The notes beneath the pieces are model-generated. The model made no database searches, was not told the origin of the DNA, and was given only the letters and a program-made list of their open reading frames with translations. 64,000 bases of DNA, taken from positions 160,001 to 224,000 of the forward strand of contig MTMD02000008.1 in assembly GCA_002010065.2 (NCBI GenBank). The letters run 5' to 3'. Source of the stretch: Candidatus Pyrohabitans jungbluthii (lineage in GTDB: Archaea; Hydrothermarchaeota; Hydrothermarchaeia; Hydrothermarchaeales; BMS3B). The position numbers were made by a program, and so were the translations under genes. Shown piece by piece: positions 1-64,000 of the stretch; within the stretch, counting starts at the first letter, position 1; every line of letters begins with the position of its first letter.

Positions 1-983
1 TTAGAAAGCTCCTCAACGCTTTTTGAGCCGGTTAGGAAGGTAGCGACGCGAAGCTCGCGCTCCACCCTGCGAAGCGCATTTATTACAGCCTCACTGCCTT
101 TAACAGCTTCTTTAAGCAGAGGTAGGGCGATGCCACACGCGCTTGCGCCCAGAGCAAGGGCTTTAGCCACGTCTATGCCGCTCCTCACTCCGCCTGTGGC
201 AAACACAGGAATATCCACGGTTGAGACGCACTCCACGACGCTCACAGCCGTTGGTATTCCCCAGTCCCAGAAGGCTGAGCCAACGCTCGCGTTGTCTCTG
301 TAGTGCTCCACCGCTGCGAAGCTTGTGCCGCCGAGCCCGCCCACGTCTATAGCAGTCGCACCAGTCTCCTCGATGAGCTTTGCCTCTTCCGCTGCTATCC
401 CCGCGCCGGTTTCCTTAACTATTACAGGCACATCGAGGGCGTCTGAAATCTCGGCAATCTTCTCAAGCGCGCCCTCAAAGTTGGTATCACCCTCCTTCTG
501 GGCAACCTCCTGCACTGCATTGAGGTGAAGCGCTAATGCGTCTGCTTCAATCATCTCAACCGCTCTCTCCGCCTCGCGCACAGTGTAGTCCTTGCAGAAC
601 TGCACCACGCCAAGGTTGGCGATAAGAAAAACATCCGGCGCAGCCTTCCTCGCGATGCTGAAGGTTTCCACGAGGTTAGCGTCCTCTAGGGCGGCGCGCT
701 GGCTTCCCACGCCCAGGGGTATATTAAGCTCTTGAGCAGCAATGGCGAGGTTCTCATTTATCCTCTTCGTCTCCTCGTGCCCGCCGGTCATGGCGGCAAT
801 AAACACGGGCATGCCCACTTCTCTGCCCAGAAATTTTGTGCGCAGCCTAACCTTCTCCGCGTCCAGCTCTGGCAATGCGTTATGAATTAGCACAACATCC
901 TCAAAACCGCTGCCTACCCTTGCCTCAACCTTCTCCCTAAGGCATATTTTAATGTGGTCGAGCTTTCTCCTGTCTGTGCTCAC
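1..983 (-). CDS. fni: Type 2 isopentenyl-diphosphate isomerase (runs off window at its 3' end)
   Basis: Not in ORF track. My reading gives a GTG start at 983 (MSTDRRKLDHIKIC..), with AAMTGGH, GVGSQRA and GGTSFAAVE motifs; overlaps the ipk stop (GTGA). Confidence 0.93.
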   Translation of the reverse strand, partial: MSTDRRKLDHIKICLREKVEARVGSGFEDVVLIHNALPELDAEKVRLRTKFLGREVGMPVFIAAMTGGHEETKRINENLAIAAQELNIPLGVGSQRAALEDANLVETFSIARKAAPDVFLIANLGVVQFCKDYTVREAERAVEMIEADALALHLNAVQEVAQKEGDTNFEGALEKIAEISDALDVPVIVKETGAGIAAEEAKLIEETGATAIDVGGLGGTSFAAVEHYRDNASVGSAFWDWGIPTAVSVVECVSTVDIPVFATGGVRSGIDVAKALALGASACGIALPLLKEAVKGSEAVINALRRVERELRVATFLTGSKSVEELS

Positions 984-1762
984 GGGTAATTTCCCCCTTT
1001 GATAACTGTGCATTTCACCGGCTCGCCTAATAAAGCTTTCTTGAGCCTTCCTTCGGTAAGGGCGTTGATTATTATGGAGTCGTACCCAAGACGCGCAAGA
1101 GCTATGAGCTCGCTAAGTTTGCCGCGCATGCCTCCAGTGGCGTCGTTGCCACTGGCTACAGCTTCCAGCACTTTCGTATAATTCTCCGGGTTAATTTCAG
1201 GTATAAGCTTAGCCCCTGGCTCTTCCGGGTTCCTATCGAAAACCCCATCCACGTCTGCAGCGAGCACTATTCGCTCAGGTTTAAACTCTTCCGCAAGCTT
1301 CGCCACAAGCTGATCACCCGAGAGGATGCACACCCCGCGTATGCTGTCGAGAACGACATCGCCGTAGAGCACCGGCGTAAGCCCCAGCTCAAGGAATCCT
1401 CTCACTGTGCTCAGGTTTATGCGCTTAACCCTTGTGTCTGCGCACTCCGCTATAGCTGAGGTTTGCATGCCTATGGCGTTGACTCCAGCTTCTATCAGCG
1501 CCTCGACCACCAGCAAGTTGAATCTCGCCATCGCCGCCCGGGTGAGCGCCACTCCACGGAGTTGCTCCTCGCTTACTATGCCTTCCGCAAGCTTGTACTC
1601 CACCGCCAGTGGGTGCCCGAAGCTTCCCCCGCCATGCACAACCACAAGCCTTGCTCTGCTCTCTTTTATCTCCTGCGCCACACGCCTCATTACCTCAGAA
1701 CGGAATGAGAACTTCCTTCGTTTGTCAGTGAGCAGGCTTCCTCCCAGCTTGAGTATAATCAT
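980..1762 (-). CDS. ipk: Isopentenyl phosphate kinase
   Basis: LKLGGSLLTDK, VHGGGSFGH, LYGDVV, DATGGMRGK amino-acid-kinase motifs; lies between mvk and fni. Confidence 0.93.
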   Translation of the reverse strand: MIILKLGGSLLTDKRRKFSFRSEVMRRVAQEIKESRARLVVVHGGGSFGHPLAVEYKLAEGIVSEEQLRGVALTRAAMARFNLLVVEALIEAGVNAIGMQTSAIAECADTRVKRINLSTVRGFLELGLTPVLYGDVVLDSIRGVCILSGDQLVAKLAEEFKPERIVLAADVDGVFDRNPEEPGAKLIPEINPENYTKVLEAVASGNDATGGMRGKLSELIALARLGYDSIIINALTEGRLKKALLGEPVKCTVIKGGNYP

Positions 1763-2718
1763 CCTTCGCCACCCTCTACTCGCACACCCTCGAAAGTGAT
1801 GCTAGCCTGTAGCGCCTGGCTTTCTTTGCTAAGCGCTTCTAGCACGGAGTCGTATCTCTCTCTCGCAAAAGCGAGCATACACCCTCCACCACCCGCACCT
1901 GTGAGCTTGGCACCCTCTGCACCAGCGCCGCGGGCTATGTAAACCAGACGAGAGAGCTCAGGCGTGCTTACGCCGAGAGCTTCAAGCAAGCCGTGGTTTA
2001 TGTTCATTAGCTCGCCCAGATGGGAAATATCTCCCTTCTCCAAGCACCGTCTCGCCTCTCTGGTAACCTTGCCTATGTTCCTTATAACCGGGTCAACCAC
2101 CTCGGGCAAGCTTTCCTTCAGCCTGCGCACCTTGGCTACGAGAAGCTTGGTGGAGCGCTCTTTCTGCGTATTTCCTATAATAAGGGGAAGCTCTTCTCTA
2201 ACATCCAGCCTCTCTATGCCCTTGCTCGGAAGCACAAAGAGCAGGCCCCCATGCGTAGCAGCTGCGGTGTCTGTTGGCGAGGCAGAGCCCTGCACCTCCA
2301 GCTCCACTCGATGGGCAAGCGCCGCAAGCCTTGAGTTGCTCACATCTTTGCCAAGCAGCGTAAGCACAGCCTTGAGCGTGGCAACACTCACTGCAGCGCT
2401 GGAGCCAAGCCCGGAGGCGGGCGGAAGCTCGGAGCTTATCCTTAGCTCCAATCCGGTCTCTTCGCCTACCTCCTCGAAGGCTATGCTTACAGCGCGCTTC
2501 ACATACCTGAAGGCACCCTTTGTCTCGTGTAGGTCTTCAAAGGTAAAGCTCTTCCCGGTACCAATGGCGTCGGAATAAACCTTTATTACCTTCTCGTCCA
2601 GCCTCCTAACCCCTACTCTAACCCTTCTCTCAATCGCACCCACGAGGGCTGGCTCGCCGTAGACAACGGCATGCTCGCCAAAGAGTATCACTTTTCCCGG
2701 CGCAGAGACAGTGAGCAT
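1759..2718 (-). CDS. mvk: Mevalonate kinase
   Basis: APGKVILFGEHAVVYG, PASGLGSSAA and KLTGAGGGG GHMP motifs. Confidence 0.96.
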   Translation of the reverse strand: MLTVSAPGKVILFGEHAVVYGEPALVGAIERRVRVGVRRLDEKVIKVYSDAIGTGKSFTFEDLHETKGAFRYVKRAVSIAFEEVGEETGLELRISSELPPASGLGSSAAVSVATLKAVLTLLGKDVSNSRLAALAHRVELEVQGSASPTDTAAATHGGLLFVLPSKGIERLDVREELPLIIGNTQKERSTKLLVAKVRRLKESLPEVVDPVIRNIGKVTREARRCLEKGDISHLGELMNINHGLLEALGVSTPELSRLVYIARGAGAEGAKLTGAGGGGCMLAFARERYDSVLEALSKESQALQASITFEGVRVEGGEG

Positions 2719-3028
2719 ATTCTTACAATTGCGGCGGAGTTAAAAAAGGTTGTTGCGGAGGTGGGTTTGGTTAAGTGATAACTAGGGGTTTATATTAAGA
2801 AACAAAGATATCCACTATTGTTTGCTCCTCATGAAAAGAAGATTGACTATGTAATTATTCTTTCTCATCAATTTTTGTTATGTCTCTATCCGATAATAAA
2901 CTACAATAAATAGAAATTATGAAAAAATCAATAGATATTAAATTAAATTTTTAGATAATGTCTTTGTTTGATTGAGATTAATCATGATTGGAAAAATTTT
3001 TTATATGGCACACTATTAATCTCAAATA

Positions 3029-4612
3029 ATGGGCAGAAAGACCATACCAAAAGAATTACGTAGAAGACTGCTCGTCTATTGCGGTCATGAATGTTGTGTT
3101 TGCAATACGAGGATTGGCAGGAATCATATTCATCATATCAACGGCGATCCAAATGACAACAGGGAAGAGAATCTTATACCTCTATGTCCAAACTGTCATG
3201 CTCAAGCCCATAATGGAGTATTTGAAGAAAAAGAGCTTTTGATGTATAAAGAAGCTAAGATTAAAAAAGTCGGAATAAAAGAATTATTAGAAAAGAAGGA
3301 AATTCCTTCCAAAAAATTCGATGATATTTTCTCGATTAAGTTAGACGAAATAGTTAAATCTCTTGAAAAAGGTAATTATGATCCAGAATTAAATGATAAG
3401 ATCGACGAAGTAATAATGCTGTTAAAGGAACGTATAGAAAAGTGGGATGTTCCTTCAGTGAGATTTGGGACTAAAGAACTTTTCTTAAAGTTATACAAAT
3501 ATAGTGGAGATGGAAAAAGACTTACGAACCTTTATAATATTTATGAAGACTTATTCAGATTTGCGTATTTGCAAAGAAAGCATATATTAGGTAATATGAT
3601 CAACGTTTTTTATTCTATCTGGCTTGAAGCATGGCTTTTCGGATATGATGTAGAGAAAGCAGAAAAATGTTGCGATATCTTACTTAGATTAGGATTAGAT
3701 TTTATAGATAATGATTTATCAGTGGCAGAAGATTGCTTGAATATGATTGACAATGCAGCAGGGGATATGTTCGAACCAGAGATTTTAAGCAGAGAAATTT
3801 TATTTGCTGCAGCTGTTGGCGAAAGGAAAGACGAAAGTGAGGAAATGAAAAAATTCTTCGAAACTATTATCGATTATATTAAATGGAATGATGAATATGC
3901 ATGGGATGATGAGAACTACAGTTATTTGATAGATAGTCTAAGTTATGCGGAATCTATTCAAGACGAATATAATATCAATATTGAGAATATAAAAACAAAT
4001 TATCTGATGACTATAGCTAAGAATAACATGAATAAACGAATAGATGAGTATTTGGAATATCTTGTAAGTGGAGAATATGAAGACGAATTCCGAGAGTTTG
4101 AGGCAGAGTATCTGAGTAAACTCTTATTGGCGTACGAAAAAATTGATCCAAATATAGTAGATCATATAAATTCCAAAATTGAAAAGATCGGAGATCAGAA
4201 ATTAAAAAAGGAAATTGATATGATCATTGATCAACATAATCTTCTAAAGAAGTTTTTTAGAGGGTCTGAAATGATTGCTTCATTGAAGGAACTTATTAGA
4301 TTTTTGGAAAATACTTCAGACATTGATAATCTAGGAGTTGGTATAACTACTTATGGCCCTTCTTGGATAGTTTTCCATCAAAAACTTAATAAAAAAGACA
4401 AAGAGGAACTAAGAAAATTGGCAATAAAGTATGACATATACAACTCTGAATTTGAAATATCAGATAATGAAATTATGTTCGAGATGGACTTTCTTGTTTA
4501 TTTAGGAAATAATAAACATGATATGAGACGACTGATTCAATTTCTTAAAGATATTGATAAAAAATTTAAAGTTAAGAGTTTAGTTACGGGCATCGAATTT
4601 AGGTTCAAATAA
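3029..4612 (+). CDS. HNH endonuclease-domain protein, AT-rich, probably horizontally acquired
   Basis: N-terminal CCVC..HIHHINGDPNDNREENLIPLCPNCHAQAH; long acidic helical remainder; visibly more AT-rich than its neighbours. Confidence 0.8.
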   Translation: MGRKTIPKELRRRLLVYCGHECCVCNTRIGRNHIHHINGDPNDNREENLIPLCPNCHAQAHNGVFEEKELLMYKEAKIKKVGIKELLEKKEIPSKKFDDIFSIKLDEIVKSLEKGNYDPELNDKIDEVIMLLKERIEKWDVPSVRFGTKELFLKLYKYSGDGKRLTNLYNIYEDLFRFAYLQRKHILGNMINVFYSIWLEAWLFGYDVEKAEKCCDILLRLGLDFIDNDLSVAEDCLNMIDNAAGDMFEPEILSREILFAAAVGERKDESEEMKKFFETIIDYIKWNDEYAWDDENYSYLIDSLSYAESIQDEYNINIENIKTNYLMTIAKNNMNKRIDEYLEYLVSGEYEDEFREFEAEYLSKLLLAYEKIDPNIVDHINSKIEKIGDQKLKKEIDMIIDQHNLLKKFFRGSEMIASLKELIRFLENTSDIDNLGVGITTYGPSWIVFHQKLNKKDKEELRKLAIKYDIYNSEFEISDNEIMFEMDFLVYLGNNKHDMRRLIQFLKDIDKKFKVKSLVTGIEFRFK

Positions 4613-4686
4613 CAAACCAAGATAGAAACTTTTTATGAGCTTTGTTAACTTGTATAATCAAACTTCACCACCAATAATCTCCACCC

Positions 4687-5088
4687 ATGTTAAAGCTCCT
4701 GCTCAGGGGCATGTACTATGTGGGCAAGAGTGCTGTGCTGGGAAGCTTTGAGAAGCTGGAGAACTACGAAAAACACCTTCTGGAGGAGGCTTTCAAGCGG
4801 GCGGAGTTCGTCTTCGTTGGCATTGTGGCAGACGATGAGGACAAGCGCCTGAAGGCAAAGATAAGGAAGCTTTCGAAACTTTTGGCAGCGCGCTACCCCG
4901 GGCGCTACGAGGTGGTGGAGGTTCGAGGAGAGTTCGCACCAGCGGTGGAGGATGAAGAGGTCCACACCCTGGTTGTGCCATCGCAGGAGCTTGCTCGAAG
5001 CATCAATGAGGCGAGGGAGAAACGCGGACTAAAGCGCCTTATGGTGGTGGAGGTGCCGCCGCCGGAGGTAGGGGAAACGGGAAATTAA
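4687..5088 (+). CDS. Degenerate archaeal phosphopantetheine adenylyltransferase (CoaD)-like protein
   Basis: LGSFEKL..HLLEEAFK..VFVGIVAD..INEAREKRGLKRL parallels archaeal PPAT, but HxGH is replaced by ENYE. Confidence 0.65.
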   Translation: MLKLLLRGMYYVGKSAVLGSFEKLENYEKHLLEEAFKRAEFVFVGIVADDEDKRLKAKIRKLSKLLAARYPGRYEVVEVRGEFAPAVEDEEVHTLVVPSQELARSINEAREKRGLKRLMVVEVPPPEVGETGN

Positions 5089-5100
5089 AGTAAAGGTGAA

Positions 5101-5358
5101 ATGTCTGTAGGTCCAATTTCACAGTACTGGGATTCTATAAAACTGGGAGGAAGATCTGTCCATAAGGTGGCTATTGCTTTACTCATTATTGGAGCAATTT
5201 CTTTTCTGGGGTGGTATATTCAAAAAACGTCGCATGCTCCGTTAATTCCCGCTCAAATTAGGGGCTATCCCCCATGGTTCTATGCGGTTGTCATAAGCTG
5301 GCTTATTGTGATAACATATCTTATCTTTTTGGCTTTAACAAAAAAAATGCAAGGGTAA
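5101..5358 (+). CDS. Small 2-TM membrane protein
   Basis: GGTGA SD upstream; two hydrophobic segments. Confidence 0.6.
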   Translation: MSVGPISQYWDSIKLGGRSVHKVAIALLIIGAISFLGWYIQKTSHAPLIPAQIRGYPPWFYAVVISWLIVITYLIFLALTKKMQG

Positions 5359-5391
5359 TATTACAGGGTGCATACAATCTTAAAGCTTTTC

Positions 5392-7095
5392 TCAGAAGAT
5401 ACTCTTCAAAAACTTTGCGAAGAGGGCAAGCATCCTCTTTATCTTCAGCCCCTGTGACCAGTCCAGCTCCCGGCGGTCTATCATCAGCCTTTCCCTCAGC
5501 TCGTAGAGGGAAGCCTTCACATGCTCCTCCCCCAGGGTGCCCTGCCTTCTATGCGTATCTACAAAGCGGATCATCTCCTTGGATATTGCTATTCTCTGCT
5601 CTATTTCCCTTAAGGTATCCTGGGGTATTAGTCCAGCGTTCGCCTTTATCTCGGCAAGCCTCAAAGCTGCATCGTAGGACAGGTTGACTATGTCATCTTT
5701 GCTCAGGTGACTTGTGCGGTAACTGAGAAAGTCCTTCCAGGTAAGTCCGCGGTCAAGCAGCGAGTAGTGGTCCATGAGCGTATGCGCATATTTAACAAAG
5801 CCATACGCCTCTGGATTCTCGTAGGCGATTGAACCCGGGTCGAGGAAGGGTGCGTAGGGCGAGATGAAGGGTAGAAGTCTCCCGCCGCGGTGCTCCTTCA
5901 CTAAACTTTCAGCCAGCTTTAAAGTGGTGTCTATGCTCTCCTTAGTCTGCCCTCCTAGACCAATCATAAAGTACAGGTCAAATTGCCTGCAACCTGCGTC
6001 GAAGGCTTGGGTGAGCATCTTCATTAGCGCGGCGTTAGAGTAATTCCTGCCTATGATTTCCCTAACCTTCTCGTCCCCAGACTCTGGGGACATCTCTATG
6101 GTGAAGTCGTCCACGCTCCTGCCCAGCTCTTTCATAAATCCTCGCGATGGCGGTGCAAAGAACTCGAATATCAGGGGAATGTCCACCTTCTCCTTTTTAA
6201 GAAGCTCAAGCACGCGCATGCCGTATTGCTCGCCGCCAATAGCTAAATCGCCAAGAATAAACGCCGGCGCCTTGAACTCCTGTATTTTGAGAATGTCCTT
6301 CACCACCATCTCGGGCTTGCGGAAGGCAACGCTATGGCGGTTGCAGACTCTCGCATACGCGTAAGCCGAGCCCCCACAGGCTATGCAGGCGCTCTCACAG
6401 CCTTTGCGGGTGAGCACCGCCATTATCGGCCTTTCCAGGAACTCGTAGAAGGGCAGGATATCCAAACTTCGCGTCCTCAGCATGCTTTTGAAAACATAGT
6501 CATAGTCGAGGGAGAACTCGTCTAAATTAGCGGGCACATAGCGGATGGGGTTTACCCTAACCCGGGAACCCTCACGGTAGCTCAAGTTTGGGACATCGCT
6601 GAGCTTCCCTTTACCCGAGATGGCATCCATGAGTTGCACAAATGGCTTTTCCGTTGAGTCTCCGCGGAGAACAAAATCCACCTCAGGCACATTAGTTAGA
6701 AGCTCTTCATGAAAGTAGCTCGAGGAGAGGCCACCCATTATCACGGGCACATCCTCGTGAATCTGTTTGCACAGCCTTGCCAGGTTTATCGCACCATGAA
6801 CATGTGGCATCCAGTGGAGGTCAATGCCAAAAGCCTTAGCTCGCATCTTTTTAATATACGCCTCTGGATCAAAGTTTGTGTCGCGGAGCATCCGCAGCGC
6901 CAGGTTAACTATTCTTACGCGGTACCCGTGCCTCTCCAGCGTCGAGGCTATAGACACGAAGCCTATAGGATACATCTCAAATACGGGTGTAGAAGGCACC
7001 AGGTCGTTTATCGGTCCCCAGAGGATGGGCCTCTCACGAAAGTCGAAGATGCTCGGCGGGTGAAGCAGAATAAGGTCAGCCTTCATGCTTAGCAC
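5392..7095 (-). CDS. B12-binding radical SAM protein (TIGR04190/Ta0216-like)
   Basis: HPPSIFDFR..STPVFEMYPIG, GIDLHWMPH B12-binding domain, CESACIAC CxxxCxxC motif. Confidence 0.85.
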   Translation of the reverse strand: MLSMKADLILLHPPSIFDFRERPILWGPINDLVPSTPVFEMYPIGFVSIASTLERHGYRVRIVNLALRMLRDTNFDPEAYIKKMRAKAFGIDLHWMPHVHGAINLARLCKQIHEDVPVIMGGLSSSYFHEELLTNVPEVDFVLRGDSTEKPFVQLMDAISGKGKLSDVPNLSYREGSRVRVNPIRYVPANLDEFSLDYDYVFKSMLRTRSLDILPFYEFLERPIMAVLTRKGCESACIACGGSAYAYARVCNRHSVAFRKPEMVVKDILKIQEFKAPAFILGDLAIGGEQYGMRVLELLKKEKVDIPLIFEFFAPPSRGFMKELGRSVDDFTIEMSPESGDEKVREIIGRNYSNAALMKMLTQAFDAGCRQFDLYFMIGLGGQTKESIDTTLKLAESLVKEHRGGRLLPFISPYAPFLDPGSIAYENPEAYGFVKYAHTLMDHYSLLDRGLTWKDFLSYRTSHLSKDDIVNLSYDAALRLAEIKANAGLIPQDTLREIEQRIAISKEMIRFVDTHRRQGTLGEEHVKASLYELRERLMIDRRELDWSQGLKIKRMLALFAKFLKSIF

Positions 7096-7185
7096 CGCGA
7101 AGTTTTGGTTATGGCAACAAAGCTATCGTTGAGAAATTGGAAAGTGTTAGGGAGTATGCTAGGTTTTGTCAAAAATAGATAGATA

Positions 7186-7257
7186 TGGGCCTGCCGGGAA
7201 TTGAACCCGGGCCGCGGGGTCCGAAGCCCCGCAGTCTATCCACTAGCCTACAGGCCC
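7186..7257 (-). tRNA. tRNA-Arg(UCG)
   Basis: Acceptor GGGCCTG/CAGGCCC, anticodon arm CGGGG-CTTCGGA-CCCCG, T-arm CCGGG-TTCAATT-CCCGG; no intron, CCA not encoded. Confidence 0.92.
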
Positions 7258-7260
7258 CAT

Positions 7261-7536
7261 TTAGCAAAGGTCTTCGCGCAGCTCATCTGGAAGCATGTGG
7301 GGGATGTCGTCAATTATTGGATACCACCTGCCACATTCGAGGCACAGGAGCACCTCACCCTTTATGGGCTTGAGCTCGCCCGAACACTTCTTGCACCGCT
7401 CAATCTTGCACGCCTTTGCGTAAAAGCGCAGGTTGCAGCTCTCGCAGAGCAGGAAGTCTTCCTCCTTGCGGTACTCTACATCCCCCTTGCACATGGGGCA
7501 CGCGAGGATCTCAAGGAGTTCGCTGTTTATCGGCAT
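7261..7536 (-). CDS. trm112: Trm112-family methyltransferase activator with inserted Cys-rich segment
   Basis: LLEILACPMCKG..LLCLECGRWYPIIDDIPHMLPDELR signature. Confidence 0.85.
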   Translation of the reverse strand: MPINSELLEILACPMCKGDVEYRKEEDFLLCESCNLRFYAKACKIERCKKCSGELKPIKGEVLLCLECGRWYPIIDDIPHMLPDELREDLC

Positions 7537-8119
7537 TTAAAATCCTCCTTATCTCGTCTGCTTTTTTAATGTCTTCCAGGCTGTTAACATTTACAGCCAA
7601 TCTGATATTTTCTGTTATATAAATCTCCTCCTTGCCTTCGAGATTCCTACCATTCACCACGTTTACCCCTGTGGGCACTAAATTGCCCATCACCAGCGTG
7701 GGAGTTAGCCCATAGCGGCGAAACACGCTTATAGGTACCAGCACCGCGAGCGCAGGCGAATCTCTGCGCCGGTACTCGCTTGCCACCTCCTCAATTTCCT
7801 GCGCTCTCAGCAGCGGAAGGTCAGAAGCCACGAGGAGGGTTGCTCCAAGACCAAGCACTTCAACAGCGAAGCGCAGGTCGGCAACGTAGCCATGTCCGGG
7901 TGTGGTTACAACCTCGACGCCAGTGTTCTTCAAAAACTCTGCTGTTCGCGGAGTATACGCAGTTGTGGCAGCGAAAATACGCTCTATGCTCCTCGCTCCG
8001 CTGAGTGCGGCAAGTACATGTGCTACCAGAGGCTTGCCATTAAACTCCAGCAGGGGCTTCTCCACCTTCAGCTTTAACCTCGTGCCCCTGCCACCAGCCA
8101 TTATCAGAGCATCCATCAC
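7511..8119 (-). CDS. cobY: Adenosylcobinamide-phosphate guanylyltransferase
   Basis: ALIMAGGRGTRL..EKPLL..GYVADL..NVNSLED NTP-transferase motifs; adjacent to cobS. Confidence 0.88.
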   Translation of the reverse strand: MMDALIMAGGRGTRLKLKVEKPLLEFNGKPLVAHVLAALSGARSIERIFAATTAYTPRTAEFLKNTGVEVVTTPGHGYVADLRFAVEVLGLGATLLVASDLPLLRAQEIEEVASEYRRRDSPALAVLVPISVFRRYGLTPTLVMGNLVPTGVNVVNGRNLEGKEEIYITENIRLAVNVNSLEDIKKADEIRRILNADKQRTP

Positions 8120-8844
8120 ACCAGCACCAGCATTGCAACAAGCCGCGAAATCTCGTTCACAGCCCCGAACACATCTCCTGAAATTCCGCCGAAGAGCCTG
8201 TGAGAAGCTTCAACGATGAAAAGCGTGACAGCTGCGACGAGAAGGAGCACAAGCAAAGCGCTCTCCCAGGCGATGGCAAGGAAGGGGAGGTAGACCAGGA
8301 GGCTGAGGAGCATTATCTTGTGGTTACCTCGAAGCACGGTCACGAAGGCGGAGCCCATACCTGAGTGGCTGCTCTGCCTGGCTGCGTAGCCTGCGAGCAC
8401 CATCGCAAACTTGGCTGAAGCCTCTCCCACCACCAGGATGGTAAACATGCCCTTGGCTTCGTATAGCGCCAGGTATGTCAAGAGAAGCACAAAGAAGCCT
8501 GCGCCGAAGGCAGCGACGCCATGGCTAATGTCGTGCATCGCCTTAAGGCGAGCTTCTCTGCTTCCGCGCACCATTGCGGCGTCTGCAATGTCAAGAAGAC
8601 CATCTAGGTGATGAAACCCCGTTAGAAGAAAAAGCACGAGGAGTGCCACACCTGCGGCGATGCTGCGGGGGAGAAAATAGAGCGATGCAAAGGCAACAGC
8701 ACTCGCAACGAGGGCAATCATCACACCCGCCACAGGGAAGAGCCACGCTGCCCGTGCTACTTCCTCATAGCTTTTAAAGCCCATCCTTACCGGAAGAATG
8801 GTCAGAAAACCCAGACACTTTCTGAGTTCCCTTAGAGGGTTCAT
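8116..8844 (-). CDS. cobS: Adenosylcobinamide-GDP ribazoletransferase
   Basis: FLTILP, TGFHHLDGLLDIAD and GGISGDVFGA motifs; multi-TM. Confidence 0.93.
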   Translation of the reverse strand: MNPLRELRKCLGFLTILPVRMGFKSYEEVARAAWLFPVAGVMIALVASAVAFASLYFLPRSIAAGVALLVLFLLTGFHHLDGLLDIADAAMVRGSREARLKAMHDISHGVAAFGAGFFVLLLTYLALYEAKGMFTILVVGEASAKFAMVLAGYAARQSSHSGMGSAFVTVLRGNHKIMLLSLLVYLPFLAIAWESALLVLLLVAAVTLFIVEASHRLFGGISGDVFGAVNEISRLVAMLVLV

Positions 8845-8868
8845 GAGATGTACTCTACGAAGGTGTAT

Positions 8869-9957
8869 TTAAGCCTGCTCCCTCTTTGGGAGCTTGACAT
8901 AGAAGATGCTCCCCCTGGGCGAGTTATCCTCAACCCATACCTCGCCACAATGGAGTTCCACTATGCGCTTGACTATAGCCAAGCCTATGCCGGTGCCCTT
9001 CACTCCAGCTTTGTCGAAGCGGGTAAACCTGGAAAAGATGCTCTCCTTGTACTCGTCGGGTATCCCTTCGCCCAAGTCTGCGATGCTTGTAATGCAGAAG
9101 CCGCCCTCCTCCCACACCCTCACGGTGATGGGACTCCCCTCGGGTGAATACTTTAGAGCGTTAGAAAGCAGGTTTGAAAAGGCCTCCTTTATAATCTCAT
9201 TCCCGATTATTCGCCCTTCTGAGTCCTTGATAAAGCTCACCTCTCTGCCTTCCATAAGAGGTGAATATTCCCTGAGGACCTTTTCCCAGAGCTCTGAGAG
9301 ACTTACTTCGCTCTTCTCCAGCGTCTCGATGCTTTCCAGCTTTGATAGCTCTTTAACATCCTCTATGAGTTTGATTATCTTGTTGAGATTCCTCTTCACA
9401 GCCTTGATGTACTCAAGAACCTCCTCATCCTTGCAGGAAGCCTCCATGAGTTCTGCAAAACTCATCGCAAGCCCTGCAGGATTCATCAAGTCGTGATGCA
9501 GGATGTCTATCAAAAGCTCCTTGAACTTGTTGCTCTTCTCAAGCTTTGCATTTGCCTCCCGTATTTCCTCCTCTAACCTGCGCTTCTCCTCCTCAAGGCG
9601 ATGCTTCTCAAGCGCGTCTTCTATCACCTTCTTTATCTTGGAAAAGCTGGATACCGACTTAACTATGTAGTCGGCGGCGCCTGATTTCATCGCTCTGGTG
9701 GCGATCTCCTCATCACCCTGCCCGGTGACCATTATCACAGGCAAGCGATGGCGATTGACAATCTCACCAAGTATCTCAAGACCATCCTCCCCGCGCAGGT
9801 TGTAGTCCAGAAGTATTATATCGAAGCCTTCCCTCTCAAGCAGGGCTCTTGCCTCATCCCAGCTGCCAGTTCCTCTTACCTCAGCATACCCTTTAAGAGC
9901 CCTGTTCACGAGTAATATATCGTCCTCATTGTCCTCTATATACAGAACCTTTATCAT
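8869..9957 (-). CDS. Hybrid receiver-histidine kinase (REC-HisKA-HATPase)
   Basis: YIEDNEDD..LLDYNL receiver; LHHDLMNP H-box; NALKY, DLGEGI, GTGIGL boxes. Confidence 0.9.
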   Translation of the reverse strand: MIKVLYIEDNEDDILLVNRALKGYAEVRGTGSWDEARALLEREGFDIILLDYNLRGEDGLEILGEIVNRHRLPVIMVTGQGDEEIATRAMKSGAADYIVKSVSSFSKIKKVIEDALEKHRLEEEKRRLEEEIREANAKLEKSNKFKELLIDILHHDLMNPAGLAMSFAELMEASCKDEEVLEYIKAVKRNLNKIIKLIEDVKELSKLESIETLEKSEVSLSELWEKVLREYSPLMEGREVSFIKDSEGRIIGNEIIKEAFSNLLSNALKYSPEGSPITVRVWEEGGFCITSIADLGEGIPDEYKESIFSRFTRFDKAGVKGTGIGLAIVKRIVELHCGEVWVEDNSPRGSIFYVKLPKREQA

Positions 9958-10398
9958 CTACTCCACGACCGGCGGCTGATTGGTAACTATCCAGTAGAGC
10001 TGGATATTTTTTATTGTTTCCATAAAGTCTTTAAAATTTATGGGCTTTACGATGTAGCTATTTGCCCCCAAGTCATAACAGGTTTCTATATCTATGTCGT
10101 TTTTTGATGTGGTAAGCATAACCACAGGAATTCTTCTGAGAACCTCTCTTGACTTTATGTACCTCAGCACCTCGATGCCGTCCACCTTTGGAAGCTTCAG
10201 GTCAAGAAGAATAAGCCCGGGGTGGGGGGCATCTCCCCTCTCCACACGCTTTAAGAACTCCAGCGCCTCCGCGCCGTCTCTTGCGACATGTATCTTATTC
10301 CCGAGGTTGTTCTTTTTGAAAGCCCGCAATGTGAGTTCAACATCATCTTGACTGTCTTCAACAAGCAGTATCTCTATCGCGCTGACCCTGTCCATCAT
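9958..10398 (-). CDS. Single-domain response regulator (Rcp1-like)
   Basis: ILLVEDSQDD, LLDLKLPKVDG, GANSYIVKP; start placed at the ATG overlapping the upstream kinase stop. Confidence 0.9.
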   Translation of the reverse strand: MMDRVSAIEILLVEDSQDDVELTLRAFKKNNLGNKIHVARDGAEALEFLKRVERGDAPHPGLILLDLKLPKVDGIEVLRYIKSREVLRRIPVVMLTTSKNDIDIETCYDLGANSYIVKPINFKDFMETIKNIQLYWIVTNQPPVVE

Positions 10399-11831
10399 CG
10401 CTTCACCTCCTTGGGAAGGGTGAAATAGAAGGTAGATCCCTCCCCCGGTGTTGACTCCGCCCATATCTTTCCACCGTAGGTCTCGACGATCTTCTTAACC
10501 ATGGCGAGCCCCACGCCTGTTCCTTCGTACTCGTCCTCGCGGTGCAGTCTCTGAAATATATCAAATATTTTGTCGTGGTAGCGCATGTCAAATCCTATGC
10601 CATTGTCCTTCACATAGAATAGGTAGCGGTCGCCTTCATCGCGGTAACCGATCTCTATTTCCGGCACCTCCTTGTCGTTGTACTTTAGAGCGTTTGATAT
10701 AAGGTTGGTGAAAATCTGATAAATTCGCTGCTTCTCGGCGTTCTTTATCACAGGAAGCTTTTCGGCTATTTTTATTTTTGCATTCTTCTTGTTTATCTCG
10801 TAGCTGTTGTCCTCCAAGGCAAGAGCTACCACCTCTGCTACGTTCACATCTCCCCGTACCAAGTTTATCCTCCCTATCCTGGAGTACTCAAGGAGCTCAT
10901 CTATGAGCACACCCATCTTACGCGCGCTTGAGATTATCCTATCAAGGTAGTGCTTTGCATCACCATCCAGAGTGTCGCCGTAATCCTCGAGGAGCGCAGT
11001 GGAGAAGCCCTCGATGCTGCGCAGGGGAGCCTTGAGGTCGTGGCTGATGGAGTAAACAAAGCTTTCTATCGCCTCATTTTTGCGCTTGAAACTCTCGCTT
11101 AGGGACTTCCGGAGGTTGTTGAAGGCGGTTGCAAGCATGCCTATTTCATCGCGCGATTTCACGGATATATCCTCTACTTCCTCCCCCTTCTGAATCTCCT
11201 TTGCGCTTCCTTCCACCTCCTTAATCAGCTCCTTTAAGGGTGTGCTGACGATTTTTCTGCTGAGGTAATAAACCACAACTAGGATGGAGATGGTAAGAAG
11301 CTGAAGGGTAACAAGTATGTAAAAGAAGTTTCTTTTCATGGCCATTGCTATGTCCCCATAGGGCGCAACAACGCTAACACTCCCCCTCAGCTCACCTATT
11401 TGATAATCGGGATGACAGGATATGCACCTCTCGTTTGTGTATAGCGCTCTTAGATACCTGAAGTAGCGGGTTCCGTCCTCAGCGGTTACCACCGTGTAGT
11501 ACTCAGATGTGTTCTTCTGCTTGAACATCTCCATGACACGCTTTTCCAACTCATCCGGGGCGTTTGCAGGATTTACAGGCTCGAGAGAGGTCTGCTTGAG
11601 TTTATATCCAGTAACCTCGGTGAACTCCGAAGCAACGCGAGAAATCAGCTTATGGTCTTCAATCTGAATGAGAAGCTCGGAGATGGTGCGTGAGCGCTCA
11701 AGAATCTGCTCATCGAGGCTGCGCTTCTGATAGTTGAAAATTATTATGCTTCCAGCGGAGGAAATTCCAATAATCACTACTGTAAGTGCAAGAGCCAGCT
11801 TTGTTCCTATGCTGAGGTCTCTCAGATTCAA
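10395..11831 (-). CDS. Membrane sensor histidine kinase with heme-c (DUF3365/Tll0287-like) domain and HAMP
   Basis: TM, then PVNPANAPDELE..CISCH, TM, HAMP, SHDLKAPL H-box, HATPase; probable TTG start after GGAGG. Confidence 0.88.
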   Translation of the reverse strand: MNLRDLSIGTKLALALTVVIIGISSAGSIIIFNYQKRSLDEQILERSRTISELLIQIEDHKLISRVASEFTEVTGYKLKQTSLEPVNPANAPDELEKRVMEMFKQKNTSEYYTVVTAEDGTRYFRYLRALYTNERCISCHPDYQIGELRGSVSVVAPYGDIAMAMKRNFFYILVTLQLLTISILVVVYYLSRKIVSTPLKELIKEVEGSAKEIQKGEEVEDISVKSRDEIGMLATAFNNLRKSLSESFKRKNEAIESFVYSISHDLKAPLRSIEGFSTALLEDYGDTLDGDAKHYLDRIISSARKMGVLIDELLEYSRIGRINLVRGDVNVAEVVALALEDNSYEINKKNAKIKIAEKLPVIKNAEKQRIYQIFTNLISNALKYNDKEVPEIEIGYRDEGDRYLFYVKDNGIGFDMRYHDKIFDIFQRLHREDEYEGTGVGLAMVKKIVETYGGKIWAESTPGEGSTFYFTLPKEVKR

Positions 11832-11979
11832 AGAGATGCCTCCGTTTATATAATTTTTTATACCGAAATACTGATTTATTGAAACAAATTTCACTTGTGC
11901 GGTCTCCACGCAGGAAGAGAAAATGGAATGCAGGATTTATTAAATAGCTGGGGAGAATACCACACCGGCAGGAAGTTGT

Positions 11980-12237
11980 CTAACCACCTGACACAGGAGG
12001 GAAGAAGGCAATCTCATCCTCGTCCTTAATTCCTTGCTCCGGCTGCGCCACTTCGTGATTCACAGAGACAAAATAATTTCTTCCCTCGAAGGCTTCGGTG
12101 AGCGCAGGAAAGCGCTGCTTCAGCGCCTCTATAACGTCGCTAACCTTTGCCCCTTCTTTAACCTCAAGCTCAACCTCTGCAACGCCAGCCTTCTCGCGGA
12201 ACCAGGCGAAGAGCTTCACCTTTACCATCGCTTTCAT
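11980..12237 (-). CDS. moaD: MoaD/ThiS/SAMP ubiquitin-like sulfur carrier
   Basis: VKVKLFA.FRE.AG..DEDEIAFFPPVSGG with C-terminal diglycine. Confidence 0.88.
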   Translation of the reverse strand: MKAMVKVKLFAWFREKAGVAEVELEVKEGAKVSDVIEALKQRFPALTEAFEGRNYFVSVNHEVAQPEQGIKDEDEIAFFPPVSGG

Positions 12238-12254
12238 AGCCCAGGTTAACGTTG

Positions 12255-15044
12255 TCAATCCCAGTACATCCTCGTTCGAGCGTATTCGCGCTCAGCCTTT
12301 AAAATCTCCCGGTAGAGTTCCTCCTCGTTTAACGCCCTGCTGAGCACGCGCTTGGCTGTTTCAGGTCCAACTCCACGCCCTGCCTGTGCAATTATTGCGC
12401 TCTTCCCGTAGGAAAGGAAGAGGTTCGCCGACAGCTGGAGCTTTTTTATCTCCTGCTTTTCCTCTTTGCTGAGCTTCTTCCCCTGCTTATAACTCCTGTA
12501 AAGACTACGCAGCCTTCTCGCATCTCCCTTGAGCACCGCTAACATGCGCGCCTGGCAGTGCTCACAGCGCAGGTCTTTTGGCAGCGAATTTATCTTGAAG
12601 CTCGCATGCCACGAGGCGCAGTAAAGGCAGAAGAGCTCAACCCTGCGCTCCCCTATGCGCCGCTTAAGCGCCTTAAGAATGAGCCTCTCGGCTCGCTCAG
12701 GCAGAACCACCTCGCCATAGCTGCGCAGCCCCATCTCGGCTATTGGCGAGGGCTCATCGCGACGCAGCACCTCCACCTCCAGCTTACCCTCGCGTACCCT
12801 GCGAATCACATCACACGCGCGCGGTATGTCCAGGTTGTCCTTGAATATCTCTTTCAGCGTCTCCCGGTGTATGAGCGAGCCCTCATACGCGCGTATCACT
12901 CTGCGAATGCCCGCACTGGTGTAGGTGTAGTCTTTCGCTATCGCCCCGAAGCGCTTGGCAACGTGCACAAACTTCCACTTGAAAAGAGAGGTTCTCTTCA
13001 AGCTCGTAGCGAGCAAGGGCTCAATGTGGTCTGGCTCAACCTGAAATAGCGAATAAATATCCTCCTCGCCTAAACGAGTGCCGGACTGAAGTATAATCCT
13101 GTACGCATCGCTTTGGAGCGCAACGCTCTGTCCAAGCTTTGAGGTTAAAAGCAGGGAGAACACCCTGCCAAGGGTTTCGTTCACCTTCATGCCAAAGGGC
13201 GCGTGAATAATCGCCAGCCCTCCCAGAAGCTCCACATAAATCTTGCTCTTCCCGGGTACAGGTATGCCTTTGCGCAGGTGACGCTTGACCTTACTTACAG
13301 CCTGCTTTCTCGTGTAATCATCACAGGGGTAAGAAGCGAGAGCTTCCTCTGCCTTGCTTTTCGCCTTATCGCGGAGTTCTGCCACCTCTTGTGCTACTTC
13401 ATAGGGCACAGGTATCTCCTCACCCACCCAGCTTGGCACGGCACCAGTGACCTCGCTTATGGGCTCAACAAGTATCTGCTCGCCATCTATAGCGACCACA
13501 CGCCAAGGTGAACCTTTGAAGATTATCCTGCTCCCCGGCTCTGCATAGTTAACCACGAAAGCTTCGTCGAGCACGCCCACGTTTTCCCTAGTAACGAGAT
13601 TCTTGACGAAGTAACGCTTCTCATCGGGTATGGTCGAGAGGTTGTTGTAGTAGTACTGCCGCGAGTTTCGCGTTGCCCCGAAGCGCTCTTCTTCCACCCA
13701 GAGAAGGCGAAGTTCGGCGAGCAGCGAAAGCGCCTCCTCCAGCTCCTCCTCTGTGAGCTCCGCAAAGGCAAAGCTCCTGCGCAGCAGAGCAAGCGCCTCT
13801 CGCTTCTCCACCCGCTTCCGCTCCAGAGCCAAACCAACCAGCTGGTGGGCAAGCACATCATAGGGCTTAAGATGGGGCTCTATCTCCTCCAGAAGCTCCT
13901 CCTTAGCTCGCCTCGCTATGGCGAGCGCTTCAAGGGTATCATCGGCGTCGGTGGTTATAATAACACCCTTAGAAGCCAAGCCCAAGCGGTGTCCACTCCT
14001 TCCCACGCGCTGGATGATGCGCGAAACCTGGCGCGGAGACTTGTACTGGATTACCAGGTCCACACTCCCAATATCGATGCCCAGCTCCAGAGAAGAGGTG
14101 CAGATGAGCGCTTTGAGCGCGCCCTTCTTAAACTCCTCCTCCGTGGTGATTCGCACCTCCTGAGAAAGCGATGAGTGGTGTATACCGACGCTCTCGCCTA
14201 TAATCTTAAATCTCGAAGCGAGAATCTCCGCCATTTCGCGGGTGTTCACAAAGATCAGCGCATGCCTGTGCTGTGCTATAAGCTCGCGCATCCTGCGCAG
14301 CCTTGTGGCGGCGGCTATGCCAGTGAAGAGGCGCTCCGCTATTTTGCGGTCCTCGCTTTTTGGCTTCGGATACTCCACGCGAATGTCCATCTCCTTAGCG
14401 GTGCTCACCCTCACTATCTCCACAGGCGCATGGTTGCAGAGGAAGCGCGCCATTCTCTCGGGGGAACCCACAGTGGCACTTATACCTATGCGCTGAAAAT
14501 CGTATTGCGCAAGCTCGCGCAGACGCTCAAGGGCAACGCTGAGCTGCGCACCCCGCTTGTTCTCCGCGAGCTCATGCACCTCGTCCACCACAACGTAGCG
14601 CACATTTCTCAGATGCCTCCGCATCACCGGCGCGGGTAGAATCGCCTGAAGCGTCTCTGGCGTAGTTATGAGCATCTCCGGCGGAGCCAGCGCCTGCTTC
14701 CGACGCTGATACTGGGAGGTATCGCCGTGGCGAACTGCGATGCGTATCCCCAGCTTCTCTCCCCACCACTCTAAGCGGGAGAGCAGGTCTCGATTAAGGG
14801 CACGCAGGGGTGTGATGTACAGCAACGAGATGCCTTTGCTTTTCGCCTCTTCCTCAGCCAATTTACTGAAAAGAGGGAGCATAGCTGCTTCTGTCTTGCC
14901 GATGCCTGTGGGAGCTATGAGAAGCACATGTCTGCGGCTGAGAATAACTGGAATAGCCGCCTCCTGAATAGGGGTGGGCTTCTTAAAACCCGACTCGCTT
15001 AGCACATTGCGCACTCGCTGAGATAAAAGGGAGAAGGACTTCAT
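12255..15044 (-). CDS. lhr: Archaeal Lhr-family DEAD/DEAH helicase
   Basis: APTGIGKT, DEVH, SAT, TSSLELGIDIG, QRVGRSGH; C-terminal CxxC..CxxC. Confidence 0.92.
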   Translation of the reverse strand: MKSFSLLSQRVRNVLSESGFKKPTPIQEAAIPVILSRRHVLLIAPTGIGKTEAAMLPLFSKLAEEEAKSKGISLLYITPLRALNRDLLSRLEWWGEKLGIRIAVRHGDTSQYQRRKQALAPPEMLITTPETLQAILPAPVMRRHLRNVRYVVVDEVHELAENKRGAQLSVALERLRELAQYDFQRIGISATVGSPERMARFLCNHAPVEIVRVSTAKEMDIRVEYPKPKSEDRKIAERLFTGIAAATRLRRMRELIAQHRHALIFVNTREMAEILASRFKIIGESVGIHHSSLSQEVRITTEEEFKKGALKALICTSSLELGIDIGSVDLVIQYKSPRQVSRIIQRVGRSGHRLGLASKGVIITTDADDTLEALAIARRAKEELLEEIEPHLKPYDVLAHQLVGLALERKRVEKREALALLRRSFAFAELTEEELEEALSLLAELRLLWVEEERFGATRNSRQYYYNNLSTIPDEKRYFVKNLVTRENVGVLDEAFVVNYAEPGSRIIFKGSPWRVVAIDGEQILVEPISEVTGAVPSWVGEEIPVPYEVAQEVAELRDKAKSKAEEALASYPCDDYTRKQAVSKVKRHLRKGIPVPGKSKIYVELLGGLAIIHAPFGMKVNETLGRVFSLLLTSKLGQSVALQSDAYRIILQSGTRLGEEDIYSLFQVEPDHIEPLLATSLKRTSLFKWKFVHVAKRFGAIAKDYTYTSAGIRRVIRAYEGSLIHRETLKEIFKDNLDIPRACDVIRRVREGKLEVEVLRRDEPSPIAEMGLRSYGEVVLPERAERLILKALKRRIGERRVELFCLYCASWHASFKINSLPKDLRCEHCQARMLAVLKGDARRLRSLYRSYKQGKKLSKEEKQEIKKLQLSANLFLSYGKSAIIAQAGRGVGPETAKRVLSRALNEEELYREILKAEREYARTRMYWD

Positions 15045-15047
15045 AGG

Positions 15048-15815
15048 CTAGCTTTTCCTCTGAATGTGCAGCTCTATTGCTCGCTCCATTGTAAGCTCGC
15101 CTTTGGCAACTCTCTCCGCGAGGGCTCGTGAGATAGTTATGTTCCCGCTGCGCTGTCTGCTGTCTCGCTGTATGTTTTTAATCTCACCCAGCGTGGCCTT
15201 TATCTCCACCCTCTCCTTCAGTTTGCGTCCCTGCTTCAGGGCTATGTTTATCGCCGCGATGATATCACGAATCGATGGCTGGACGTCACCTCTGCCCAGC
15301 GAAGGCGTTGTAGCGTGCTCATTCACTATCTCAATATCAAAGCTGAAGCTCTCCTGCAGTACCTTGAGCAGACGAAGCCTGAATACCCCACCCCCGTTGC
15401 CCACCTTTATTCTCACCCTCTTGCAGGAGTATATACGCAGAATATCCTTAAGGGCTTTCTTCACCGCTTCAGGGGAGTTGAGCCGAGCCACATGCACAAC
15501 ACTCCCGTCGCCCACCACCGCTAAGCCCGGCTTCTCTCCGGGGTCGATGCCTATGATGAGTTCGTCGTAATGCTCCCTGAGCCCTTTGGAGAGGGAGTAC
15601 GCCTTCTCCACCGCTATGCCTACGCTCTTCTCGGTTGCGGCGACAACGCAGGGAAAGTCAACTCTCTCTGCTTCTGACTCGCTAGTAAGCACTACCTTAA
15701 CCTTCCCTGGAATCTCCTCTCTGAAGGTCAGGCTGTAAAATTCAAGCTTTTTTCGCTTCAGCTCCTTTGCAAAGAGGTAGTATAACCTGGGTATCTCAGT
15801 TAGCACCGCTATCAA
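15048..15815 (-). CDS. Conserved archaeal protein with RNase H-like (YqgF/RuvC-type) domain
   Basis: IIGIDPGEKPGLAVV, VGNG, VNEHATT, DIIAAINIA. Confidence 0.65.
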   Translation of the reverse strand: MIAVLTEIPRLYYLFAKELKRKKLEFYSLTFREEIPGKVKVVLTSESEAERVDFPCVVAATEKSVGIAVEKAYSLSKGLREHYDELIIGIDPGEKPGLAVVGDGSVVHVARLNSPEAVKKALKDILRIYSCKRVRIKVGNGGGVFRLRLLKVLQESFSFDIEIVNEHATTPSLGRGDVQPSIRDIIAAINIALKQGRKLKERVEIKATLGEIKNIQRDSRQRSGNITISRALAERVAKGELTMERAIELHIQRKS

Positions 15816-15918
15816 GCGACAACCTCGATTACTGCCATAAATTTGACGTGTTAAAATTTAAATTGCCCTTGCAGGGGGATGGAAAACCTTTAAGTCCTGA
15901 TAAACCAAAGTTACTCTC

Positions 15919-16332
15919 ATGATACCCAAAGACGTGCTCAGGGCTTTTGATAATCTTTGCTACCCTGATAAACCCCTTGTGTGGGTGGCGACCTGCAGCG
16001 AAGACGAGCCCCACCTCGTACCCGTGTGCTTCGTAAAGGCGCTCAACGACGGCAGGCTGCTCATAGGCAACGTTTTTATAAAGCGGACAGAGCGCAACAT
16101 TGAGAGCAATCCTCGTGTTGCCGTGGGCGTAGCCTTCAAGCGCGAAGGCTGGGACGGCTACCTGCTCAAGGGCAGAGCAGAGGTTCTGAGAGAGGGTGAG
16201 TCCTTTGAAAGCTTCAAGCGTGAGGTGCTGGACAGGAGCGGCGGCAAACGAGAGTTAAGCTCTGCGCTTCTCGTAGACGTGGAGGAGGTTTATTCACTGG
16301 CGCCGAAAAAGGGGAAGAAAAGGGTGGTTTAG
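15919..16332 (+). CDS. Pyridoxamine 5'-phosphate oxidase-like FMN-binding protein
   Basis: VATCSEDEPHLVP..TERNIESNPRVAV..LLKGRAE split-barrel pattern. Confidence 0.82.
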   Translation: MIPKDVLRAFDNLCYPDKPLVWVATCSEDEPHLVPVCFVKALNDGRLLIGNVFIKRTERNIESNPRVAVGVAFKREGWDGYLLKGRAEVLREGESFESFKREVLDRSGGKRELSSALLVDVEEVYSLAPKKGKKRVV

Positions 16333-17240
16333 AGCCTCAGCTTCTCGCTGTAGTGGTGCCCCTCCGGGTGCACCTCCTCAATAATCTCGCAATAGAATAT
16401 GTCCTTCTCGGTAAGGGGCTTCGAGAGGTAGCCCAAGTCGAGCATCACAGGCACAAAACGCATTGTAGCTTTGATGTACTCCCGGGGTAAAGCCGCGCAG
16501 TACCGCGGAGATAGTTTCATCGCCGCGAGTGCGAAATCGCTGTCCACGAAGCCAAGTACTGAGGCCGCTACCTCAGCCGCTTTTCTCGGGCGGTTGATTA
16601 TGAGGTTGCTCGCCTCTTCGTGCACCTCAAGGAACACGCGCAGCGCCTTCGAGTCGAGAAAGTCTTCGCGCGCAATTATCCCGTAGCTGGGATTGAAGGG
16701 CCAGAGCCTCGCCGGCGGGAGGGCAATTCTAGCGCCCAGCTCGCGCTCAAGCAGTGCCGCGAGAGCAGGCGTGCCGATGGCTGCAGCTATTTCCTCAGCC
16801 TCCATCGCGAGGGGTATGAAGTCCGCCCACGGGTAGTTTATAACCTCGGTCTCTATGCTGTGCTCCCTGAGAAGGTGGCGCAGGATAATGTCATGGATTG
16901 AGCCTCTCGGGGGGGAGCCTATGCGCTTGCCCTCAAGCGAAGTAACGATATCCTCAACACTCTGCCCATCAACGCCTTTAGCTGTGCACAGGGCTGTGCC
17001 CTCCACGTGTCCCCCGGCAACGCATTTTATCTCTGCCCCCTGCGCTATGCCTATCATCACAGGGGGTAGGCCAATATAGCCAATGTCCACCTCGCCCCGC
17101 TCCAGCGCATCTACGATGGCAGGGCCGCCTCCGAAGAGTTTCCAGCTTGCGCTTACTCCTCGACTCTCAAGCATGCGCAGCCCGCGAATGATTAAGGCGG
17201 TATGGTAGACCGTAGAGAGGTGTCCAACTCTAATCCTCAT
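16329..17240 (-). CDS. NMT1/THI5/SsuA-fold binding-protein-like protein lacking a signal peptide
   Basis: FGGGPAIVDAL.RGEVDIGYIGLPP, LEGKRIG.P.RGSIHD; no N-terminal hydrophobic segment; overlaps the comDE stop. Confidence 0.8.
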   Translation of the reverse strand: MRIRVGHLSTVYHTALIIRGLRMLESRGVSASWKLFGGGPAIVDALERGEVDIGYIGLPPVMIGIAQGAEIKCVAGGHVEGTALCTAKGVDGQSVEDIVTSLEGKRIGSPPRGSIHDIILRHLLREHSIETEVINYPWADFIPLAMEAEEIAAAIGTPALAALLERELGARIALPPARLWPFNPSYGIIAREDFLDSKALRVFLEVHEEASNLIINRPRKAAEVAASVLGFVDSDFALAAMKLSPRYCAALPREYIKATMRFVPVMLDLGYLSKPLTEKDIFYCEIIEEVHPEGHHYSEKLRL

Positions 17241-18354
17241 CTCTCAGAAACCCCATCACATTTGCTTTGATATCCTCGGGCGATAGGGGGATGTTACTCA
17301 CGCGAGCGTTGCCAGGTTTTGTTACCACGTGCACAAAGCGCGGCGCATCGCCTCGGTGCATGGCTTCGACTACCTCTTCAGGCGTAGAGGCGCGGGAGGC
17401 ATTTTCTATGCCCATCGCCCTTGCAAGCATCGCCAGGTCGGCGCTTCGCATCGTCGCGGTTGGCTGGTTGCCTGTGCTGCCGTAGGCAGCGTTGTCCATT
17501 GCTAAGATGGTTAAATTCCGCGGCGCCATCTCAGACACCGTTGCTAGGCATCCTGCGTTCATGAGCAGGCTCCCGTCGCCATCTATAACCACAACCTCCT
17601 TTCGCGTACCCAGAGCTATGCCAAGCCCAATGGATGTCGCCATGCCCATACTACCAAGCATGTAGAAGTTTGAGCGCTGGTGGAGCACGTGGTACAGCTC
17701 CTTGCTGGGCACGCCCAAGTTGCTCACCACCACCTTACCGCGGAGCTCCTCTCTTATACCGGCGAGAATCTCAAAGCGCGTGTGCTTCGCGGTAGCTTCT
17801 TTGCCCTCAAAGCTTCTCCTAGCTACAGTTCTGTCTTCACCCTCCCAGCGAGGCATCTCAAAGTCGCTGCCCTCCCATACCTTAGGGCTGAGCAGCGCCG
17901 CAGCAATGCGACTCTCCTCGAAGGCGATGGAGGCAGCCTCAGCTATTTTTGGTATGTCCTCCCTCTCCTGAACCTCAACAAAATCTATCTCCAGCGCTTT
18001 AAGCAGCCTGGGTACAAACATACCCATTGGCTTCTGGGCCACTATAGCCTCTTTGTAAACCCCCCGCCAGCTTATCAAGATAAAAAGGGGAAGCTCATAC
18101 AGCTTGGTGAGCGATGCTAGGGCATTGATCATGTTCCCTATGCCGGAGGTTTGCACCAGCATCACGGGCTTCTCCCCGGCGAGCGCAGCGCCTGCGGCTA
18201 TGCCTACACCTTCTTCCTCACGGGTAAGAGGTACATGCCTGAATTCTCTGGCAATGAGATAATGCAGCGCTTTAACCTTATCACAGGGCAGCGTCAAAGC
18301 GAGGCTTGCACCAGTGTCTTTTAAAAGCGCGACCACATCTTCCTCTGGACTCAT
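17230..18354 (-). CDS. comDE: Fused sulfopyruvate decarboxylase (alpha+beta)
   Basis: LPCD, REEEGVGIAAGA, QTSGIGN; NFYMLGSMG and DGDGSLLMN..DNAAYGSTGNQ ThDP motif; follows cysteate synthase. Confidence 0.9.
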   Translation of the reverse strand: MSPEEDVVALLKDTGASLALTLPCDKVKALHYLIAREFRHVPLTREEEGVGIAAGAALAGEKPVMLVQTSGIGNMINALASLTKLYELPLFILISWRGVYKEAIVAQKPMGMFVPRLLKALEIDFVEVQEREDIPKIAEAASIAFEESRIAAALLSPKVWEGSDFEMPRWEGEDRTVARRSFEGKEATAKHTRFEILAGIREELRGKVVVSNLGVPSKELYHVLHQRSNFYMLGSMGMATSIGLGIALGTRKEVVVIDGDGSLLMNAGCLATVSEMAPRNLTILAMDNAAYGSTGNQPTATMRSADLAMLARAMGIENASRASTPEEVVEAMHRGDAPRFVHVVTKPGNARVSNIPLSPEDIKANVMGFLRDED

Positions 18355-19607
18355 AGCTCAAGCTCCTTAAGTTCGCGATCGCTCGCATTTTTGCTGAGAG
18401 TATAGTCTTCCTTTAATCTGTGAAGCTTTTTATCCTTTCGCAGCCTTGCGCTTCCGCCGCCGGTAATGTTGAGTAGCACCCTCTCGTGCCTACGAATGCT
18501 TCCATTTTCAACTGCCTGCAAAAGTGCTGCCACTGCCACGCTGGCAGCAGGGAGAATATCTATCCCCTCCAGCCTTGCAAAAAGTGCCTTGGCGCGCTTT
18601 GCCTCGCTGTTCTTAACCCCGTACATCTCTCCCCGCGTGGCCACAAGCGCGTCGTAAACCCCACCTGCTATGCCATAGGGAGGGTAGCGGTTTGAGAGCA
18701 CCCGCGCGTAGATCAGGTCGAGCACATTCTCAGCCTGCGGAATGTCCTCCTCAGGCACAATCTCCCGCCTGCCGGCACGCCATGCGCTGTACATAGGTGC
18801 AACAGGGAGATTCTGGGCCAGGTGAAGCCTGGGCAAAGCTTTACCAAAGCGGCCATCCTCGCGAAGGCGGAGCGCCGCCTCGTAAGTTGCTATCGCACCC
18901 GTACCGCTTCCCACCGCTTGGAAGTAGTGCTGTGGCATGCACCCCATTTCAAACACTGCATCGAGCAGAACTGTAGCCAAGCCATCTCTGCGAGCTATAT
19001 TCCTAGCACCACCCTCATAGGTAAAGCCCTTTATTCTGGAAAGTCGCTGGGCTATTGCGATGCTGTCCGAGTAGTCGCCGTCGGTAATCATGACCGTCTT
19101 CACATACCTCCTGTCATAGCGTGGAAGAAAAACTCCGCACAGGCATTTCCTAGGCACGAGGAGTACCACCGGGAAGCGCTCCTGCGAGGCTGCAGCTGCG
19201 AAGGCTTTTGCGGTATTGCCTGCAGAGGCTACGACCAGCTTGGTGACACCGTTCTCCTGTGCATAGCGTATAGTTACCGCAGCTTCAAGCTCCTTGAATG
19301 TGCAGGTCTCCATGCTTACCCCTCGCTCTGGCCAGTAGCCGTTGAAGGTGATGTAGAGGTTTTTAAGCCCAAGTTCTTCCGCTAGACCCTCGCTTTTATA
19401 GGTTACCGGTTTCTCGCTGTAGCTTGAAGGCTCGTTTACAGGCAGCCAGTCGATGAAGCGCCATATCCCGGGGAGGTCCCTGAGAGTCAACTTTTTCTCT
19501 GGATAGATGCTTCTTGTTAATCCTTTGTGGTTAGGGCAGACGAAATTAAATGAAACATTCTTCCTAACCTCTCCCCCTTCGAGGCAAAGCAGATGAAACT
19601 TCTCCAT
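18351..19607 (-). CDS. Cysteate synthase (threonine-synthase-like PLP enzyme)
   Basis: FNGYWPERG, TCTFKELEA (PLP Lys), ASAGNTA, EGGARNIARRDG, VLSNRYPPY, NITGGG. Confidence 0.9.
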   Translation of the reverse strand: MEKFHLLCLEGGEVRKNVSFNFVCPNHKGLTRSIYPEKKLTLRDLPGIWRFIDWLPVNEPSSYSEKPVTYKSEGLAEELGLKNLYITFNGYWPERGVSMETCTFKELEAAVTIRYAQENGVTKLVVASAGNTAKAFAAAASQERFPVVLLVPRKCLCGVFLPRYDRRYVKTVMITDGDYSDSIAIAQRLSRIKGFTYEGGARNIARRDGLATVLLDAVFEMGCMPQHYFQAVGSGTGAIATYEAALRLREDGRFGKALPRLHLAQNLPVAPMYSAWRAGRREIVPEEDIPQAENVLDLIYARVLSNRYPPYGIAGGVYDALVATRGEMYGVKNSEAKRAKALFARLEGIDILPAASVAVAALLQAVENGSIRRHERVLLNITGGGSARLRKDKKLHRLKEDYTLSKNASDRELKELEL

Positions 19608-19820
19608 GAAGATACCTCAGGGGTTAGGAAAAAATCCTACCATGGATAGTATAATTTGAAAATCATCCAAAAAATTATAGCACTTTAAAAGATGATTTTC
19701 ACCTGTCAACTTCATGGAGATGGTGGGGAAGAAGAGACGGGACTATAAGGGTAATGCCAGAGAAATTTGAGGCATATATTTAAATAGAACAAAGAGATAC
19801 TATTATATAGGAACGCTTTC

Positions 19821-21956
19821 TTGGATGTGGTGGGGATTAATGTCCTTGGAAAATTAAAACTTGGAACTAAGTTCCTTCTTGTTGTCGGAACTGTTGTAGC
19901 TGTGGTTATCTCATCTTTTTTTGTCTGGGAATACAAAGAACTGGAAAAACACATAATAAGTGGGGTAGAGAAGCAGGCTGAGATAGCCTTCGAGCAGATC
20001 GTTATAACCCGCCAGTGGAGTGCAGATTACGGAGGGGTATACGTTGAGAAAAGGGCAGGTGTGGAGTCCAACCCCTACCTCCGTGAAATCGGGATTAACC
20101 CAGATATAATTGATATTGAAGGAAAAAAATACACCTTAAAGAATCCTGCCCTCATGACAAGGGAAATCTCAAGTTATGCTGAGGCAAAGGGAATTCATCA
20201 ATTCCATATCACCAGCCTCAAGCTTATCAATCCCAACAATGCCCCGGATGAGTTTGAAAGGCAGGCGCTTGAAAAATTTGAAAATGGAATAAAAAGCGTT
20301 TCTCAGATAACAATTAAAAAAGGCACTCCAGTCTTCCAGTACATGGCACCTATTTATGTAGAGGAGGCGTGCCTGAAATGCCACGGGCATCTGGGGTATA
20401 ACGTGGGGGACATTGCAGGGGGCATAAGCGTCTTTGTGCCCATGCAGGAGGCGTATCTGGCTATTCAAAATACAAAAAGAAATCTCTTCTTTCTTGCAGC
20501 AGCAATAATACTCGTTTTAGAAGCAAGCCTCTATTTGTCAATAAAAAAGATGGTAACGAAGCCCTTAGAAAAACTTACCAGAGGTGCTGAAGAAATTGGA
20601 AAAAGCAATCTGGACTACAGGCTTGAGATAGAGAGCAGCGACGAAATAGGCAGACTTGCTGGAGCTTTTAACGATATGAGTTCAAAATTGAAGAAGTCCC
20701 ATGAGGATATAAAGCATAAAGCCGAGCAAATTGCTCTGATGCGGGACATCGACAAAGCTATACTCTCCACAATGCGCATAGATAAGATGGTCCCTGCGAT
20801 TCTCGGGAAAATAAACAGTGTAATATCCTGCGACTATGCTCATGTAGCCATTCTTGATGAAAAAAATAGAGACTTCTATGTTATTGGCTCTTCTGCGGAA
20901 AATAAGGCCTCTATTAGTTGCTTCAAGATACCATTTGAGCAGGCTTCTCAGTGTCCTGTTTTGAGAGATAAAAAACCCATGATTTGCGGGGATATAACCC
21001 AAGAAAACCCCTGCAGCGCATGCATCTTCAATTTGAAAATTGTGGAGGAAGGGGCTCGTTCTACATTAATTGTACCACTTCTCGCAGGGGAGCGGGTATT
21101 AGGTCTCCTTCATCTTGGAAGCCTCACCAACGACGCATTCAATGAGGAGCACATGGCAATAGCGCAGGAACTCGCAAACCAGCTTGCAGTCGCTCTTGAG
21201 AATGCAAGACTGATAGAAGAACTTAACAATGCTTATAAGAAGCTTGAAGAAAACTATCTCGATTTAAAAGAGATAGACAGGGTAAAAAACGACATCATCG
21301 CAAACGTTTCTCACGAGCTTAGAACGCCATTAACCATTGTGAAGGGTTTTATTGAAATTGCGATGGAAGAAGAGGATAAAGAGGAGAGAAATGAACTCCT
21401 TTCAATGTGCAGGAAGGCACTATTCAAGCAAAATAGAATTATAGACGACCTGATAAATGTATCGGAGTTCGAGAAAAAGGAATACAAAATAAAATTCGAA
21501 AATGTTGATTTAGAGCATGTTATCCACATTGCCAAAGAAGAGATTAAATCTTACGCACTTGAAAAGGATATTACCATAAAAACGTCTGTAGAAGAGAGCC
21601 TGCCTGATATAAAGGCAGATTTCGAGGCCTTGAAGCATGCAATTACTAATTTACTTGACAACGCAATAAAATTCAACAGGAAGGGCGGAGAGGTTGTCAT
21701 AGAAGCACGGCGAAAAGACAATGCGATTGAAGTATGCATTGCAGATACAGGTATTGGTATTCCCAAAGACAAAATACCTAAGCTGTTCACACCTCTATAC
21801 CAGATCAATGCCACCACTACTCGAAAATTCGGCGGCACTGGCATGGGCCTGGCGGTTGTCAAGAGAATTATTGAAGCCCACGGTGGAAAAGTATGGGTGG
21901 AAAGTGAGGAAGGTAAAGGAAGCAGATTTTGTTTTACCCTACCTATTCAAAGATAA
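19821..21956 (+). CDS. Sensor histidine kinase: TM-heme c (DUF3365)-TM-HAMP-GAF-HisKA-HATPase
   Basis: [32 protein letters not shown]; HAMP; GAF; SHELRTPL; GGTGMGL. Exact start uncertain. Confidence 0.9.
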
Positions 21957-22236
21957 TTTAGATTCTGAACCAGAAATTAAGCCCATAGGAGTATCTGATA
22001 AAATGATTATTCTTTCTTTCCGATATTATTAGATAAAAGGAGATTATTTTCATGTCGCTGGTAAATACCCAGACAACAAGGGAAGGATTGTTATTCTTTG
22101 GCCCCATCTGTATTTATTCACAAAACATAAGCGTGGATGTTCCGTAGCCGGATGGATGCTGATAATGCGCTCCAAGCAGGATGCCGAGGTTATCTTCATT
22201 ACTAATGAAGCTGCCATGCCTGGTGAGATGTTGCTA

Positions 22237-23157
22237 ATGATACTCAATTTCATTACTCTGGCTTTCTCAATAGTCGTGCTAGCATACGCCAGCGACTACT
22301 TCACGGAGGGTGCGGCAAAAATTGCGCGAAGACTTGGTGTCTCAAAGTTCATCATCGGCGCAGTGGTGGTTGGATTTGGCACCTCTTCGCCCGAGCTTTT
22401 CACATCTGTTTATGCGTCGCTCTCGGGCACTGGCGGCATCGCCATAGGAAATGTGATTGGCTCAAATATCGCCAACATCGGCCTTATTCTAGGTTTAGCA
22501 GCGTTCATCAGGGCAGCGATTATAAGGAAGGATGTAGAGTTCAGAAACAGTATCGCCTGCCTTCTACTCACTGTTATGGCGAGCGTGCTGATTCTACAGG
22601 GCTATGTGATCTCACTCCTGGACGGCATCCTCCTACTTGTAGCATTTACCTTTTATATCGTATACTCAATCAAAAATCCGGCCAACTCCACCTATGCTCC
22701 AGACGTAACTGAAGATGCAAAAGGGGCGGGGGTTCACGTGGTGTTTGGGCTTGCAGGGGTTTTGATAGGAAGTGTGTTGCTTGTAAACTCCGCCGTAGCC
22801 ATTGCCCACACTCTCGGCATACCTGAGTCGGTCATCGGGCTAACTCTGGTTGCCTTCGGCACAAGTGTGCCTGAGCTTGCGGTGTCTTTAGTAGCGGCAA
22901 AGAAGGGCTACTTTACCATGGTGCTTGGAAATGTGGTGGGCAGCAATATATTCAACATCCTGCTTGTGCTAGGCGCTGCCGCAGTTGCTAACCCCATTTT
23001 TGTTGATGATGCAATAGCTTTCAGGAGCACCCCAATGATGCTGATAGTTACTGCCTTAATGTTACTATTTATGAGAACCGGATGGAAGATTACGAGGGTG
23101 GAGGGATTGGTACTCCTCCTCTCCTACGGCGTGTTTCTGTGGGTGAGTTTCAGCTGA
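22237..23157 (+). CDS. Calcium/sodium antiporter (CaCA family)
   Basis: Alpha-repeats GTSSPE and GTSVPE, GNVIGSNIAN/GNVVGSNIFN; start chosen downstream of a GGTGA SD. Confidence 0.92.
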   Translation: MILNFITLAFSIVVLAYASDYFTEGAAKIARRLGVSKFIIGAVVVGFGTSSPELFTSVYASLSGTGGIAIGNVIGSNIANIGLILGLAAFIRAAIIRKDVEFRNSIACLLLTVMASVLILQGYVISLLDGILLLVAFTFYIVYSIKNPANSTYAPDVTEDAKGAGVHVVFGLAGVLIGSVLLVNSAVAIAHTLGIPESVIGLTLVAFGTSVPELAVSLVAAKKGYFTMVLGNVVGSNIFNILLVLGAAAVANPIFVDDAIAFRSTPMMLIVTALMLLFMRTGWKITRVEGLVLLLSYGVFLWVSFS

Positions 23158-23200
23158 CTAACAGTGACAACTTAACTATTTATCCTTTTTAACAACCTCT

Positions 23201-23425
23201 CTACAACGCTAAGGAACTCTTCTCTGTCAAAATGCAGACCTCCCAGCCGTTAGGCTCTGGCATCATAACGTCCAGCAGTATTACGTCTGGGATCTCCGAT
23301 TTAAGCTTCTCCAAGCACTCTGCCCCGCTCTCCGCCTCAGCGACGCTGTGCCCGACCATCTCCAGCATCCTCCTGGCCACAAACCTCACCCCGGGCTCAT
23401 CATCCACCAGCAGTATCCTCGCCAT
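23201..23425 (-). pseudogene. Truncated response regulator
   Basis: [26 protein letters not shown], then unrelated sequence and a stop at 74 aa; C-terminal Thr and Lys-Pro half missing. Confidence 0.75.
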
Positions 23426-25319
23426 TCTTCTCCCTCCAGATGGGCAGGGTGAAGCAGAAGGTCGAGCCCTTACCAAGCTCGCTCTCCACCGTTACCCTTC
23501 CTCCGTGCGCCTCTACCACCTCCTTCACTATGGCAAGCCCCATGCCTGCGCCGCCGTAGCGCCTCGTGGGAGAGCTGTCCACCTGGTAGAAGCGCTCGAA
23601 GATCTTATCCAGCCTGTCTTCGGGTATGCCTATGCCGGTGTCGCTCACGCAAACTTTTATCATACCATGCTCCTTCTCCGCCCGGATGTTGATTCTCCCT
23701 CCCTCTCTGTTGAACTTAATGGCATTATTTAGCAGGTTGCGCACTACCAGCTTGAGTTGCTCCCTATCCGCTCTAACCTTTGGAAGGTCCTCAGCCAGAC
23801 TAATCTCCATCGTAAGCTTGGCTTTAACCAGCATGGGCTTGAACTCGTCGCTCACCTGCTTTATCAGCTCGGCCACGTCCACCGGCTCGAGCTTGAGCCT
23901 TCTCTCGCCCTTTCTTATCTTAGCTGCCTCTATCAGGTTCTCCACAATGAAATTCTGGCGGGTAAGCGCATCTTCCGCCATCTTCAGAAGCCTATTCCTC
24001 TCCTCCGGGTCTTTCTCCTGCCTCGCCAGCTCTATTGCGCCCCTGGCAATGGTTAATGGTGTTCGGAGCTCATGGCTCACGTTGGCTATAATGTTGCCCT
24101 TCAGCTCGTCCAAGCTTTTGAGCTCCTGATAGGCTCGCCGGAGCTCCTCATACGCCCTCCTCAGCTCCTCATAAAGCCTGGCGTGCTCCACAGCCACAGA
24201 AGTAAGCGTCGCCAGAAGCACAAGCGTTCTGATGTGCTCCTCTGTGAACCTCATTTTTCTGCGGTTCGCCACGTACAGCACGCCCAGGGGCTCACCCTTC
24301 CCGGACATGAAGGGTACAGCTAGGAAGGAGACTAGTCCTTCCTTCCTGACGGCGTCGTAGGGAGGGTTTACTAGGCGCGGGTCGGTGAAGAAATCCTCCA
24401 CAACCACTGGCTTCCTTTCCTTCACCACCAGCCAGCCGAGTCCTGTCCCTCTCTCAAGCTCTATGTTCTCCAGCTCTCGGGTGCGCGTGCCCACAAGGGT
24501 GTGGTGACGAATCACATCTCCCTCCACAAAGCCAAAGAAGGCCACGTCCGCCTGGGTTAATTCCCTCGCCTTGCTCACAATAAACTTGAGCAGGGACGAA
24601 AGCTCGTGCCTCTCAATTATGTTTCTTTGGATCTCAACAACCACCTCAAGCTCCTCAATTGAGCGCCTCAGCCTATCCTCCAGCCGCTTGCGCTCTGTTA
24701 TTTCGCGGGCGATACTGAGGATCGCAGGTGAACCCTCGTACTCAATGAGCCTGCTGCTTATTTCAACGGGTATTCGAGACCCATCCCGCCTAAGGTAAGC
24801 TGTCTCGAAGGAGAGCCTAGTCCGCCGGTCCAGCTCCGTGAGCCGCTCCCGCGCTAAGGTAGCATACTCAGGAGCCTCTATGTCTGCCATTTTCATCTGC
24901 AAAAGCTCATCTCGGCTGTAGTCAAGCAACTCGCATGCGGTGAGATTAACCTCCAGGAAATGCCCCTCAAAGTCATGAATGAAGATGGCATCAGCCGCGT
25001 TGTCGAAAAGGATTCTGAACTTCCTCTCGGACTCCTGTTTCCTGCTCACCAGGTAGGCGAAGGCTGTCGAAAGTACAGGCGCAAGGAGAATCAGAATGTG
25101 GAAGAAGGGGATAAACAGTGGCTCCGTCTCTGTGAGGTGGACGAAAAGCTCGCTGAAGCCTGCCTTCTCTTTGTACTCATAAGAAAGATACGAGAGGAGC
25201 ATCACCCAGCCGCTCGCACCTATGGCAATGCTCAGCTTCCGAGATTTTATGGTTAGGGTCAGTTTTTTCAGAAATTTTAGCATCACATTTCCCTCACAGG
25301 CTGTGTCCCCCTGAAGCAT
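23400..25319 (-). CDS. Membrane PAS-GAF sensor histidine kinase
   Basis: 2 TM, PAS ([13 protein letters not shown]), [18 protein letters not shown]; real start probably near 25283-25286. Confidence 0.9.
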
Positions 25320-25542
25320 GTGATTTTTTGAGCATATATAAATATCTTACTTAAAAATTTAACTTCAGTGTCTAAGCATAACATATATTCTCCCATCAGC
25401 TGTAAATATGGTACCCTCAAGTGATACATCACAACACTCTGTCTACCCTATCTGAATCCTTAAAGGATGAAATTAAAAATTTTAAGGAACTAATGTAAGG
25501 CAAAAAGCGCTATATTTAAGTAGTAGCGGTGTACTATATTGA

Positions 25543-26868
25543 TTGGGGAGCATGAAACGCTGGATTTCAATGCGGGAGTATGTATTTGGGATTTTCCTTA
25601 TGAGCCTTGGGGTAGTATTGAACATCCTGTACTGGATGACTGAGCTTTTCATACGAAAGGAGACTCTCTACGGAGATTTCATGGAAGATCCGGTGGCTCA
25701 CACGTTGATCATCCTCTTCATACCCATAATGGTTGTAGTGGGCTACCAGTTCATGCAGGAGCGCAGGCTCAGGGCGCAGGTAGAGGAGGCGAGGCTTAAA
25801 GCTGAGCAGTCGCGGGAGAAGCTTCAGGAGTTCTTCAGAGAACTTGAAGGCATAATGCACACCGTACCCGCGGCGGTCATCACCACCGACGGCGAGGGGC
25901 TCATAAACTTCTTCAACCGCCGCGCCATGGAGTACCTCAAGAGGGGCGAGGGGGAAATTCTTGGCACTCCAATATGGGAATACTTCCAGGAACCAGAGGT
26001 GGAGGCCACGATACGGAAATTGCTCAGCGGCGAGCTTAAGGAAAAGATGGTGACCTTGGAGGCCACGCTCCACACCGGAAAGGCGGTGCAGCTCTCAATT
26101 TCGGCTGTTCCCGGAGGCGACAGGAAGGTGGAAGGCGTCGGCGTTGTCGCATCCTTGCTGGACATAACCAGGCTGAAGAAGCTTATGGAGGAGCTGGAGG
26201 AGACAAATCGCTATAAAAACCTTTTCCTGGACATACTTCGCCACGACCTGCTCAACCCTGCTGGCGTTATAGACAATTACATAGACCTCCTGCTAGAGGA
26301 CGCTAAGGAAGGCGAGAAGGAAGACCTCACCGCCATGAAGCGTGCTGTTAAGAAGATTTTAGACATAATTGAGGATGCCGCCAAGCTTGCTAAGCTGGAG
26401 AGAATCGAGCCGAAGTTCAAGGATATGGACCTTGACAGCGTAATCAGAGAGGTGATAGAGGATTTCAAGCCCCTGCTCAGGGAGGCAGGGATGGAGGTTG
26501 AGTACACCTCCAGGAGTGGCCTTTCCATAAAGGCGAGCCCTCTGCTCTACGATGTTTTTGCTAATCTTTTGAGCAACGCCATAAAGTACGCGAGGGACGG
26601 TAAGAAGGTGGTCATCGAGGTGGAAGACGATGGAAGTAACTACATCATTCGGGTTAAGGACTTCGGCGAGGGTGTGCCGGACGAGTTCAAGAAGGTTATA
26701 TTTGAGCGCTTCAAGCGCAAGGAGAAGCGCGGGGTAAAGGGCACAGGTCTGGGGCTTGCCATAGTCAAGAGGATAGTGGAGATGCACTCCGGCAAAGTGT
26801 GGGTGGAGGACAACTCCCCTAGGGGCGCAGTTTTTGTGGTTAAGCTGCCCAAGCGCAGGGAAGGCTAA
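25543..26868 (+). CDS. Membrane PAS sensor histidine kinase
   Basis: 2 TM, PAS, LRHDLLNP, NAIKY, GVKGTGLGL. Confidence 0.9.
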   Translation: MGSMKRWISMREYVFGIFLMSLGVVLNILYWMTELFIRKETLYGDFMEDPVAHTLIILFIPIMVVVGYQFMQERRLRAQVEEARLKAEQSREKLQEFFRELEGIMHTVPAAVITTDGEGLINFFNRRAMEYLKRGEGEILGTPIWEYFQEPEVEATIRKLLSGELKEKMVTLEATLHTGKAVQLSISAVPGGDRKVEGVGVVASLLDITRLKKLMEELEETNRYKNLFLDILRHDLLNPAGVIDNYIDLLLEDAKEGEKEDLTAMKRAVKKILDIIEDAAKLAKLERIEPKFKDMDLDSVIREVIEDFKPLLREAGMEVEYTSRSGLSIKASPLLYDVFANLLSNAIKYARDGKKVVIEVEDDGSNYIIRVKDFGEGVPDEFKKVIFERFKRKEKRGVKGTGLGLAIVKRIVEMHSGKVWVEDNSPRGAVFVVKLPKRREG

Positions 26869-27039
26869 GCCTTCCAGTGCTCCCTCTCTTCATCCTATAT
26901 CAACGGGTATATTAAATTCCGGCATATTTTTCCCTTTGTTTTATCCTCTCCTTATATGCTTTCATTTTACAAATTAAAGATTAGAATAGAGGAGGGAGGA
27001 TTAGTTATTACAAAAGTTTAGAAACCTGCGTAACTCTTT

Positions 27040-27120
27040 AAAAAGGTGCTGGAGGAGGTCTGTGAAAACAGCCTCAGCAGACCCCCAGCACCCTAAACCT
27101 GCCTAGTAGCGCTGGCAGAC
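27040..27120 (-). terminator. Tandem hairpins plus U-tract downstream of ccmE
   Basis: GGTGCTGG/CCAGCACC and GGTCTG/CAGACC arms, second stem CTGCC/GGCAG; followed by TTTTT on the minus strand. Confidence 0.5.
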
Positions 27121-27134
27121 GATGCCGATAAGCT

Positions 27135-27563
27135 TCACTCTGCACTTACCTTTGCCTCATACTTTGAGGGACACTTTACAAGCAGCTTATTTGCTATGAG
27201 TGTATCCCCGCGGAGTGTGCCTATGGCAACGACGTCTATCTGCGAGTTGGGATCAAACTCCTTATCCAGCGGGAAGGTTGCGGGTATAACACCATAGTAG
27301 GCCACCTTTATGCTCGCCTTGCCGTCGGTGAGGGTGAAGTTCAGATTCTTGGGCACCCAGCTTACTGTGCCTTCAACCACATAACCCTGAACCTGGACCT
27401 GCTTGCCCTGGTAGCTCTGGGCGTTATTAACAACCTCGCTCACACTCTTGTAGGGGTTCACAAAGCTCTCGCTAGAAGTCGTGCTGAAGGCTATGCCAAC
27501 AAAAACCAGAACTACCGCAACACCCACAAGGTATTTGAGATTCTTTGCGGTCTTCTTATCCAT
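27135..27563 (-). CDS. ccmE: Cytochrome c maturation heme chaperone, CxxxY type
   Basis: N-terminal TM anchor, VQVQGYVVEG, YYGVIP, C-terminal LLVKCPSKY. Confidence 0.9.
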   Translation of the reverse strand: MDKKTAKNLKYLVGVAVVLVFVGIAFSTTSSESFVNPYKSVSEVVNNAQSYQGKQVQVQGYVVEGTVSWVPKNLNFTLTDGKASIKVAYYGVIPATFPLDKEFDPNSQIDVVAIGTLRGDTLIANKLLVKCPSKYEAKVSAE

Positions 27564-27593
27564 ACCTTCACCTCAAAAATAAAAAAGGAAGAG

Positions 27594-27662
27594 CTACATG
27601 CAGCTCTTGTGGCACTTACAGGTTGTATATGCAGCTTTCTTCTCCCTCTTCACAATTCTCAT
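27594..27662 (-). CDS. Putative 22-aa Cys/His-rich peptide MRIVKREKKAAYTTCKCHKSCM
   Basis: GGTGA SD 6 nt before ATG, AAAATATATGTA TATA-like box upstream, T-tracts after the TAG. Confidence 0.55.
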   Translation of the reverse strand: MRIVKREKKAAYTTCKCHKSCM

Positions 27663-27742
27663 AATAATCACCGAGTTATTTACTGTTCGGGCGATACATA
27701 TATTTTGTGCTTTACAAACTGTCAAACTTCTGGACACCTTAC

Positions 27743-28360
27743 TTATTTCTCCGCAATGATGAAACGAAAGACTGAAGTCAAAAGCCATTCCTCTTTGACT
27801 ACCCTGAACCCGGCTTTCCTTATGTTCTCAACCGTTCGTCTGTTTATCTCAGGTCCAAAGACCCTCGCTATTGGATTAAGCACGTCTAGAATCACTCCAC
27901 CAATTTCATTCTCACACCTCATGTGTTCCAGAAAGTAAACTCTACCCCCCGGTTTCAGCACCCTGTAGAGCTCTCTCAGACCTCTTATCGGATTCTCTAC
28001 AGAGCAGAATACGTATGTAGACACCGCCGCGTCGAAGACGTCATTTTTGAAGGGTAATGCCTCAGCATCACATTGAATAAGCTCCACATTCTTCCTGAGC
28101 TTTTCTACCTTCTCTTTTGCTTTTTCAAGCATCTTTAGGCTGATATCAATTCCAATAAAGTTTCCCCCTCCGTAATACTGTATGTTCTTACCTGTTCCTA
28201 TACCCACCTCGAGAATACGATTTCCCTCAAGCCTCTCAAAAAGCAGCTTCCTCCACTTGGAAAAAGCCATAACCTCCATTGGAGACTCGAAAACGTCATA
28301 AAGTGCGGCGGCCCTATCGTACCTCTTCTTATCCACTCCCCTCTTGATATATTCACCCAT
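27743..28360 (-). CDS. Class I SAM-dependent methyltransferase
   Basis: ILEVGIGTGKN, GIDIS, DAEALPF, VFCSV, VLKPGG. Confidence 0.9.
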   Translation of the reverse strand: MGEYIKRGVDKKRYDRAAALYDVFESPMEVMAFSKWRKLLFERLEGNRILEVGIGTGKNIQYYGGGNFIGIDISLKMLEKAKEKVEKLRKNVELIQCDAEALPFKNDVFDAAVSTYVFCSVENPIRGLRELYRVLKPGGRVYFLEHMRCENEIGGVILDVLNPIARVFGPEINRRTVENIRKAGFRVVKEEWLLTSVFRFIIAEK

Positions 28361-28418
28361 ATTTCCCCCTTCTTGATGTTATATTGGGTAACAATAACCA
28401 CAAGTCCAGAAATTGTAT

Positions 28419-28892
28419 CTAATTCTCAGTCACATACGCCTCAAGAAATTGCAGGAAAATATCCTTTGGCATGTATCCCACTGCCTTGTCCAGGAATTTA
28501 CCGTTTTTATCCAGAATCACAAAGGATGGATGACCGGTTATGCGGTAAAGAATGAGCAATCTCCTATTTTCCGGTAGGTCTGAGTCTATTTTCACAGGCA
28601 CAAAGTTCTCTGAAACAAAATCTATAACCTCTCCATCGCTCATCACTTCCTTATCCATCTTCACACACCAGCTACACCAACCAGCCCAGAAGTTTATGAG
28701 CACGGGCTTATCCACCTCCTTTGCCACCTGAACACCCTTATTGAGGTCATTCCATATCCAGTTTATCTGATGGTCTGCACCCTTCGCTGCACTGCTATCC
28801 ACCTGAACATTTCCACCCTGAGATTGAAAGAAGAATATGAAGAGAAGCAAAGTTAAACCCAAGCCGAGTAGACCAAACAACCGCTTATCCAT
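28419..28892 (-). CDS. Membrane-anchored thioredoxin-fold protein
   Basis: N-terminal TM, FWAGWCSWC, GHP cis-Pro loop. Confidence 0.85.
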   Translation of the reverse strand: MDKRLFGLLGLGLTLLLFIFFFQSQGGNVQVDSSAAKGADHQINWIWNDLNKGVQVAKEVDKPVLINFWAGWCSWCVKMDKEVMSDGEVIDFVSENFVPVKIDSDLPENRRLLILYRITGHPSFVILDKNGKFLDKAVGYMPKDIFLQFLEAYVTEN

Positions 28893-29059
28893 GTTATCAG
28901 TCCCTCGTTTAACAGGTACTCTGGATTGTCATGTTAAAAATACCTTTCTCCTGACAAAATGAAGACAATTGTGCGAAAATATTTTTCAAAATGTAACCGA
29001 TACATCTGTGACAATATGAAAAACCTCCTGTTGCCAGAGGATCATCAATGTCAACAGCC

Positions 29060-29551
29060 TTATACCTCATTTACTGCAAAGCATTTAGCCTCCCTTTCGC
29101 TGGTAAACTCCAGTCGCTTTATCTTCTCCTCGTAATGCTTAACCCTCTGTGAAAGATGCTTAGTTACAATGTCCACATTCCTGTAGTTTATCCTGCACTG
29201 CCTCTCCCTGTGCATACAGTTAATAAGCTTGCGGTAGGTGTTGGTTGCGCATTCAACCTCACCAAGTTCCTCATATATGCGGGCCGCTTCCACATAGCAG
29301 CCTTTGGCCAGGTCGATTAACATGAGCATTGCAGGCTCATACCTTGCGCTGCGCATATTCACATAAACTGTTAGATAGCAGTCGCCAGCAAGCTGGTAAA
29401 GCGCTGCTGCACGGAGGGTGTTACCCTGCCTCTCAGCTTCTGCTCCCTGTTCCATAAAACTCCTCGCCAGCTCAAGTACGGCGGCACTTCCCCTTCGCAT
29501 CGCCGCATTCAGCTCTTCATAACCAATTCTCAGCATTGCACCTATGTCCAT
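29060..29551 (-). CDS. Hypothetical TPR/SNAP-like helical protein
   Basis: GGAGG SD before the ATG at 29551; AAALYQLAGDCY and YVEAARIYEELG repeats. Confidence 0.55.
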   Translation of the reverse strand: MDIGAMLRIGYEELNAAMRRGSAAVLELARSFMEQGAEAERQGNTLRAAALYQLAGDCYLTVYVNMRSARYEPAMLMLIDLAKGCYVEAARIYEELGEVECATNTYRKLINCMHRERQCRINYRNVDIVTKHLSQRVKHYEEKIKRLEFTSEREAKCFAVNEV

Positions 29552-29791
29552 GCTTTCAACCTCCACTGATGCATGAGCATGCCTGTTGTACCCATTTGAG
29601 ATCACATTGACGCCTACTTTTGCAGCAGCCGAGCTATAATTTGTCCATAAAACCAAGGCATCCTCCTGAAAGAAAAAAGCATAAGCACGGTTACAAACGT
29701 TTAATACCGTCCATAACTGCATAAAGAGACTAAAATCAGAATATTATATCTTAATAATCCAGTACCATGCCCGGAACAAATTTTCATAAAA

Positions 29792-30247
29792 ATGGAGAGG
29801 TTACCTAACTACCATATGGTGATGCACCAGCGGAGAGTTCGTTCGTGGCATGGGGTGGAGTTTGACATAAAAATTATAAATCAGAACTGGGCTAAGCTCG
29901 GAATTCTACCGCCTCATCCGCAGCTGGTAAACCTCATAATCAGGAAGGGGCTAGAGAGGAATAAAAACATCCAGATGCAGATTTTACATGAGTTTGGTCA
30001 TGTTCAGACGTTTCCATTCGTTTTTCTATATTATCTCCCTCTCTATCTTTCAGCAAAGCTTGGAAATATAAATAATTGGTTTGTTGCAACTCTTGGTCTG
30101 TTCTTCTTTTGGGAGATGGTCGCCGAAATCTATGTTTTCTTCAAGGATGAAAATTATATTAACGCATATATTAATAACCTGAGCCTTTACACTGTATTTT
30201 TCTGGGTAATCGCAGTGATTTTTATAGTTCTGCCATTCGTGTGGTGA
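29792..30247 (+). CDS. Membrane protein with HExxH motif (putative Zn peptidase)
   Basis: LHEFGHVQT followed by WEMVAE and TM segments. Confidence 0.55.
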   Translation: MERLPNYHMVMHQRRVRSWHGVEFDIKIINQNWAKLGILPPHPQLVNLIIRKGLERNKNIQMQILHEFGHVQTFPFVFLYYLPLYLSAKLGNINNWFVATLGLFFFWEMVAEIYVFFKDENYINAYINNLSLYTVFFWVIAVIFIVLPFVW

Positions 30248-30284
30248 ATGAATTTTTTAAATCCACATAAAAATCCTTGGAATA

Positions 30285-30554
30285 TTACTTCTTTAATTTG
30301 GTCTCGAGGAAATCGCCTATTATTGTGCCAGCGATGAAAATTATGGTGTAGATAGCGATTACTATAATGAAACCTATAAGCGTGGCACCAAAGAACAGAA
30401 AGCCACCCATGAAGAAGCTCAGCAAGCCGAAAACGATGCCAGTGATAACACCTATCTTCAGACCCTTCTTGAGCAACTTCATCTTATCTTCCTTTCCGGG
30501 ACTCACATATCCGTAGACTACTCCGGCGATAAATACCAGCAGGTCAAGGGTCAT
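30285..30554 (-). CDS. Small conserved membrane protein
   Basis: GVVYGYVSPGKED..GTIIGDFLE; three hydrophobic segments. Confidence 0.7.
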   Translation of the reverse strand: MTLDLLVFIAGVVYGYVSPGKEDKMKLLKKGLKIGVITGIVFGLLSFFMGGFLFFGATLIGFIIVIAIYTIIFIAGTIIGDFLETKLKK

Positions 30555-30667
30555 ATTTGTTTATATAGCCTACCAGCTATAAAATCCTTTGGATTTATAC
30601 TGATATTTAAAACAAAGCTTTTATTCCTTTAACTCTATATTGATTAAAAATCCGGAGGAGGTAGGTT

Positions 30668-30901
30668 ATGAAGACTTTTACCAGAGAGGAGCTGAAGAAA
30701 TACCATGGTCTTGGAGGAAATCCTGCCTACGTGGCTTATAAGGGGAGGGTTTATGATGTCTCAGCAAGTGCGGTGTGGGAAATGGGCTCTCACATGGCTA
30801 AGCACCTAGCTGGCTACGATTTGACGGAAGCTATTAATGAAGCCCCGCACGATGCAAGCAGACTTGACAAATTCCCAGTGGTTGGGGAACTGAAAGATTA
30901 G
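30668..30901 (+). CDS. Cytochrome b5-like heme/steroid-binding protein
   Basis: FTREEL..AYVAYKGRVYDVS..H.AGYDLT..APH..FPVVG; GGAGG SD. Confidence 0.88.
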   Translation: MKTFTREELKKYHGLGGNPAYVAYKGRVYDVSASAVWEMGSHMAKHLAGYDLTEAINEAPHDASRLDKFPVVGELKD

Positions 30902-30910
30902 GTACAGAGC

Positions 30911-31480
30911 ATGCCCCACAAGTTCGACGCTGCTTGGGCAAGTATCCTGGAGGATGAGGAAAGGAAGGAGTTTCTGCCGCCAGTGGAGATACTTAAGAGG
31001 TTAGGTGTGAGAGAGGGCATTACCTTCGCTGACATAGGCTGCGGCACGGGCTACTTCACTATACCAGCAGCCGAGCTGGTGGGCAGGGGAAGAGTATTTG
31101 CCATCGATGTGCAGGCAGAGATGCTCGAGCTTCTGAAGAAGAAAATCAAAGACAGGGAGAACATAACCATTGTTAAGTCCAGTGAGGATACAATTCCACT
31201 TCCAAGTGAATCTGTGGACATAACCTTTATGGGAGATGTGCTCCACGAACTCGAGGGAGAGGGGACGCTGAGGGAGGCGTACCGCATCCTCAGGCGTGGA
31301 GGTGTTCTGGGAGTGGTGGACTGGAAGAAGGAGAAAATGGAAATTGGACCACCTTTTGAGGACAGGCTCTCTATAGAGGAGGCGAAAGCAAAGATAAAAG
31401 GGGTAGGATTTTCAGTAACGGAGAGCTTCGAAATTCCACCTTACCATTACTGCTTGATAGCGAAGAAGGATGAGCCCTAA
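30911..31480 (+). CDS. Class I SAM-dependent methyltransferase
   Basis: ADIGCGTGYF, AIDVQ, VLHEL, VDWKK..GPP. Confidence 0.88.
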   Translation: MPHKFDAAWASILEDEERKEFLPPVEILKRLGVREGITFADIGCGTGYFTIPAAELVGRGRVFAIDVQAEMLELLKKKIKDRENITIVKSSEDTIPLPSESVDITFMGDVLHELEGEGTLREAYRILRRGGVLGVVDWKKEKMEIGPPFEDRLSIEEAKAKIKGVGFSVTESFEIPPYHYCLIAKKDEP

Positions 31481-31519
31481 GCTGAATTGGTAGAATAAAC
31501 CCAAGAGAAATGAATGGCA

Positions 31520-31592
31520 AGCCCCGAGGGGGATTTGAACCCCCGACCTGCTGATTACGAGTCAGCCGCTCTTCCAGCTGAGCTACCGGGGC
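31520..31592 (-). tRNA. tRNA-Thr(CGU)
   Basis: Acceptor GCCCCGG/TCGGGGC, anticodon arm GCTGA-CTCGTAA-TCAGC, T-loop TTCAAAT. Confidence 0.95.
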
Positions 31593-31689
31593 ACTCCGTC
31601 ACGCCGGAAGCAAGCTTCCGGGTAACTACTGCACAAATAGCATTTTCACGTAATATAAATTATTTATACCACGAGCCTAACTTAGAAGC

Positions 31690-32322
31690 ATGAAAATTCT
31701 GGGCATCGACGAGGCTGGGCGTGGTCCTGTTTTGGGCAACCTAATCGTCGCTGGAGTCGCCTGCGAGGAAGAGGAGCAGGCAACCCTCGTGAAGATAGGA
31801 GTTAAAGACTCAAAAAAATTATCACCAGAAAGAAGGGAGGAAATCTTCGAGGAACTTGTCTCATCCTTTACCTACCGTGTGGTAGAGTTTACGCCCCGGG
31901 AGATAGACTCAAGACACCGCCGCAGGGAAACCCTCAACCAGATGGAAGCCAGAGCAATGATCGAGCTAATCAACCACTTTTCTCCGGATGTAGCGTACAT
32001 AGACTGCATAGGTCCCAGCACCGGAAAATTCGCCAGCTTGCTTGCCAATGCGGGCATTGCCTGCTCGCTGGTGGTTGAGCATCGCGCTGACGAGCGCTAC
32101 CCGATAGTTTCGGCTGCCTCGATAATAGCCAAGGTAATACGCGACCGCAAGCTTGAGATGCTAAAGCAGGAGTACGGCGACTTCGGAAGCGGCTATCCCA
32201 GCGACCCACGCACAGTAGCCTTTCTGGAGGAGCACATCAGCAAAGGCCTTCCTCCATTTGTGAGAAACTCCTGGCGCACTCTATCCAGATTTAAAAACCG
32301 CAGCTTAGACAGCTTCGAGTAG
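31690..32322 (+). CDS. rnhB: Ribonuclease HII
   Basis: GIDEAGRGP, DSKKL, VSAASIIAKV, GSGYPSDP; C-terminal PIP-box-like RSLDSF. Confidence 0.96.
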   Translation: MKILGIDEAGRGPVLGNLIVAGVACEEEEQATLVKIGVKDSKKLSPERREEIFEELVSSFTYRVVEFTPREIDSRHRRRETLNQMEARAMIELINHFSPDVAYIDCIGPSTGKFASLLANAGIACSLVVEHRADERYPIVSAASIIAKVIRDRKLEMLKQEYGDFGSGYPSDPRTVAFLEEHISKGLPPFVRNSWRTLSRFKNRSLDSFE

Positions 32323-33744
32323 CTACTTCTCTTCAAGGCCCACGGCCCTGAAGAATCTGTCTGTAATTGCCTCCTCCGCTAGCTTGAGCAGGGAATCCTT
32401 GTCCTTTACCCCGCCAAATAAACCAAGGGGTATCTTCGCCGCCGCCGCAGTGGCATGCCCACCTGCGCTGCCTATATTTCCAAAAGCCTTCTGCATGACC
32501 TCACCCAAGTTTATTCTTATATCCTTATTCCTACCCGAGATGTGAATCACATCCCCGCCTATGCCATAGACGAGCACCGTGGAGATGCCCTCAAGACGGA
32601 GGAGGTAGTCGGCAGCCTGCGGCAGCGTATCGCGATCCCTGATAAAGCCAACATTGGTGAGGAGGAAGCTGCCCCTTATTTTCCTGTTTCTTATCGCCTC
32701 GCTCAGCACATCTAAGGTTTCCGCCGACATCAGTGGAGTCTCAATCTTCAGCAGGAGGTCGTGGTCTGCCTTGGAGTAGAGCAGCGCCACAGCTTGGAGG
32801 TCATCGCTGGTTGTGCCCCGGGTAAAATCGTTGGTGTCTGTCTTTATCCCATAGAGCAGTGCCGTAGCAAGCTCAGGGGTTATCTCTATGTTCAGATGGG
32901 TAAGGTACTCTGTGAGAATGGTGGAGGTGGCACCCACCTCTGGGCGTATGTCCTTGTACACAGCCACCACCCTGCTCTCATCCACAGGGTGATGGTCTAT
33001 TACTATGTCAGGGGTTATGTTCTTCGGCAAGGAGTTATTCTCTCCGGGTATCGAAGCCTCAATAAGAGCTATCTTGGAGTAGTCGCGAAGGTCACGCACC
33101 TTGGCTATGGGTATGAGCGTTATCCCGAGAAGGTTCACAAGGGCGCGGTTTTCCTCATGACCTATCTCTCCACCGTAGATTATGTCAGCCTTGTTGCCAA
33201 GATGCTCCACAATCTGCTTCAATGAGAGGGCGCTGGCAATCGCATCTGGGTCTGGATTGTCCTGGGTTACTATCGCCACACCCTTTGGAGCCTCTTTTAT
33301 AATCTTCTGGAGCAGTTTGAGCTTCTTCCTCAAACCCAGCTCTTTCAAGGATTTTATCGCCTCCTCGGCGACGACGACGGTGGGGTATACCACAACGTCA
33401 ATGTCAAGCTTCCTGAACTCATCTGCTGTGCTATCCTTGCCGGCGCGGAGAATTATGGGAACTTCTTCGTTAAGCGTCCTCACAGCCTTGGCAGCGCGCT
33501 TGTTCAACTCAACATCTGTGGTTAAAATAAGCACCGCCTCAGCCTTGTCCACATTTGCAGCCTTTAGCGTCGCGACATCTGTTATATCGCCCTTTATCAC
33601 ATTCTCAAAATTCCTCTCCTTCAGGGTCTCTATCCTCTTATCATCCTTGTCGATGATCAGCAGGCTTTTCTTCTGCTCCTGAAGCTTGCTAGCTGCCAAG
33701 TAGCCAGCGGTGCCACAGCCGAGTATTACGTACATGAAAACCAC
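32323..33744 (-). CDS. TrkA-N domain DHH-family phosphoesterase
   Basis: ILGCG Rossmann N-terminus; NPDPDA, IDHH, GIKTDT, AGGH. Confidence 0.9.
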   Translation of the reverse strand: MVFMYVILGCGTAGYLAASKLQEQKKSLLIIDKDDKRIETLKERNFENVIKGDITDVATLKAANVDKAEAVLILTTDVELNKRAAKAVRTLNEEVPIILRAGKDSTADEFRKLDIDVVVYPTVVVAEEAIKSLKELGLRKKLKLLQKIIKEAPKGVAIVTQDNPDPDAIASALSLKQIVEHLGNKADIIYGGEIGHEENRALVNLLGITLIPIAKVRDLRDYSKIALIEASIPGENNSLPKNITPDIVIDHHPVDESRVVAVYKDIRPEVGATSTILTEYLTHLNIEITPELATALLYGIKTDTNDFTRGTTSDDLQAVALLYSKADHDLLLKIETPLMSAETLDVLSEAIRNRKIRGSFLLTNVGFIRDRDTLPQAADYLLRLEGISTVLVYGIGGDVIHISGRNKDIRINLGEVMQKAFGNIGSAGGHATAAAAKIPLGLFGGVKDKDSLLKLAEEAITDRFFRAVGLEEK

Positions 33745-33912
33745 CTGAAAAAGGCTGGGTGTTAACTTTCATAAACCTTTCGCAGATAAGGTATATAAAA
33801 GGTAGCGAGGAGTTCACCAAACCATGGCTGAATAGTGGCGCACAGAAACCTTTATTAGACTCCCGGGAGTTACTTTTTACCCACACGTTCATTTCTGGAG
33901 GCGTTGAGAAGA

Positions 33913-35049
33913 ATGAAGCTTCTGATTCCTGGTCCGGTAGAGCTGGACAGCGAGGTTCTCCTCGCCATGGCAAAGCCGCTGATGGGTCACCGCACCCCTG
34001 ACTTCGAGGAGATACTCGTGGAATGCTGGCGCCTTCTCAGGGAGGTTTACCAGACGCGCAACGACGTGGCGATCATCACTGGCTCCGGCACCAGCGCCAT
34101 GGAGGCGGCGGTGGCAAGCGTTATCAAGGAGGGCGATGAAGTAATCTCAATTACTGGCGGAAAGTTCGGCGAGCGAATGGGTGAGATAGCCCAAGCTTTT
34201 GGCGCAAAGGTTAGGCGCGTTGATGTTGAGTGGGGAAATACCTTCGCCCTGGAAGATGTAGAGCGTGCTGTTGCTGAGAGCAACGCCGTGGCAATTACGC
34301 TCACCCACAATGAAACCAGCACGGGCGTGGTGCACGACGCAAAGGCGATAGGAAAGCTCGCCAGGGAGTACGACCTCCTTTTCATAGTGGACGGAATAAC
34401 CAGCGTTGGCGGCGATGATGTTAAAACCGACAAGTGGGGCATTGACCTCTGCATCACAGGCTCGCAGAAGTGCCTTGCAGCGCCACCTGGCTTAGGCTTC
34501 GTCGCGGTCAGCGAGCGAGCGTGGGAAGCAATAGAGAACAACCCGCGGAAGCGGGCATATTACCTAGACCTGGCGAAGTACAGGAAGTCGCTGGCAAAGA
34601 ACACTACGCCATTTACACCCTCAGTCACGCTCATCTACGGGCTCTATGCGGCGCTCAAGAAAATAGAGGAGGAAACCCTCGAAGCGAGGATAAAGCGCCA
34701 CCGAACTCTAGCGAAAGCCACCCGCGAAGCTGCGAAGGCCATGAATCTGGAGCTTTTCGCAGCACAGCGCTGCGCCAGCAACACAGTTACGGCGATTAAG
34801 ATCCCATCTGGGCTCACCGACGACGACGTGCGTGGCGCCCTCAAGCGGGAGCATGGCATTCTCGTGGCTGGAGGTCAGGCGCAGCTTAAGGGCAAAATCT
34901 TCCGCATAGGGCACATGGGCAATGTGAGCTTCTCTGACCTGGTGCAGGTGCTCGCAGCGCTGGAGCTTGTGCTGAAAAAGGCAGGACATGAGCTAAAGCC
35001 GGGCGAGGGAGTTGCAGCGGCGGAGCAGGTTTTCGCCTCCCAGAAATGA
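33913..35049 (+). CDS. Class V PLP aminotransferase (archaeal aspartate/phosphoserine aminotransferase type)
   Basis: LIPGPV, HRTPDF, HNETSTGV, DGITS, GSQKCL, FRIGHMG. Confidence 0.9.
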   Translation: MKLLIPGPVELDSEVLLAMAKPLMGHRTPDFEEILVECWRLLREVYQTRNDVAIITGSGTSAMEAAVASVIKEGDEVISITGGKFGERMGEIAQAFGAKVRRVDVEWGNTFALEDVERAVAESNAVAITLTHNETSTGVVHDAKAIGKLAREYDLLFIVDGITSVGGDDVKTDKWGIDLCITGSQKCLAAPPGLGFVAVSERAWEAIENNPRKRAYYLDLAKYRKSLAKNTTPFTPSVTLIYGLYAALKKIEEETLEARIKRHRTLAKATREAAKAMNLELFAAQRCASNTVTAIKIPSGLTDDDVRGALKREHGILVAGGQAQLKGKIFRIGHMGNVSFSDLVQVLAALELVLKKAGHELKPGEGVAAAEQVFASQK

Positions 35050-35483
35050 GCAGCACACTCGACGGCTACATCTCAGGTGGTATCTTCTTCCTCTGGGTAG
35101 CGTTGGGCAGCTACGCGCTGCTGAACGCTGAACTAAGCGAGGCTGTCTACCTCTGCGCTGTTATGCTCTCCAGCTTTGCGGTGAATACTCTGCTCAAGCT
35201 GGCTTTCAAAAAGAAGAGACCCCACGAGATAGATGCGCAGAGCAGGAAATTCTATCTAGGTGCGCAGCGCTATGCCTTTCCCAGCGCTCATGTGCAGCTA
35301 GCATTTACAGCGTTTGCCCTGATTCAGGGCTTTTTCCCGTCGCTCTTTACAAAAGCGCTACTTTTAACCCTTGCCACACTTCTCTCCCGCCTCTACCTGG
35401 GCAGGCACTGGTTCAGCGATGTTGTGGCGGGTGCAGCGATTGGTTATGGAGTTGGATACGCCGGGGTCGTAGTGTGGGGTTGA
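35046..35483 (+). CDS. PAP2-family membrane phosphatase
   Basis: K.....RP, FPSAH, SRLYLGRHWFSD. Confidence 0.88.
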   Translation: MSSTLDGYISGGIFFLWVALGSYALLNAELSEAVYLCAVMLSSFAVNTLLKLAFKKKRPHEIDAQSRKFYLGAQRYAFPSAHVQLAFTAFALIQGFFPSLFTKALLLTLATLLSRLYLGRHWFSDVVAGAAIGYGVGYAGVVVWG

Positions 35484-35674
35484 TCTACACCTTAAGAAGA
35501 CTCCCCTCATGTTCACATCACGCTTGAGAGTAAAATATATAGAGGAGGAGGCTAAAGAAAAAATCAATAAATTTATACTTTCCCTCATTATATCCATCAT
35601 TACAGCCTTCGAATATTTTTAAAAACTAATTTATTGTTAGAAATATAATATTTATGCAAATTATAACTTTATAT

Positions 35675-35722
35675 AAATTTTAGCTAAAATTTTTTCTAAA
35701 ACTATTCTCAAAATTTTGAGAA
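35675..35722. repeat. Two perfect 18-bp palindromes in an AT-rich spacer
   Basis: AAATTTTAGCTAAAATTT (35675-35692) and TTCTCAAAATTTTGAGAA (35705-35722). Confidence 0.7.
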
Positions 35723-35850
35723 GTCATCCTTGTCTTCTCTTATGCTACTTACCACCCTCCCCACAGGTATTCTCCGCAATACATGCTCAAGCTCATCAGC
35801 TCATCCCTCAACTCTCTCCCCTCAATCTCCCGCAGTTCTTCTTCACCCAT
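35708..35850 (-). pseudogene. Small ORF frameshifted by an 8-bp tandem duplication, possibly an antitoxin remnant
   Basis: AGCTCATC twice at 35790-35805; removing one copy restores MGEEELREIEGRELRDELEHVLRRIPVGRVVSSIREDKDDFSKF. Confidence 0.45.
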
Positions 35851-35860
35851 ATGGGCACAC

Positions 35861-36661
35861 TTAAAACCTCTCAACTATATACACCAGCATCCCCTCAAAA
35901 ATCGCGTAGCCATCGCCTTTTGCTTCGTTGTTTCCGCGGGTCCAGTCCGGGTACATATAGCGATAAAACGCCCTCTCTGGATGGGGCATCATCCCGAGTA
36001 TTGTGCCCTCCGGCGAGGTTAAACCTGCGATATCGGCATAGCTACCGCTGGGGTTGAGGGGATATTCCCCCTGAGCAACTTCGCCTTCCGCAGAGCAATA
36101 GCGAAGCGCCACCTGGTGATTCTCCTCAAGCTGCGCGAGCATGCGCTTCTCTTCGCCCAGAGGCAGCACTACTCTACCTTCGGCGTTTGCCACCGGCATT
36201 CGGGAGACGTTCTTAAGCTTTAGGGTAAAAAGTGAGGAGTTGCACTTGCGCAGGTAAACCCACCTGTCCTCGAAGCGCGCTGAGGCGTTCTTCGCCAGCG
36301 CAAGCGTTGGTTCGCCTACTTCTCCAAAGGGGAGAAGACCCGACTCTATGAGCACCTGAAAGCCGTTGCATATCCCCAGGATAGGCTTTCCCTCGTCCAC
36401 AAAGCTTTGAAGCTCTCGTCTAAGGCTGTAGCTCAGCATCTTTCCAAATATAGCGCCGCTACGAATGCGGTCACCGAAGGAGAAGCCGCCCGGAATAACC
36501 AGACCATGAAACTCTTCAAGGGAGCGTTTTCCTTTTATGAACCTGTTGACGTGCACCACCTCAGCCTTCGCCCCAAGTTCTACGATTGCCGCCGCCGTTT
36601 CTGCGTCGCAATTTGTGCCCGGGCCGCGCATCACTAGCACGCGAGCTTCGCTGAGCTTCAC
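35861..36661 (-). CDS. purQ: FGAM synthase glutaminase subunit
   Basis: PGTNCD, PGGFSFGD, GICNGFQ, GMMPHPER. Confidence 0.96.
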   Translation of the reverse strand: MKLSEARVLVMRGPGTNCDAETAAAIVELGAKAEVVHVNRFIKGKRSLEEFHGLVIPGGFSFGDRIRSGAIFGKMLSYSLRRELQSFVDEGKPILGICNGFQVLIESGLLPFGEVGEPTLALAKNASARFEDRWVYLRKCNSSLFTLKLKNVSRMPVANAEGRVVLPLGEEKRMLAQLEENHQVALRYCSAEGEVAQGEYPLNPSGSYADIAGLTSPEGTILGMMPHPERAFYRYMYPDWTRGNNEAKGDGYAIFEGMLVYIVERF

Positions 36662-38994
36662 AGCCTCACCCCGCTCTGCCAGCTCTCCTTTAGCTCCCTT
36701 ATACCCTCGCGGAGAAGCTCCTCACCAAGGTGCGTCACCACCACCTCATCGCCGCCAGTTTCGCCTATTTTAGCAAAGGTTACGCCATTCATCAGTGCTT
36801 CAAACTCCTGTGCCTTGCTTGGTGGCACCTCGACAAGGAAGCGGGAGTTGCTCTCAGAGAAGAGTATAAAATCATGGCGCATCGTTTGCGATGTTGGGAC
36901 AAGCGAAAGCTCAACCTCTGCGCCTACGTTGCCTGAGAAGCACATCTCCGCAAGGGCAACAGCTAAGCCTCCCTCGCTCAGGTCATGGCACGCTTTAACC
37001 AAACCTGCGTCTATTGCTCTGGTGAGGGCTTCAAAAGTGCGCTTGGCTTTAGAAGGCTCTACCTTAGGCACGCTCTTGCCCAGAAAACCCTTGAGCTTGT
37101 AGTAGTGCGAGCCTCCAAGCTCTGGCTTTGTCTCACCAAGGATGTAGATATAGCTTCCCTCGCGCTTGAAATCCATGCTCACAGTCCTGCGCACATCCGG
37201 AACAATGCCCAGGGCGGAGATCAAAAGTGTGGGTGTGACCCCCCCGAGGGGCGACTCGTTGTAGAGGGAGTCCTTGCCGGAGATGAAGGGCGTTTCATAG
37301 GCTCTGGCAATGTCGTAGCAGGCTTTGGCTGCCCTGACGAGGGTACCTAAGTTTTCGGGCTTCTCCGGGTTGCCCCAGCAGAAGTTGTCCAGAAGCGCTA
37401 TCCTGCGACCTCCCACGGCGATGTTGTTGCGTATAGCCTCGTCTATGGCTGAGGCTGCCATCCAGTACGCGTCTATCTTGCCATACTCGGGGTTCAGTCC
37501 GTTGGAAATAGCTATGCCCTTCCAGGAGTTGCGCAGCGGCTTGAGCACCGCCGCATCTCCTGGACCGTCGCAGGCTTCGCCCTGGAGTGGCTTCAGCACC
37601 GTCGCCGCCTTCACCTCATGGTCGTATGTGCGGATAACACTTTCCTTGCTCGCCACATTGGGCATCGCTAGGATGCGGTGCAGGTCCTCGCCAAGCCTGC
37701 CCGGCTCGAAGCTGGGTTCGCTGAGCTCAGGTGGCGACCACCTCGCGGTGCGCCTCACGCGGGGCAAGCCCTCGAAGAGGAACTCCACGTCCAGCTCCGC
37801 CACCTTTTCATCGTGATAGTAAATCTCAAGCCTGCGCTCGGGTATAAGCTCGCCTATCGCAGTGGCTTCAACCTCCTCATCGGCAAAAATCTCCAGCACG
37901 CGGTCAAGATTTGAAGGGGGCACAATCAGGAGCATCCTCTCCTGGGATTCAGAAACCCAGATCTCCCAGGGCTTCATGTTCTCGTACTTTAAGGGCACCC
38001 GCTCCAGGTGCACCCTCGCTCCACACCCGAAGCGATGAGCCTGCTCGCCTATTGCGCTGCTCAGCCCGCCTCCACCCAAATCAGTGATTGCGCTTCCAAG
38101 CTCAGCCTCACGCACTTTAAGTATCGCCCGCTTTATCTTCTCCTCCTCTATGGGATCGCCTATTTGCACGGCGGTGCCAAAAATCTCCTCGGCGCCCTCC
38201 TCAAGCTCTGAGCTTGCAAAAGTCACGCCATGTATGCCATCTCTGCCGGTGCGCCCTCCCACGAGAAGAAGCACATCCCCTGGCTTTGCCTCGCGCTTGT
38301 ACTTGCTCTTCTTGACTATGCCCACGGTGCCGCAGTAAACCAGGGGGTTGCCCACATAGCTCTCATCGAAGAATATGGCGCCGTTGACAGTGGGTATGCC
38401 CATGTTGTTTCCGTAGCTTCCTATCCCGGCTACGACGTAGGTGAAGATGAACCGCGGATGCCTCATTCCTTCTGGCAGCTTCTCGTAGGGGTAGTCGAGG
38501 GGACCAAAGCACAGCACGTCGGTATTTGCTATGGGCTCGCCCCATACGCCGAGAACATCGCGAATAACCCCGCCAACACCAGTGGCGGCGCCGCCAAAGG
38601 GCTCAATTGCACTTGGGTGGTTGTGCGTCTCCACCTTGAAGGCTATGGCGTAGTCGCCTTCAAAATCCACAATGCCCGCGTTGTCTTCAAATACTGAGAA
38701 GCACCACTCCGGCGAAAGCTCTCGCGTGACCCTTGCGACGGTGCTTTTAAGCAAGCCGTCTATCTCCTCACCGTCATAGAGGATTATGCCCTTAAACGTC
38801 TTGTGCACACAGTGCTCGCTCCAGGTCTGGGCAAAAGTTTCAAGCTCCACGTCAGTAGGCTCTCGCCCCAGCTTGCGGTAGTACTCCTGTATCCGCCTCA
38901 TCTCCTCCAGGTTCAGAGCGAGCTGACGGTGCTCACTTATCCTAAGAAGCTCCTCTTCGCTCGCGTTGAGCAGGGGGATTACCTCAGCACTCAG
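36658..38994 (-). CDS. purL: FGAM synthase subunit PurL; probable non-canonical start upstream of ATG 38901
   Basis: QTWSEHC, KVETHNHPS, GRDGIHG, ESQERM, HDLSEGG; 31 extra in-frame PurL-like codons upstream of the ATG. Confidence 0.95.
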   Translation of the reverse strand: MSAEVIPLLNASEEELLRISEHRQLALNLEEMRRIQEYYRKLGREPTDVELETFAQTWSEHCVHKTFKGIILYDGEEIDGLLKSTVARVTRELSPEWCFSVFEDNAGIVDFEGDYAIAFKVETHNHPSAIEPFGGAATGVGGVIRDVLGVWGEPIANTDVLCFGPLDYPYEKLPEGMRHPRFIFTYVVAGIGSYGNNMGIPTVNGAIFFDESYVGNPLVYCGTVGIVKKSKYKREAKPGDVLLLVGGRTGRDGIHGVTFASSELEEGAEEIFGTAVQIGDPIEEEKIKRAILKVREAELGSAITDLGGGGLSSAIGEQAHRFGCGARVHLERVPLKYENMKPWEIWVSESQERMLLIVPPSNLDRVLEIFADEEVEATAIGELIPERRLEIYYHDEKVAELDVEFLFEGLPRVRRTARWSPPELSEPSFEPGRLGEDLHRILAMPNVASKESVIRTYDHEVKAATVLKPLQGEACDGPGDAAVLKPLRNSWKGIAISNGLNPEYGKIDAYWMAASAIDEAIRNNIAVGGRRIALLDNFCWGNPEKPENLGTLVRAAKACYDIARAYETPFISGKDSLYNESPLGGVTPTLLISALGIVPDVRRTVSMDFKREGSYIYILGETKPELGGSHYYKLKGFLGKSVPKVEPSKAKRTFEALTRAIDAGLVKACHDLSEGGLAVALAEMCFSGNVGAEVELSLVPTSQTMRHDFILFSESNSRFLVEVPPSKAQEFEALMNGVTFAKIGETGGDEVVVTHLGEELLREGIRELKESWQSGVRL

Positions 38995-38995
38995 G

Positions 38996-39223
38996 TTAAT
39001 CCACCCTCCTTATCTCGTAATCCTGACTCACGGGGTTAGCTAAGAGCCGGCGGCACATCTTCTCCACATCTTCTCGCGAGTAGTCGCCCTCGATTATAAA
39101 CAGCTTTGCGGTGTGCACATCTTTAACCCTATCGAAGCCCAGCATCTTCAGTGCATACAGCGTGGACTCGCCCTCTGGGTCCTGCACCCCCCGCTTATAG
39201 GAAACCCGAACCTCCCACTTCAT
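38996..39223 (-). CDS. purS: FGAM synthase subunit PurS
   Basis: [15 protein letters not shown]. Confidence 0.93.
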
Positions 39224-40236
39224 TGTCCTGCCCCCCTCTTCTTCCATATGGCGATTATATCACTGAGTATTGCGCTCTGCGTCTCTATGGCACCTGCCCC
39301 CTTACCCACGACGGTTATCTCGCCCGCGACGTCGCAGTGGAGCATGGCAACGTTGAGAGCGCCGTCCACATTGAGGGGGTGCGTCTCGGGAATAAGCCTG
39401 GGAGAAACTTCGAGATGGTTGTTCCTTACCTCGCCTATGAGCTTTATCACATATCCTCTCTCCTTGGCTAGGCGAATCGCCTCAGGGGTTATTCGAGTTA
39501 TACCCCTTGTCTTAACATCGCTAAAGGTGGCATCTATGCCCATTATCGCATTCGCAAGTATCACCAGCTTGCTGGCTGTGTCTATGCCCTCAATGTCATA
39601 CGTGGGGTCGGTCTCAGCATAGCCAAGCTCCTGCGCCTCCTTGAGCACCTGCTCGAAGCTTAGCCCCTCGCGCGTCATTCGGGAGAGGATGTAGTTGGTT
39701 GTGCCGTTGAGTATTCCCTCTATCGCCGTAATTTTATCACCGCTTAGCGTCTCCCTCGCCAAGTTTATCACCGGCATTGCTCCGCCCACGCTGGCCTCGA
39801 AGCGGAACTCCACGTTATTTCGTGCTGCCTCTGTAACCAGCTCTTTATATTTAAGCGCAAGCGGCCCCTTATTAGAGGTTACCACGTGCTTCCCAGCCTT
39901 AAAGCCAGCGAGCATGTGGCTGAGCCCTGGCTCGCCCGTCTTTATATTTGAAGGCGTGGCCTCGATTACCAAGTCGGCGTCTATCTCCTCGATCGCCTCT
40001 ATGCCAGTCATCTCCTTTGCTCCGGGGTAGTTGACTATTGCTCTGGTTTGCCTCGCAACGCTGAGTGCCTTCTCTAAGTCGAGTCCCTCTTCAGCGTAGG
40101 CGGTGCCGCTTATGTCGGTTATCGAAACCACCTTAACCTCGAGGGAGTAGCGCTGCTTTAGCTCCTCCCGTTTGCGAAGCAGCACCTCTGCAAGACCCTG
40201 ACCTATGACACCAAAGCCGATAATCTGGACGCGCAT
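39220..40236 (-). CDS. hom: Homoserine dehydrogenase
   Basis: [42 protein letters not shown]. Confidence 0.95.
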
Positions 40237-40237
40237 G

Positions 40238-40747
40238 CTATACCTCCAGGCTTCTGACTATCTCCAGGTTCTTCTCCTTTGCTATGGAATAGATCCTCTC
40301 CATTACCCTGCGCCTGTCCACACCTTGGGAAACTTCTATATCCACTATAGCTGAGGACTCCTTATCAGGGTGGGGCATCGCAAGGCTGAGGTCAGAGACC
40401 ATAACTCCTTCAAGCTCGTTTATCCTGTCTATTGTGTCGCGGAGGTCAGTATCTACGACATGCCCAATCATGAGCAGGGTTATCCTCTCCTTCTTGGTTA
40501 CCTCTCCAAGCTTTGTCACACGCACCCCTTGCTCTTCGAGTTCATTTATAATGCGCTCCAGGCTTGCCTCGTCTGGCACGTCGATGGTGAAGTGCACAGG
40601 CACTCGCCCTGAGCGGAGCTTCTCCTCTTCGCGCAGGTGGATTATGCTTATCACATTACCGCCGTACCTTGAGATCGGCTCCAGCGCGAGCAGAAGCTGC
40701 CCTGGCGTATCCTTCAGCTCAAGATCAACGCTAACCCTCATGTCCAT
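40238..40747 (-). CDS. ACT-domain regulator associated with homoserine dehydrogenase
   Basis: [33 protein letters not shown]. Confidence 0.85.
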
Positions 40748-41343
40748 CACCACAGTTTTCCTTCTTCTCCCCATAAGCCGGAGAAGAGATTCTCCTCCTC
40801 TTCCTTGTAAACCTCTGGTTTTGTTTCTCTCTTTTTCTGCTTTTGGGCACGCCTCCTCTTCTTTATGCCCCTGTCAGCAAACTTTAAAAGAGTGCCGTAG
40901 TCCTCGAGAAGGTGCTCAAGACTGTGAAGCGAGATGTTCTGGGTGAAGCGCTTGTGGGTCTCGTACACCTCGCCGGTAAACTCTCTAATCGCCTCCTTCA
41001 TCTCAGAAAAGGTGGCATGGTCAGTGAGGTTGAAGAGGAAGTCTTTATCCAGGTAGCGGCAGAAGTCGAGAATGAAGGTTTGCACAACGTAGCGGGCGGC
41101 ATAGCTATCGCGGTCCATGCCGGAGATTATCCTGATGAAAAGCTTTATCTGCTCCTCCACCGCCTCCCGAGAGGTGATGTCGGCGAAGAATCTGTTGCCC
41201 TTTCGTAGCGAGGTGAACTCGTCTCTTCCCTGAGCAGAAGTTTCTACCTCATATGCGCGAAGCGCTTGCTTAAACTCCTCTTCGCCGAACATGCAAGAGA
41301 ATTTTGGGGGCAGGGAATATATAATTTCCGGATGGCTCAGCAA
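40747..41343 (-). CDS. Hypothetical helical protein
   Basis: Fills the gap between hypE and the ACT gene, overlapping both; no motif recognised. Confidence 0.65.
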   Translation of the reverse strand: MLSHPEIIYSLPPKFSCMFGEEEFKQALRAYEVETSAQGRDEFTSLRKGNRFFADITSREAVEEQIKLFIRIISGMDRDSYAARYVVQTFILDFCRYLDKDFLFNLTDHATFSEMKEAIREFTGEVYETHKRFTQNISLHSLEHLLEDYGTLLKFADRGIKKRRRAQKQKKRETKPEVYKEEEENLFSGLWGEEGKLW

Positions 41344-42356
41344 ATCCTGGGCACCGGGTCTGCCAGAGGCCAGTCCAGGATTCTCTTCCCGCCGATCTCT
41401 GTCTCCATTACCACCCTCTTTGGGTGCTCAGAGGTGACCTCCCCTATTATCGCCGCGTTTTTCCCGACTTTTGTGGAGCGAACTGCGCTGAGCACCTCCT
41501 CCGCCTTTTCTCTCTCCACGGCGATTAGCGCTTTGCCCTCGTTGCCCACGCTCAGGGGGTCTATGCCCAGAAGCTCACACGCAGAAAGCACCTCTTCGCG
41601 AATTGGCAGGTCGCTTTCCCGGATTACTATGCCCACATTAGCTTTGGCAGCCCACTCGTTAAGCGCACTCGCGACACCGCCTCGAGTGGGGTCCTTCATC
41701 GCCTTTACCCCGCCTACCCTGAGGGCGCGCTCTACCGCAGGCCATACGGGGGCGACGTCCGACTCAAGCGTTGTCTCAAACTCAAACCCCTCGCGGAAGG
41801 CGAGCAGCGCAGTGCCATGGTCGCCTATAGTGCCGGTGATTATAATCACATCCCCAGGCTCAACACCGGCGTCGGTTATCACCCTTCCCCTTTCAGTTAT
41901 CCCCACGCCTGTAGTGGTGACCACCAGCTTATCCAGCTTTCCTCTCTCCACCACCTTGGTGTCACCTGTGACTATCGCCACGCCGCACTCGCGAGCGGCG
42001 GCATCCATGCTCTTTATAACCTTTTCAAGTTCCTCTTTGGGCAAGCCTTCCTCTATCACCAGCGCCGAGGCTATAGCGAGAGGCTTTGCTCCCATTACCG
42101 CAACGTCGTTAGCCGTGCCGTACACCGCAAGTTTGCCAATATCGCCACCCGGAAAGAAGAGGGGCGAGACGGTGTGCGCGTCGGTGGCGATAACAATCTC
42201 GTAGTCGCCCACGCGGAGCGAAGCGCCGTCATCGAGGGCTTCTAAGCCAACTCCTCCAGCATTCTTGTTTGTTATATTCGCGGCTATCACCTGCTCTATC
42301 AGCTCCTCCATAAGTCTGCCACCGGCGCCGTGGGCGAGAGTAATCTCTTCACTCAA
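41337..42356 (-). CDS. hypE: Hydrogenase maturation carbamoyl dehydratase
   Basis: ITLAHGAGG, FPGGDIGKLAVYGTAND, GDTKVV, KDPTRGG, C-terminal PRIC. Confidence 0.95.
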   Translation of the reverse strand: MSEEITLAHGAGGRLMEELIEQVIAANITNKNAGGVGLEALDDGASLRVGDYEIVIATDAHTVSPLFFPGGDIGKLAVYGTANDVAVMGAKPLAIASALVIEEGLPKEELEKVIKSMDAAARECGVAIVTGDTKVVERGKLDKLVVTTTGVGITERGRVITDAGVEPGDVIIITGTIGDHGTALLAFREGFEFETTLESDVAPVWPAVERALRVGGVKAMKDPTRGGVASALNEWAAKANVGIVIRESDLPIREEVLSACELLGIDPLSVGNEGKALIAVEREKAEEVLSAVRSTKVGKNAAIIGEVTSEHPKRVVMETEIGGKRILDWPLADPVPRIC

Positions 42357-43411
42357 AGGGGTACAACCTCCGTCTCAAGTCGATCTGCAGTGGGATACTC
42401 CTCTACTATATAAAAGCGCAGCTCCTTTAAGTACTTTGCAAGCTCTCTTGCAATTTCCCGAGTGGTCTCCAGCCTTCGCTTTTCTTTGTCAACAGCTATT
42501 AAATGAGGTGGTATGTCAAACTCGCGCACCAGGCGCAGCCTCAGCCTCTCCAGGTCTCCATCTGCGTAAACTACGCCCTTGAGCAGAAGGCCCTCTTCTG
42601 TGACCTCCTCATAGGGCTTTGCACTCGCTAAGGCGGTGCGTAGCAGGCGCTGGCGAAGCTGCCCTGCATCTTTATAGCGGGAGGTGCAGAAGTGCACCCT
42701 CGCATCGGCGAACCTCTCCAGCCTCTCCATAGCTTTTAGCGCCGCCTCTCTGCTTCCCACAACTGCGTACGAATCCCCTCGCAGAGAGAAACCCCTCGAC
42801 CTTAAAGCCTGAGCATTTGTGTCCGAGAACTCAAGCTCATTGAGGTTGAGAAACCCTCCCAGTGAAGCAACTCTGGTTGCGATTTCGACAATCTCCTCCT
42901 CTCCATCCGGGAAGGCGGGTATCTCAACCCCAACCTCCAGCCCAATCCGCTTCGCCTTGCGGATGCTCTCCCACACCTGCGTGCGATTCTTCTGTGTGAT
43001 GTGAAACCTCAACTCGTCCAGACCAGCGCTCTTAAGCTTCTGCAGCTCGCCTTCGTCCAGGCAGGTGGCGGTGTACATGTGGATGTGAAACTCCTCACCA
43101 AACTTCGACTTTAAAAGCTGAATGTAGTGTAGAGTTCTTTCCAGCTTCAGCGCAGGATCGCCGCCAGTTATGCCAGCGCCTTCAGCTCGCATGCGAAGTG
43201 CCTCGGCGATTACCTCGGCGTCACTTTTCACAAGCCTCTCGTTAACCCAGGCAACATCTTTGCCGCGGCGCTTCTCTGAGAGAGGGCAGTAGTAGCATCC
43301 TTCGCGGCACAAGCCTGTGACGAAGAGCACAAGCTTCGCTCCCTGCATGCAAAGCTCGCAGCCTCTTGCTAGTTCGCCTATGTACGCGTTGCCTTCCCTG
43401 GTTGTTTGCAT
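42353..43411 (-). CDS. Archaeal radical SAM protein (uncharacterised conserved family)
   Basis: GCELC..GAKLVLFVTGLCREGCYYCP, GITGGDP, LDELRFH, NLNELE. Confidence 0.88.
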   Translation of the reverse strand: MQTTREGNAYIGELARGCELCMQGAKLVLFVTGLCREGCYYCPLSEKRRGKDVAWVNERLVKSDAEVIAEALRMRAEGAGITGGDPALKLERTLHYIQLLKSKFGEEFHIHMYTATCLDEGELQKLKSAGLDELRFHITQKNRTQVWESIRKAKRIGLEVGVEIPAFPDGEEEIVEIATRVASLGGFLNLNELEFSDTNAQALRSRGFSLRGDSYAVVGSREAALKAMERLERFADARVHFCTSRYKDAGQLRQRLLRTALASAKPYEEVTEEGLLLKGVVYADGDLERLRLRLVREFDIPPHLIAVDKEKRRLETTREIARELAKYLKELRFYIVEEYPTADRLETEVVPL

Positions 43412-43441
43412 ACCCAGCGAGGGATGTCTAACCTCTGAAAA

Positions 43442-44425
43442 TCACCGCAGGTGGATGCACTCCCCGTAAATTATACGCCTCTGCTTGCCCGCGTCGGTTT
43501 TGAGGATGAGGGCGCCTTCCTCGTCTATCTTCACTGCTTCGCCCTCTATCGTTTCCCTGGGTGTGAGTATCCTTACCCTTTTGCCCAGAGTGGAGCACAG
43601 GTCTTCCCAGTCTATCAGCAGGCTTTGCATTCCCCCTTTAAGAAAAATCTCATATGAGCGCTCAAACTCATTGAGAAGCTCTGCCAGGAGCCGGTTCCTA
43701 TCCACATTTTTACCAAGCTCCTCAACCAGCGAAGTGGCACCGGAGCGAATCTCCTCTGGGAAACTCTGGGTGGAGTTGTTCGCGTTTATCCCTACCCCTA
43801 CCACGAGGAAGTTGAGCATGTCCAGCTCCGCCTCCACCTCAGTTAAAATTCCGCACACCTTCCTATCATGAATCAGCACATCGTTGGGCCATTTTATACT
43901 AGCGTCGACGTGGTAAAGCCTGCGCAGCGTCTTTGCAACGCCTGCACCGAAAATCAGTGTGATTTTAGGAGCTTCCTCAGGCGCTATGTTTGGCCGCAGA
44001 ATGAGGGAAAACCACAGCCCACCCCGCGGCGAGAGCCACACTCTGCCCACCCTGCCTCTGCCATGGGTCTGCTCCTCCGCTATGACAACGCTCCCCTCCT
44101 CTTCCTCTGAGCGGGCAAGCTCCTTCGCAAGGTCGTTGGTCGAAGCTACGCGTTCGTGAATGTAGAGCCTCCTACCAAATCTTCTCGCCTTAAGATACCT
44201 TCTTATCTCCGATTCTAGGAGCAGGTCAGGCATGCTCGTAAGGCGATAACCCTGTTTACCAACTTCGATTTCCACCCCCCTCGCCTTTAGCGTGCGAATC
44301 TGCTTCCATATTGCTGTCCTGCTCACCCCAAGCTTGGTTGCAAGTTCCTCGCCTGAGATATAGCTTCCCAGGCGTTGCATGAGTATGCGCAGAAGCTCCT
44401 CCCGCATAAAAACTATTTTATCCAA
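43442..44425 (-). CDS. birA: Bifunctional biotin ligase/repressor
   Basis: N-terminal HTH (SGEELA..VSRTAIWK), STN, QTHGRGR, KWPND, KVCGIL. Confidence 0.95.
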   Translation of the reverse strand: MDKIVFMREELLRILMQRLGSYISGEELATKLGVSRTAIWKQIRTLKARGVEIEVGKQGYRLTSMPDLLLESEIRRYLKARRFGRRLYIHERVASTNDLAKELARSEEEEGSVVIAEEQTHGRGRVGRVWLSPRGGLWFSLILRPNIAPEEAPKITLIFGAGVAKTLRRLYHVDASIKWPNDVLIHDRKVCGILTEVEAELDMLNFLVVGVGINANNSTQSFPEEIRSGATSLVEELGKNVDRNRLLAELLNEFERSYEIFLKGGMQSLLIDWEDLCSTLGKRVRILTPRETIEGEAVKIDEEGALILKTDAGKQRRIIYGECIHLR

Positions 44426-44445
44426 GAGGTTATAAAAATGTAATT

Positions 44446-44787
44446 ATGAAGGAAAAGCTCAAAATCTTCCGCAGAGGTGAGGGGGAGAAGGAGATAAATC
44501 TTGGCTCGGGTCCAATACGTCTGCTTGTGCGCAGTCGCTTACTCGAGGGTATGGTGGTTGAGCTTGAGCCGAAAGCTGAGATACCAAAGGTCTACTCCCA
44601 CGAGGGCGAAGAGCTTAGAATAGTGCTCGAAGGCGAAATTGAGGTAGAGGTGGAAGGGAAGCGCTACCTTCTTAAGGAGGGGGACTTCATGTGGTTCGAC
44701 TCCAGCTTAAGACACAGGATAAGGAACCCCACCGATAAAAAGGCGGTGTACTTCTCTGTCAACTCGCCCCCTTCGCTTGAGTGGTAA
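44446..44787 (+). CDS. Cupin domain protein
   Basis: SHEGEE..VLEGEIEV..LKEGD..FDSSLRHRIRN. Confidence 0.85.
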   Translation: MKEKLKIFRRGEGEKEINLGSGPIRLLVRSRLLEGMVVELEPKAEIPKVYSHEGEELRIVLEGEIEVEVEGKRYLLKEGDFMWFDSSLRHRIRNPTDKKAVYFSVNSPPSLEW

Positions 44788-46284
44788 CTACTCCCTCTCG
44801 TACTTCTCCTCGGATTTTCTTTTTGCAGCGTCGATGTACATGCTAACCGCCGTTGCTATGGCTGCGACGCGTTTATCCTCGCGGAAAGCCTCGGCCAACC
44901 TCGCTTCGCGTGCTTCGTCCTCCTTTATTATCTCGGGTATCTTTGCGAGGATGTTCTGCTCCTCTATGAAGTTGGTAGAAAGCTCACCTCTGCGGAAAGC
45001 CTCATTGCGCATCACCGCTTTGTGGAAGGGGATGTTGGTTTTTACGCCTGTTATTATATACTCGCTAAGGGCGCGCTCCATTCTCGCAATCGCCTCTTCT
45101 CGAGTTCTTCCCCACACGACGAGTTTTGAAATCATGGAATCGTAGTAGGGCGGAATTGTGTAGCCCATCCTTATGCCAGAGTCTATTCTAACTCCAGGAC
45201 CTCCGGGGGAGCGATAGCGGGTTATTTTTCCAGGCGAAGGTGCAAAGTCGTTCAGCGGATCCTCGGCGTTAATCCTGCACTCTATTGCATGCCCAAAGAG
45301 GGGCACCTCGCTCTGCTCATATTCTATTGCCTCTCCCGCAGCTATTAGTATCTGCTCCTTAACTATGTCTATGCCGGTGGTGCGCTCTGTTATGGGGTGC
45401 TCCACCTGCAGGCGGGTGTTCATCTCAAGGAAGTAAAACTCCCCCTGGGAGTAGATGAACTCCACTGTGCCCGCGTTGGTATATTTTATGGACTCCGCGG
45501 CTTTGACCGCTAAGCCGCCGATGCGCTCTCTAAGCTCCGGCGTAACAATGGGCGAGGGGCACTCCTCAATAAGCTTCTGATGCCTGCGCTGTATAGAGCA
45601 CTCGCGCTCGTTGAGGTGAAGCGTCTTGCCGTGCTTATCAGCGAGAACCTGAAATTCTATGTGCCTGGGGCGAGAGAGGAACTTTTCAATGAAAAGCGTT
45701 GCATCACCAAAGGCGGACTTAGCCACGCTTTTCGCAGACTCTATCGCCTGCTCCAGTTCAGCCTCGCTTTTGACAACCTTCATCCCTATTCCGCCGCCGC
45801 CTGCAGAGGCCTTGAGCACAATGGGATAGCCTATCTCTTCAGCTATTGCCTTGGCTTCTTCAACATCGCGAACCTCGCCCTCGCTACCTGGCACCACAGG
45901 TACGCCCGCCTTCTTCATGGTCTTCCTTGCCTCAATCTTGCTCCCCATGAGTTCGACAGCTTTGCTCGAAGGGCCTATGAAGGTTATGCCGTGCTTTTCG
46001 CAGGCTCGCACAAATTTCGCATTCTCAGCCAGGAAGCCGTAGCCCGGGTGGATTGCATCTGCGCCGCTCTTCTCTGCCACATCTAGAATTGCGTCGATAT
46101 TCAGGTAGCTCTGGCTCGGGGGTGCAGCTCCAATCAGGTAAGCCTCGTCAGCATACTTCGCATGAAGCGCGTGCTTATCTGCTTCAGAATACACTGCTAC
46201 AGTGGGTATGCCAAGCTCCCTGCATGCGCGCATCACGCGAACTGCAATTTCTCCCCTGTTTGCAACAAGGATTTTACCGAACAT
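44788..46284 (-). CDS. pycA: Biotin carboxylase (pyruvate carboxylase subunit A type)
   Basis: [49 protein letters not shown]. Confidence 0.9.
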
Positions 46285-46315
46285 GATTTAGGCATCTCCT
46301 GCGCGCTTTTTATAA

Positions 46316-46753
46316 TTATCGAGGCACCCTGCGTAGCACCACCTTAACCAAAGGAAGCCCGCGCTCACAAGAAAGCTTTGCACCGGAATCTTTAATCATA
46401 ACCACGTCGCCAACTTTAAGTCCCTCGGGGGAGCAGAGCAGGTAATTCTCGCACAGCACTTTATTGCAAGCGACCGGCGAATACACTAGCTTTGCGCCGA
46501 TGAGCGCCTTCCTCGGCTCTATTCCTGCCTCAACCTCCGCCTCCTCCACCTCGACAACCACAGCCTCGCCATAGACGGCACAGGTATGGCTTTTCTTCCT
46601 TACCCCGACGACGCGGTACTTCCTCCCAGCCTCAAGGTTCTCCAAGCAGGTTTTGCTGAGCTTGCACTCTGCGCATTCTTCCGCTGCGCCGTAGTGGATA
46701 AAGAGGTATCCCTCCTTTGCAGACCTCTTATCTATAAGCGTGATCGGCATCAT
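46316..46753 (-). CDS. UPF0179 family protein
   Basis: ITLI..AKEG..CAECKL..C..NLEAGRKYRV Cys pattern; conserved neighbour of egsA. Confidence 0.85.
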   Translation of the reverse strand: MMPITLIDKRSAKEGYLFIHYGAAEECAECKLSKTCLENLEAGRKYRVVGVRKKSHTCAVYGEAVVVEVEEAEVEAGIEPRKALIGAKLVYSPVACNKVLCENYLLCSPEGLKVGDVVMIKDSGAKLSCERGLPLVKVVLRRVPR

Positions 46754-47793
46754 ATTACCCCTGTTACCTTTGCAACCTTCTCTGCCTTATCTCTACTCAG
46801 ATTCACGTGCTCAAGGATGGTGTAGCGGTGCGGGCGTATTTCGCGCGCCTTCACAAGCGCCTCAACCACCTCTCTCCTGCTCACCCCTAGCTCCTCTGCG
46901 CATGTGGGTGCACCTATTTCGCTGAGCGCGCTGCGTATGCGCTGCCAGTCGCCGCCATGGAGGTACATCATCATTATTGTTCCCACTCCACACTGCTCGC
47001 CGTGGAGCGCGGGCTTCTCGGCTATCATATCCAGAGCGTGGCTGAACTTGTGCTCAGAACCAGAGCCAGGGCGGGAGCTGCCAGCGATGCTCATAGCTAC
47101 GCCGCAGGATATGAGCGCCTTCACAACCTTGCGGATACCCTCGCGGGAGCTGCGAATCTCCCCGGCGGAGCGCATAACTATTTTTGCGCTCATCCTAGAT
47201 AAGGCGATTGAATACTCGCTTATCTCCTCGCCAGTAACACGGTGGGCAAGCTCCCAGTCACGCGTCGCCGTGAACTTTGAAATCACGTCCCCACATCCGC
47301 TGGCGGTAAGGCGATAGGGTGCTGAGTCTATAATCTCTATATCTGCAAGCACACCAAGCGGCGCAATTGCTTCCTTTGAGACTGTGCCATTCTTGTCCTT
47401 TATAGAGGCACGAGAGCTTGCGACTCCATCATGGCTCGCCGCTGTCGGCACACTCAAAAACTCCACACCAAGCCTCTTTGCTACCAGCTTGGCTACGTCT
47501 ATCACCTTGCCTCCTCCCACACCCACAAGGAATTCTGCGCCTAAGCTGCGTGCTGCCTCAAGCGCTTCCTCGACAGCTTCAAAGCTCGCCTCCCTCAGCC
47601 CGAAAACCTCAACCTCATGCTCCTCCCCCAGGATTTCCGCAGCGCGCGCCCCCGCAACCTTTGCAGTGGCGCTTCCTGTAAGAAGAAGGCAGCGGTTCCC
47701 GAGCTTTAACTGCGCCACCAGTTGATTAAGCTTGCCCAGCACGCCTTCACCCACGAGCACAGCTCTCGGAAGCTGCATCAGCTTGGTGCGCAT
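46750..47793 (-). CDS. egsA: Glycerol-1-phosphate dehydrogenase
   Basis: GVGGGKVIDVAK, PTAASHDG, SSRPGSGSEH, LHGEQ. Confidence 0.96.
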   Translation of the reverse strand: MRTKLMQLPRAVLVGEGVLGKLNQLVAQLKLGNRCLLLTGSATAKVAGARAAEILGEEHEVEVFGLREASFEAVEEALEAARSLGAEFLVGVGGGKVIDVAKLVAKRLGVEFLSVPTAASHDGVASSRASIKDKNGTVSKEAIAPLGVLADIEIIDSAPYRLTASGCGDVISKFTATRDWELAHRVTGEEISEYSIALSRMSAKIVMRSAGEIRSSREGIRKVVKALISCGVAMSIAGSSRPGSGSEHKFSHALDMIAEKPALHGEQCGVGTIMMMYLHGGDWQRIRSALSEIGAPTCAEELGVSRREVVEALVKAREIRPHRYTILEHVNLSRDKAEKVAKVTGVI

Positions 47794-47830
47794 AAAAAAT
47801 AGAAGAGATTTCAAAGATTATATAACTTTG

Positions 47831-48208
47831 CTATTTCTGGAGTAGCGATTCAATTGTGCGAAACAGCTTCGCCATGTTTATCGGCTTGTCAACATGTGCA
47901 TCTGCCCCTGCTTCCCTGCTCTCCTCCTTGGTCTCCGGCTCTACCATCACTGTAAGTATTATCACCGGGATGTCCTTAAGCGTGGGATCTGACTTGATAA
48001 CCCTGCACGCCTCTATTCCAGACATCCCCGGCATCATGAGGTCGAGGATGATAAGGTCTGGTCTATCGCCAGAGCGAAGCTTTTCTATGGCCTCCTCCGC
48101 ACTCTCATAGAGGTCCACCTCGTACCCTCGCTTATTCAGGATTTTTGAGAGTATAGCCCTTATATCTGGCTCGTCGTCCACAACCATTATCCTCGCCATA
48201 CTACTCAC
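47831..48208 (-). CDS. Single-domain response regulator
   Basis: VVDDEPD, LDLMMPGMSG, ILT, DKP. Confidence 0.92.
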   Translation of the reverse strand: MSSMARIMVVDDEPDIRAILSKILNKRGYEVDLYESAEEAIEKLRSGDRPDLIILDLMMPGMSGIEACRVIKSDPTLKDIPVIILTVMVEPETKEESREAGADAHVDKPINMAKLFRTIESLLQK

Positions 48209-49562
48209 CCTTTGGTAATTTTGTCCAGAAGATGCTTCCCCTGGGAACGTTGTCCTCTACGCCTACTTCACCACCGTGCAGCTCTGCCACGCGTTTGGCT
48301 ATCGCCAGCCCCAAACCTGAGCCTTTCACACCACCTCTACCTCCTCTGCTGAACCTGTCAAATATTGTTACCTTCTGCTCCTCCGGTACACCAGGCCCAT
48401 AGTCTGCGAAGCTTATCTTCCAGTAGTCTCCTTCTTCCTCTGCGGAAATCATCACCTTCTGTCCTTGCCTAGCGTATTTAATGGCATTGCTGAGGAAGTT
48501 CCCGAAGATTTCCTCAACTATTGGGTTAGCCTTTACCGGCAGACTTCTGTCGATTCTGTTTTCTACGCTCATGCCAGCTTCGCTGAGCATTGGTTTGAAC
48601 TCCTGTACCACGTCAGAGATAACCTCAGCAAGATCCATCTCCACTTTTTTGATTTTCTCCATGCTGGCGAGCTTTGAAAACTTTGTGGCATTCTCTATCA
48701 CTTCAATAATCCTCCCTGCATTCCTGCGGATTGCCATTATTGTTTCTGAGTCTATTCCATCGCCCTGAGCCTGCTCAGCGTACCCCTTTATTATACTTGC
48801 ATAGTTCATGAGGTCATGATGAAGGATATCTATAAAAAGGTCTTTAAGCTCGTTGCTTTGCTTCAATTTCTCTGCATAATCCCTTAGTTTCTCCTCTGTC
48901 CTCTTCAGCGGGGTTATGTCTGAAAGAGTCGCAATTGTGACTGTGATATCTCCTTTATCATCGAAAATCGGAGATATACTGACGAGTACGTCTTTTATTT
49001 TTCCATTCACATCTGAAATCTCTGTTTCAAGGGTAAATGGAACACTTTGTGGTTTGTATATCGCCTGCATGAACTGCCGAGAGCACTCCTCACCACAGTA
49101 ATTCGTAATCGGTGTGCCGATTATATCATCGACGCTTGATCCAAAGAGCTCAGCCGCCTTGGAATTAGCATAGATTATACGCCCCTCCCTGTCGAGGGTT
49201 ATCACGCTCTCATTCATCATTTCCACCAGAGTTCTGTATTTCTTCTCAGACTCCACCAAGGCTCTCTCTGCTTTTGCCTTGCTTTTAAAGTAATCTGAAA
49301 TATAAAGCACACCAGCTATCATGAGTACTGAAATTACAAGTGCCACAAGCTCTGGCAGCACGCCTGTAAAAATCTCCCCGGCACCGTAGTAAAGGGCAAG
49401 GAGGGAGATGAGCCTCCTTAATCCCATGAAAAGAAAGGCGATGCTCAGAAGAAGCCATCCTCTTGATTTTGTGACCCCCACCAGGTGAAAAGCAATGTAT
49501 GCAGCAATAAACTGGAGTAAGGCTGAGAGAGACAATATACTCGCAGTTAAACTATCGACCAT
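48201..49562 (-). CDS. Membrane PAS sensor histidine kinase
   Basis: 3 TM, PAS, LHHDLMNY, NAIKY, GVKGSGLGL. Confidence 0.9.
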   Translation of the reverse strand: MVDSLTASILSLSALLQFIAAYIAFHLVGVTKSRGWLLLSIAFLFMGLRRLISLLALYYGAGEIFTGVLPELVALVISVLMIAGVLYISDYFKSKAKAERALVESEKKYRTLVEMMNESVITLDREGRIIYANSKAAELFGSSVDDIIGTPITNYCGEECSRQFMQAIYKPQSVPFTLETEISDVNGKIKDVLVSISPIFDDKGDITVTIATLSDITPLKRTEEKLRDYAEKLKQSNELKDLFIDILHHDLMNYASIIKGYAEQAQGDGIDSETIMAIRRNAGRIIEVIENATKFSKLASMEKIKKVEMDLAEVISDVVQEFKPMLSEAGMSVENRIDRSLPVKANPIVEEIFGNFLSNAIKYARQGQKVMISAEEEGDYWKISFADYGPGVPEEQKVTIFDRFSRGGRGGVKGSGLGLAIAKRVAELHGGEVGVEDNVPRGSIFWTKLPKGE

Positions 49563-49677
49563 TCATTCCCCTCTTTTTAATTTCAGAGACTTGAAGCTAC
49601 TATTATATCTGTACACACAAATATTTATATCATTGGGATGATTTTGTGGTGCATCTCAGTAGCTAAAAGGTGAAAAC

Positions 49678-50442
49678 ATGGCTGTTTATACACCCCTCGA
49701 CTACGCGAAGAGTTTTGTCATTCTCATAACCATCCTGTGGCTCCTGAGAAGGTACCTTTTTACTAGAATCGCCCTGGACAGGGAGTTCATGCTGGCTTTG
49801 ATCCCGCCCATAGTGTTGGCGATAACCATTCGCCTTCTCGTAGACGCGGGCGTTTATGAAAAGTCCCAGTGGTGGAGTGTGACCCCGGGCATCTACGTGC
49901 TTGGCGTTGTCTATGGCTCGATGCTTGTTGGGGTAGGTTTGCTCGTGCAGGAGAGGTATGGAATAAGGTACTGGAAGGTTGTACTCGTCCTTGGCGCTGC
50001 CACAATACCCTATTTTCTACTAAAGCTCATCGCTGAAATGACATCTCCGCTAAGGTTCTTTTATCCTGTCGCCCTGGCGGCGTCGCTTACGCTTGTGGTT
50101 GGAGGTATCGCAAGGGTTGCTAGCGTGGACTTTCTTCGCACCCCTGACAACCTAGGCATAATCTTCGCTCACCTCTTAGATGCCAGTGGGACCTTCATAG
50201 GCATAGACTACTTCCACTTCAGTGAGGAACACATTCTGCCAGAGATTTTCATCAACCTCGCTGGCACCGCTGCGGTCATGATACCCCTGAAGCTGGTTGT
50301 TGTTGGGACAGCGCTCTACCTCCTTGAGAAGTGGAGGCAGGAGGAGGGTGAGGATGTTTACTACCGGATCATCAAGATAACCATGTTCATCCTTGGTCTG
50401 GGACCAGGAACAAGAAACTCCCTCCTCCTGACTTTGGTTTAG
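49678..50442 (+). CDS. DUF63 family membrane protein
   Basis: RLLVDAG, TPGIY, AHLLDASGT, EEHILP, LGLGPGTR. Confidence 0.85.
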   Translation: MAVYTPLDYAKSFVILITILWLLRRYLFTRIALDREFMLALIPPIVLAITIRLLVDAGVYEKSQWWSVTPGIYVLGVVYGSMLVGVGLLVQERYGIRYWKVVLVLGAATIPYFLLKLIAEMTSPLRFFYPVALAASLTLVVGGIARVASVDFLRTPDNLGIIFAHLLDASGTFIGIDYFHFSEEHILPEIFINLAGTAAVMIPLKLVVVGTALYLLEKWRQEEGEDVYYRIIKITMFILGLGPGTRNSLLLTLV

Positions 50443-50497
50443 TTTTAAAAGCCTCCACTGAAAAATATAAATAGGGACTGGGGGATAATTAAATGCA

Positions 50498-51211
50498 ATG
50501 GGCATCCAGAGGGTCAGAACCTTTGTGCATGGCTTGGACGAGAAGATGGAGGGGGGAATTCCAAAGGGAAGCGTAAACCTCATCTGTGGTACCGCTGGCA
50601 CAATGAAGTCTTCCCTTGCGTACAGCATCCTTTACCACAACGCACTGAGTGCAGGAATACCGGGGCTTTACGTAACCCTGGAGCAGGACCCCAGGAGCCT
50701 GCTTATCCACATGGAAAAGCTGAACATGGCTAAGGAGGGCGCCGTTGACATAGTGAGCTTCAATGACATTAAAGAAAAGGTCAAAGAGAGAAGGGTGGAA
50801 AACTGGATTCAGAAGCTATCTGGCTTCCTCAAGGAGATGAAGGATGAGAAGAAGTATGAGCTTCTGGTGATCGACTCGCTGAACGCGCTCTACTCCCTCA
50901 CCACCATAAAAGACGTTCGAGCGGAGATATACTTCTTCTTCAAGTCCCTCAGCGACCTGGGCTTTACCTCCTTCCTGATCTCCGAGATGCCCCCTGAGGG
51001 CGGACGATACGGCGAGTACGGCGTTGAAGAGTTTCTCAGCGATGGCATAATCCACCTGCTCTTTCAGCGCAGAGGAGGCATACTAACCTCGCTGGAGCGC
51101 TACATAGGCATAGTGAAGATGCGCGCCACAAACCACGACACTCACTACTTCCCTCTGTTATACCAGAACGACAGGTTCACCATCTATACCAAAGAAGACC
51201 TTGAGCTGTGA
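50498..51211 (+). CDS. KaiC/RAD55-family single-domain ATPase
   Basis: GLDEKMEGGIP, GTAGTMKS, YVTLEQ, VIDSL, KMRATNH. Confidence 0.88.
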   Translation: MGIQRVRTFVHGLDEKMEGGIPKGSVNLICGTAGTMKSSLAYSILYHNALSAGIPGLYVTLEQDPRSLLIHMEKLNMAKEGAVDIVSFNDIKEKVKERRVENWIQKLSGFLKEMKDEKKYELLVIDSLNALYSLTTIKDVRAEIYFFFKSLSDLGFTSFLISEMPPEGGRYGEYGVEEFLSDGIIHLLFQRRGGILTSLERYIGIVKMRATNHDTHYFPLLYQNDRFTIYTKEDLEL

Positions 51212-51266
51212 TTGCAGACGTTAATAACCAAAAGACTTAAAAACCTGCAGGTGGTTACTACTTTCG

Positions 51267-51280
51267 AAACTTTTATATTG
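51267..51280 (+). promoter_or_regulatory. BRE/TATA box of the rpl44e operon
   Basis: GAAACTTTTATATT about 40 nt upstream of the start; similar boxes precede other + strand genes. Confidence 0.55.
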
Positions 51281-51320
51281 CTGCTCTGCGAGCTTTTAAA
51301 CTCCAATTTCGGTGATAGTT

Positions 51321-51599
51321 ATGAAGATGCCAAAGGAGAAGCGAACCTACTGCCCGAGTTGCAAGAGGCACACAGTGCATGAGGTGCTGAAGGTTAAGAA
51401 GCGTAAGGCGAGCGAGCTTAAAGCTGGGCAAAGGCAGTTCCGCAGAGTTTTGGCTGGCTATGGTGGATTCCCCCGCCCCTTGCCGAGCGGCTCAAAGCCC
51501 ACGAAGCGCGTAGCGCTTATACTGAGGTGCAAAGAGTGCAAGAAGGCGCACAGCATGAAGGGCTTCAGGGTTAAAAAGCTGGAGATGGAGGCGGTATAG
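51321..51599 (+). CDS. rpl44e: 50S ribosomal protein L44e
   Basis: [28 protein letters not shown]. Confidence 0.96.
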
Positions 51600-51796
51600 T
51601 GGCGGAGGATGACAAGCTTATTCCAAAGCCTCGCTCTCGTTTCCTGCGCGTTAAGTGCGACGACTGTAGCAATGAACAGGTAATATTCGGCTCCGCATCC
51701 TCAAAGGTTGTCTGCCTGGTGTGTGGCAAAACGCTTGCGGAGCCCACTGGTGGTAAGGTTAGAGTTCTCACCAAGATAATCTCTGTGCTGGAGTGA
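51599..51796 (+). CDS. rps27e: 30S ribosomal protein S27e
   Basis: [23 protein letters not shown]. Confidence 0.96.
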
Positions 51797-52611
51797 AGAA
51801 CTTGGTTCTGAAACGTGAGCCCTTTCCGAGCGAAGGCGACCTGGTGGTTTGCACCGTAACTAAGGTTTACCCTCATGGAGCCTTCGCCAGGTTAGATGAG
51901 TACAGGGATAGAGAGGGCTATATACATATCTCGGAGGTAGCCTCCACCTGGATAAAGAACATCCGGGATTTTGTGAAGGAGGGGCAGAAGACAGTAGCCA
52001 AGGTTTTAGCTGTCGACCGCAAGAAGGGGCACATAGATTTATCGCTTCGCCGCGTTAGCGACGCCGCCAAGAAGAAGAAAATGCAGGAGTGGAAGCGCGC
52101 CCAGAAGGCTGAGAAGCTCCTGGAAATGGCGGCGACGCAGCTTGGTAAGAGTCTCGAGCAGGCGTACCACGAAGTTGGCTTTGTGCTCGAGGAGGAGTTC
52201 GGCGAAATTTACGGTGCCTTTGAGGAAATCTCCGCTCTGGGCGAGGAGGCGCTTAAGGGAATAAAGATACCCAAGGAGTGGGTGAAGCCGCTGGTAAAGC
52301 TGGCGCAGGAGAACGTCTCCATACCCAAGGTTAAGATTGACGGCTACGTTGACCTGCGCTCTCGCGCGCCCAATGGGGTTGAGATAATACGGGAAGCGCT
52401 CATCTCAGCCAAAAAGCTTGATCACGGCGATGATGTCAGCCTGGACATAAGCTATGTAGGCTCACCTAGGTATCGCATCACCGTCGTAGCGTACGACTAC
52501 AAAACCGCAGAAGAGGTGCTGAGGAAGACAGCTCAGCACGCGATAGACATCGTAACCCAGAAGGGTGGAGAAGGCAAATTTTACAGGGAAATAAAAGAGG
52601 AAAAGTCGTAG
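51793..52611 (+). CDS. eif2a: Translation initiation factor aIF2 alpha
   Basis: S1 domain (EGYIHISEV), [17 protein letters not shown]. Confidence 0.96.
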
Positions 52612-52797
52612 ATGAACCGACTTAGAGTGTGCAAGAAGTGCAGGGTTTACACCCTGAAGGACACCTGCAAGGTATGCGGTGAGCCTACGGTTTCTCCCCA
52701 CCCACCGAGATTTTCACCTCAGGACCCGTACGGGGAGTACAGGAGAAAGCTCAAGAGGGAAATTATGAAGGAAGAGGGGAAGGAGTATGCAGTTTGA
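52612..52797 (+). CDS. nop10: H/ACA RNP protein Nop10
   Basis: CKKC.VYTLK..C..CG..PHPPRFSPQDPYGEYRR. Confidence 0.95.
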   Translation: MNRLRVCKKCRVYTLKDTCKVCGEPTVSPHPPRFSPQDPYGEYRRKLKREIMKEEGKEYAV

Positions 52798-53569
52798 GGT
52801 TGTATTTACACGTAAACCTGAGCTTCGCTCGCCAGTGCTCATCGAAGGCTTGCCCGGCATTGGGCATGTGGGTAAGATAGCAGCCAAGCACATGATACGC
52901 GAGCTTCGCGCAAAGAAGTTCGCTAGGCTCTACTCAGCTACATTCCCACCCCATGTTATTATTAAAAAGACGGGAATGATAGAGGAGATGAAAAACGAGT
53001 TTTATTACTGGCATGCGCAGGAAGAAGGACAACGAGACCTGATTTTCGTCATAGGCAATACTCAGAGCACCTCTCCGGAAGGGCAGTACTTGCTGTGCGA
53101 GAAGATTCTGGATGTGGCGCAGGAGCTTGGCGCTAAGGAGATGTTTACCCTTGGCGGGCTTGGGGTTGGCAGACCGGTAGATAACCCGAAGGTTTTTGGA
53201 GCTGTTAATCACCCCCGCTACATACCCCTGCTGGAGGAGAAGGGCGTTGTAATGAAGCGCGACGGCGTGGGGCAGATTATAGGCGTCTCTGGCATGCTTC
53301 TGAGTCAGGGGAAAAGGCGAGGTATATATGGCGCTTGCTTGATGGGCGAGACCTCTGGCTTCTATGTTGACCCCAACAGTGCGCGTGCAGTGCTTGAAGT
53401 GCTCACCGCGATACTCCAAGTCCCCATAAGCATGGAAAAGCTTGTGAAGCGTGTAAAGGACGCTGCGAGGCGTGTGGAGGAGGCGCAGAGGCTGGAGAGG
53501 AAGATGATGGAGGACATGGGAATAATTCGGCGAGAGCCCAGCGATGAGGTGATGCGCTACATAGGGTAG
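52787..53569 (+). CDS. PAC2-family proteasome assembly chaperone-like protein
   Basis: IEGLPGIGHVGK, TLGG, CLMGETSG; C-terminal YIG; conserved operon position. Confidence 0.9.
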   Translation: MQFEVVFTRKPELRSPVLIEGLPGIGHVGKIAAKHMIRELRAKKFARLYSATFPPHVIIKKTGMIEEMKNEFYYWHAQEEGQRDLIFVIGNTQSTSPEGQYLLCEKILDVAQELGAKEMFTLGGLGVGRPVDNPKVFGAVNHPRYIPLLEEKGVVMKRDGVGQIIGVSGMLLSQGKRRGIYGACLMGETSGFYVDPNSARAVLEVLTAILQVPISMEKLVKRVKDAARRVEEAQRLERKMMEDMGIIRREPSDEVMRYIG

Positions 53570-53688
53570 GGCGCCCCCGCTTGGTTTAATGCTGGGTTAA
53601 CTATCGTTGCACAATATATTTTCCCCTTTTCTCTGAATCTGACGAATTCATCTCTTTAAAAAATCTAAACCCAAAAAGTAAAGTCAAT

Positions 53689-54417
53689 TTATATGAGTCT
53701 GACATCAAACTGGCAGTAATTGTCTCCAAGTCCCCAGCATTTTATCTCCTTTACACTGGATTTCCCTATGGTTGCATCCACAAGACCGCCGATAATACCG
53801 GCTTCAAAGTAGCAGATAGCCGAGCCGATATTTGGCATACCGTAGCAGGTTGTACATTCCCGCAGGTCTACCAGGATGTGTTCGTCGTTAATTGGATGAA
53901 CCTTGACAAGTCCTATTCTCAGTTTCTCAAAAATTGGAGCTGCTGATTTCATCATTGTAGCTAGGTCTGAGGTGTCAACGTATTTGCTCAACTCCTCCTT
54001 GGCTATTACCTCCCCCATTTCGTAAAACATATTATCCACAGAATCAACCATTGCGAGGGCGATTTTAAATGTCCTGAAAAAGGTAAGCGGGAATGCATCT
54101 CCCAGTGTTGGTCTTATTTTTGTTTCGTCACCCCTAAGGATTGAATCTATCACAGGACCCTGAGTACTTCTTATATATTCTTTAATTTTATTAATTTTCG
54201 GGGAGATAAACCACAGAGTTACTGGACCTAATTTTCTTTTCTCGATATTTCCAGTAAGTCTTATCATCTCCAGATATTTACTCGTAGTGGTCCTGCTGAC
54301 ATTCAGTTTCTTTGCAATTTCCGATGTGCTCATGCCAGTAGGCGTTGATTCTAGGAGTGTCATCACCTTCTTTCGGATATCAACGTAATCTAATTCTCCA
54401 TTTGGCATGATATACAA
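53689..54417 (-). CDS. HTH-V4R domain transcriptional regulator
   Basis: N-terminal wHTH (STSEIAKKLNVSRTTTSKYL); V4R (ECTTC..ICYFEAGII..EIKCWGLGDNYCQF). Confidence 0.85.
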   Translation of the reverse strand: MYIMPNGELDYVDIRKKVMTLLESTPTGMSTSEIAKKLNVSRTTTSKYLEMIRLTGNIEKRKLGPVTLWFISPKINKIKEYIRSTQGPVIDSILRGDETKIRPTLGDAFPLTFFRTFKIALAMVDSVDNMFYEMGEVIAKEELSKYVDTSDLATMMKSAAPIFEKLRIGLVKVHPINDEHILVDLRECTTCYGMPNIGSAICYFEAGIIGGLVDATIGKSSVKEIKCWGLGDNYCQFDVRLI

Positions 54418-54602
54418 TATCTCCGAAATTTATTTATATAAGGTAGGCTTTCTGTCTACCTCTTTTCTTTTATTACTGGAGTCTCCATTAATACCCTATC
54501 ACTAGGCCTGCTGTATTCATCGCTATGTTGGGGACACCTAGCTTTATGCTACCAGAAGACCCGCCTGCAAAAGGTTTTTTTACAACCACATAAAAAGAAA
54601 TA

Positions 54603-54854
54603 TTGACCATGTACAAGGATGAGGAGCTTTTGGGGAAGGAGGTTATAGACGCTTCCGGCGAACTTCTGGGCGAGGTGTTAGAGATAACTATGGTGGACGA
54701 CGTGCCCTGCATGCTGGTTGGCGAACGAAAATTTCTCGCCTCAAAGGAGAGGGTGATAAACACCTCAGCAATCAAGGTGCCCTACTACGAGATCGCCTCT
54801 GTAGATGATGTGATAATACTCAACAAGAGCAGAGGTGAGCTTCGTCTTCTCTAG
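54603..54854 (+). CDS. PRC-barrel domain protein
   Basis: ELLGKEVIDASGELLGEV..VPYYEIASVDDVIIL. Confidence 0.82.
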   Translation: MTMYKDEELLGKEVIDASGELLGEVLEITMVDDVPCMLVGERKFLASKERVINTSAIKVPYYEIASVDDVIILNKSRGELRLL

Positions 54855-54985
54855 CGTTTTCTCCTCAGTCTGTCAAGCAGGGCGTGCTTCCTCGCCAGCC
54901 TTCTTGCGTGGTAGGCCAGGTTTATCAGAATCAGTCCCAGTATAAGGGTTAAGAGAAGCTCAATCAGGTACTCCGTAGCCCTCAT
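54851..54985 (-). CDS. Putative 44-aa single-TM microprotein
   Basis: ATGA overlap with the rqcH stop; MRATEYLIELLLTLILGLILINLAYHARRLARKHALLDRLRRKR. Confidence 0.6.
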   Translation of the reverse strand: MRATEYLIELLLTLILGLILINLAYHARRLARKHALLDRLRRKR

Positions 54986-56973
54986 CTTTCATCCTCCACT
55001 ATGTCGCTTGTGCCGGGTGGTAAAAACGCCTGAATATCCTCTATTGGTATGCCTTCTATTTTCCCGCGCACCTCTTCGCCCAGCTTCTTGGCAAGCTCCC
55101 TCTTTATGCGCTCCGCAACCTCCTTGCTCTTGCTCCTGCCAGGAGCAAGGAGTACGTACGCATTAGCCCTCGCTCTTATAGCAGAGGGAGGCCCGCCTAT
55201 AACCCGAGGCTCTTCGTTCAGCACCACGCCTATAGCTACGCGCACCTTACCTATGCCATAATTTCGCCTGCCACGAATCACAAATGCACCCTTCGCTACA
55301 TACTCACCGCTCTCAGCGCGCTTGCTAACCTGCTCTGGCTTAACCCAGTAAACCTCAATGCTGGCGATGCCATGCTTCCAGGCACGAGAGTAGCTTGCTG
55401 CGAAGTCAAAGGCTTCCTGAATCGTTGCCTCTGGCACCTCTTTTCCTTCAGTTCTTATAATCACTGCGGGTGCGCCGTGAATGTCGGCGTGCACAAATAT
55501 ATCATCCTTGCCAAGGTGCTTCTTAACAAGCACCTCGTTGCTCACCGCGTCCCTGCCGCCAAGCACCAGAAAGCCGTCGCTGGAGATAAACCACCGGAAC
55601 TTCTCATACCACTCCTTCTTCCTCTTCACCCGCTTCTGTGGCGCCTTAACCTCTGCCTCAAAGGCTTCAACGCCCCGCGCCTTGAACTCGCGTATCTCCT
55701 TAACAGTCTTCAGCACCGCTTCCCTTGCGCTAATCGCCTTGCTTCTGAGCTTCTTGCTCCTCTCATAAAAAAACTCAGCATTCTCGGCGGCGCTCTTCCT
55801 TATATCGAGGGTAACCTCCCTGCCATCGAGGGTAAGCACCACCTCTCCTCGCGATGGGCTGAGCCGCTTTATAAGCTCAGCCTCCTTCACCTTGCCTTTG
55901 CCCTGTTTTATCCTTGCCTCTATCTCCTGCCAGGAGTACTTCTCCCGTGCTCTTCTCAGCACGCTAAGGATGCGCTCCACCTCATTAAAGTGAAGGTAAA
56001 TCGCATCCCCCTTGCTGCGCAGCTCCTTCTCCTCCTGCAGGTACTTCTTTATCGTCTGAGTCTGGGACTTAAGGCGGAAGAGCAGGCGATTGAGCTCCGC
56101 TTTAAACTTCTCCTCCCGTTGCTTTGCTAACCTCTCCACCTCGTGCTTTGTGAAGTACTCGTCCAGCGCTTGGTTAAAGCTCGTGAAGCTCTTTCTCTCG
56201 TGCTGGGCGTAGATTTTCAGAGGCACGGGTGTGAGGTCTATCGCAACGCCATCCTCAAAAACAATCTCAGGCTTCTCCACACCAACCTTTGCTCTCAGCT
56301 CTTCAAGCGCTGCCTTAACTCTAGAAGCTTCTTCAGCGCCTATCTGCTTGGCATTCTTATCAACGCCTGCGCGGAGGCAGGTTTCTTCTGCATACAGTCC
56401 GCCCAAACCTAAATCTCTGGCAAGAGCGCGCACCAGGTCGCCCTTAGATTCGCTAACCACCCTCGCTATCTCCTCAGCGCTAAGCTCAAAGGGGTTTGCC
56501 CTCGCAGGCGGGAGTTGGTATTTCGCCCTGCCAACAAGCTCACGCGTAGAGTATCGCTTAGGCAGCATCACGGCGAGGATCTCATAGCTATCGTTTGTCA
56601 GTATAACATTTCCCTTGCCGAAAAGCTCAGCGATGAGGTTGTACCTCTCGCGATTTCTGCCCGTGAAGCTGAGAATTACTATCCTATCGAAGCCTACCTG
56701 CTCAATCTCCTCAAGTATCGCATTGCCAAGATGCTTGCGCAGTGCCATGGCGAACATCGATGGTTGCTGCGGTGCTGGCCTCGGGTAAGCGGTTAGGTGA
56801 ATCCTCTTTCCTGCCTCTATCACCAGGTCCTCCCTTCCTTTACCTCTAACGTTGAGGGTTATTCTCAGCTCACTCGGGGTGGGTTGAAAAACTTTATTAA
56901 CCCTGGCACCTATTATCTCCTGAAGTTCCCTGACTGCAGCCAGAATATCGAAGCTGCTCATACTGGTCTTCAT
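54982..56973 (-). CDS. rqcH: Ribosome rescue factor aRqcH (Rqc2/NEMF, NFACT family)
   Basis: MSSFD, QVGFDRI, ELFGKGN, WYEKFRWF, GRDAVSNE, HADIHGAP, GAFVIRG. Confidence 0.93.
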   Translation of the reverse strand: MKTSMSSFDILAAVRELQEIIGARVNKVFQPTPSELRITLNVRGKGREDLVIEAGKRIHLTAYPRPAPQQPSMFAMALRKHLGNAILEEIEQVGFDRIVILSFTGRNRERYNLIAELFGKGNVILTNDSYEILAVMLPKRYSTRELVGRAKYQLPPARANPFELSAEEIARVVSESKGDLVRALARDLGLGGLYAEETCLRAGVDKNAKQIGAEEASRVKAALEELRAKVGVEKPEIVFEDGVAIDLTPVPLKIYAQHERKSFTSFNQALDEYFTKHEVERLAKQREEKFKAELNRLLFRLKSQTQTIKKYLQEEKELRSKGDAIYLHFNEVERILSVLRRAREKYSWQEIEARIKQGKGKVKEAELIKRLSPSRGEVVLTLDGREVTLDIRKSAAENAEFFYERSKKLRSKAISAREAVLKTVKEIREFKARGVEAFEAEVKAPQKRVKRKKEWYEKFRWFISSDGFLVLGGRDAVSNEVLVKKHLGKDDIFVHADIHGAPAVIIRTEGKEVPEATIQEAFDFAASYSRAWKHGIASIEVYWVKPEQVSKRAESGEYVAKGAFVIRGRRNYGIGKVRVAIGVVLNEEPRVIGGPPSAIRARANAYVLLAPGRSKSKEVAERIKRELAKKLGEEVRGKIEGIPIEDIQAFLPPGTSDIVEDER

Positions 56974-56994
56974 ATCACCACCGGAGGAAATACA

Positions 56995-57276
56995 ATGGAA
57001 CGTGAGATAGAGCGAAAGGTGAGTCTTATCCACGCTTTGGTGGGCGCGGTCGTAGGTGTAGCCTCGCCCTTCCTATTCACCAGAACATTAACCTTTGTCT
57101 CAGTAATTATTGTAGGCTTTTTGCTCGCTTACCCGCTATATATTCTAACCCGCAAAATATTCAACCTATCAGAGAAGGAGTTCACCCTGAAAGACTGGGC
57201 AGGTAAGGGTTTCCTCTACTTCTTTGCTGCCTGGATTCTGGTATGGACTATAGCATACAACTTTATAATTGCCTAA
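56995..57276 (+). CDS. EMC6-like (DUF5379) membrane protein
   Basis: GGAGG SD; IHALVGAVVG..KDWAGKG..WILVWTIAYN; 3 TM. Confidence 0.72.
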   Translation: MEREIERKVSLIHALVGAVVGVASPFLFTRTLTFVSVIIVGFLLAYPLYILTRKIFNLSEKEFTLKDWAGKGFLYFFAAWILVWTIAYNFIIA

Positions 57277-57316
57277 AATAAGAAAACTGAGAAAAACAGA
57301 AAAAAAGGGCGGAGGC

Positions 57317-57634
57317 TCAGCCGAAGAGCGCTCCCAGTCCCTCGAGAGCCTCCTCTTCGCTGGGCTCTTCCTCTTTCTCTTCTTCCTTCTCCTCTGCAGG
57401 GGCGGCTTCCTCCGCAGCAGGCGCCGCAGCAGCCGCAGGTGCTGCAGCTACAGGCGCAACCGCAGCCTGCTTAATAGCCTCGTCTATGTCGATGCCCTCA
57501 AGGGCAGCGACGAGAGCTTTGACCCGAGCCTCGTCAACGCTTATCTTCGAGGCTTCGAGCACCGCCTTGACGTTCTCCTCATTTATCTCCTGCCCTGCAG
57601 CATGGAGAAGCATGGCAGCGTAAACATACTCCAT
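57317..57634 (-). CDS. rpl12: 50S ribosomal protein P1/L12
   Basis: [18 protein letters not shown]. Confidence 0.97.
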
Positions 57635-57647
57635 TTCTTCACCTCCA

Positions 57648-58670
57648 TTATCCGAACAGTGCTCCTAACCCTGCCGCAGCCTCCTCTTCGCTCGGCTCCT
57701 CTTCCTTCTCTTCCTCTGCCTCTGGTTGTGGCTCCTCCTTCGCTGGTTCTTCGCTTGGTGGCGCTGCAGCTTGGGTTGCGCTGAGCGCTTGCCTCAGCTC
57801 ATCGTCAAGGGCTGAATCGCTGAGCTTAGACGCCAAGGATAACATCTGCAAGTGGGCTTTCGCAAGAAGCTTGTCCACCACATCAGGCTCTGGTATCGCT
57901 GCTTCGAGCGCAAGAGCGAGCGCTTCGCGGTACGCTTTGGCGATTGCAAGAGGTGCCGTTTCCTTGGTGAGGAAGCCAGAGTTAACGCTCAGATTGACAG
58001 CCTGCTGGTACGCAAGAGCAAGCTTCGCCTTTATCTCCTCTTCGTCTACCCTAAGCACATCCGGCAGAAAAACTGTACCAGCCTCGTAAGCTGCGATGAG
58101 GTCAAGGCCAACCTCCATAGGCTCTATACCAAGGCGGCTCAGTATGTTCGCCAGCTTGGCATCTATCACATCGCCCGCCTTGGCTACGACAGCGTCCTTC
58201 TTAACAGCGATCTTACCACCCTTTATCTCCGTCTGTATTCCCAGCGCCTGTAGCTCGCCCAGCAGCGGGCCAGGAGCAAAGGGGGTCTCACCCTTGGGTA
58301 CTACAATATCGCGGGGAGCGATGCTGTTGGGTTTAGCAGGAGCGGGGACCTTGTTCTCCTCCAGTATCTTGTACAGCTTGAACGGGTTGATCTTGGAGAA
58401 TATAAACGCCGGCTGACCGCGGAGCATATCTTTTAAGCCCTCGAGGCTCTTCTCCTCCTTTGCAGCCTTCTCAATCGCATGGCGCATTATGGACTTCTTC
58501 GACATTTTGATGAGCACATCTCCGCGAAGCTTGGCGCGCATCTTCTGCAGCGTCCTCGCGGGGATGTTCTCCATGTTCACTATTCCTACGACTGGATAAT
58601 CCTGTATAAGCTTTGCAAGCTCTTCAACCTTTTCCAGCTTCCACTTAGCCACAGCACCCGAAGCCCGCAT
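57648..58670 (-). CDS. rpl10: 50S ribosomal protein P0/L10
   Basis: [31 protein letters not shown]. Confidence 0.97.
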
Positions 58671-58673
58671 CTC

Positions 58674-59321
58674 TTAAACCTCCACCCGTACGCTCGGCCC
58701 CATGGTAGTCTTGATGTACACACTCTTTATATTACCCATACCCTTGTCCAGCTTTCTCTCCAGATGCGAGAGCACTGCCTCAACATTCTGGGCAACATCA
58801 TCGTCGCTCATATCCTCGCTTCCTACTGCTACATGTATCACCGGCTTATCCTTGGTGCGGAGCCTCACTGTGCGCCTCAGGCGCTCCACTATTGGCGCGA
58901 TAGGCGCATTCGGGGGCACAGGCTTGGGCATCTTGCCTCGAGGACCAAGCACAGGGCCAAGAAATCTACCTATGAGAGGCATCAAATCTGTCTGGGCGAT
59001 AAAGAAGTCAATATCGTTAGCAATCTTTTTCGCTTTCTTCTTATCCTTTGCAAGCTCTTCAAGCTCCTCCTTGGTTATCACCATATCAGCATGCTCCTTC
59101 GCGGCGAGAGCAAGCTCGTCGCCCGCGATAATCGCAACCTTAACATGCTTACCTCTGCCCTTCGGCAGAACAACCTCCTCGTTGAGGCGGTTCTCTGGCT
59201 TAGACATATCTATGTCGCGGAGATTTATCGCCAGGTCAAAGCTCTGGGTAAAGTTGCGCTTTTTCGAGGCTTTTCTGGCCTCTCCTACAGCTTTCACAAT
59301 TTTTTCTGTAGTGACCGCCAT
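58674..59321 (-). CDS. rpl1: 50S ribosomal protein L1
   Basis: [21 protein letters not shown]. Confidence 0.97.
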
Positions 59322-59325
59322 TTTT

Positions 59326-59805
59326 TCACCCCTCGAACTTATCGTCGTACTTGCCTTCGTCTATCTCTCGCTGGACTTCCTTCGCAGGCTTGCCTTCGAC
59401 AGTTACCCCCATGGAAACGCAGGTGCCAAGAACTTCCTTGGTCGCTGCCTTGAGGTCTGCGGCGAGCATTCCATCGCGCTTCATCCTTGCTATTTTAATC
59501 GCCTGCTCTATGCTTAGGTTGCCCACTATGCTTGTCTTTGCATCGCTTGAGCCCTTCTCTATGCCGAGTTCTTTAATTATCAGCGCACTCGTCGGCGGAG
59601 TGCCAACCTCGATCTCGAAGGCTTTTGTCTTGGGGTCTACAATGACCTTAACCGGTACCTTCATGCCAGCGAAGTCCTTTGTCTTCTCGTTAATCGCAGC
59701 TACCACTGCGGAGATGTTAACTCCAAGCGGGCCAAGCGCAGGTCCAAGAGGTGGACCCGGTGATGCCTTGCCGCCCTCAACGAGACTCTCAACCACCTGT
59801 TTCAC
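59326..59805 (-). CDS. rpl11: 50S ribosomal protein L11
   Basis: [29 protein letters not shown]. Confidence 0.97.
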
Positions 59806-60268
59806 TTTCCGACGCCTCCTTTCTAATCACCTTGATGCTCTCGCCCTTCACCGTGACAGGTATAGGCACAGTAGCTTCAAAAAGCTCTACTGTGATTTCC
59901 TCCTTCTTCAGGTCAACCCTCACAACGCGCGCTTTTTCACCCTTGAAGGGGCCACTTATAAGCTCAACTATGTCACCTTGCTCAACCTTGGTTACCATGG
60001 GTTTGGGCTCAAAGAACCGCTCGATGTCCGCTATGGGAATCTCACCCGGGACAATGCCCTTGTTGTGAGCAACACCGCGCAACGCCTTCTCTATCTCCGT
60101 CTTATCCTTTGCCTCCACGAGGATGTAGCCTCTTATGTCATGGGGTACAAGTACAGCGTAAACCTCAAAGCCCTCCTTCTCTATTCTGGCGCTCATCATA
60201 TCTGCTACGTTTCTCTCCTGCCCTATGGTTGTGCGAACCGCGTAAATTTTAGAATCCATGACCTTCAC
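59789..60268 (-). CDS. spt5: Transcription elongation factor Spt5/NusG
   Basis: [18 protein letters not shown] motif [13 protein letters not shown]. Confidence 0.95.
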
Positions 60269-60346
60269 CGAGTTAAAAATTTAAAAACAGGCTTAGGTAG
60301 TCTGAGCCTTTATTCTATATAAACTTTTTGCCTAACGGATTCAAAC

Positions 60347-60550
60347 TTACTTGATGATGGAGCTGGCGAGATGTATGGAAAGGCGTATGAAGAAAGCCAC
60401 TGCGCCGATGAGAATCATGCCCGCGCCCGTGACCTTGGCAACACTCAGGTACTCACTTTTGCGTGGTTTCCGCGAGAGCTTTATAACGCGGTTCCACTCC
60501 TTTATCTTCTCGTTCAACCTAAACTTCTGAACCACTGCAATCTGCACCAT
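60347..60550 (-). CDS. secE: Protein translocase subunit SecE (Sec61 gamma)
   Basis: [19 protein letters not shown] followed by a TM. Confidence 0.9.
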
Positions 60551-60555
60551 TTAAA

Positions 60556-61677
60556 TCAGTCCAGGAAGTCTATTCCTAGCTTTGATTTCAGGTCTTCCTT
60601 CTCCTCCTCGACAAAACTCTCCTCTGAGCCGAGTATCTGCTTTGATCGCACCCCGGTTACAACTAGCATAACGCGAAGCACGCCTTTGAGGTCGTCCTCT
60701 ATCTGCGCGCCCCATATTATATTGGCTCTAGGATCGAGGCGTTCCGAGACGACCTGCACCACCTGCTGTGCCTCCGCCAGCGTTAAATCTTCGCCGCCAA
60801 CCACGTTGATAAGCGCGCCCTTTGCACCGGTTATATCCACGTTGAGCAGTGGGCTGTTTATAGCCTTCTCTATGGCTTCGACCGCCCTGTTCTCAGTATC
60901 GCTCTCACCCATGCCTATCATGGCAACGCCGCCACCCTCCATGACCGCTCGCACGTCCGCGAAGTCCAGGTTTATCAGGCCAGGCTTTGTGATCAACTCT
61001 GCAATGCCTTTAACGGCACGCACAAGTATCTCGTCCGCCACTTTAAAGGCAGCCGGCAGAGGAAGGTTGGGGGCTATCTCTAGGAGCTTGTCGTTGGGGA
61101 TGACTATCACTGTGTCCGTCTCCCTGCGCAGCTTCTCAAGCCCCATCTCGGCGTTGCTTCTCCTGCGCATACCCTCCATGGCGAAGGGGAAGGTGACTAT
61201 AGCCACGGTAAGCGCTCCAAGCTTCTGGGAGATGTTGGCTATTACAGGGGCGCTTCCTGTACCTGTGCCACCTCCCAACCCGCAGGTTATGAACACGATG
61301 TCGGCGCCCTCGAGCATCTCCTTAATCTCTTGCTCGCTTTCTTTAGCTGCCTCCTCTCCAATCTGAGGCACTGAGCCTGCGCCCAAGCCGCCTGTGAGCT
61401 CCTTGCCTATGAGCAGCTTCCTGTGCGCCCTTGTATGAAGCAGGTCCTGAGCGTCCGTGTTTATGGCTACTGTTTCCGCCCCCTCTATACCAACCTCCAT
61501 AAGGCGAGTCATGGTGTTGTTTCCTGCTCCCCCTGTACCTACAACTACAATCCTCGCCTTGGTCTGTGATAGGATGTTCTGCAACTCATCGTCTATCCCG
61601 GTTCCTCCTGTGACAGGCATATTGTTACGAGAAACTTCACCAGCCCTCTTTATGGCTTCCTCAATGATGCTGTCCAA
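60556..61677 (-). CDS. ftsZ: Cell division protein FtsZ1
   Basis: [25 protein letters not shown]. Confidence 0.97.
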
Positions 61678-61706
61678 AGCGATTCCTCCTGCTGGTTTAT
61701 GAATGG

Positions 61707-62975
61707 CTATCGCCGGTATTTAAACGTTTTCCTTATCACCTCAAGAGTTCGTTGCTCTGCTATGGGTATGCGGATTTCCCTCCTGGAAAGCACCATCTCG
61801 GGCGTTATCTTTTGTTCGCCTAAAACCACGCTCTCTCCTCGGCTCAGCTTTGCATACTCCGGGCCAGGACGCAGCCCAAGCTGCGCTGCCTTAGCCGGGT
61901 CGAAGGCGGCATAGGTAAGCACCAGCTCATTACCATTAAAGACAAGCTCGCCTCTGGCTGAGAGAATATCCACGCACGCATTTACAACCGCTTCGCTTAC
62001 ATCTCGCCCTGAAAGCAGCTTCTCCAGCCTGCCACTTTCGTCACGCTCTGCAACCACTCCCAGCGAATTGAACATCTCCTTTACTCGCTTTGAGTTGAGC
62101 TTTTCTGCTGCCCTCACCAAGCCAAGGTCAACGCTAATAATAGAGTAACTTTCAGCAGGCTTCTCAAGTTCGCGCCTGCGTCTCACCTCTATGCCCAGTC
62201 TTTTGGCAAACGCCAGAGCTTTCTCCCGCTCCTCACGCTTCATCCCCTTCCAGTCGAGGTAGACGAAGCCCGCGCCGCTCTTCTCCACCGCCTGTTCAAA
62301 AACCTCAAAGCTGAGCTCAGGTATCGCATAGCTGGGTATGATGTGTCCCACTGCATATCGCGTCTCGAGCGCAACCTCGGTGTGGCGCGGAGCATAGTGC
62401 GTCCCTCCTATGCCCACGCACGCTTCAAAGCTCTGCTCGCACTGCGCCGCTTTAAGCGCCGCTCTAGCGACGGCGCGCACCGCACGCGTATCGCGCCACT
62501 CTCTCTCAGTGGAGCCAACCTCCACGAAAAGCACAGGCTTCGAAAGCTGCGTAGGCCCATGATGTGTCGCCTCAAATGAGACCTCATACTCGAGGTTGAG
62601 CTCCCGCTTTGCGCGCTCAAGCTCCTGAAGCGCAACCTTCATTGCGCTGGGGTTTGCATATGCAAGCGTCTCGGGCTTGCCCCCCACCTTCGCTTCCTTG
62701 CCAAGATTGCCAGTGACGTGCACAGTAAGCGTCTTACGCTCTGCTTGAGCCTTGTGGCGGGTGGCAAACACGTAGTACTCCGCCTCAGGGAAGTGCTCGT
62801 CCAAGTGCTCCGCTTCGGTTTGCCTTCGCTCGGTTGCCACAGCGATAATTTCGCCCTTCTTCAGCAGGGGCATGCCCTCAAATTCGCCCACCTGCGAGAA
62901 GCCCAGCTCCTCGTGGAGCACCTTGAATATATTCATGCCAGCGATGTCGTGCTGCGAGGTAACGATCACACGCAT
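61707..62975 (-). CDS. dtdA: D-aminoacyl-tRNA deacylase (DtdA/GEK1) with C-terminal extension
   Basis: [37 protein letters not shown]. Confidence 0.9.
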
Positions 62976-63550
62976 AGGCTAGCCACCACCCTTTCGAGGT
63001 CTCCTAGGCTGTGAAGCACAAAGTCGGCTTTGTTCAAGTATGCCGAGGAGAATTTATTGTCGAGCAGAGCTATTTTAACTCCCGCACTTCTCGCCGCGAG
63101 GTAGTCAAAGGCGTGGTCTCCCACCGCCAAAGCTTGCTCCGGGCTCACTCCGAGAAGCTTAAGAGCAAGCAAGAACTGCGCCGGCGAGGGCTTGGGCTCA
63201 GCATCCTCGCGGGTTACCACGGCATCGAAGGCAAGGCAATAGCGCTCTGCAACTATCTCCCACGCTTGCCTGCAGTTCCTCGTAGCCAGGGCGAGGGCAA
63301 TTCCACGGGAGCGCAGGCTTTGCATAACCTCCTTTACGCCAGGCTTAAGCTCTGCCCGCTTGGCGGCGCTAACCTCGTACTCTACAACTTTTGCGAGCGC
63401 TTCTTTTCTTTTCTCCGGCGCAAGGGTGTCTATCATCTCCAGGAGAGGCTGCTCAGCGTCGAAGCCAAAAATCTCCCTCTTGATGCGCTTTATATCCAGG
63501 TTAAAATCCACCAGTGTGCCGTCGAGGTCGAAGATAACGGCGCGAAGCAT
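62966..63550 (-). CDS. HAD-superfamily hydrolase
   Basis: FDLDGTL, TRN, PKPSP, VGDH.FD. Confidence 0.9.
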   Translation of the reverse strand: MLRAVIFDLDGTLVDFNLDIKRIKREIFGFDAEQPLLEMIDTLAPEKRKEALAKVVEYEVSAAKRAELKPGVKEVMQSLRSRGIALALATRNCRQAWEIVAERYCLAFDAVVTREDAEPKPSPAQFLLALKLLGVSPEQALAVGDHAFDYLAARSAGVKIALLDNKFSSAYLNKADFVLHSLGDLERVVASLCV

Positions 63551-63646
63551 GCGTAGATGGGGATTTTTAACCTAAGCAAATTTCAGAGCGCAGCGAAGGG
63601 GATACAAACATATAAATTTGTAAGAATAACCAAAGGCTTGAGCGGT

Positions 63647-64000
63647 ATGAACGACCAAAAACACATACTCTGGGCCAGCTTTCTCGTAGTATTTATCGCC
63701 AGCATTGCCTTTTATCTGATCAAACCAGCTTTGGCGCTTAAAGTCAGGGCAGATCTTCACGCTACTGCCATTGAAATCACAGCAATTACCTCTGGCTTTA
63801 TGGTTTTCCGGGCAATTGCTGCTCCCCTCGCTGGGGTTGCTGGAGACAGGTCGCCAGCTCTCAGAAATTATATAGTAAGGCTTTCTCTCTTTCCGATTGC
63901 TCTGGTTGCCATCGCCTATGCCTATGTGCCTGAAGCGTTTCTTGCAGTGCTGCTCAGCGCGATGCACGGCTTTTTCTCAGGCATGCTCTGGCCTACTCTC
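63647..64000 (+). CDS. MFS transporter (5' part, runs off window)
   Basis: Not in ORF track: MNDQKHILWASFLVVF..APLAGVAGDR (motif A-like)..HGFFSGMLWPTL. Confidence 0.8.
   Translation, partial: MNDQKHILWASFLVVFIASIAFYLIKPALALKVRADLHATAIEITAITSGFMVFRAIAAPLAGVAGDRSPALRNYIVRLSLFPIALVAIAYAYVPEAFLAVLLSAMHGFFSGMLWPTL

Follow-up and report, generated by a model that had tools for sequence, protein, structure and literature searches.

A cytoplasmic SsuA-fold protein as a candidate ThiS-dependent enzyme for the last step of coenzyme M synthesis in a Hydrothermarchaeota genome without an McrA match

The coenzyme M (CoM) cluster of M. acetivorans consists of MA3297 (cysteate synthase), MA3298 (ComDE) and MA3299 (MMP16/ComF) and belongs to the phosphoserine route (PMC12068725). 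MMP16 is described there as a putative sulfurtransferase with a mutant phenotype that depends on the sulfide supplied with the medium, and a backup route from sulfoacetaldehyde to CoM is left open (PMC12068725). The window, by which we mean the whole stretch of 64,000 nucleotides that was analysed, holds an operon that resembles this cluster in its first two genes, their order and their tight coupling, with a third gene at the position of the final-step enzyme. Unlike MA3299, which is a COG1900 plus ferredoxin protein, this third gene encodes a protein of SsuA fold, and the host, a 99.95%-complete Hydrothermarchaeota genome, differs from M. acetivorans in having no match to McrA (PF02249), MMP16 (TIGR03287) or COG1900 (PF01837), all of which the initial annotation had named for a search. 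The same annotation had argued that a host lacking Mcr would imply CoM or sulfonate synthesis in a non-methanogen; since no McrA match was found, this conclusion stands. The features concerned are as follows.

15919..16332, plus strand: PNPOx-like flavin/F420-type protein, 137 aa (PF01243, 52.5 bits; weak F420-dependent PPOX-class matches)
16329..17240, minus strand: cytoplasmic 303-aa protein of SsuA/NMT1 fold, candidate enzyme for ThiS-dependent thiolation of sulfoacetaldehyde (non-homologous CoM synthase; PF13379, 66.5 bits)
17230..18354, minus strand: fused sulfopyruvate decarboxylase ComDE, a thiamine-diphosphate enzyme, 374 aa (TIGR03845 and TIGR03846)
18351..19607, minus strand: cysteate synthase, a ThrC-like PLP enzyme, 418 aa, first gene of the operon (TIGR03844, 548.2 bits, cut-off 324.9; PF00291 PALP)
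19608..19820, no strand: intergenic region of 213 bp 5' of the operon, presumed from its position to be the promoter region

The three minus-strand ORFs follow one another in a row, the cysteate synthase stop overlapping the ComDE start by 4 nt and the ComDE stop overlapping the start of the SsuA-fold gene by 11 nt. The 374-aa ORF matches both halves of sulfopyruvate decarboxylase (residues 4-160, TIGR03845, 191.4 bits against a cut-off of 147.95; residues 193-368, TIGR03846, 224.4 bits against 221.5) and is therefore a fused ComDE; phosphonopyruvate decarboxylase was considered for it and rejected at 214.8 bits, under the model cut-off of 312.5. The operon of cysteate synthase, fused ComDE and an overlapping third gene is thus as first annotated. 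The PNPOx-like gene is convergent with the SsuA-fold gene and overlaps its 3' end by 4 nt, the intergenic region is common to the operon and a divergent histidine kinase gene, and the surroundings comprise, besides the PNPOx-like protein, genes for an Lhr helicase, histidine kinases, a Na/Ca exchanger and cobamide functions. Cysteate synthase forms cysteate from phosphoserine and sulfite, and ComDE forms sulfoacetaldehyde from sulfopyruvate. Sulfoacetaldehyde would thus be made by the known route, with a general aminotransferase encoded elsewhere presumably converting cysteate to sulfopyruvate for decarboxylation by ComDE.

The third protein matches NMT1_2 (PF13379) and NMT1 (PF09084, 39 bits), and its AlphaFold2 model (mean pLDDT 91.7) retrieves SsuA structures as the best Foldseek hits (3ksx, TM 0.79/0.83), followed by 3un6, TauA and Thi5; the SsuA/NMT1/THI5 fold proposed from the sequence is thereby borne out. 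It shares the two-lobe binding-protein fold of SsuA and TauA (TIGR01728; 3ksx, 2x26, 6ssy; TM 0.75-0.83), which are its best sequence-level relatives among solved structures, and it probably keeps their sulfonate pocket. In contrast to these periplasmic proteins, it is cytoplasmic, lacks a transporter partner, scores 93.4 bits against SsuA_fam TIGR01728, under the cut-off of 163.5, and has an invariant His/Cys/Trp signature of its own. THI5 (HMP-P synthase; 4h6d, 4esx) and MqnA-type enzymes belong to the same fold class, likewise match PF09084, and show by precedent that a binding protein can become an enzyme. However, their identity to the SsuA-fold protein is only 14-18%, their conserved residues differ, and they lie with thiamine or menaquinone genes and not with sulfonate and ThiS genes, so they are fold analogies only.

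The earlier claims that the protein has no signal peptide or anchor and no transporter neighbours both held. Its ORF begins at the first ATG/GTG/TTG past the upstream stop, so that no upstream signal peptide was missed, and Kyte-Doolittle analysis found no signal peptide or anchor (best 19-residue window 1.27, N-terminal window 0.49); homologues of 293-342 aa have a common start residue. Of the ORFs between 3029 and 26868 that were scanned with Pfam, none matched an ABC permease or ATPase, and the protein itself has no DNA-binding or signalling domain. The four His motifs pointed out initially (GHLSTVYH, GGHVEG, GSIHD, HPEGHHY) are all in the sequence; in the 20-sequence alignment A1 of the family, H13, H78, H116, H207, H291, H296, C73 and C248 are invariant, H7 and H295 are variable, and the columns average 61% identity across phyla. 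No lysine that could serve in a Schiff-base mechanism is invariant in the family alignment, and no redox cofactor motif is recognisable in the protein. The nearest relatives carry export signals, lack H13, H116, WADF, GTP, NPSYG and HHY, and form a separate tier with lower scores. Judged from its sequences, the family is compact, highly conserved and cytoplasmic, and its conservation suggests an enzyme.

The distribution of the family follows that of CoM genes. Of 38 Hydrothermarchaeota genomes, 14 have the SsuA-fold family (E < 1e-100), and these very 14 also have ComDE (ComE at 217 bits or more) and a cysteate synthase that scores over cut-off, a co-occurrence that the initial annotation had asked about; the trio lies uninterrupted on a single contig in 13 of them and is broken by a contig end in the fourteenth, and the 24 genomes without ComDE also lack the family, with the sole exception of a weak match in G031 (E 3.5e-46). 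Across 80 loci, tblastn placed ComDE within 8 kb of the SsuA-fold gene in 27 and cysteate synthase in 21. In a quick ML tree search the ComDE-linked loci span at least 8 clades, among them two Hydrothermarchaeota and two Bathyarchaeia clades as well as Atabeyarchaeia, Methanoregula, Hecatella, Nitrososphaerales and Thermodesulfovibrionales, and ComE was found elsewhere in the genome in all five non-adjacent cases tested. Together these patterns rule out random placement of the homologues relative to CoM genes. In one order of Thermodesulfobacteriota the family and ComE each occur in 20 of 21 genomes and both in 19 (one genome lacks ComE, one lacks the family), and ComDE lies within a ComA-ComB-ComD-ComE operon. 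Since the family is found with either the cysteate synthase or the ComA route, it tracks their shared intermediate, sulfoacetaldehyde.

In Methanomicrobiales the family is complementary to MMP16. Among 121 sampled genomes (at least 90% completeness requested, per-genome values not reported), 83 have ComE. MMP16 is present in 74 of these, only two of which carry the SsuA-fold family, more than 1 Mb from ComDE; the remaining 9 lack MMP16, and all 9 carry the family; in 8 of them the gene and ComDE share a contig and lie about 4.6 kb apart. Because the 9 genomes are probably one clade, they amount to roughly one evolutionary event. MMP16 was likewise absent from all six Methanoregulaceae genomes reached from the loci, one of them a complete chromosome. 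Methanoregula boonei was reportedly isolated in medium containing CoM; a literature search found nothing on this point. Were Methanoregula unable to make CoM, the argument from complementarity would be weaker. One Methanomicrobiales genome (G054) has the family and no ComE at E <= 1e-45. Besides the two Methanomicrobiales genomes, the family stands beside MMP16 in one Methanotrichaceae and one Methanobacterium genome that were checked, so replacement is not strict and another role in such genomes is possible. PF01837 has no match in 13 of the 14 trio-bearing Hydrothermarchaeota; a COG1900 protein is present in the other one and in 20 of 21 genomes of the Thermodesulfobacteriota order, and could perform the final step in both. 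No MMP16-like or L-ASST-like protein was found at E <= 1e-20 in Atabeyarchaeum (complete chromosome), Hecatella, Nitrososphaerales, two Bathyarchaeia and two Nitrospirota genomes.

A sulfur donor is suggested by the neighbourhood. In 23 of the 80 loci the flanks encode a ThiS-family protein of about 92 aa ending in GG, and in 15 loci, which cover both orientations and several phyla, its gene stands directly beside the SsuA-fold gene. ThiF is encoded nearby in 12 loci, a cysteine desulfurase in 7 and a small sulfite reductase in 5, and TauE, CysK-like, serine-acetyltransferase-like and O-acetylhomoserine sulfhydrylase genes also occur. The host operon has no adjacent ThiS; the best match to the neighbouring ThiS family is on another contig (59.7 bits), and on contig C7 ThiS and ThiF adjoin dsrAB. 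For an adjacent SsuA-fold/ThiS pair (L028), complex modelling gave ipSAE values of 0.61, 0.59 and 0.61 against 0.01 for the best control, passing a mark that is reached by 58 of 80 complexes of solved structure and by 2 of 110 mismatched pairs, a calibration that is only rough here, own alignments having been used. At least 94% of contacts agree between runs, and partner pLDDT is at least 81. In the model, the GG tail of ThiS is placed in the invariant cleft, residues 88-94 contacting S114, H116, W138, D140, G156 and T157 (numbered as in the protein encoded in the window). This matches the tail-in-active-site geometry of ThiS/MoaD/CysO-type systems; we know of no solved SsuA-fold/ThiS complex. 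The small beta-grasp neighbour with its Gly-Gly end and nearby ThiF-type activators recalls ThiS-ThiG, MoaD-MoaE, CysO-CysM and HcyS-MetY. Unlike ThiG, MoaE and CysM, however, the SsuA-fold partner has an unrelated binding-protein fold; the proposed acceptor is an aldehyde, so that reduction is also needed; and the Schiff-base lysine used by ThiG-type enzymes has no invariant counterpart.

Our preferred reading, held with middling confidence, is that the SsuA-fold protein may be a ThiS-thiocarboxylate-dependent enzyme that converts sulfoacetaldehyde to CoM in place of MMP16. The protein would be a cytoplasmic descendant of sulfonate-binding transporter proteins turned enzyme, or the substrate-holding core of one. 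The substrate and sulfur donor that we infer would meet in the interdomain cleft, which would grip sulfoacetaldehyde by its sulfonate group and admit the Gly-Gly thiocarboxylate tail of the ThiS-like carrier, charged in the host by the ThiF from contig C7. The protein would move sulfur from this carrier, a proposed difference from M. acetivorans MMP16, to the aldehyde carbon, and the thioaldehyde would be reduced to the thiol 2-mercaptoethanesulfonate (CoM). The reductant may be the flavoprotein of PNPOx type encoded next door, a metal bound to the protein, or its two invariant cysteines C73 and C248. ORF clustering places the PNPOx-like family near the SsuA-fold gene in 9 of the 80 loci (4 Hydrothermarchaeota, Hecatella, 4 Methanobacteriota) and tblastn adds L074, with FMN_red in 5 loci and nitroreductase in 4; such flavoproteins could supply the two electrons, the product of 15919..16332 being a possible reductase partner. 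The protein would thus fill the MMP16/ComF role without kinship to it. A use for the product is suggested by the related genome G029, in which a single co-directional array holds MtaA-like, corrinoid protein, RACo, MtrH, cysteate synthase, ComDE and SsuA-fold genes; the same methyltransferase set is found on host contig C14, and MtaA-family genes exceed the cut-off in 11 of the 14 trio-bearing Hydrothermarchaeota versus 6 of the 24 others. The initial annotation had left a choice among enzyme, carrier and sensor, for the final step or for an alternative sulfonate product; an enzyme or an obligate component of the final step is favoured here on account of the MMP16 complementarity, the ThiS neighbours and the complex model.

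A clearly less probable explanation is that the protein is a non-catalytic cytoplasmic binder, holding reactive sulfoacetaldehyde or bringing sulfite to cysteate synthase or ComA, with the thiol formed non-enzymatically or via another sulfurtransferase. Fold and best sequence model both place it with the sulfonate-binding proteins, sulfite is used by both routes with which it occurs, sulfite reductase and TauE genes are among its neighbours, dsrAB is in the host, and the last CoM step has been called possibly non-enzymatic (PMC12713407). A sulfite carrier, however, explains neither the complementarity with MMP16 nor the loci in which ComDE adjoins the gene and no cysteate synthase was found in the flanks (L028, L037, L059, L063, L084); the invariant Cys and His residues and the degree of conservation would be unusual in a plain binder, and the ThiS link and tail-in-cleft model point to sulfur at the sulfide level.

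It is rather unlikely that the protein acts on sulfoacetaldehyde or another pathway intermediate to give a product other than CoM, such as another thiol or another sulfonate metabolite. No McrA match was found in the host or in several other carriers, bacterial carriers are not known to need CoM, no detection of CoM in these lineages is known, and URO-D/MtrH methyltransferase sets could take another thiol; two MtaA-like proteins fall under the MtaA equivalog cut-off of 400 bits (332.8 and 286.2). Yet both exceed the cut-off of the methylcobalamin:CoM methyltransferase subfamily, and in Methanoregulaceae, methanogens that need CoM, it is precisely the genomes without MMP16 that have the gene in their CoM cluster. 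Moreover, the array of G029 joins one such MtaA-like gene to the trio.

Slightly less likely again is a general ThiS-linked role, in which the protein loads or unloads the carrier, for example for cysteine or homocysteine synthesis, and its link to CoM genes is indirect. The neighbouring ThiF, cysteine desulfurase, CysK-like, serine-acetyltransferase-like and O-acetylhomoserine sulfhydrylase genes fit such a role, as does coexistence with MMP16 in the Methanobacterium and Methanotrichaceae genomes; but ComDE would not be needed, and yet ComE is present in 14/14, 11/12, 5/5 and 19/20 family-bearing genomes of four sets, while Hydrothermarchaeota without ComDE lack the family bar the weak G031 match. 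Finally, an ordinary ABC-transporter substrate-binding protein or sulfonate sensor, as the fold and the database names of homologues ('ABC transporter substrate-binding protein' or 'NitT/TauT family') would have it, is highly improbable, for this reading is contradicted by the protein's location and opposed by the lack of a permease or ATPase among the scanned neighbours, the lack of a DNA-binding or signalling domain, the score under the SsuA cut-off, and the separate, lower-scoring tier of exported relatives without the signature residues.

If the SsuA-fold protein is indeed a ThiS-dependent CoM-forming enzyme, its product in the Mcr-free host would probably be used by corrinoid methyltransferases of MtaA type that act together with MtrH. 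The protein would then be an enzyme not recognised before, adding the sulfur in the last step of CoM synthesis, in an archaeon unable to make methane.

The cysteate synthase, the fused sulfopyruvate decarboxylase (ComDE) and the SsuA-fold gene of Candidatus Pyrohabitans jungbluthii lie as three overlapping ORFs on the minus strand, as the initial annotation had laid them out and with the identities it had given them, and a convergent gene abuts the last of them:

18351-19607, minus strand: cysteate synthase, 418 aa (TIGR03844)
17230-18354, minus strand: fused ComDE, 374 aa (TIGR03845 and TIGR03846), 4-nt overlap with the cysteate synthase gene
16329-17240, minus strand: SsuA-fold gene, 303 aa (NMT1_2, NMT1), 11-nt overlap with the ComDE gene
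15919-16332, convergent to the SsuA-fold gene: PNPOx-like gene, 137 aa, 4-nt overlap with the 3' end of the SsuA-fold gene

By the curated equivalog model TIGR03844 the first ORF is a cysteate synthase, predicted to make cysteate from phosphoserine and sulfite; it scores 548.2 bits over the whole protein (cut-off 324.9), and the best threonine synthase model reaches 90.6 bits against its cut-off of 303. The alpha half of ComDE (residues 4-160) scores 191.4 bits to TIGR03845 (cut-off 147.95) and the beta half (residues 193-368) 224.4 bits to TIGR03846, barely above the cut-off of 221.5. A phosphonopyruvate decarboxylase was rejected for this second gene, as that model gives 214.8 bits, under its cut-off of 312.5, and the ComD and ComE models both pass. 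The initial annotation had considered a host lacking Mcr. Indeed, the genome (1.99 Mb in 15 contigs, 99.95% complete, 1.84% contamination) gave no match to McrA (PF02249) or to COG1900/PF01837, and the model of MMP16/ComF (TIGR03287), the COG1900 and ferredoxin protein accepted as the main final-step coenzyme M (CoM) enzyme of Methanosarcina, was matched through ferredoxin-like domains alone, at 30 bits or less. McrA was not found in any of the 38 Hydrothermarchaeota genomes searched, and no mcr genes are recorded in the published account of the phylum (PMC6775978). Among the matches listed, the closest public locus (93% protein identity) belongs to a MAG of Candidatus Pyrohabitans, also Hydrothermarchaeota.

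The SsuA-fold protein matches NMT1_2 (66.5 bits), NMT1 (39 bits) and no other Pfam family, and does not reach the SsuA and TauA cut-offs (TIGR01728, 93.4 versus 163.5 bits; TIGR01729, 27.2 versus 304.25 bits). Its AlphaFold2 model (mean pLDDT 91.7, pTM 0.89) has the two-lobe type II binding-protein fold, and the closest folds found by Foldseek are SsuA structures (3ksx, E 1.1e-17, TM 0.79/0.83), followed by the zinc-bound Staphylococcus aureus binding protein 3un6, which is also the best solved relative by sequence (E 1e-10), TauA and the enzyme Thi5. The protein had been noted to have neither signal peptide nor anchor, and start codon, hydropathy and model agree on this: no start codon lies between the upstream stop and the start of the ORF, the first modelled strand starts at residue 2, and no export signal or anchor was found in the hydropathy profile (19-residue maximum 1.27, N-terminal window 0.49). 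The absence of permease and ATPase neighbours likewise holds for the ORFs scanned in 3029-26868, whose products are an Lhr-type helicase, a ThiS/MoaD-family protein, histidine kinases, response regulators, a Na/Ca exchanger, CobS, a B12-radical-SAM protein and a nucleotidyltransferase. Some of these surroundings deserve mention in their own right. The region is bordered by two histidine kinases that combine a Tll0287-like sensor domain with HAMP (10395-11909, minus strand; 19821-21956, plus strand), among at least seven histidine kinase genes in the window; the second carries a CLKCH (CxxCH-type) motif in a stretch of 41.8% GC versus 50-57% around it. A 527-aa ORF (3029-4612, plus strand) without a Pfam match at E <= 1e-5 lies in another low-GC stretch (40-43%, 2001-6000), and genes for the B12-binding radical SAM protein, the MobA-like nucleotidyltransferase and CobS are grouped on the minus strand at 5392-8844, beside a tRNA gene (7186-7257). 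They relate to cobamides, and the genome itself has many genes for corrinoid methyltransferases.

A word-indexed search counted 2135 proteins at E <= 0.001, of which not every one is a family member. The best 120 of these are 225-342 aa long; those at about 50% identity include proteins with names from Methanoregula, Methanotrichaceae, Methanomicrobiales and Methanobacterium, and every named protein among them is called an ABC-transporter binding protein, just as the Protein Atlas clusters matched are solely "putative ABC transporter substrate-binding protein". A cross-phylum alignment of 20 members (A1) averages 61% column identity, and its invariant columns (window protein numbering) include Y12, H13, C73, H78, S114, H116, D117, W138, N183-G187, H207, E208, C248, H291, H296 and Y297. 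Profile searching of 1.84 billion representatives gave 74 matches at E <= 1e-30, in which full-length members score at least 300 bits and have their start at residues 1-12. Members of the next tier (190-257 bits) are extended at the N terminus by 37-79 residues that show signal, twin-arginine or lipobox features, and they are without H13, H116 (Q instead), WADF, GTP, NPSYG and HHY. Since this lower tier is exported and devoid of the signature residues, the family is, by sequence comparison, a cytoplasmic offshoot of exported binding proteins with fixed residues of its own. The nearest exported relatives in the alignment that includes them (A4; P0138, P0140, P0153, P0157 and P0176) carry leaders of these three kinds, and several (e.g. 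P0138 and P0140) have NPCC in place of the family's NPSYG. A THI5-like or MqnA-like enzyme was rejected as a mere fold analogy (identity 14-18%, no invariant lysine, different context). In THI5, an active-site lysine binds PLP and the substrate histidine; in contrast, lysine is absent from the invariant and near-invariant columns of A1 and of A2, an alignment used for complex modelling, and identity to the Thi5 structures is 14-16%.

The distribution of the family argues for a link to the ComDE product. Scanning a single genome of each species, we found relatives in 402 stretches and retained 80 loci. ComDE occurs in the flanks (up to 8 kb) of 27 of the 80 and cysteate synthase in 21 (tblastn). 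On a quick ML tree, from which the very long branch L020, a wrongly picked ORF, is to be discounted, these contexts span at least eight clades, including two of Hydrothermarchaeota, two of Bathyarchaeia, Atabeyarchaeia, Methanoregula, Hecatella, Nitrososphaerales and Thermodesulfovibrionales. Co-occurrence with cysteate synthase, which the initial annotation had singled out, is exact in Hydrothermarchaeota: the identical 14 of 38 genomes hold the family (E < 1e-100), a cysteate synthase that passes its cut-off and a ComE of at least 217 bits, and the trio is contiguous on one contig in 13, a contig end splitting the fourteenth. When the genes are not adjacent, ComE was found elsewhere in the genome in all five cases tested, two of them Asgard archaea and three Thermodesulfobacteriota-type bacteria. 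In the order to which one of these bacteria belongs (Thermodesulfobacteriota), the family is present in 20 of 21 genomes and ComE in 20, with both in 19, and ComD and ComE are in an operon with ComA and ComB. Because the family tracks ComDE under either upstream route, regardless of what feeds it, its distribution points to sulfoacetaldehyde as the shared link. Two loci of Thermodesulfobacteriota-type bacteria, L109 (6612-12619 on contig C159 of genome G168) and L110 (contig C193 of genome G186), each hold an operon of genes for QueH, ComA, ComB, ComD, ComE, a radical SAM protein and two DUF169 proteins. This is the route by which class I methanogens reach sulfoacetaldehyde; ComC was not seen in this stretch.

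If the family acts on sulfoacetaldehyde, its relation to MMP16 is of particular interest. In Methanosarcina acetivorans, MMP16 is the gene after cs and comDE and the primary CoM synthase, according to the published study, which also reports that MMP16 mutants still grow with sulfide and that the backup route is unsettled (PMC12068725). The SsuA-fold protein is without COG1900 homology, and the likeness to MMP16/ComF is claimed in function, not in membership. Among 121 Methanomicrobiales genomes (MMP16 at E <= 1e-80, ComE at E <= 1e-45), the family is present in 12, MMP16 in 79 and ComE in 83. MMP16 accompanies ComE in 74 of the 83, only two of which hold the family, at a distance of over 1 Mb from ComDE. 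In the remaining nine (completeness values not attached) MMP16 is missing; all nine hold the family, which in eight shares a contig with ComDE and is some 4.6 kb away from it. Thus, every ComE-positive Methanomicrobiales genome has either MMP16 or the family. The nine are probably one clade, and one further genome (G054) has the family without ComE. MMP16 is also absent from all six Methanoregulaceae reached from the loci, one a complete chromosome; five of them have a COG1900 protein of the L-ASST-like type (about 158 bits) and one has no match. The family and MMP16 coexist in the one Methanotrichaceae and the one Methanobacterium genome checked, and a COG1900 protein occurs in 20 of the 21 genomes of the Thermodesulfobacteriota order. 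Outside the methanogens, all but one of the 14 Hydrothermarchaeota genomes with the trio gave no match to PF01837. At E <= 1e-20, which is permissive enough to pick up L-ASST-type proteins, the MMP16 model gave no match in Atabeyarchaeum (complete chromosome), Hecatella, Nitrososphaerales or two Bathyarchaeia, five archaeal genomes from which McrA is absent too, nor in Thermodesulfovibrionales or another Nitrospirota genome. A literature search on the CoM requirement of Methanoregula boonei gave nothing relevant in the portions of text covered.

In the Methanoregulaceae loci, an HTH regulator gene precedes the family gene, and the pair is divergent from an operon of ATPase, GTPase, Fe-S protein, cysteate synthase and ComDE. 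The first three of these are the trio of undefined function that the M. acetivorans study describes beside CoM genes (PMC12068725, Fig. 2 legend). The Methanoregula trio (e.g. L025, 5943-7591; L024, 5244-5864), which sits between the cysteate synthase and ComDE genes and the divergent pair, comprises a permease-less ABC ATPase, a CobW/UreG-like GTPase and a small Fe-S protein, and might mature a metal centre of cysteate synthase, ComDE or the SsuA-fold protein. Breakdown of sulfonates for sulfur assimilation (cysteate to sulfoacetaldehyde to sulfite) was set aside, because ThrC-type cysteate synthase runs in the synthetic direction and because such a pathway leaves the complementarity with MMP16 unexplained.

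A further clue comes from the neighbours of the family. A ThiS-family protein of about 92 aa (50.3 bits) with an invariant C-terminal Gly-Gly is encoded in 23 of the 80 loci and adjoins the family gene directly, in both orientations, in 15, from Bathyarchaeia, Methanotrichaceae, Methanobacteriaceae, Asgard lineages and Nitrososphaerales. These counts, from neighbour clustering, and those below are lower bounds, since ORF picking lost the family ORF in three of the 80 loci (L024, L026 and L070); many loci are short contigs.

Other gene families near the SsuA-fold gene, by number of the 80 loci
ThiF: 12
Class I/II aminotransferase: 11
CysK-like: 10
Serine-acetyltransferase-like: 10
PNPOx-like: 9
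Cysteine desulfurase: 7
TauE: 6
Small sulfite reductase: 5
O-acetylhomoserine sulfhydrylase: 5
FMN reductase: 5
Nitroreductase: 4

The adjacent pair of one locus (L028, not from the host genome) was modelled as a complex and passed, with ipSAE of 0.61, 0.59 and 0.61 and a best control of 0.01. Of 80 solved complexes 58 attain the mark that was passed, against 2 of 110 mismatched pairs, a calibration that is rough for the custom alignments A2 and A3. Contact agreement between runs was at least 94%, with partner pLDDT of at least 81, and ThiS residues 88-94 touch the invariant cleft residues S114, H116, W138, D140, G156 and T157 (window numbering). By this model only, the family would bind the carrier with its Gly-Gly tail in the active site. 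The host's best match to the ThiS neighbour family (59.7 bits) is on contig C7. At this locus (L106, 33501-41500), dsrA (478.5 bits) and dsrB (485.6 bits), both over cut-off, are followed directly by a ThrC-like PLP enzyme, whose N-terminal part resembles a zinc ribbon, and then by this ThiS, a CxxCxxCC protein and ThiF, a gene order that links dissimilatory sulfite reductase to a predicted sulfur-carrier system. Another 92-aa ThiS/MoaD-family protein (PF02597, 71.3 bits; 11980-12258, minus strand) ends in Ser-Gly-Gly and is encoded 4 kb downstream of the operon, with a 4-nt overlap between its start and the Lhr helicase stop; it is more likely of the MoaD type, because its match to the ThiS neighbour family is weak (36.3 bits). 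In one Nitrososphaerales locus (L063, 5197-5502, plus strand), the ThiS-like neighbour has eight residues past Gly-Gly and would need C-terminal processing before activation. In the main texts of the literature covered, "thiocarboxylate", "coenzyme M" and "sulfoacetaldehyde" were not found together in any paper, and nothing tied NMT1/SsuA or sulfur-carrier proteins to CoM synthesis; COG0715, sulfonate, TauA and NMT1 do not occur in the main texts of two comparative-genomics papers on ThiS/MoaD-like proteins (PMC2948915, PMC1779556).

We give an even chance to the reading in which the SsuA-fold protein is a ThiS-dependent enzyme that converts sulfoacetaldehyde to CoM, standing in for MMP16. The ancestral sulfonate pocket would be kept and would hold sulfoacetaldehyde, the ThiS thiocarboxylate would attack the aldehyde carbon, and a thioaldehyde would remain once the ThiS carboxylate leaves. 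This could then be reduced to CoM by the C73/C248 pair, by a bound metal, or by a flavoprotein neighbour, here the PNPOx-like protein. ThiG uses a Schiff-base route; a similar chemistry is unlikely for the family, which has no invariant lysine. The same fold and the same association with ComDE and ThiS can be read in other ways. The protein may be a non-catalytic carrier of sulfonate or sulfite, which is unlikely but the first alternative to consider; it may make a different product, for which we see a slim probability; or it may have a general ThiS-linked sulfur role, slimmer again. An ordinary transporter binding protein, as the homologues are named, is close to excluded by the missing leader, the lack of a permease or ATPase among the neighbours scanned and a score under the family cut-off. 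The initial proposal, an unrecognised enzyme, carrier or sensor for the final step or for an alternative sulfonate product, is supported as far as comparative genomics reaches.

What would a methanogen cofactor do in such hosts? The host genome, examined for CoM methyltransferases and hdr as the initial annotation had envisaged, encodes an MtrH-family protein (367.5 bits versus 287) and seven URO-D-family proteins, two of which pass the methylcobalamin:CoM methyltransferase subfamily cut-off of 244 (364.9 and 299.3 bits), these MtaA-like proteins being under the MtaA equivalog cut-off of 400. Methyltransferase genes are grouped on contig C14, where a corrinoid protein, a RACo activase and an HdrD-like protein are also encoded. 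In another Hydrothermarchaeota genome (G029; locus L111, 3701-11684 on contig C123), seven co-directional genes separated by gaps of 0-6 nt or overlapping by 4 nt encode, in order, an MtaA-like protein, a corrinoid protein, RACo, MtrH, cysteate synthase, ComDE and the SsuA-fold protein. About 2 kb upstream of this array is an HdrD-like (CCG) gene on the opposite strand, with two genes between, and in a further genome (G030) an MtaA-like gene lies 3.6 kb upstream of the cysteate synthase gene on the same contig. MtaA-family genes over cut-off are found in 11 of the 14 trio-bearing Hydrothermarchaeota genomes versus 6 of the 24 others. For Asgard lineages, Mcr-free "methylotrophic acetogen" schemes in which methyl groups travel via CoM have been put forward (bioRxiv 10.1101/2021.02.19.431964), and MtrH and methyltransferase genes have been noted in Hydrothermarchaeota (PMC6775978); the parts of these two sources that were covered do not state where the CoM comes from.

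The last step of CoM synthesis is the least settled of the pathway, and the family is a concrete candidate open to cloning. Tentatively, and at somewhat less than an even chance, we propose that a binding-protein-fold, ThiS-thiocarboxylate enzyme is a second, unrelated CoM synthase, which replaced MMP16 in Methanoregula and supplies CoM for MtaA/MtrH corrinoid methyltransferases in Mcr-free archaea (Hydrothermarchaeota, Bathyarchaeia, Asgard lineages, Hecatella and Nitrososphaerales) and in sulfate-reducer-type bacteria. If true, this would explain how the MMP16-less Methanoregulaceae produce an essential cofactor, how organisms without any COG1900 protein may make CoM, and why, in archaea and bacteria that lack Mcr, CoM-type biosynthesis genes lie next to those for corrinoid methyltransferases. 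A transporter binding-protein fold acting with a ubiquitin-like sulfur carrier would be a pairing new to enzymology, and the finding would correct the name "ABC transporter substrate-binding protein" of the listed homologues. Finally, CoM-dependent methyl metabolism would extend far past methane and alkene metabolism.
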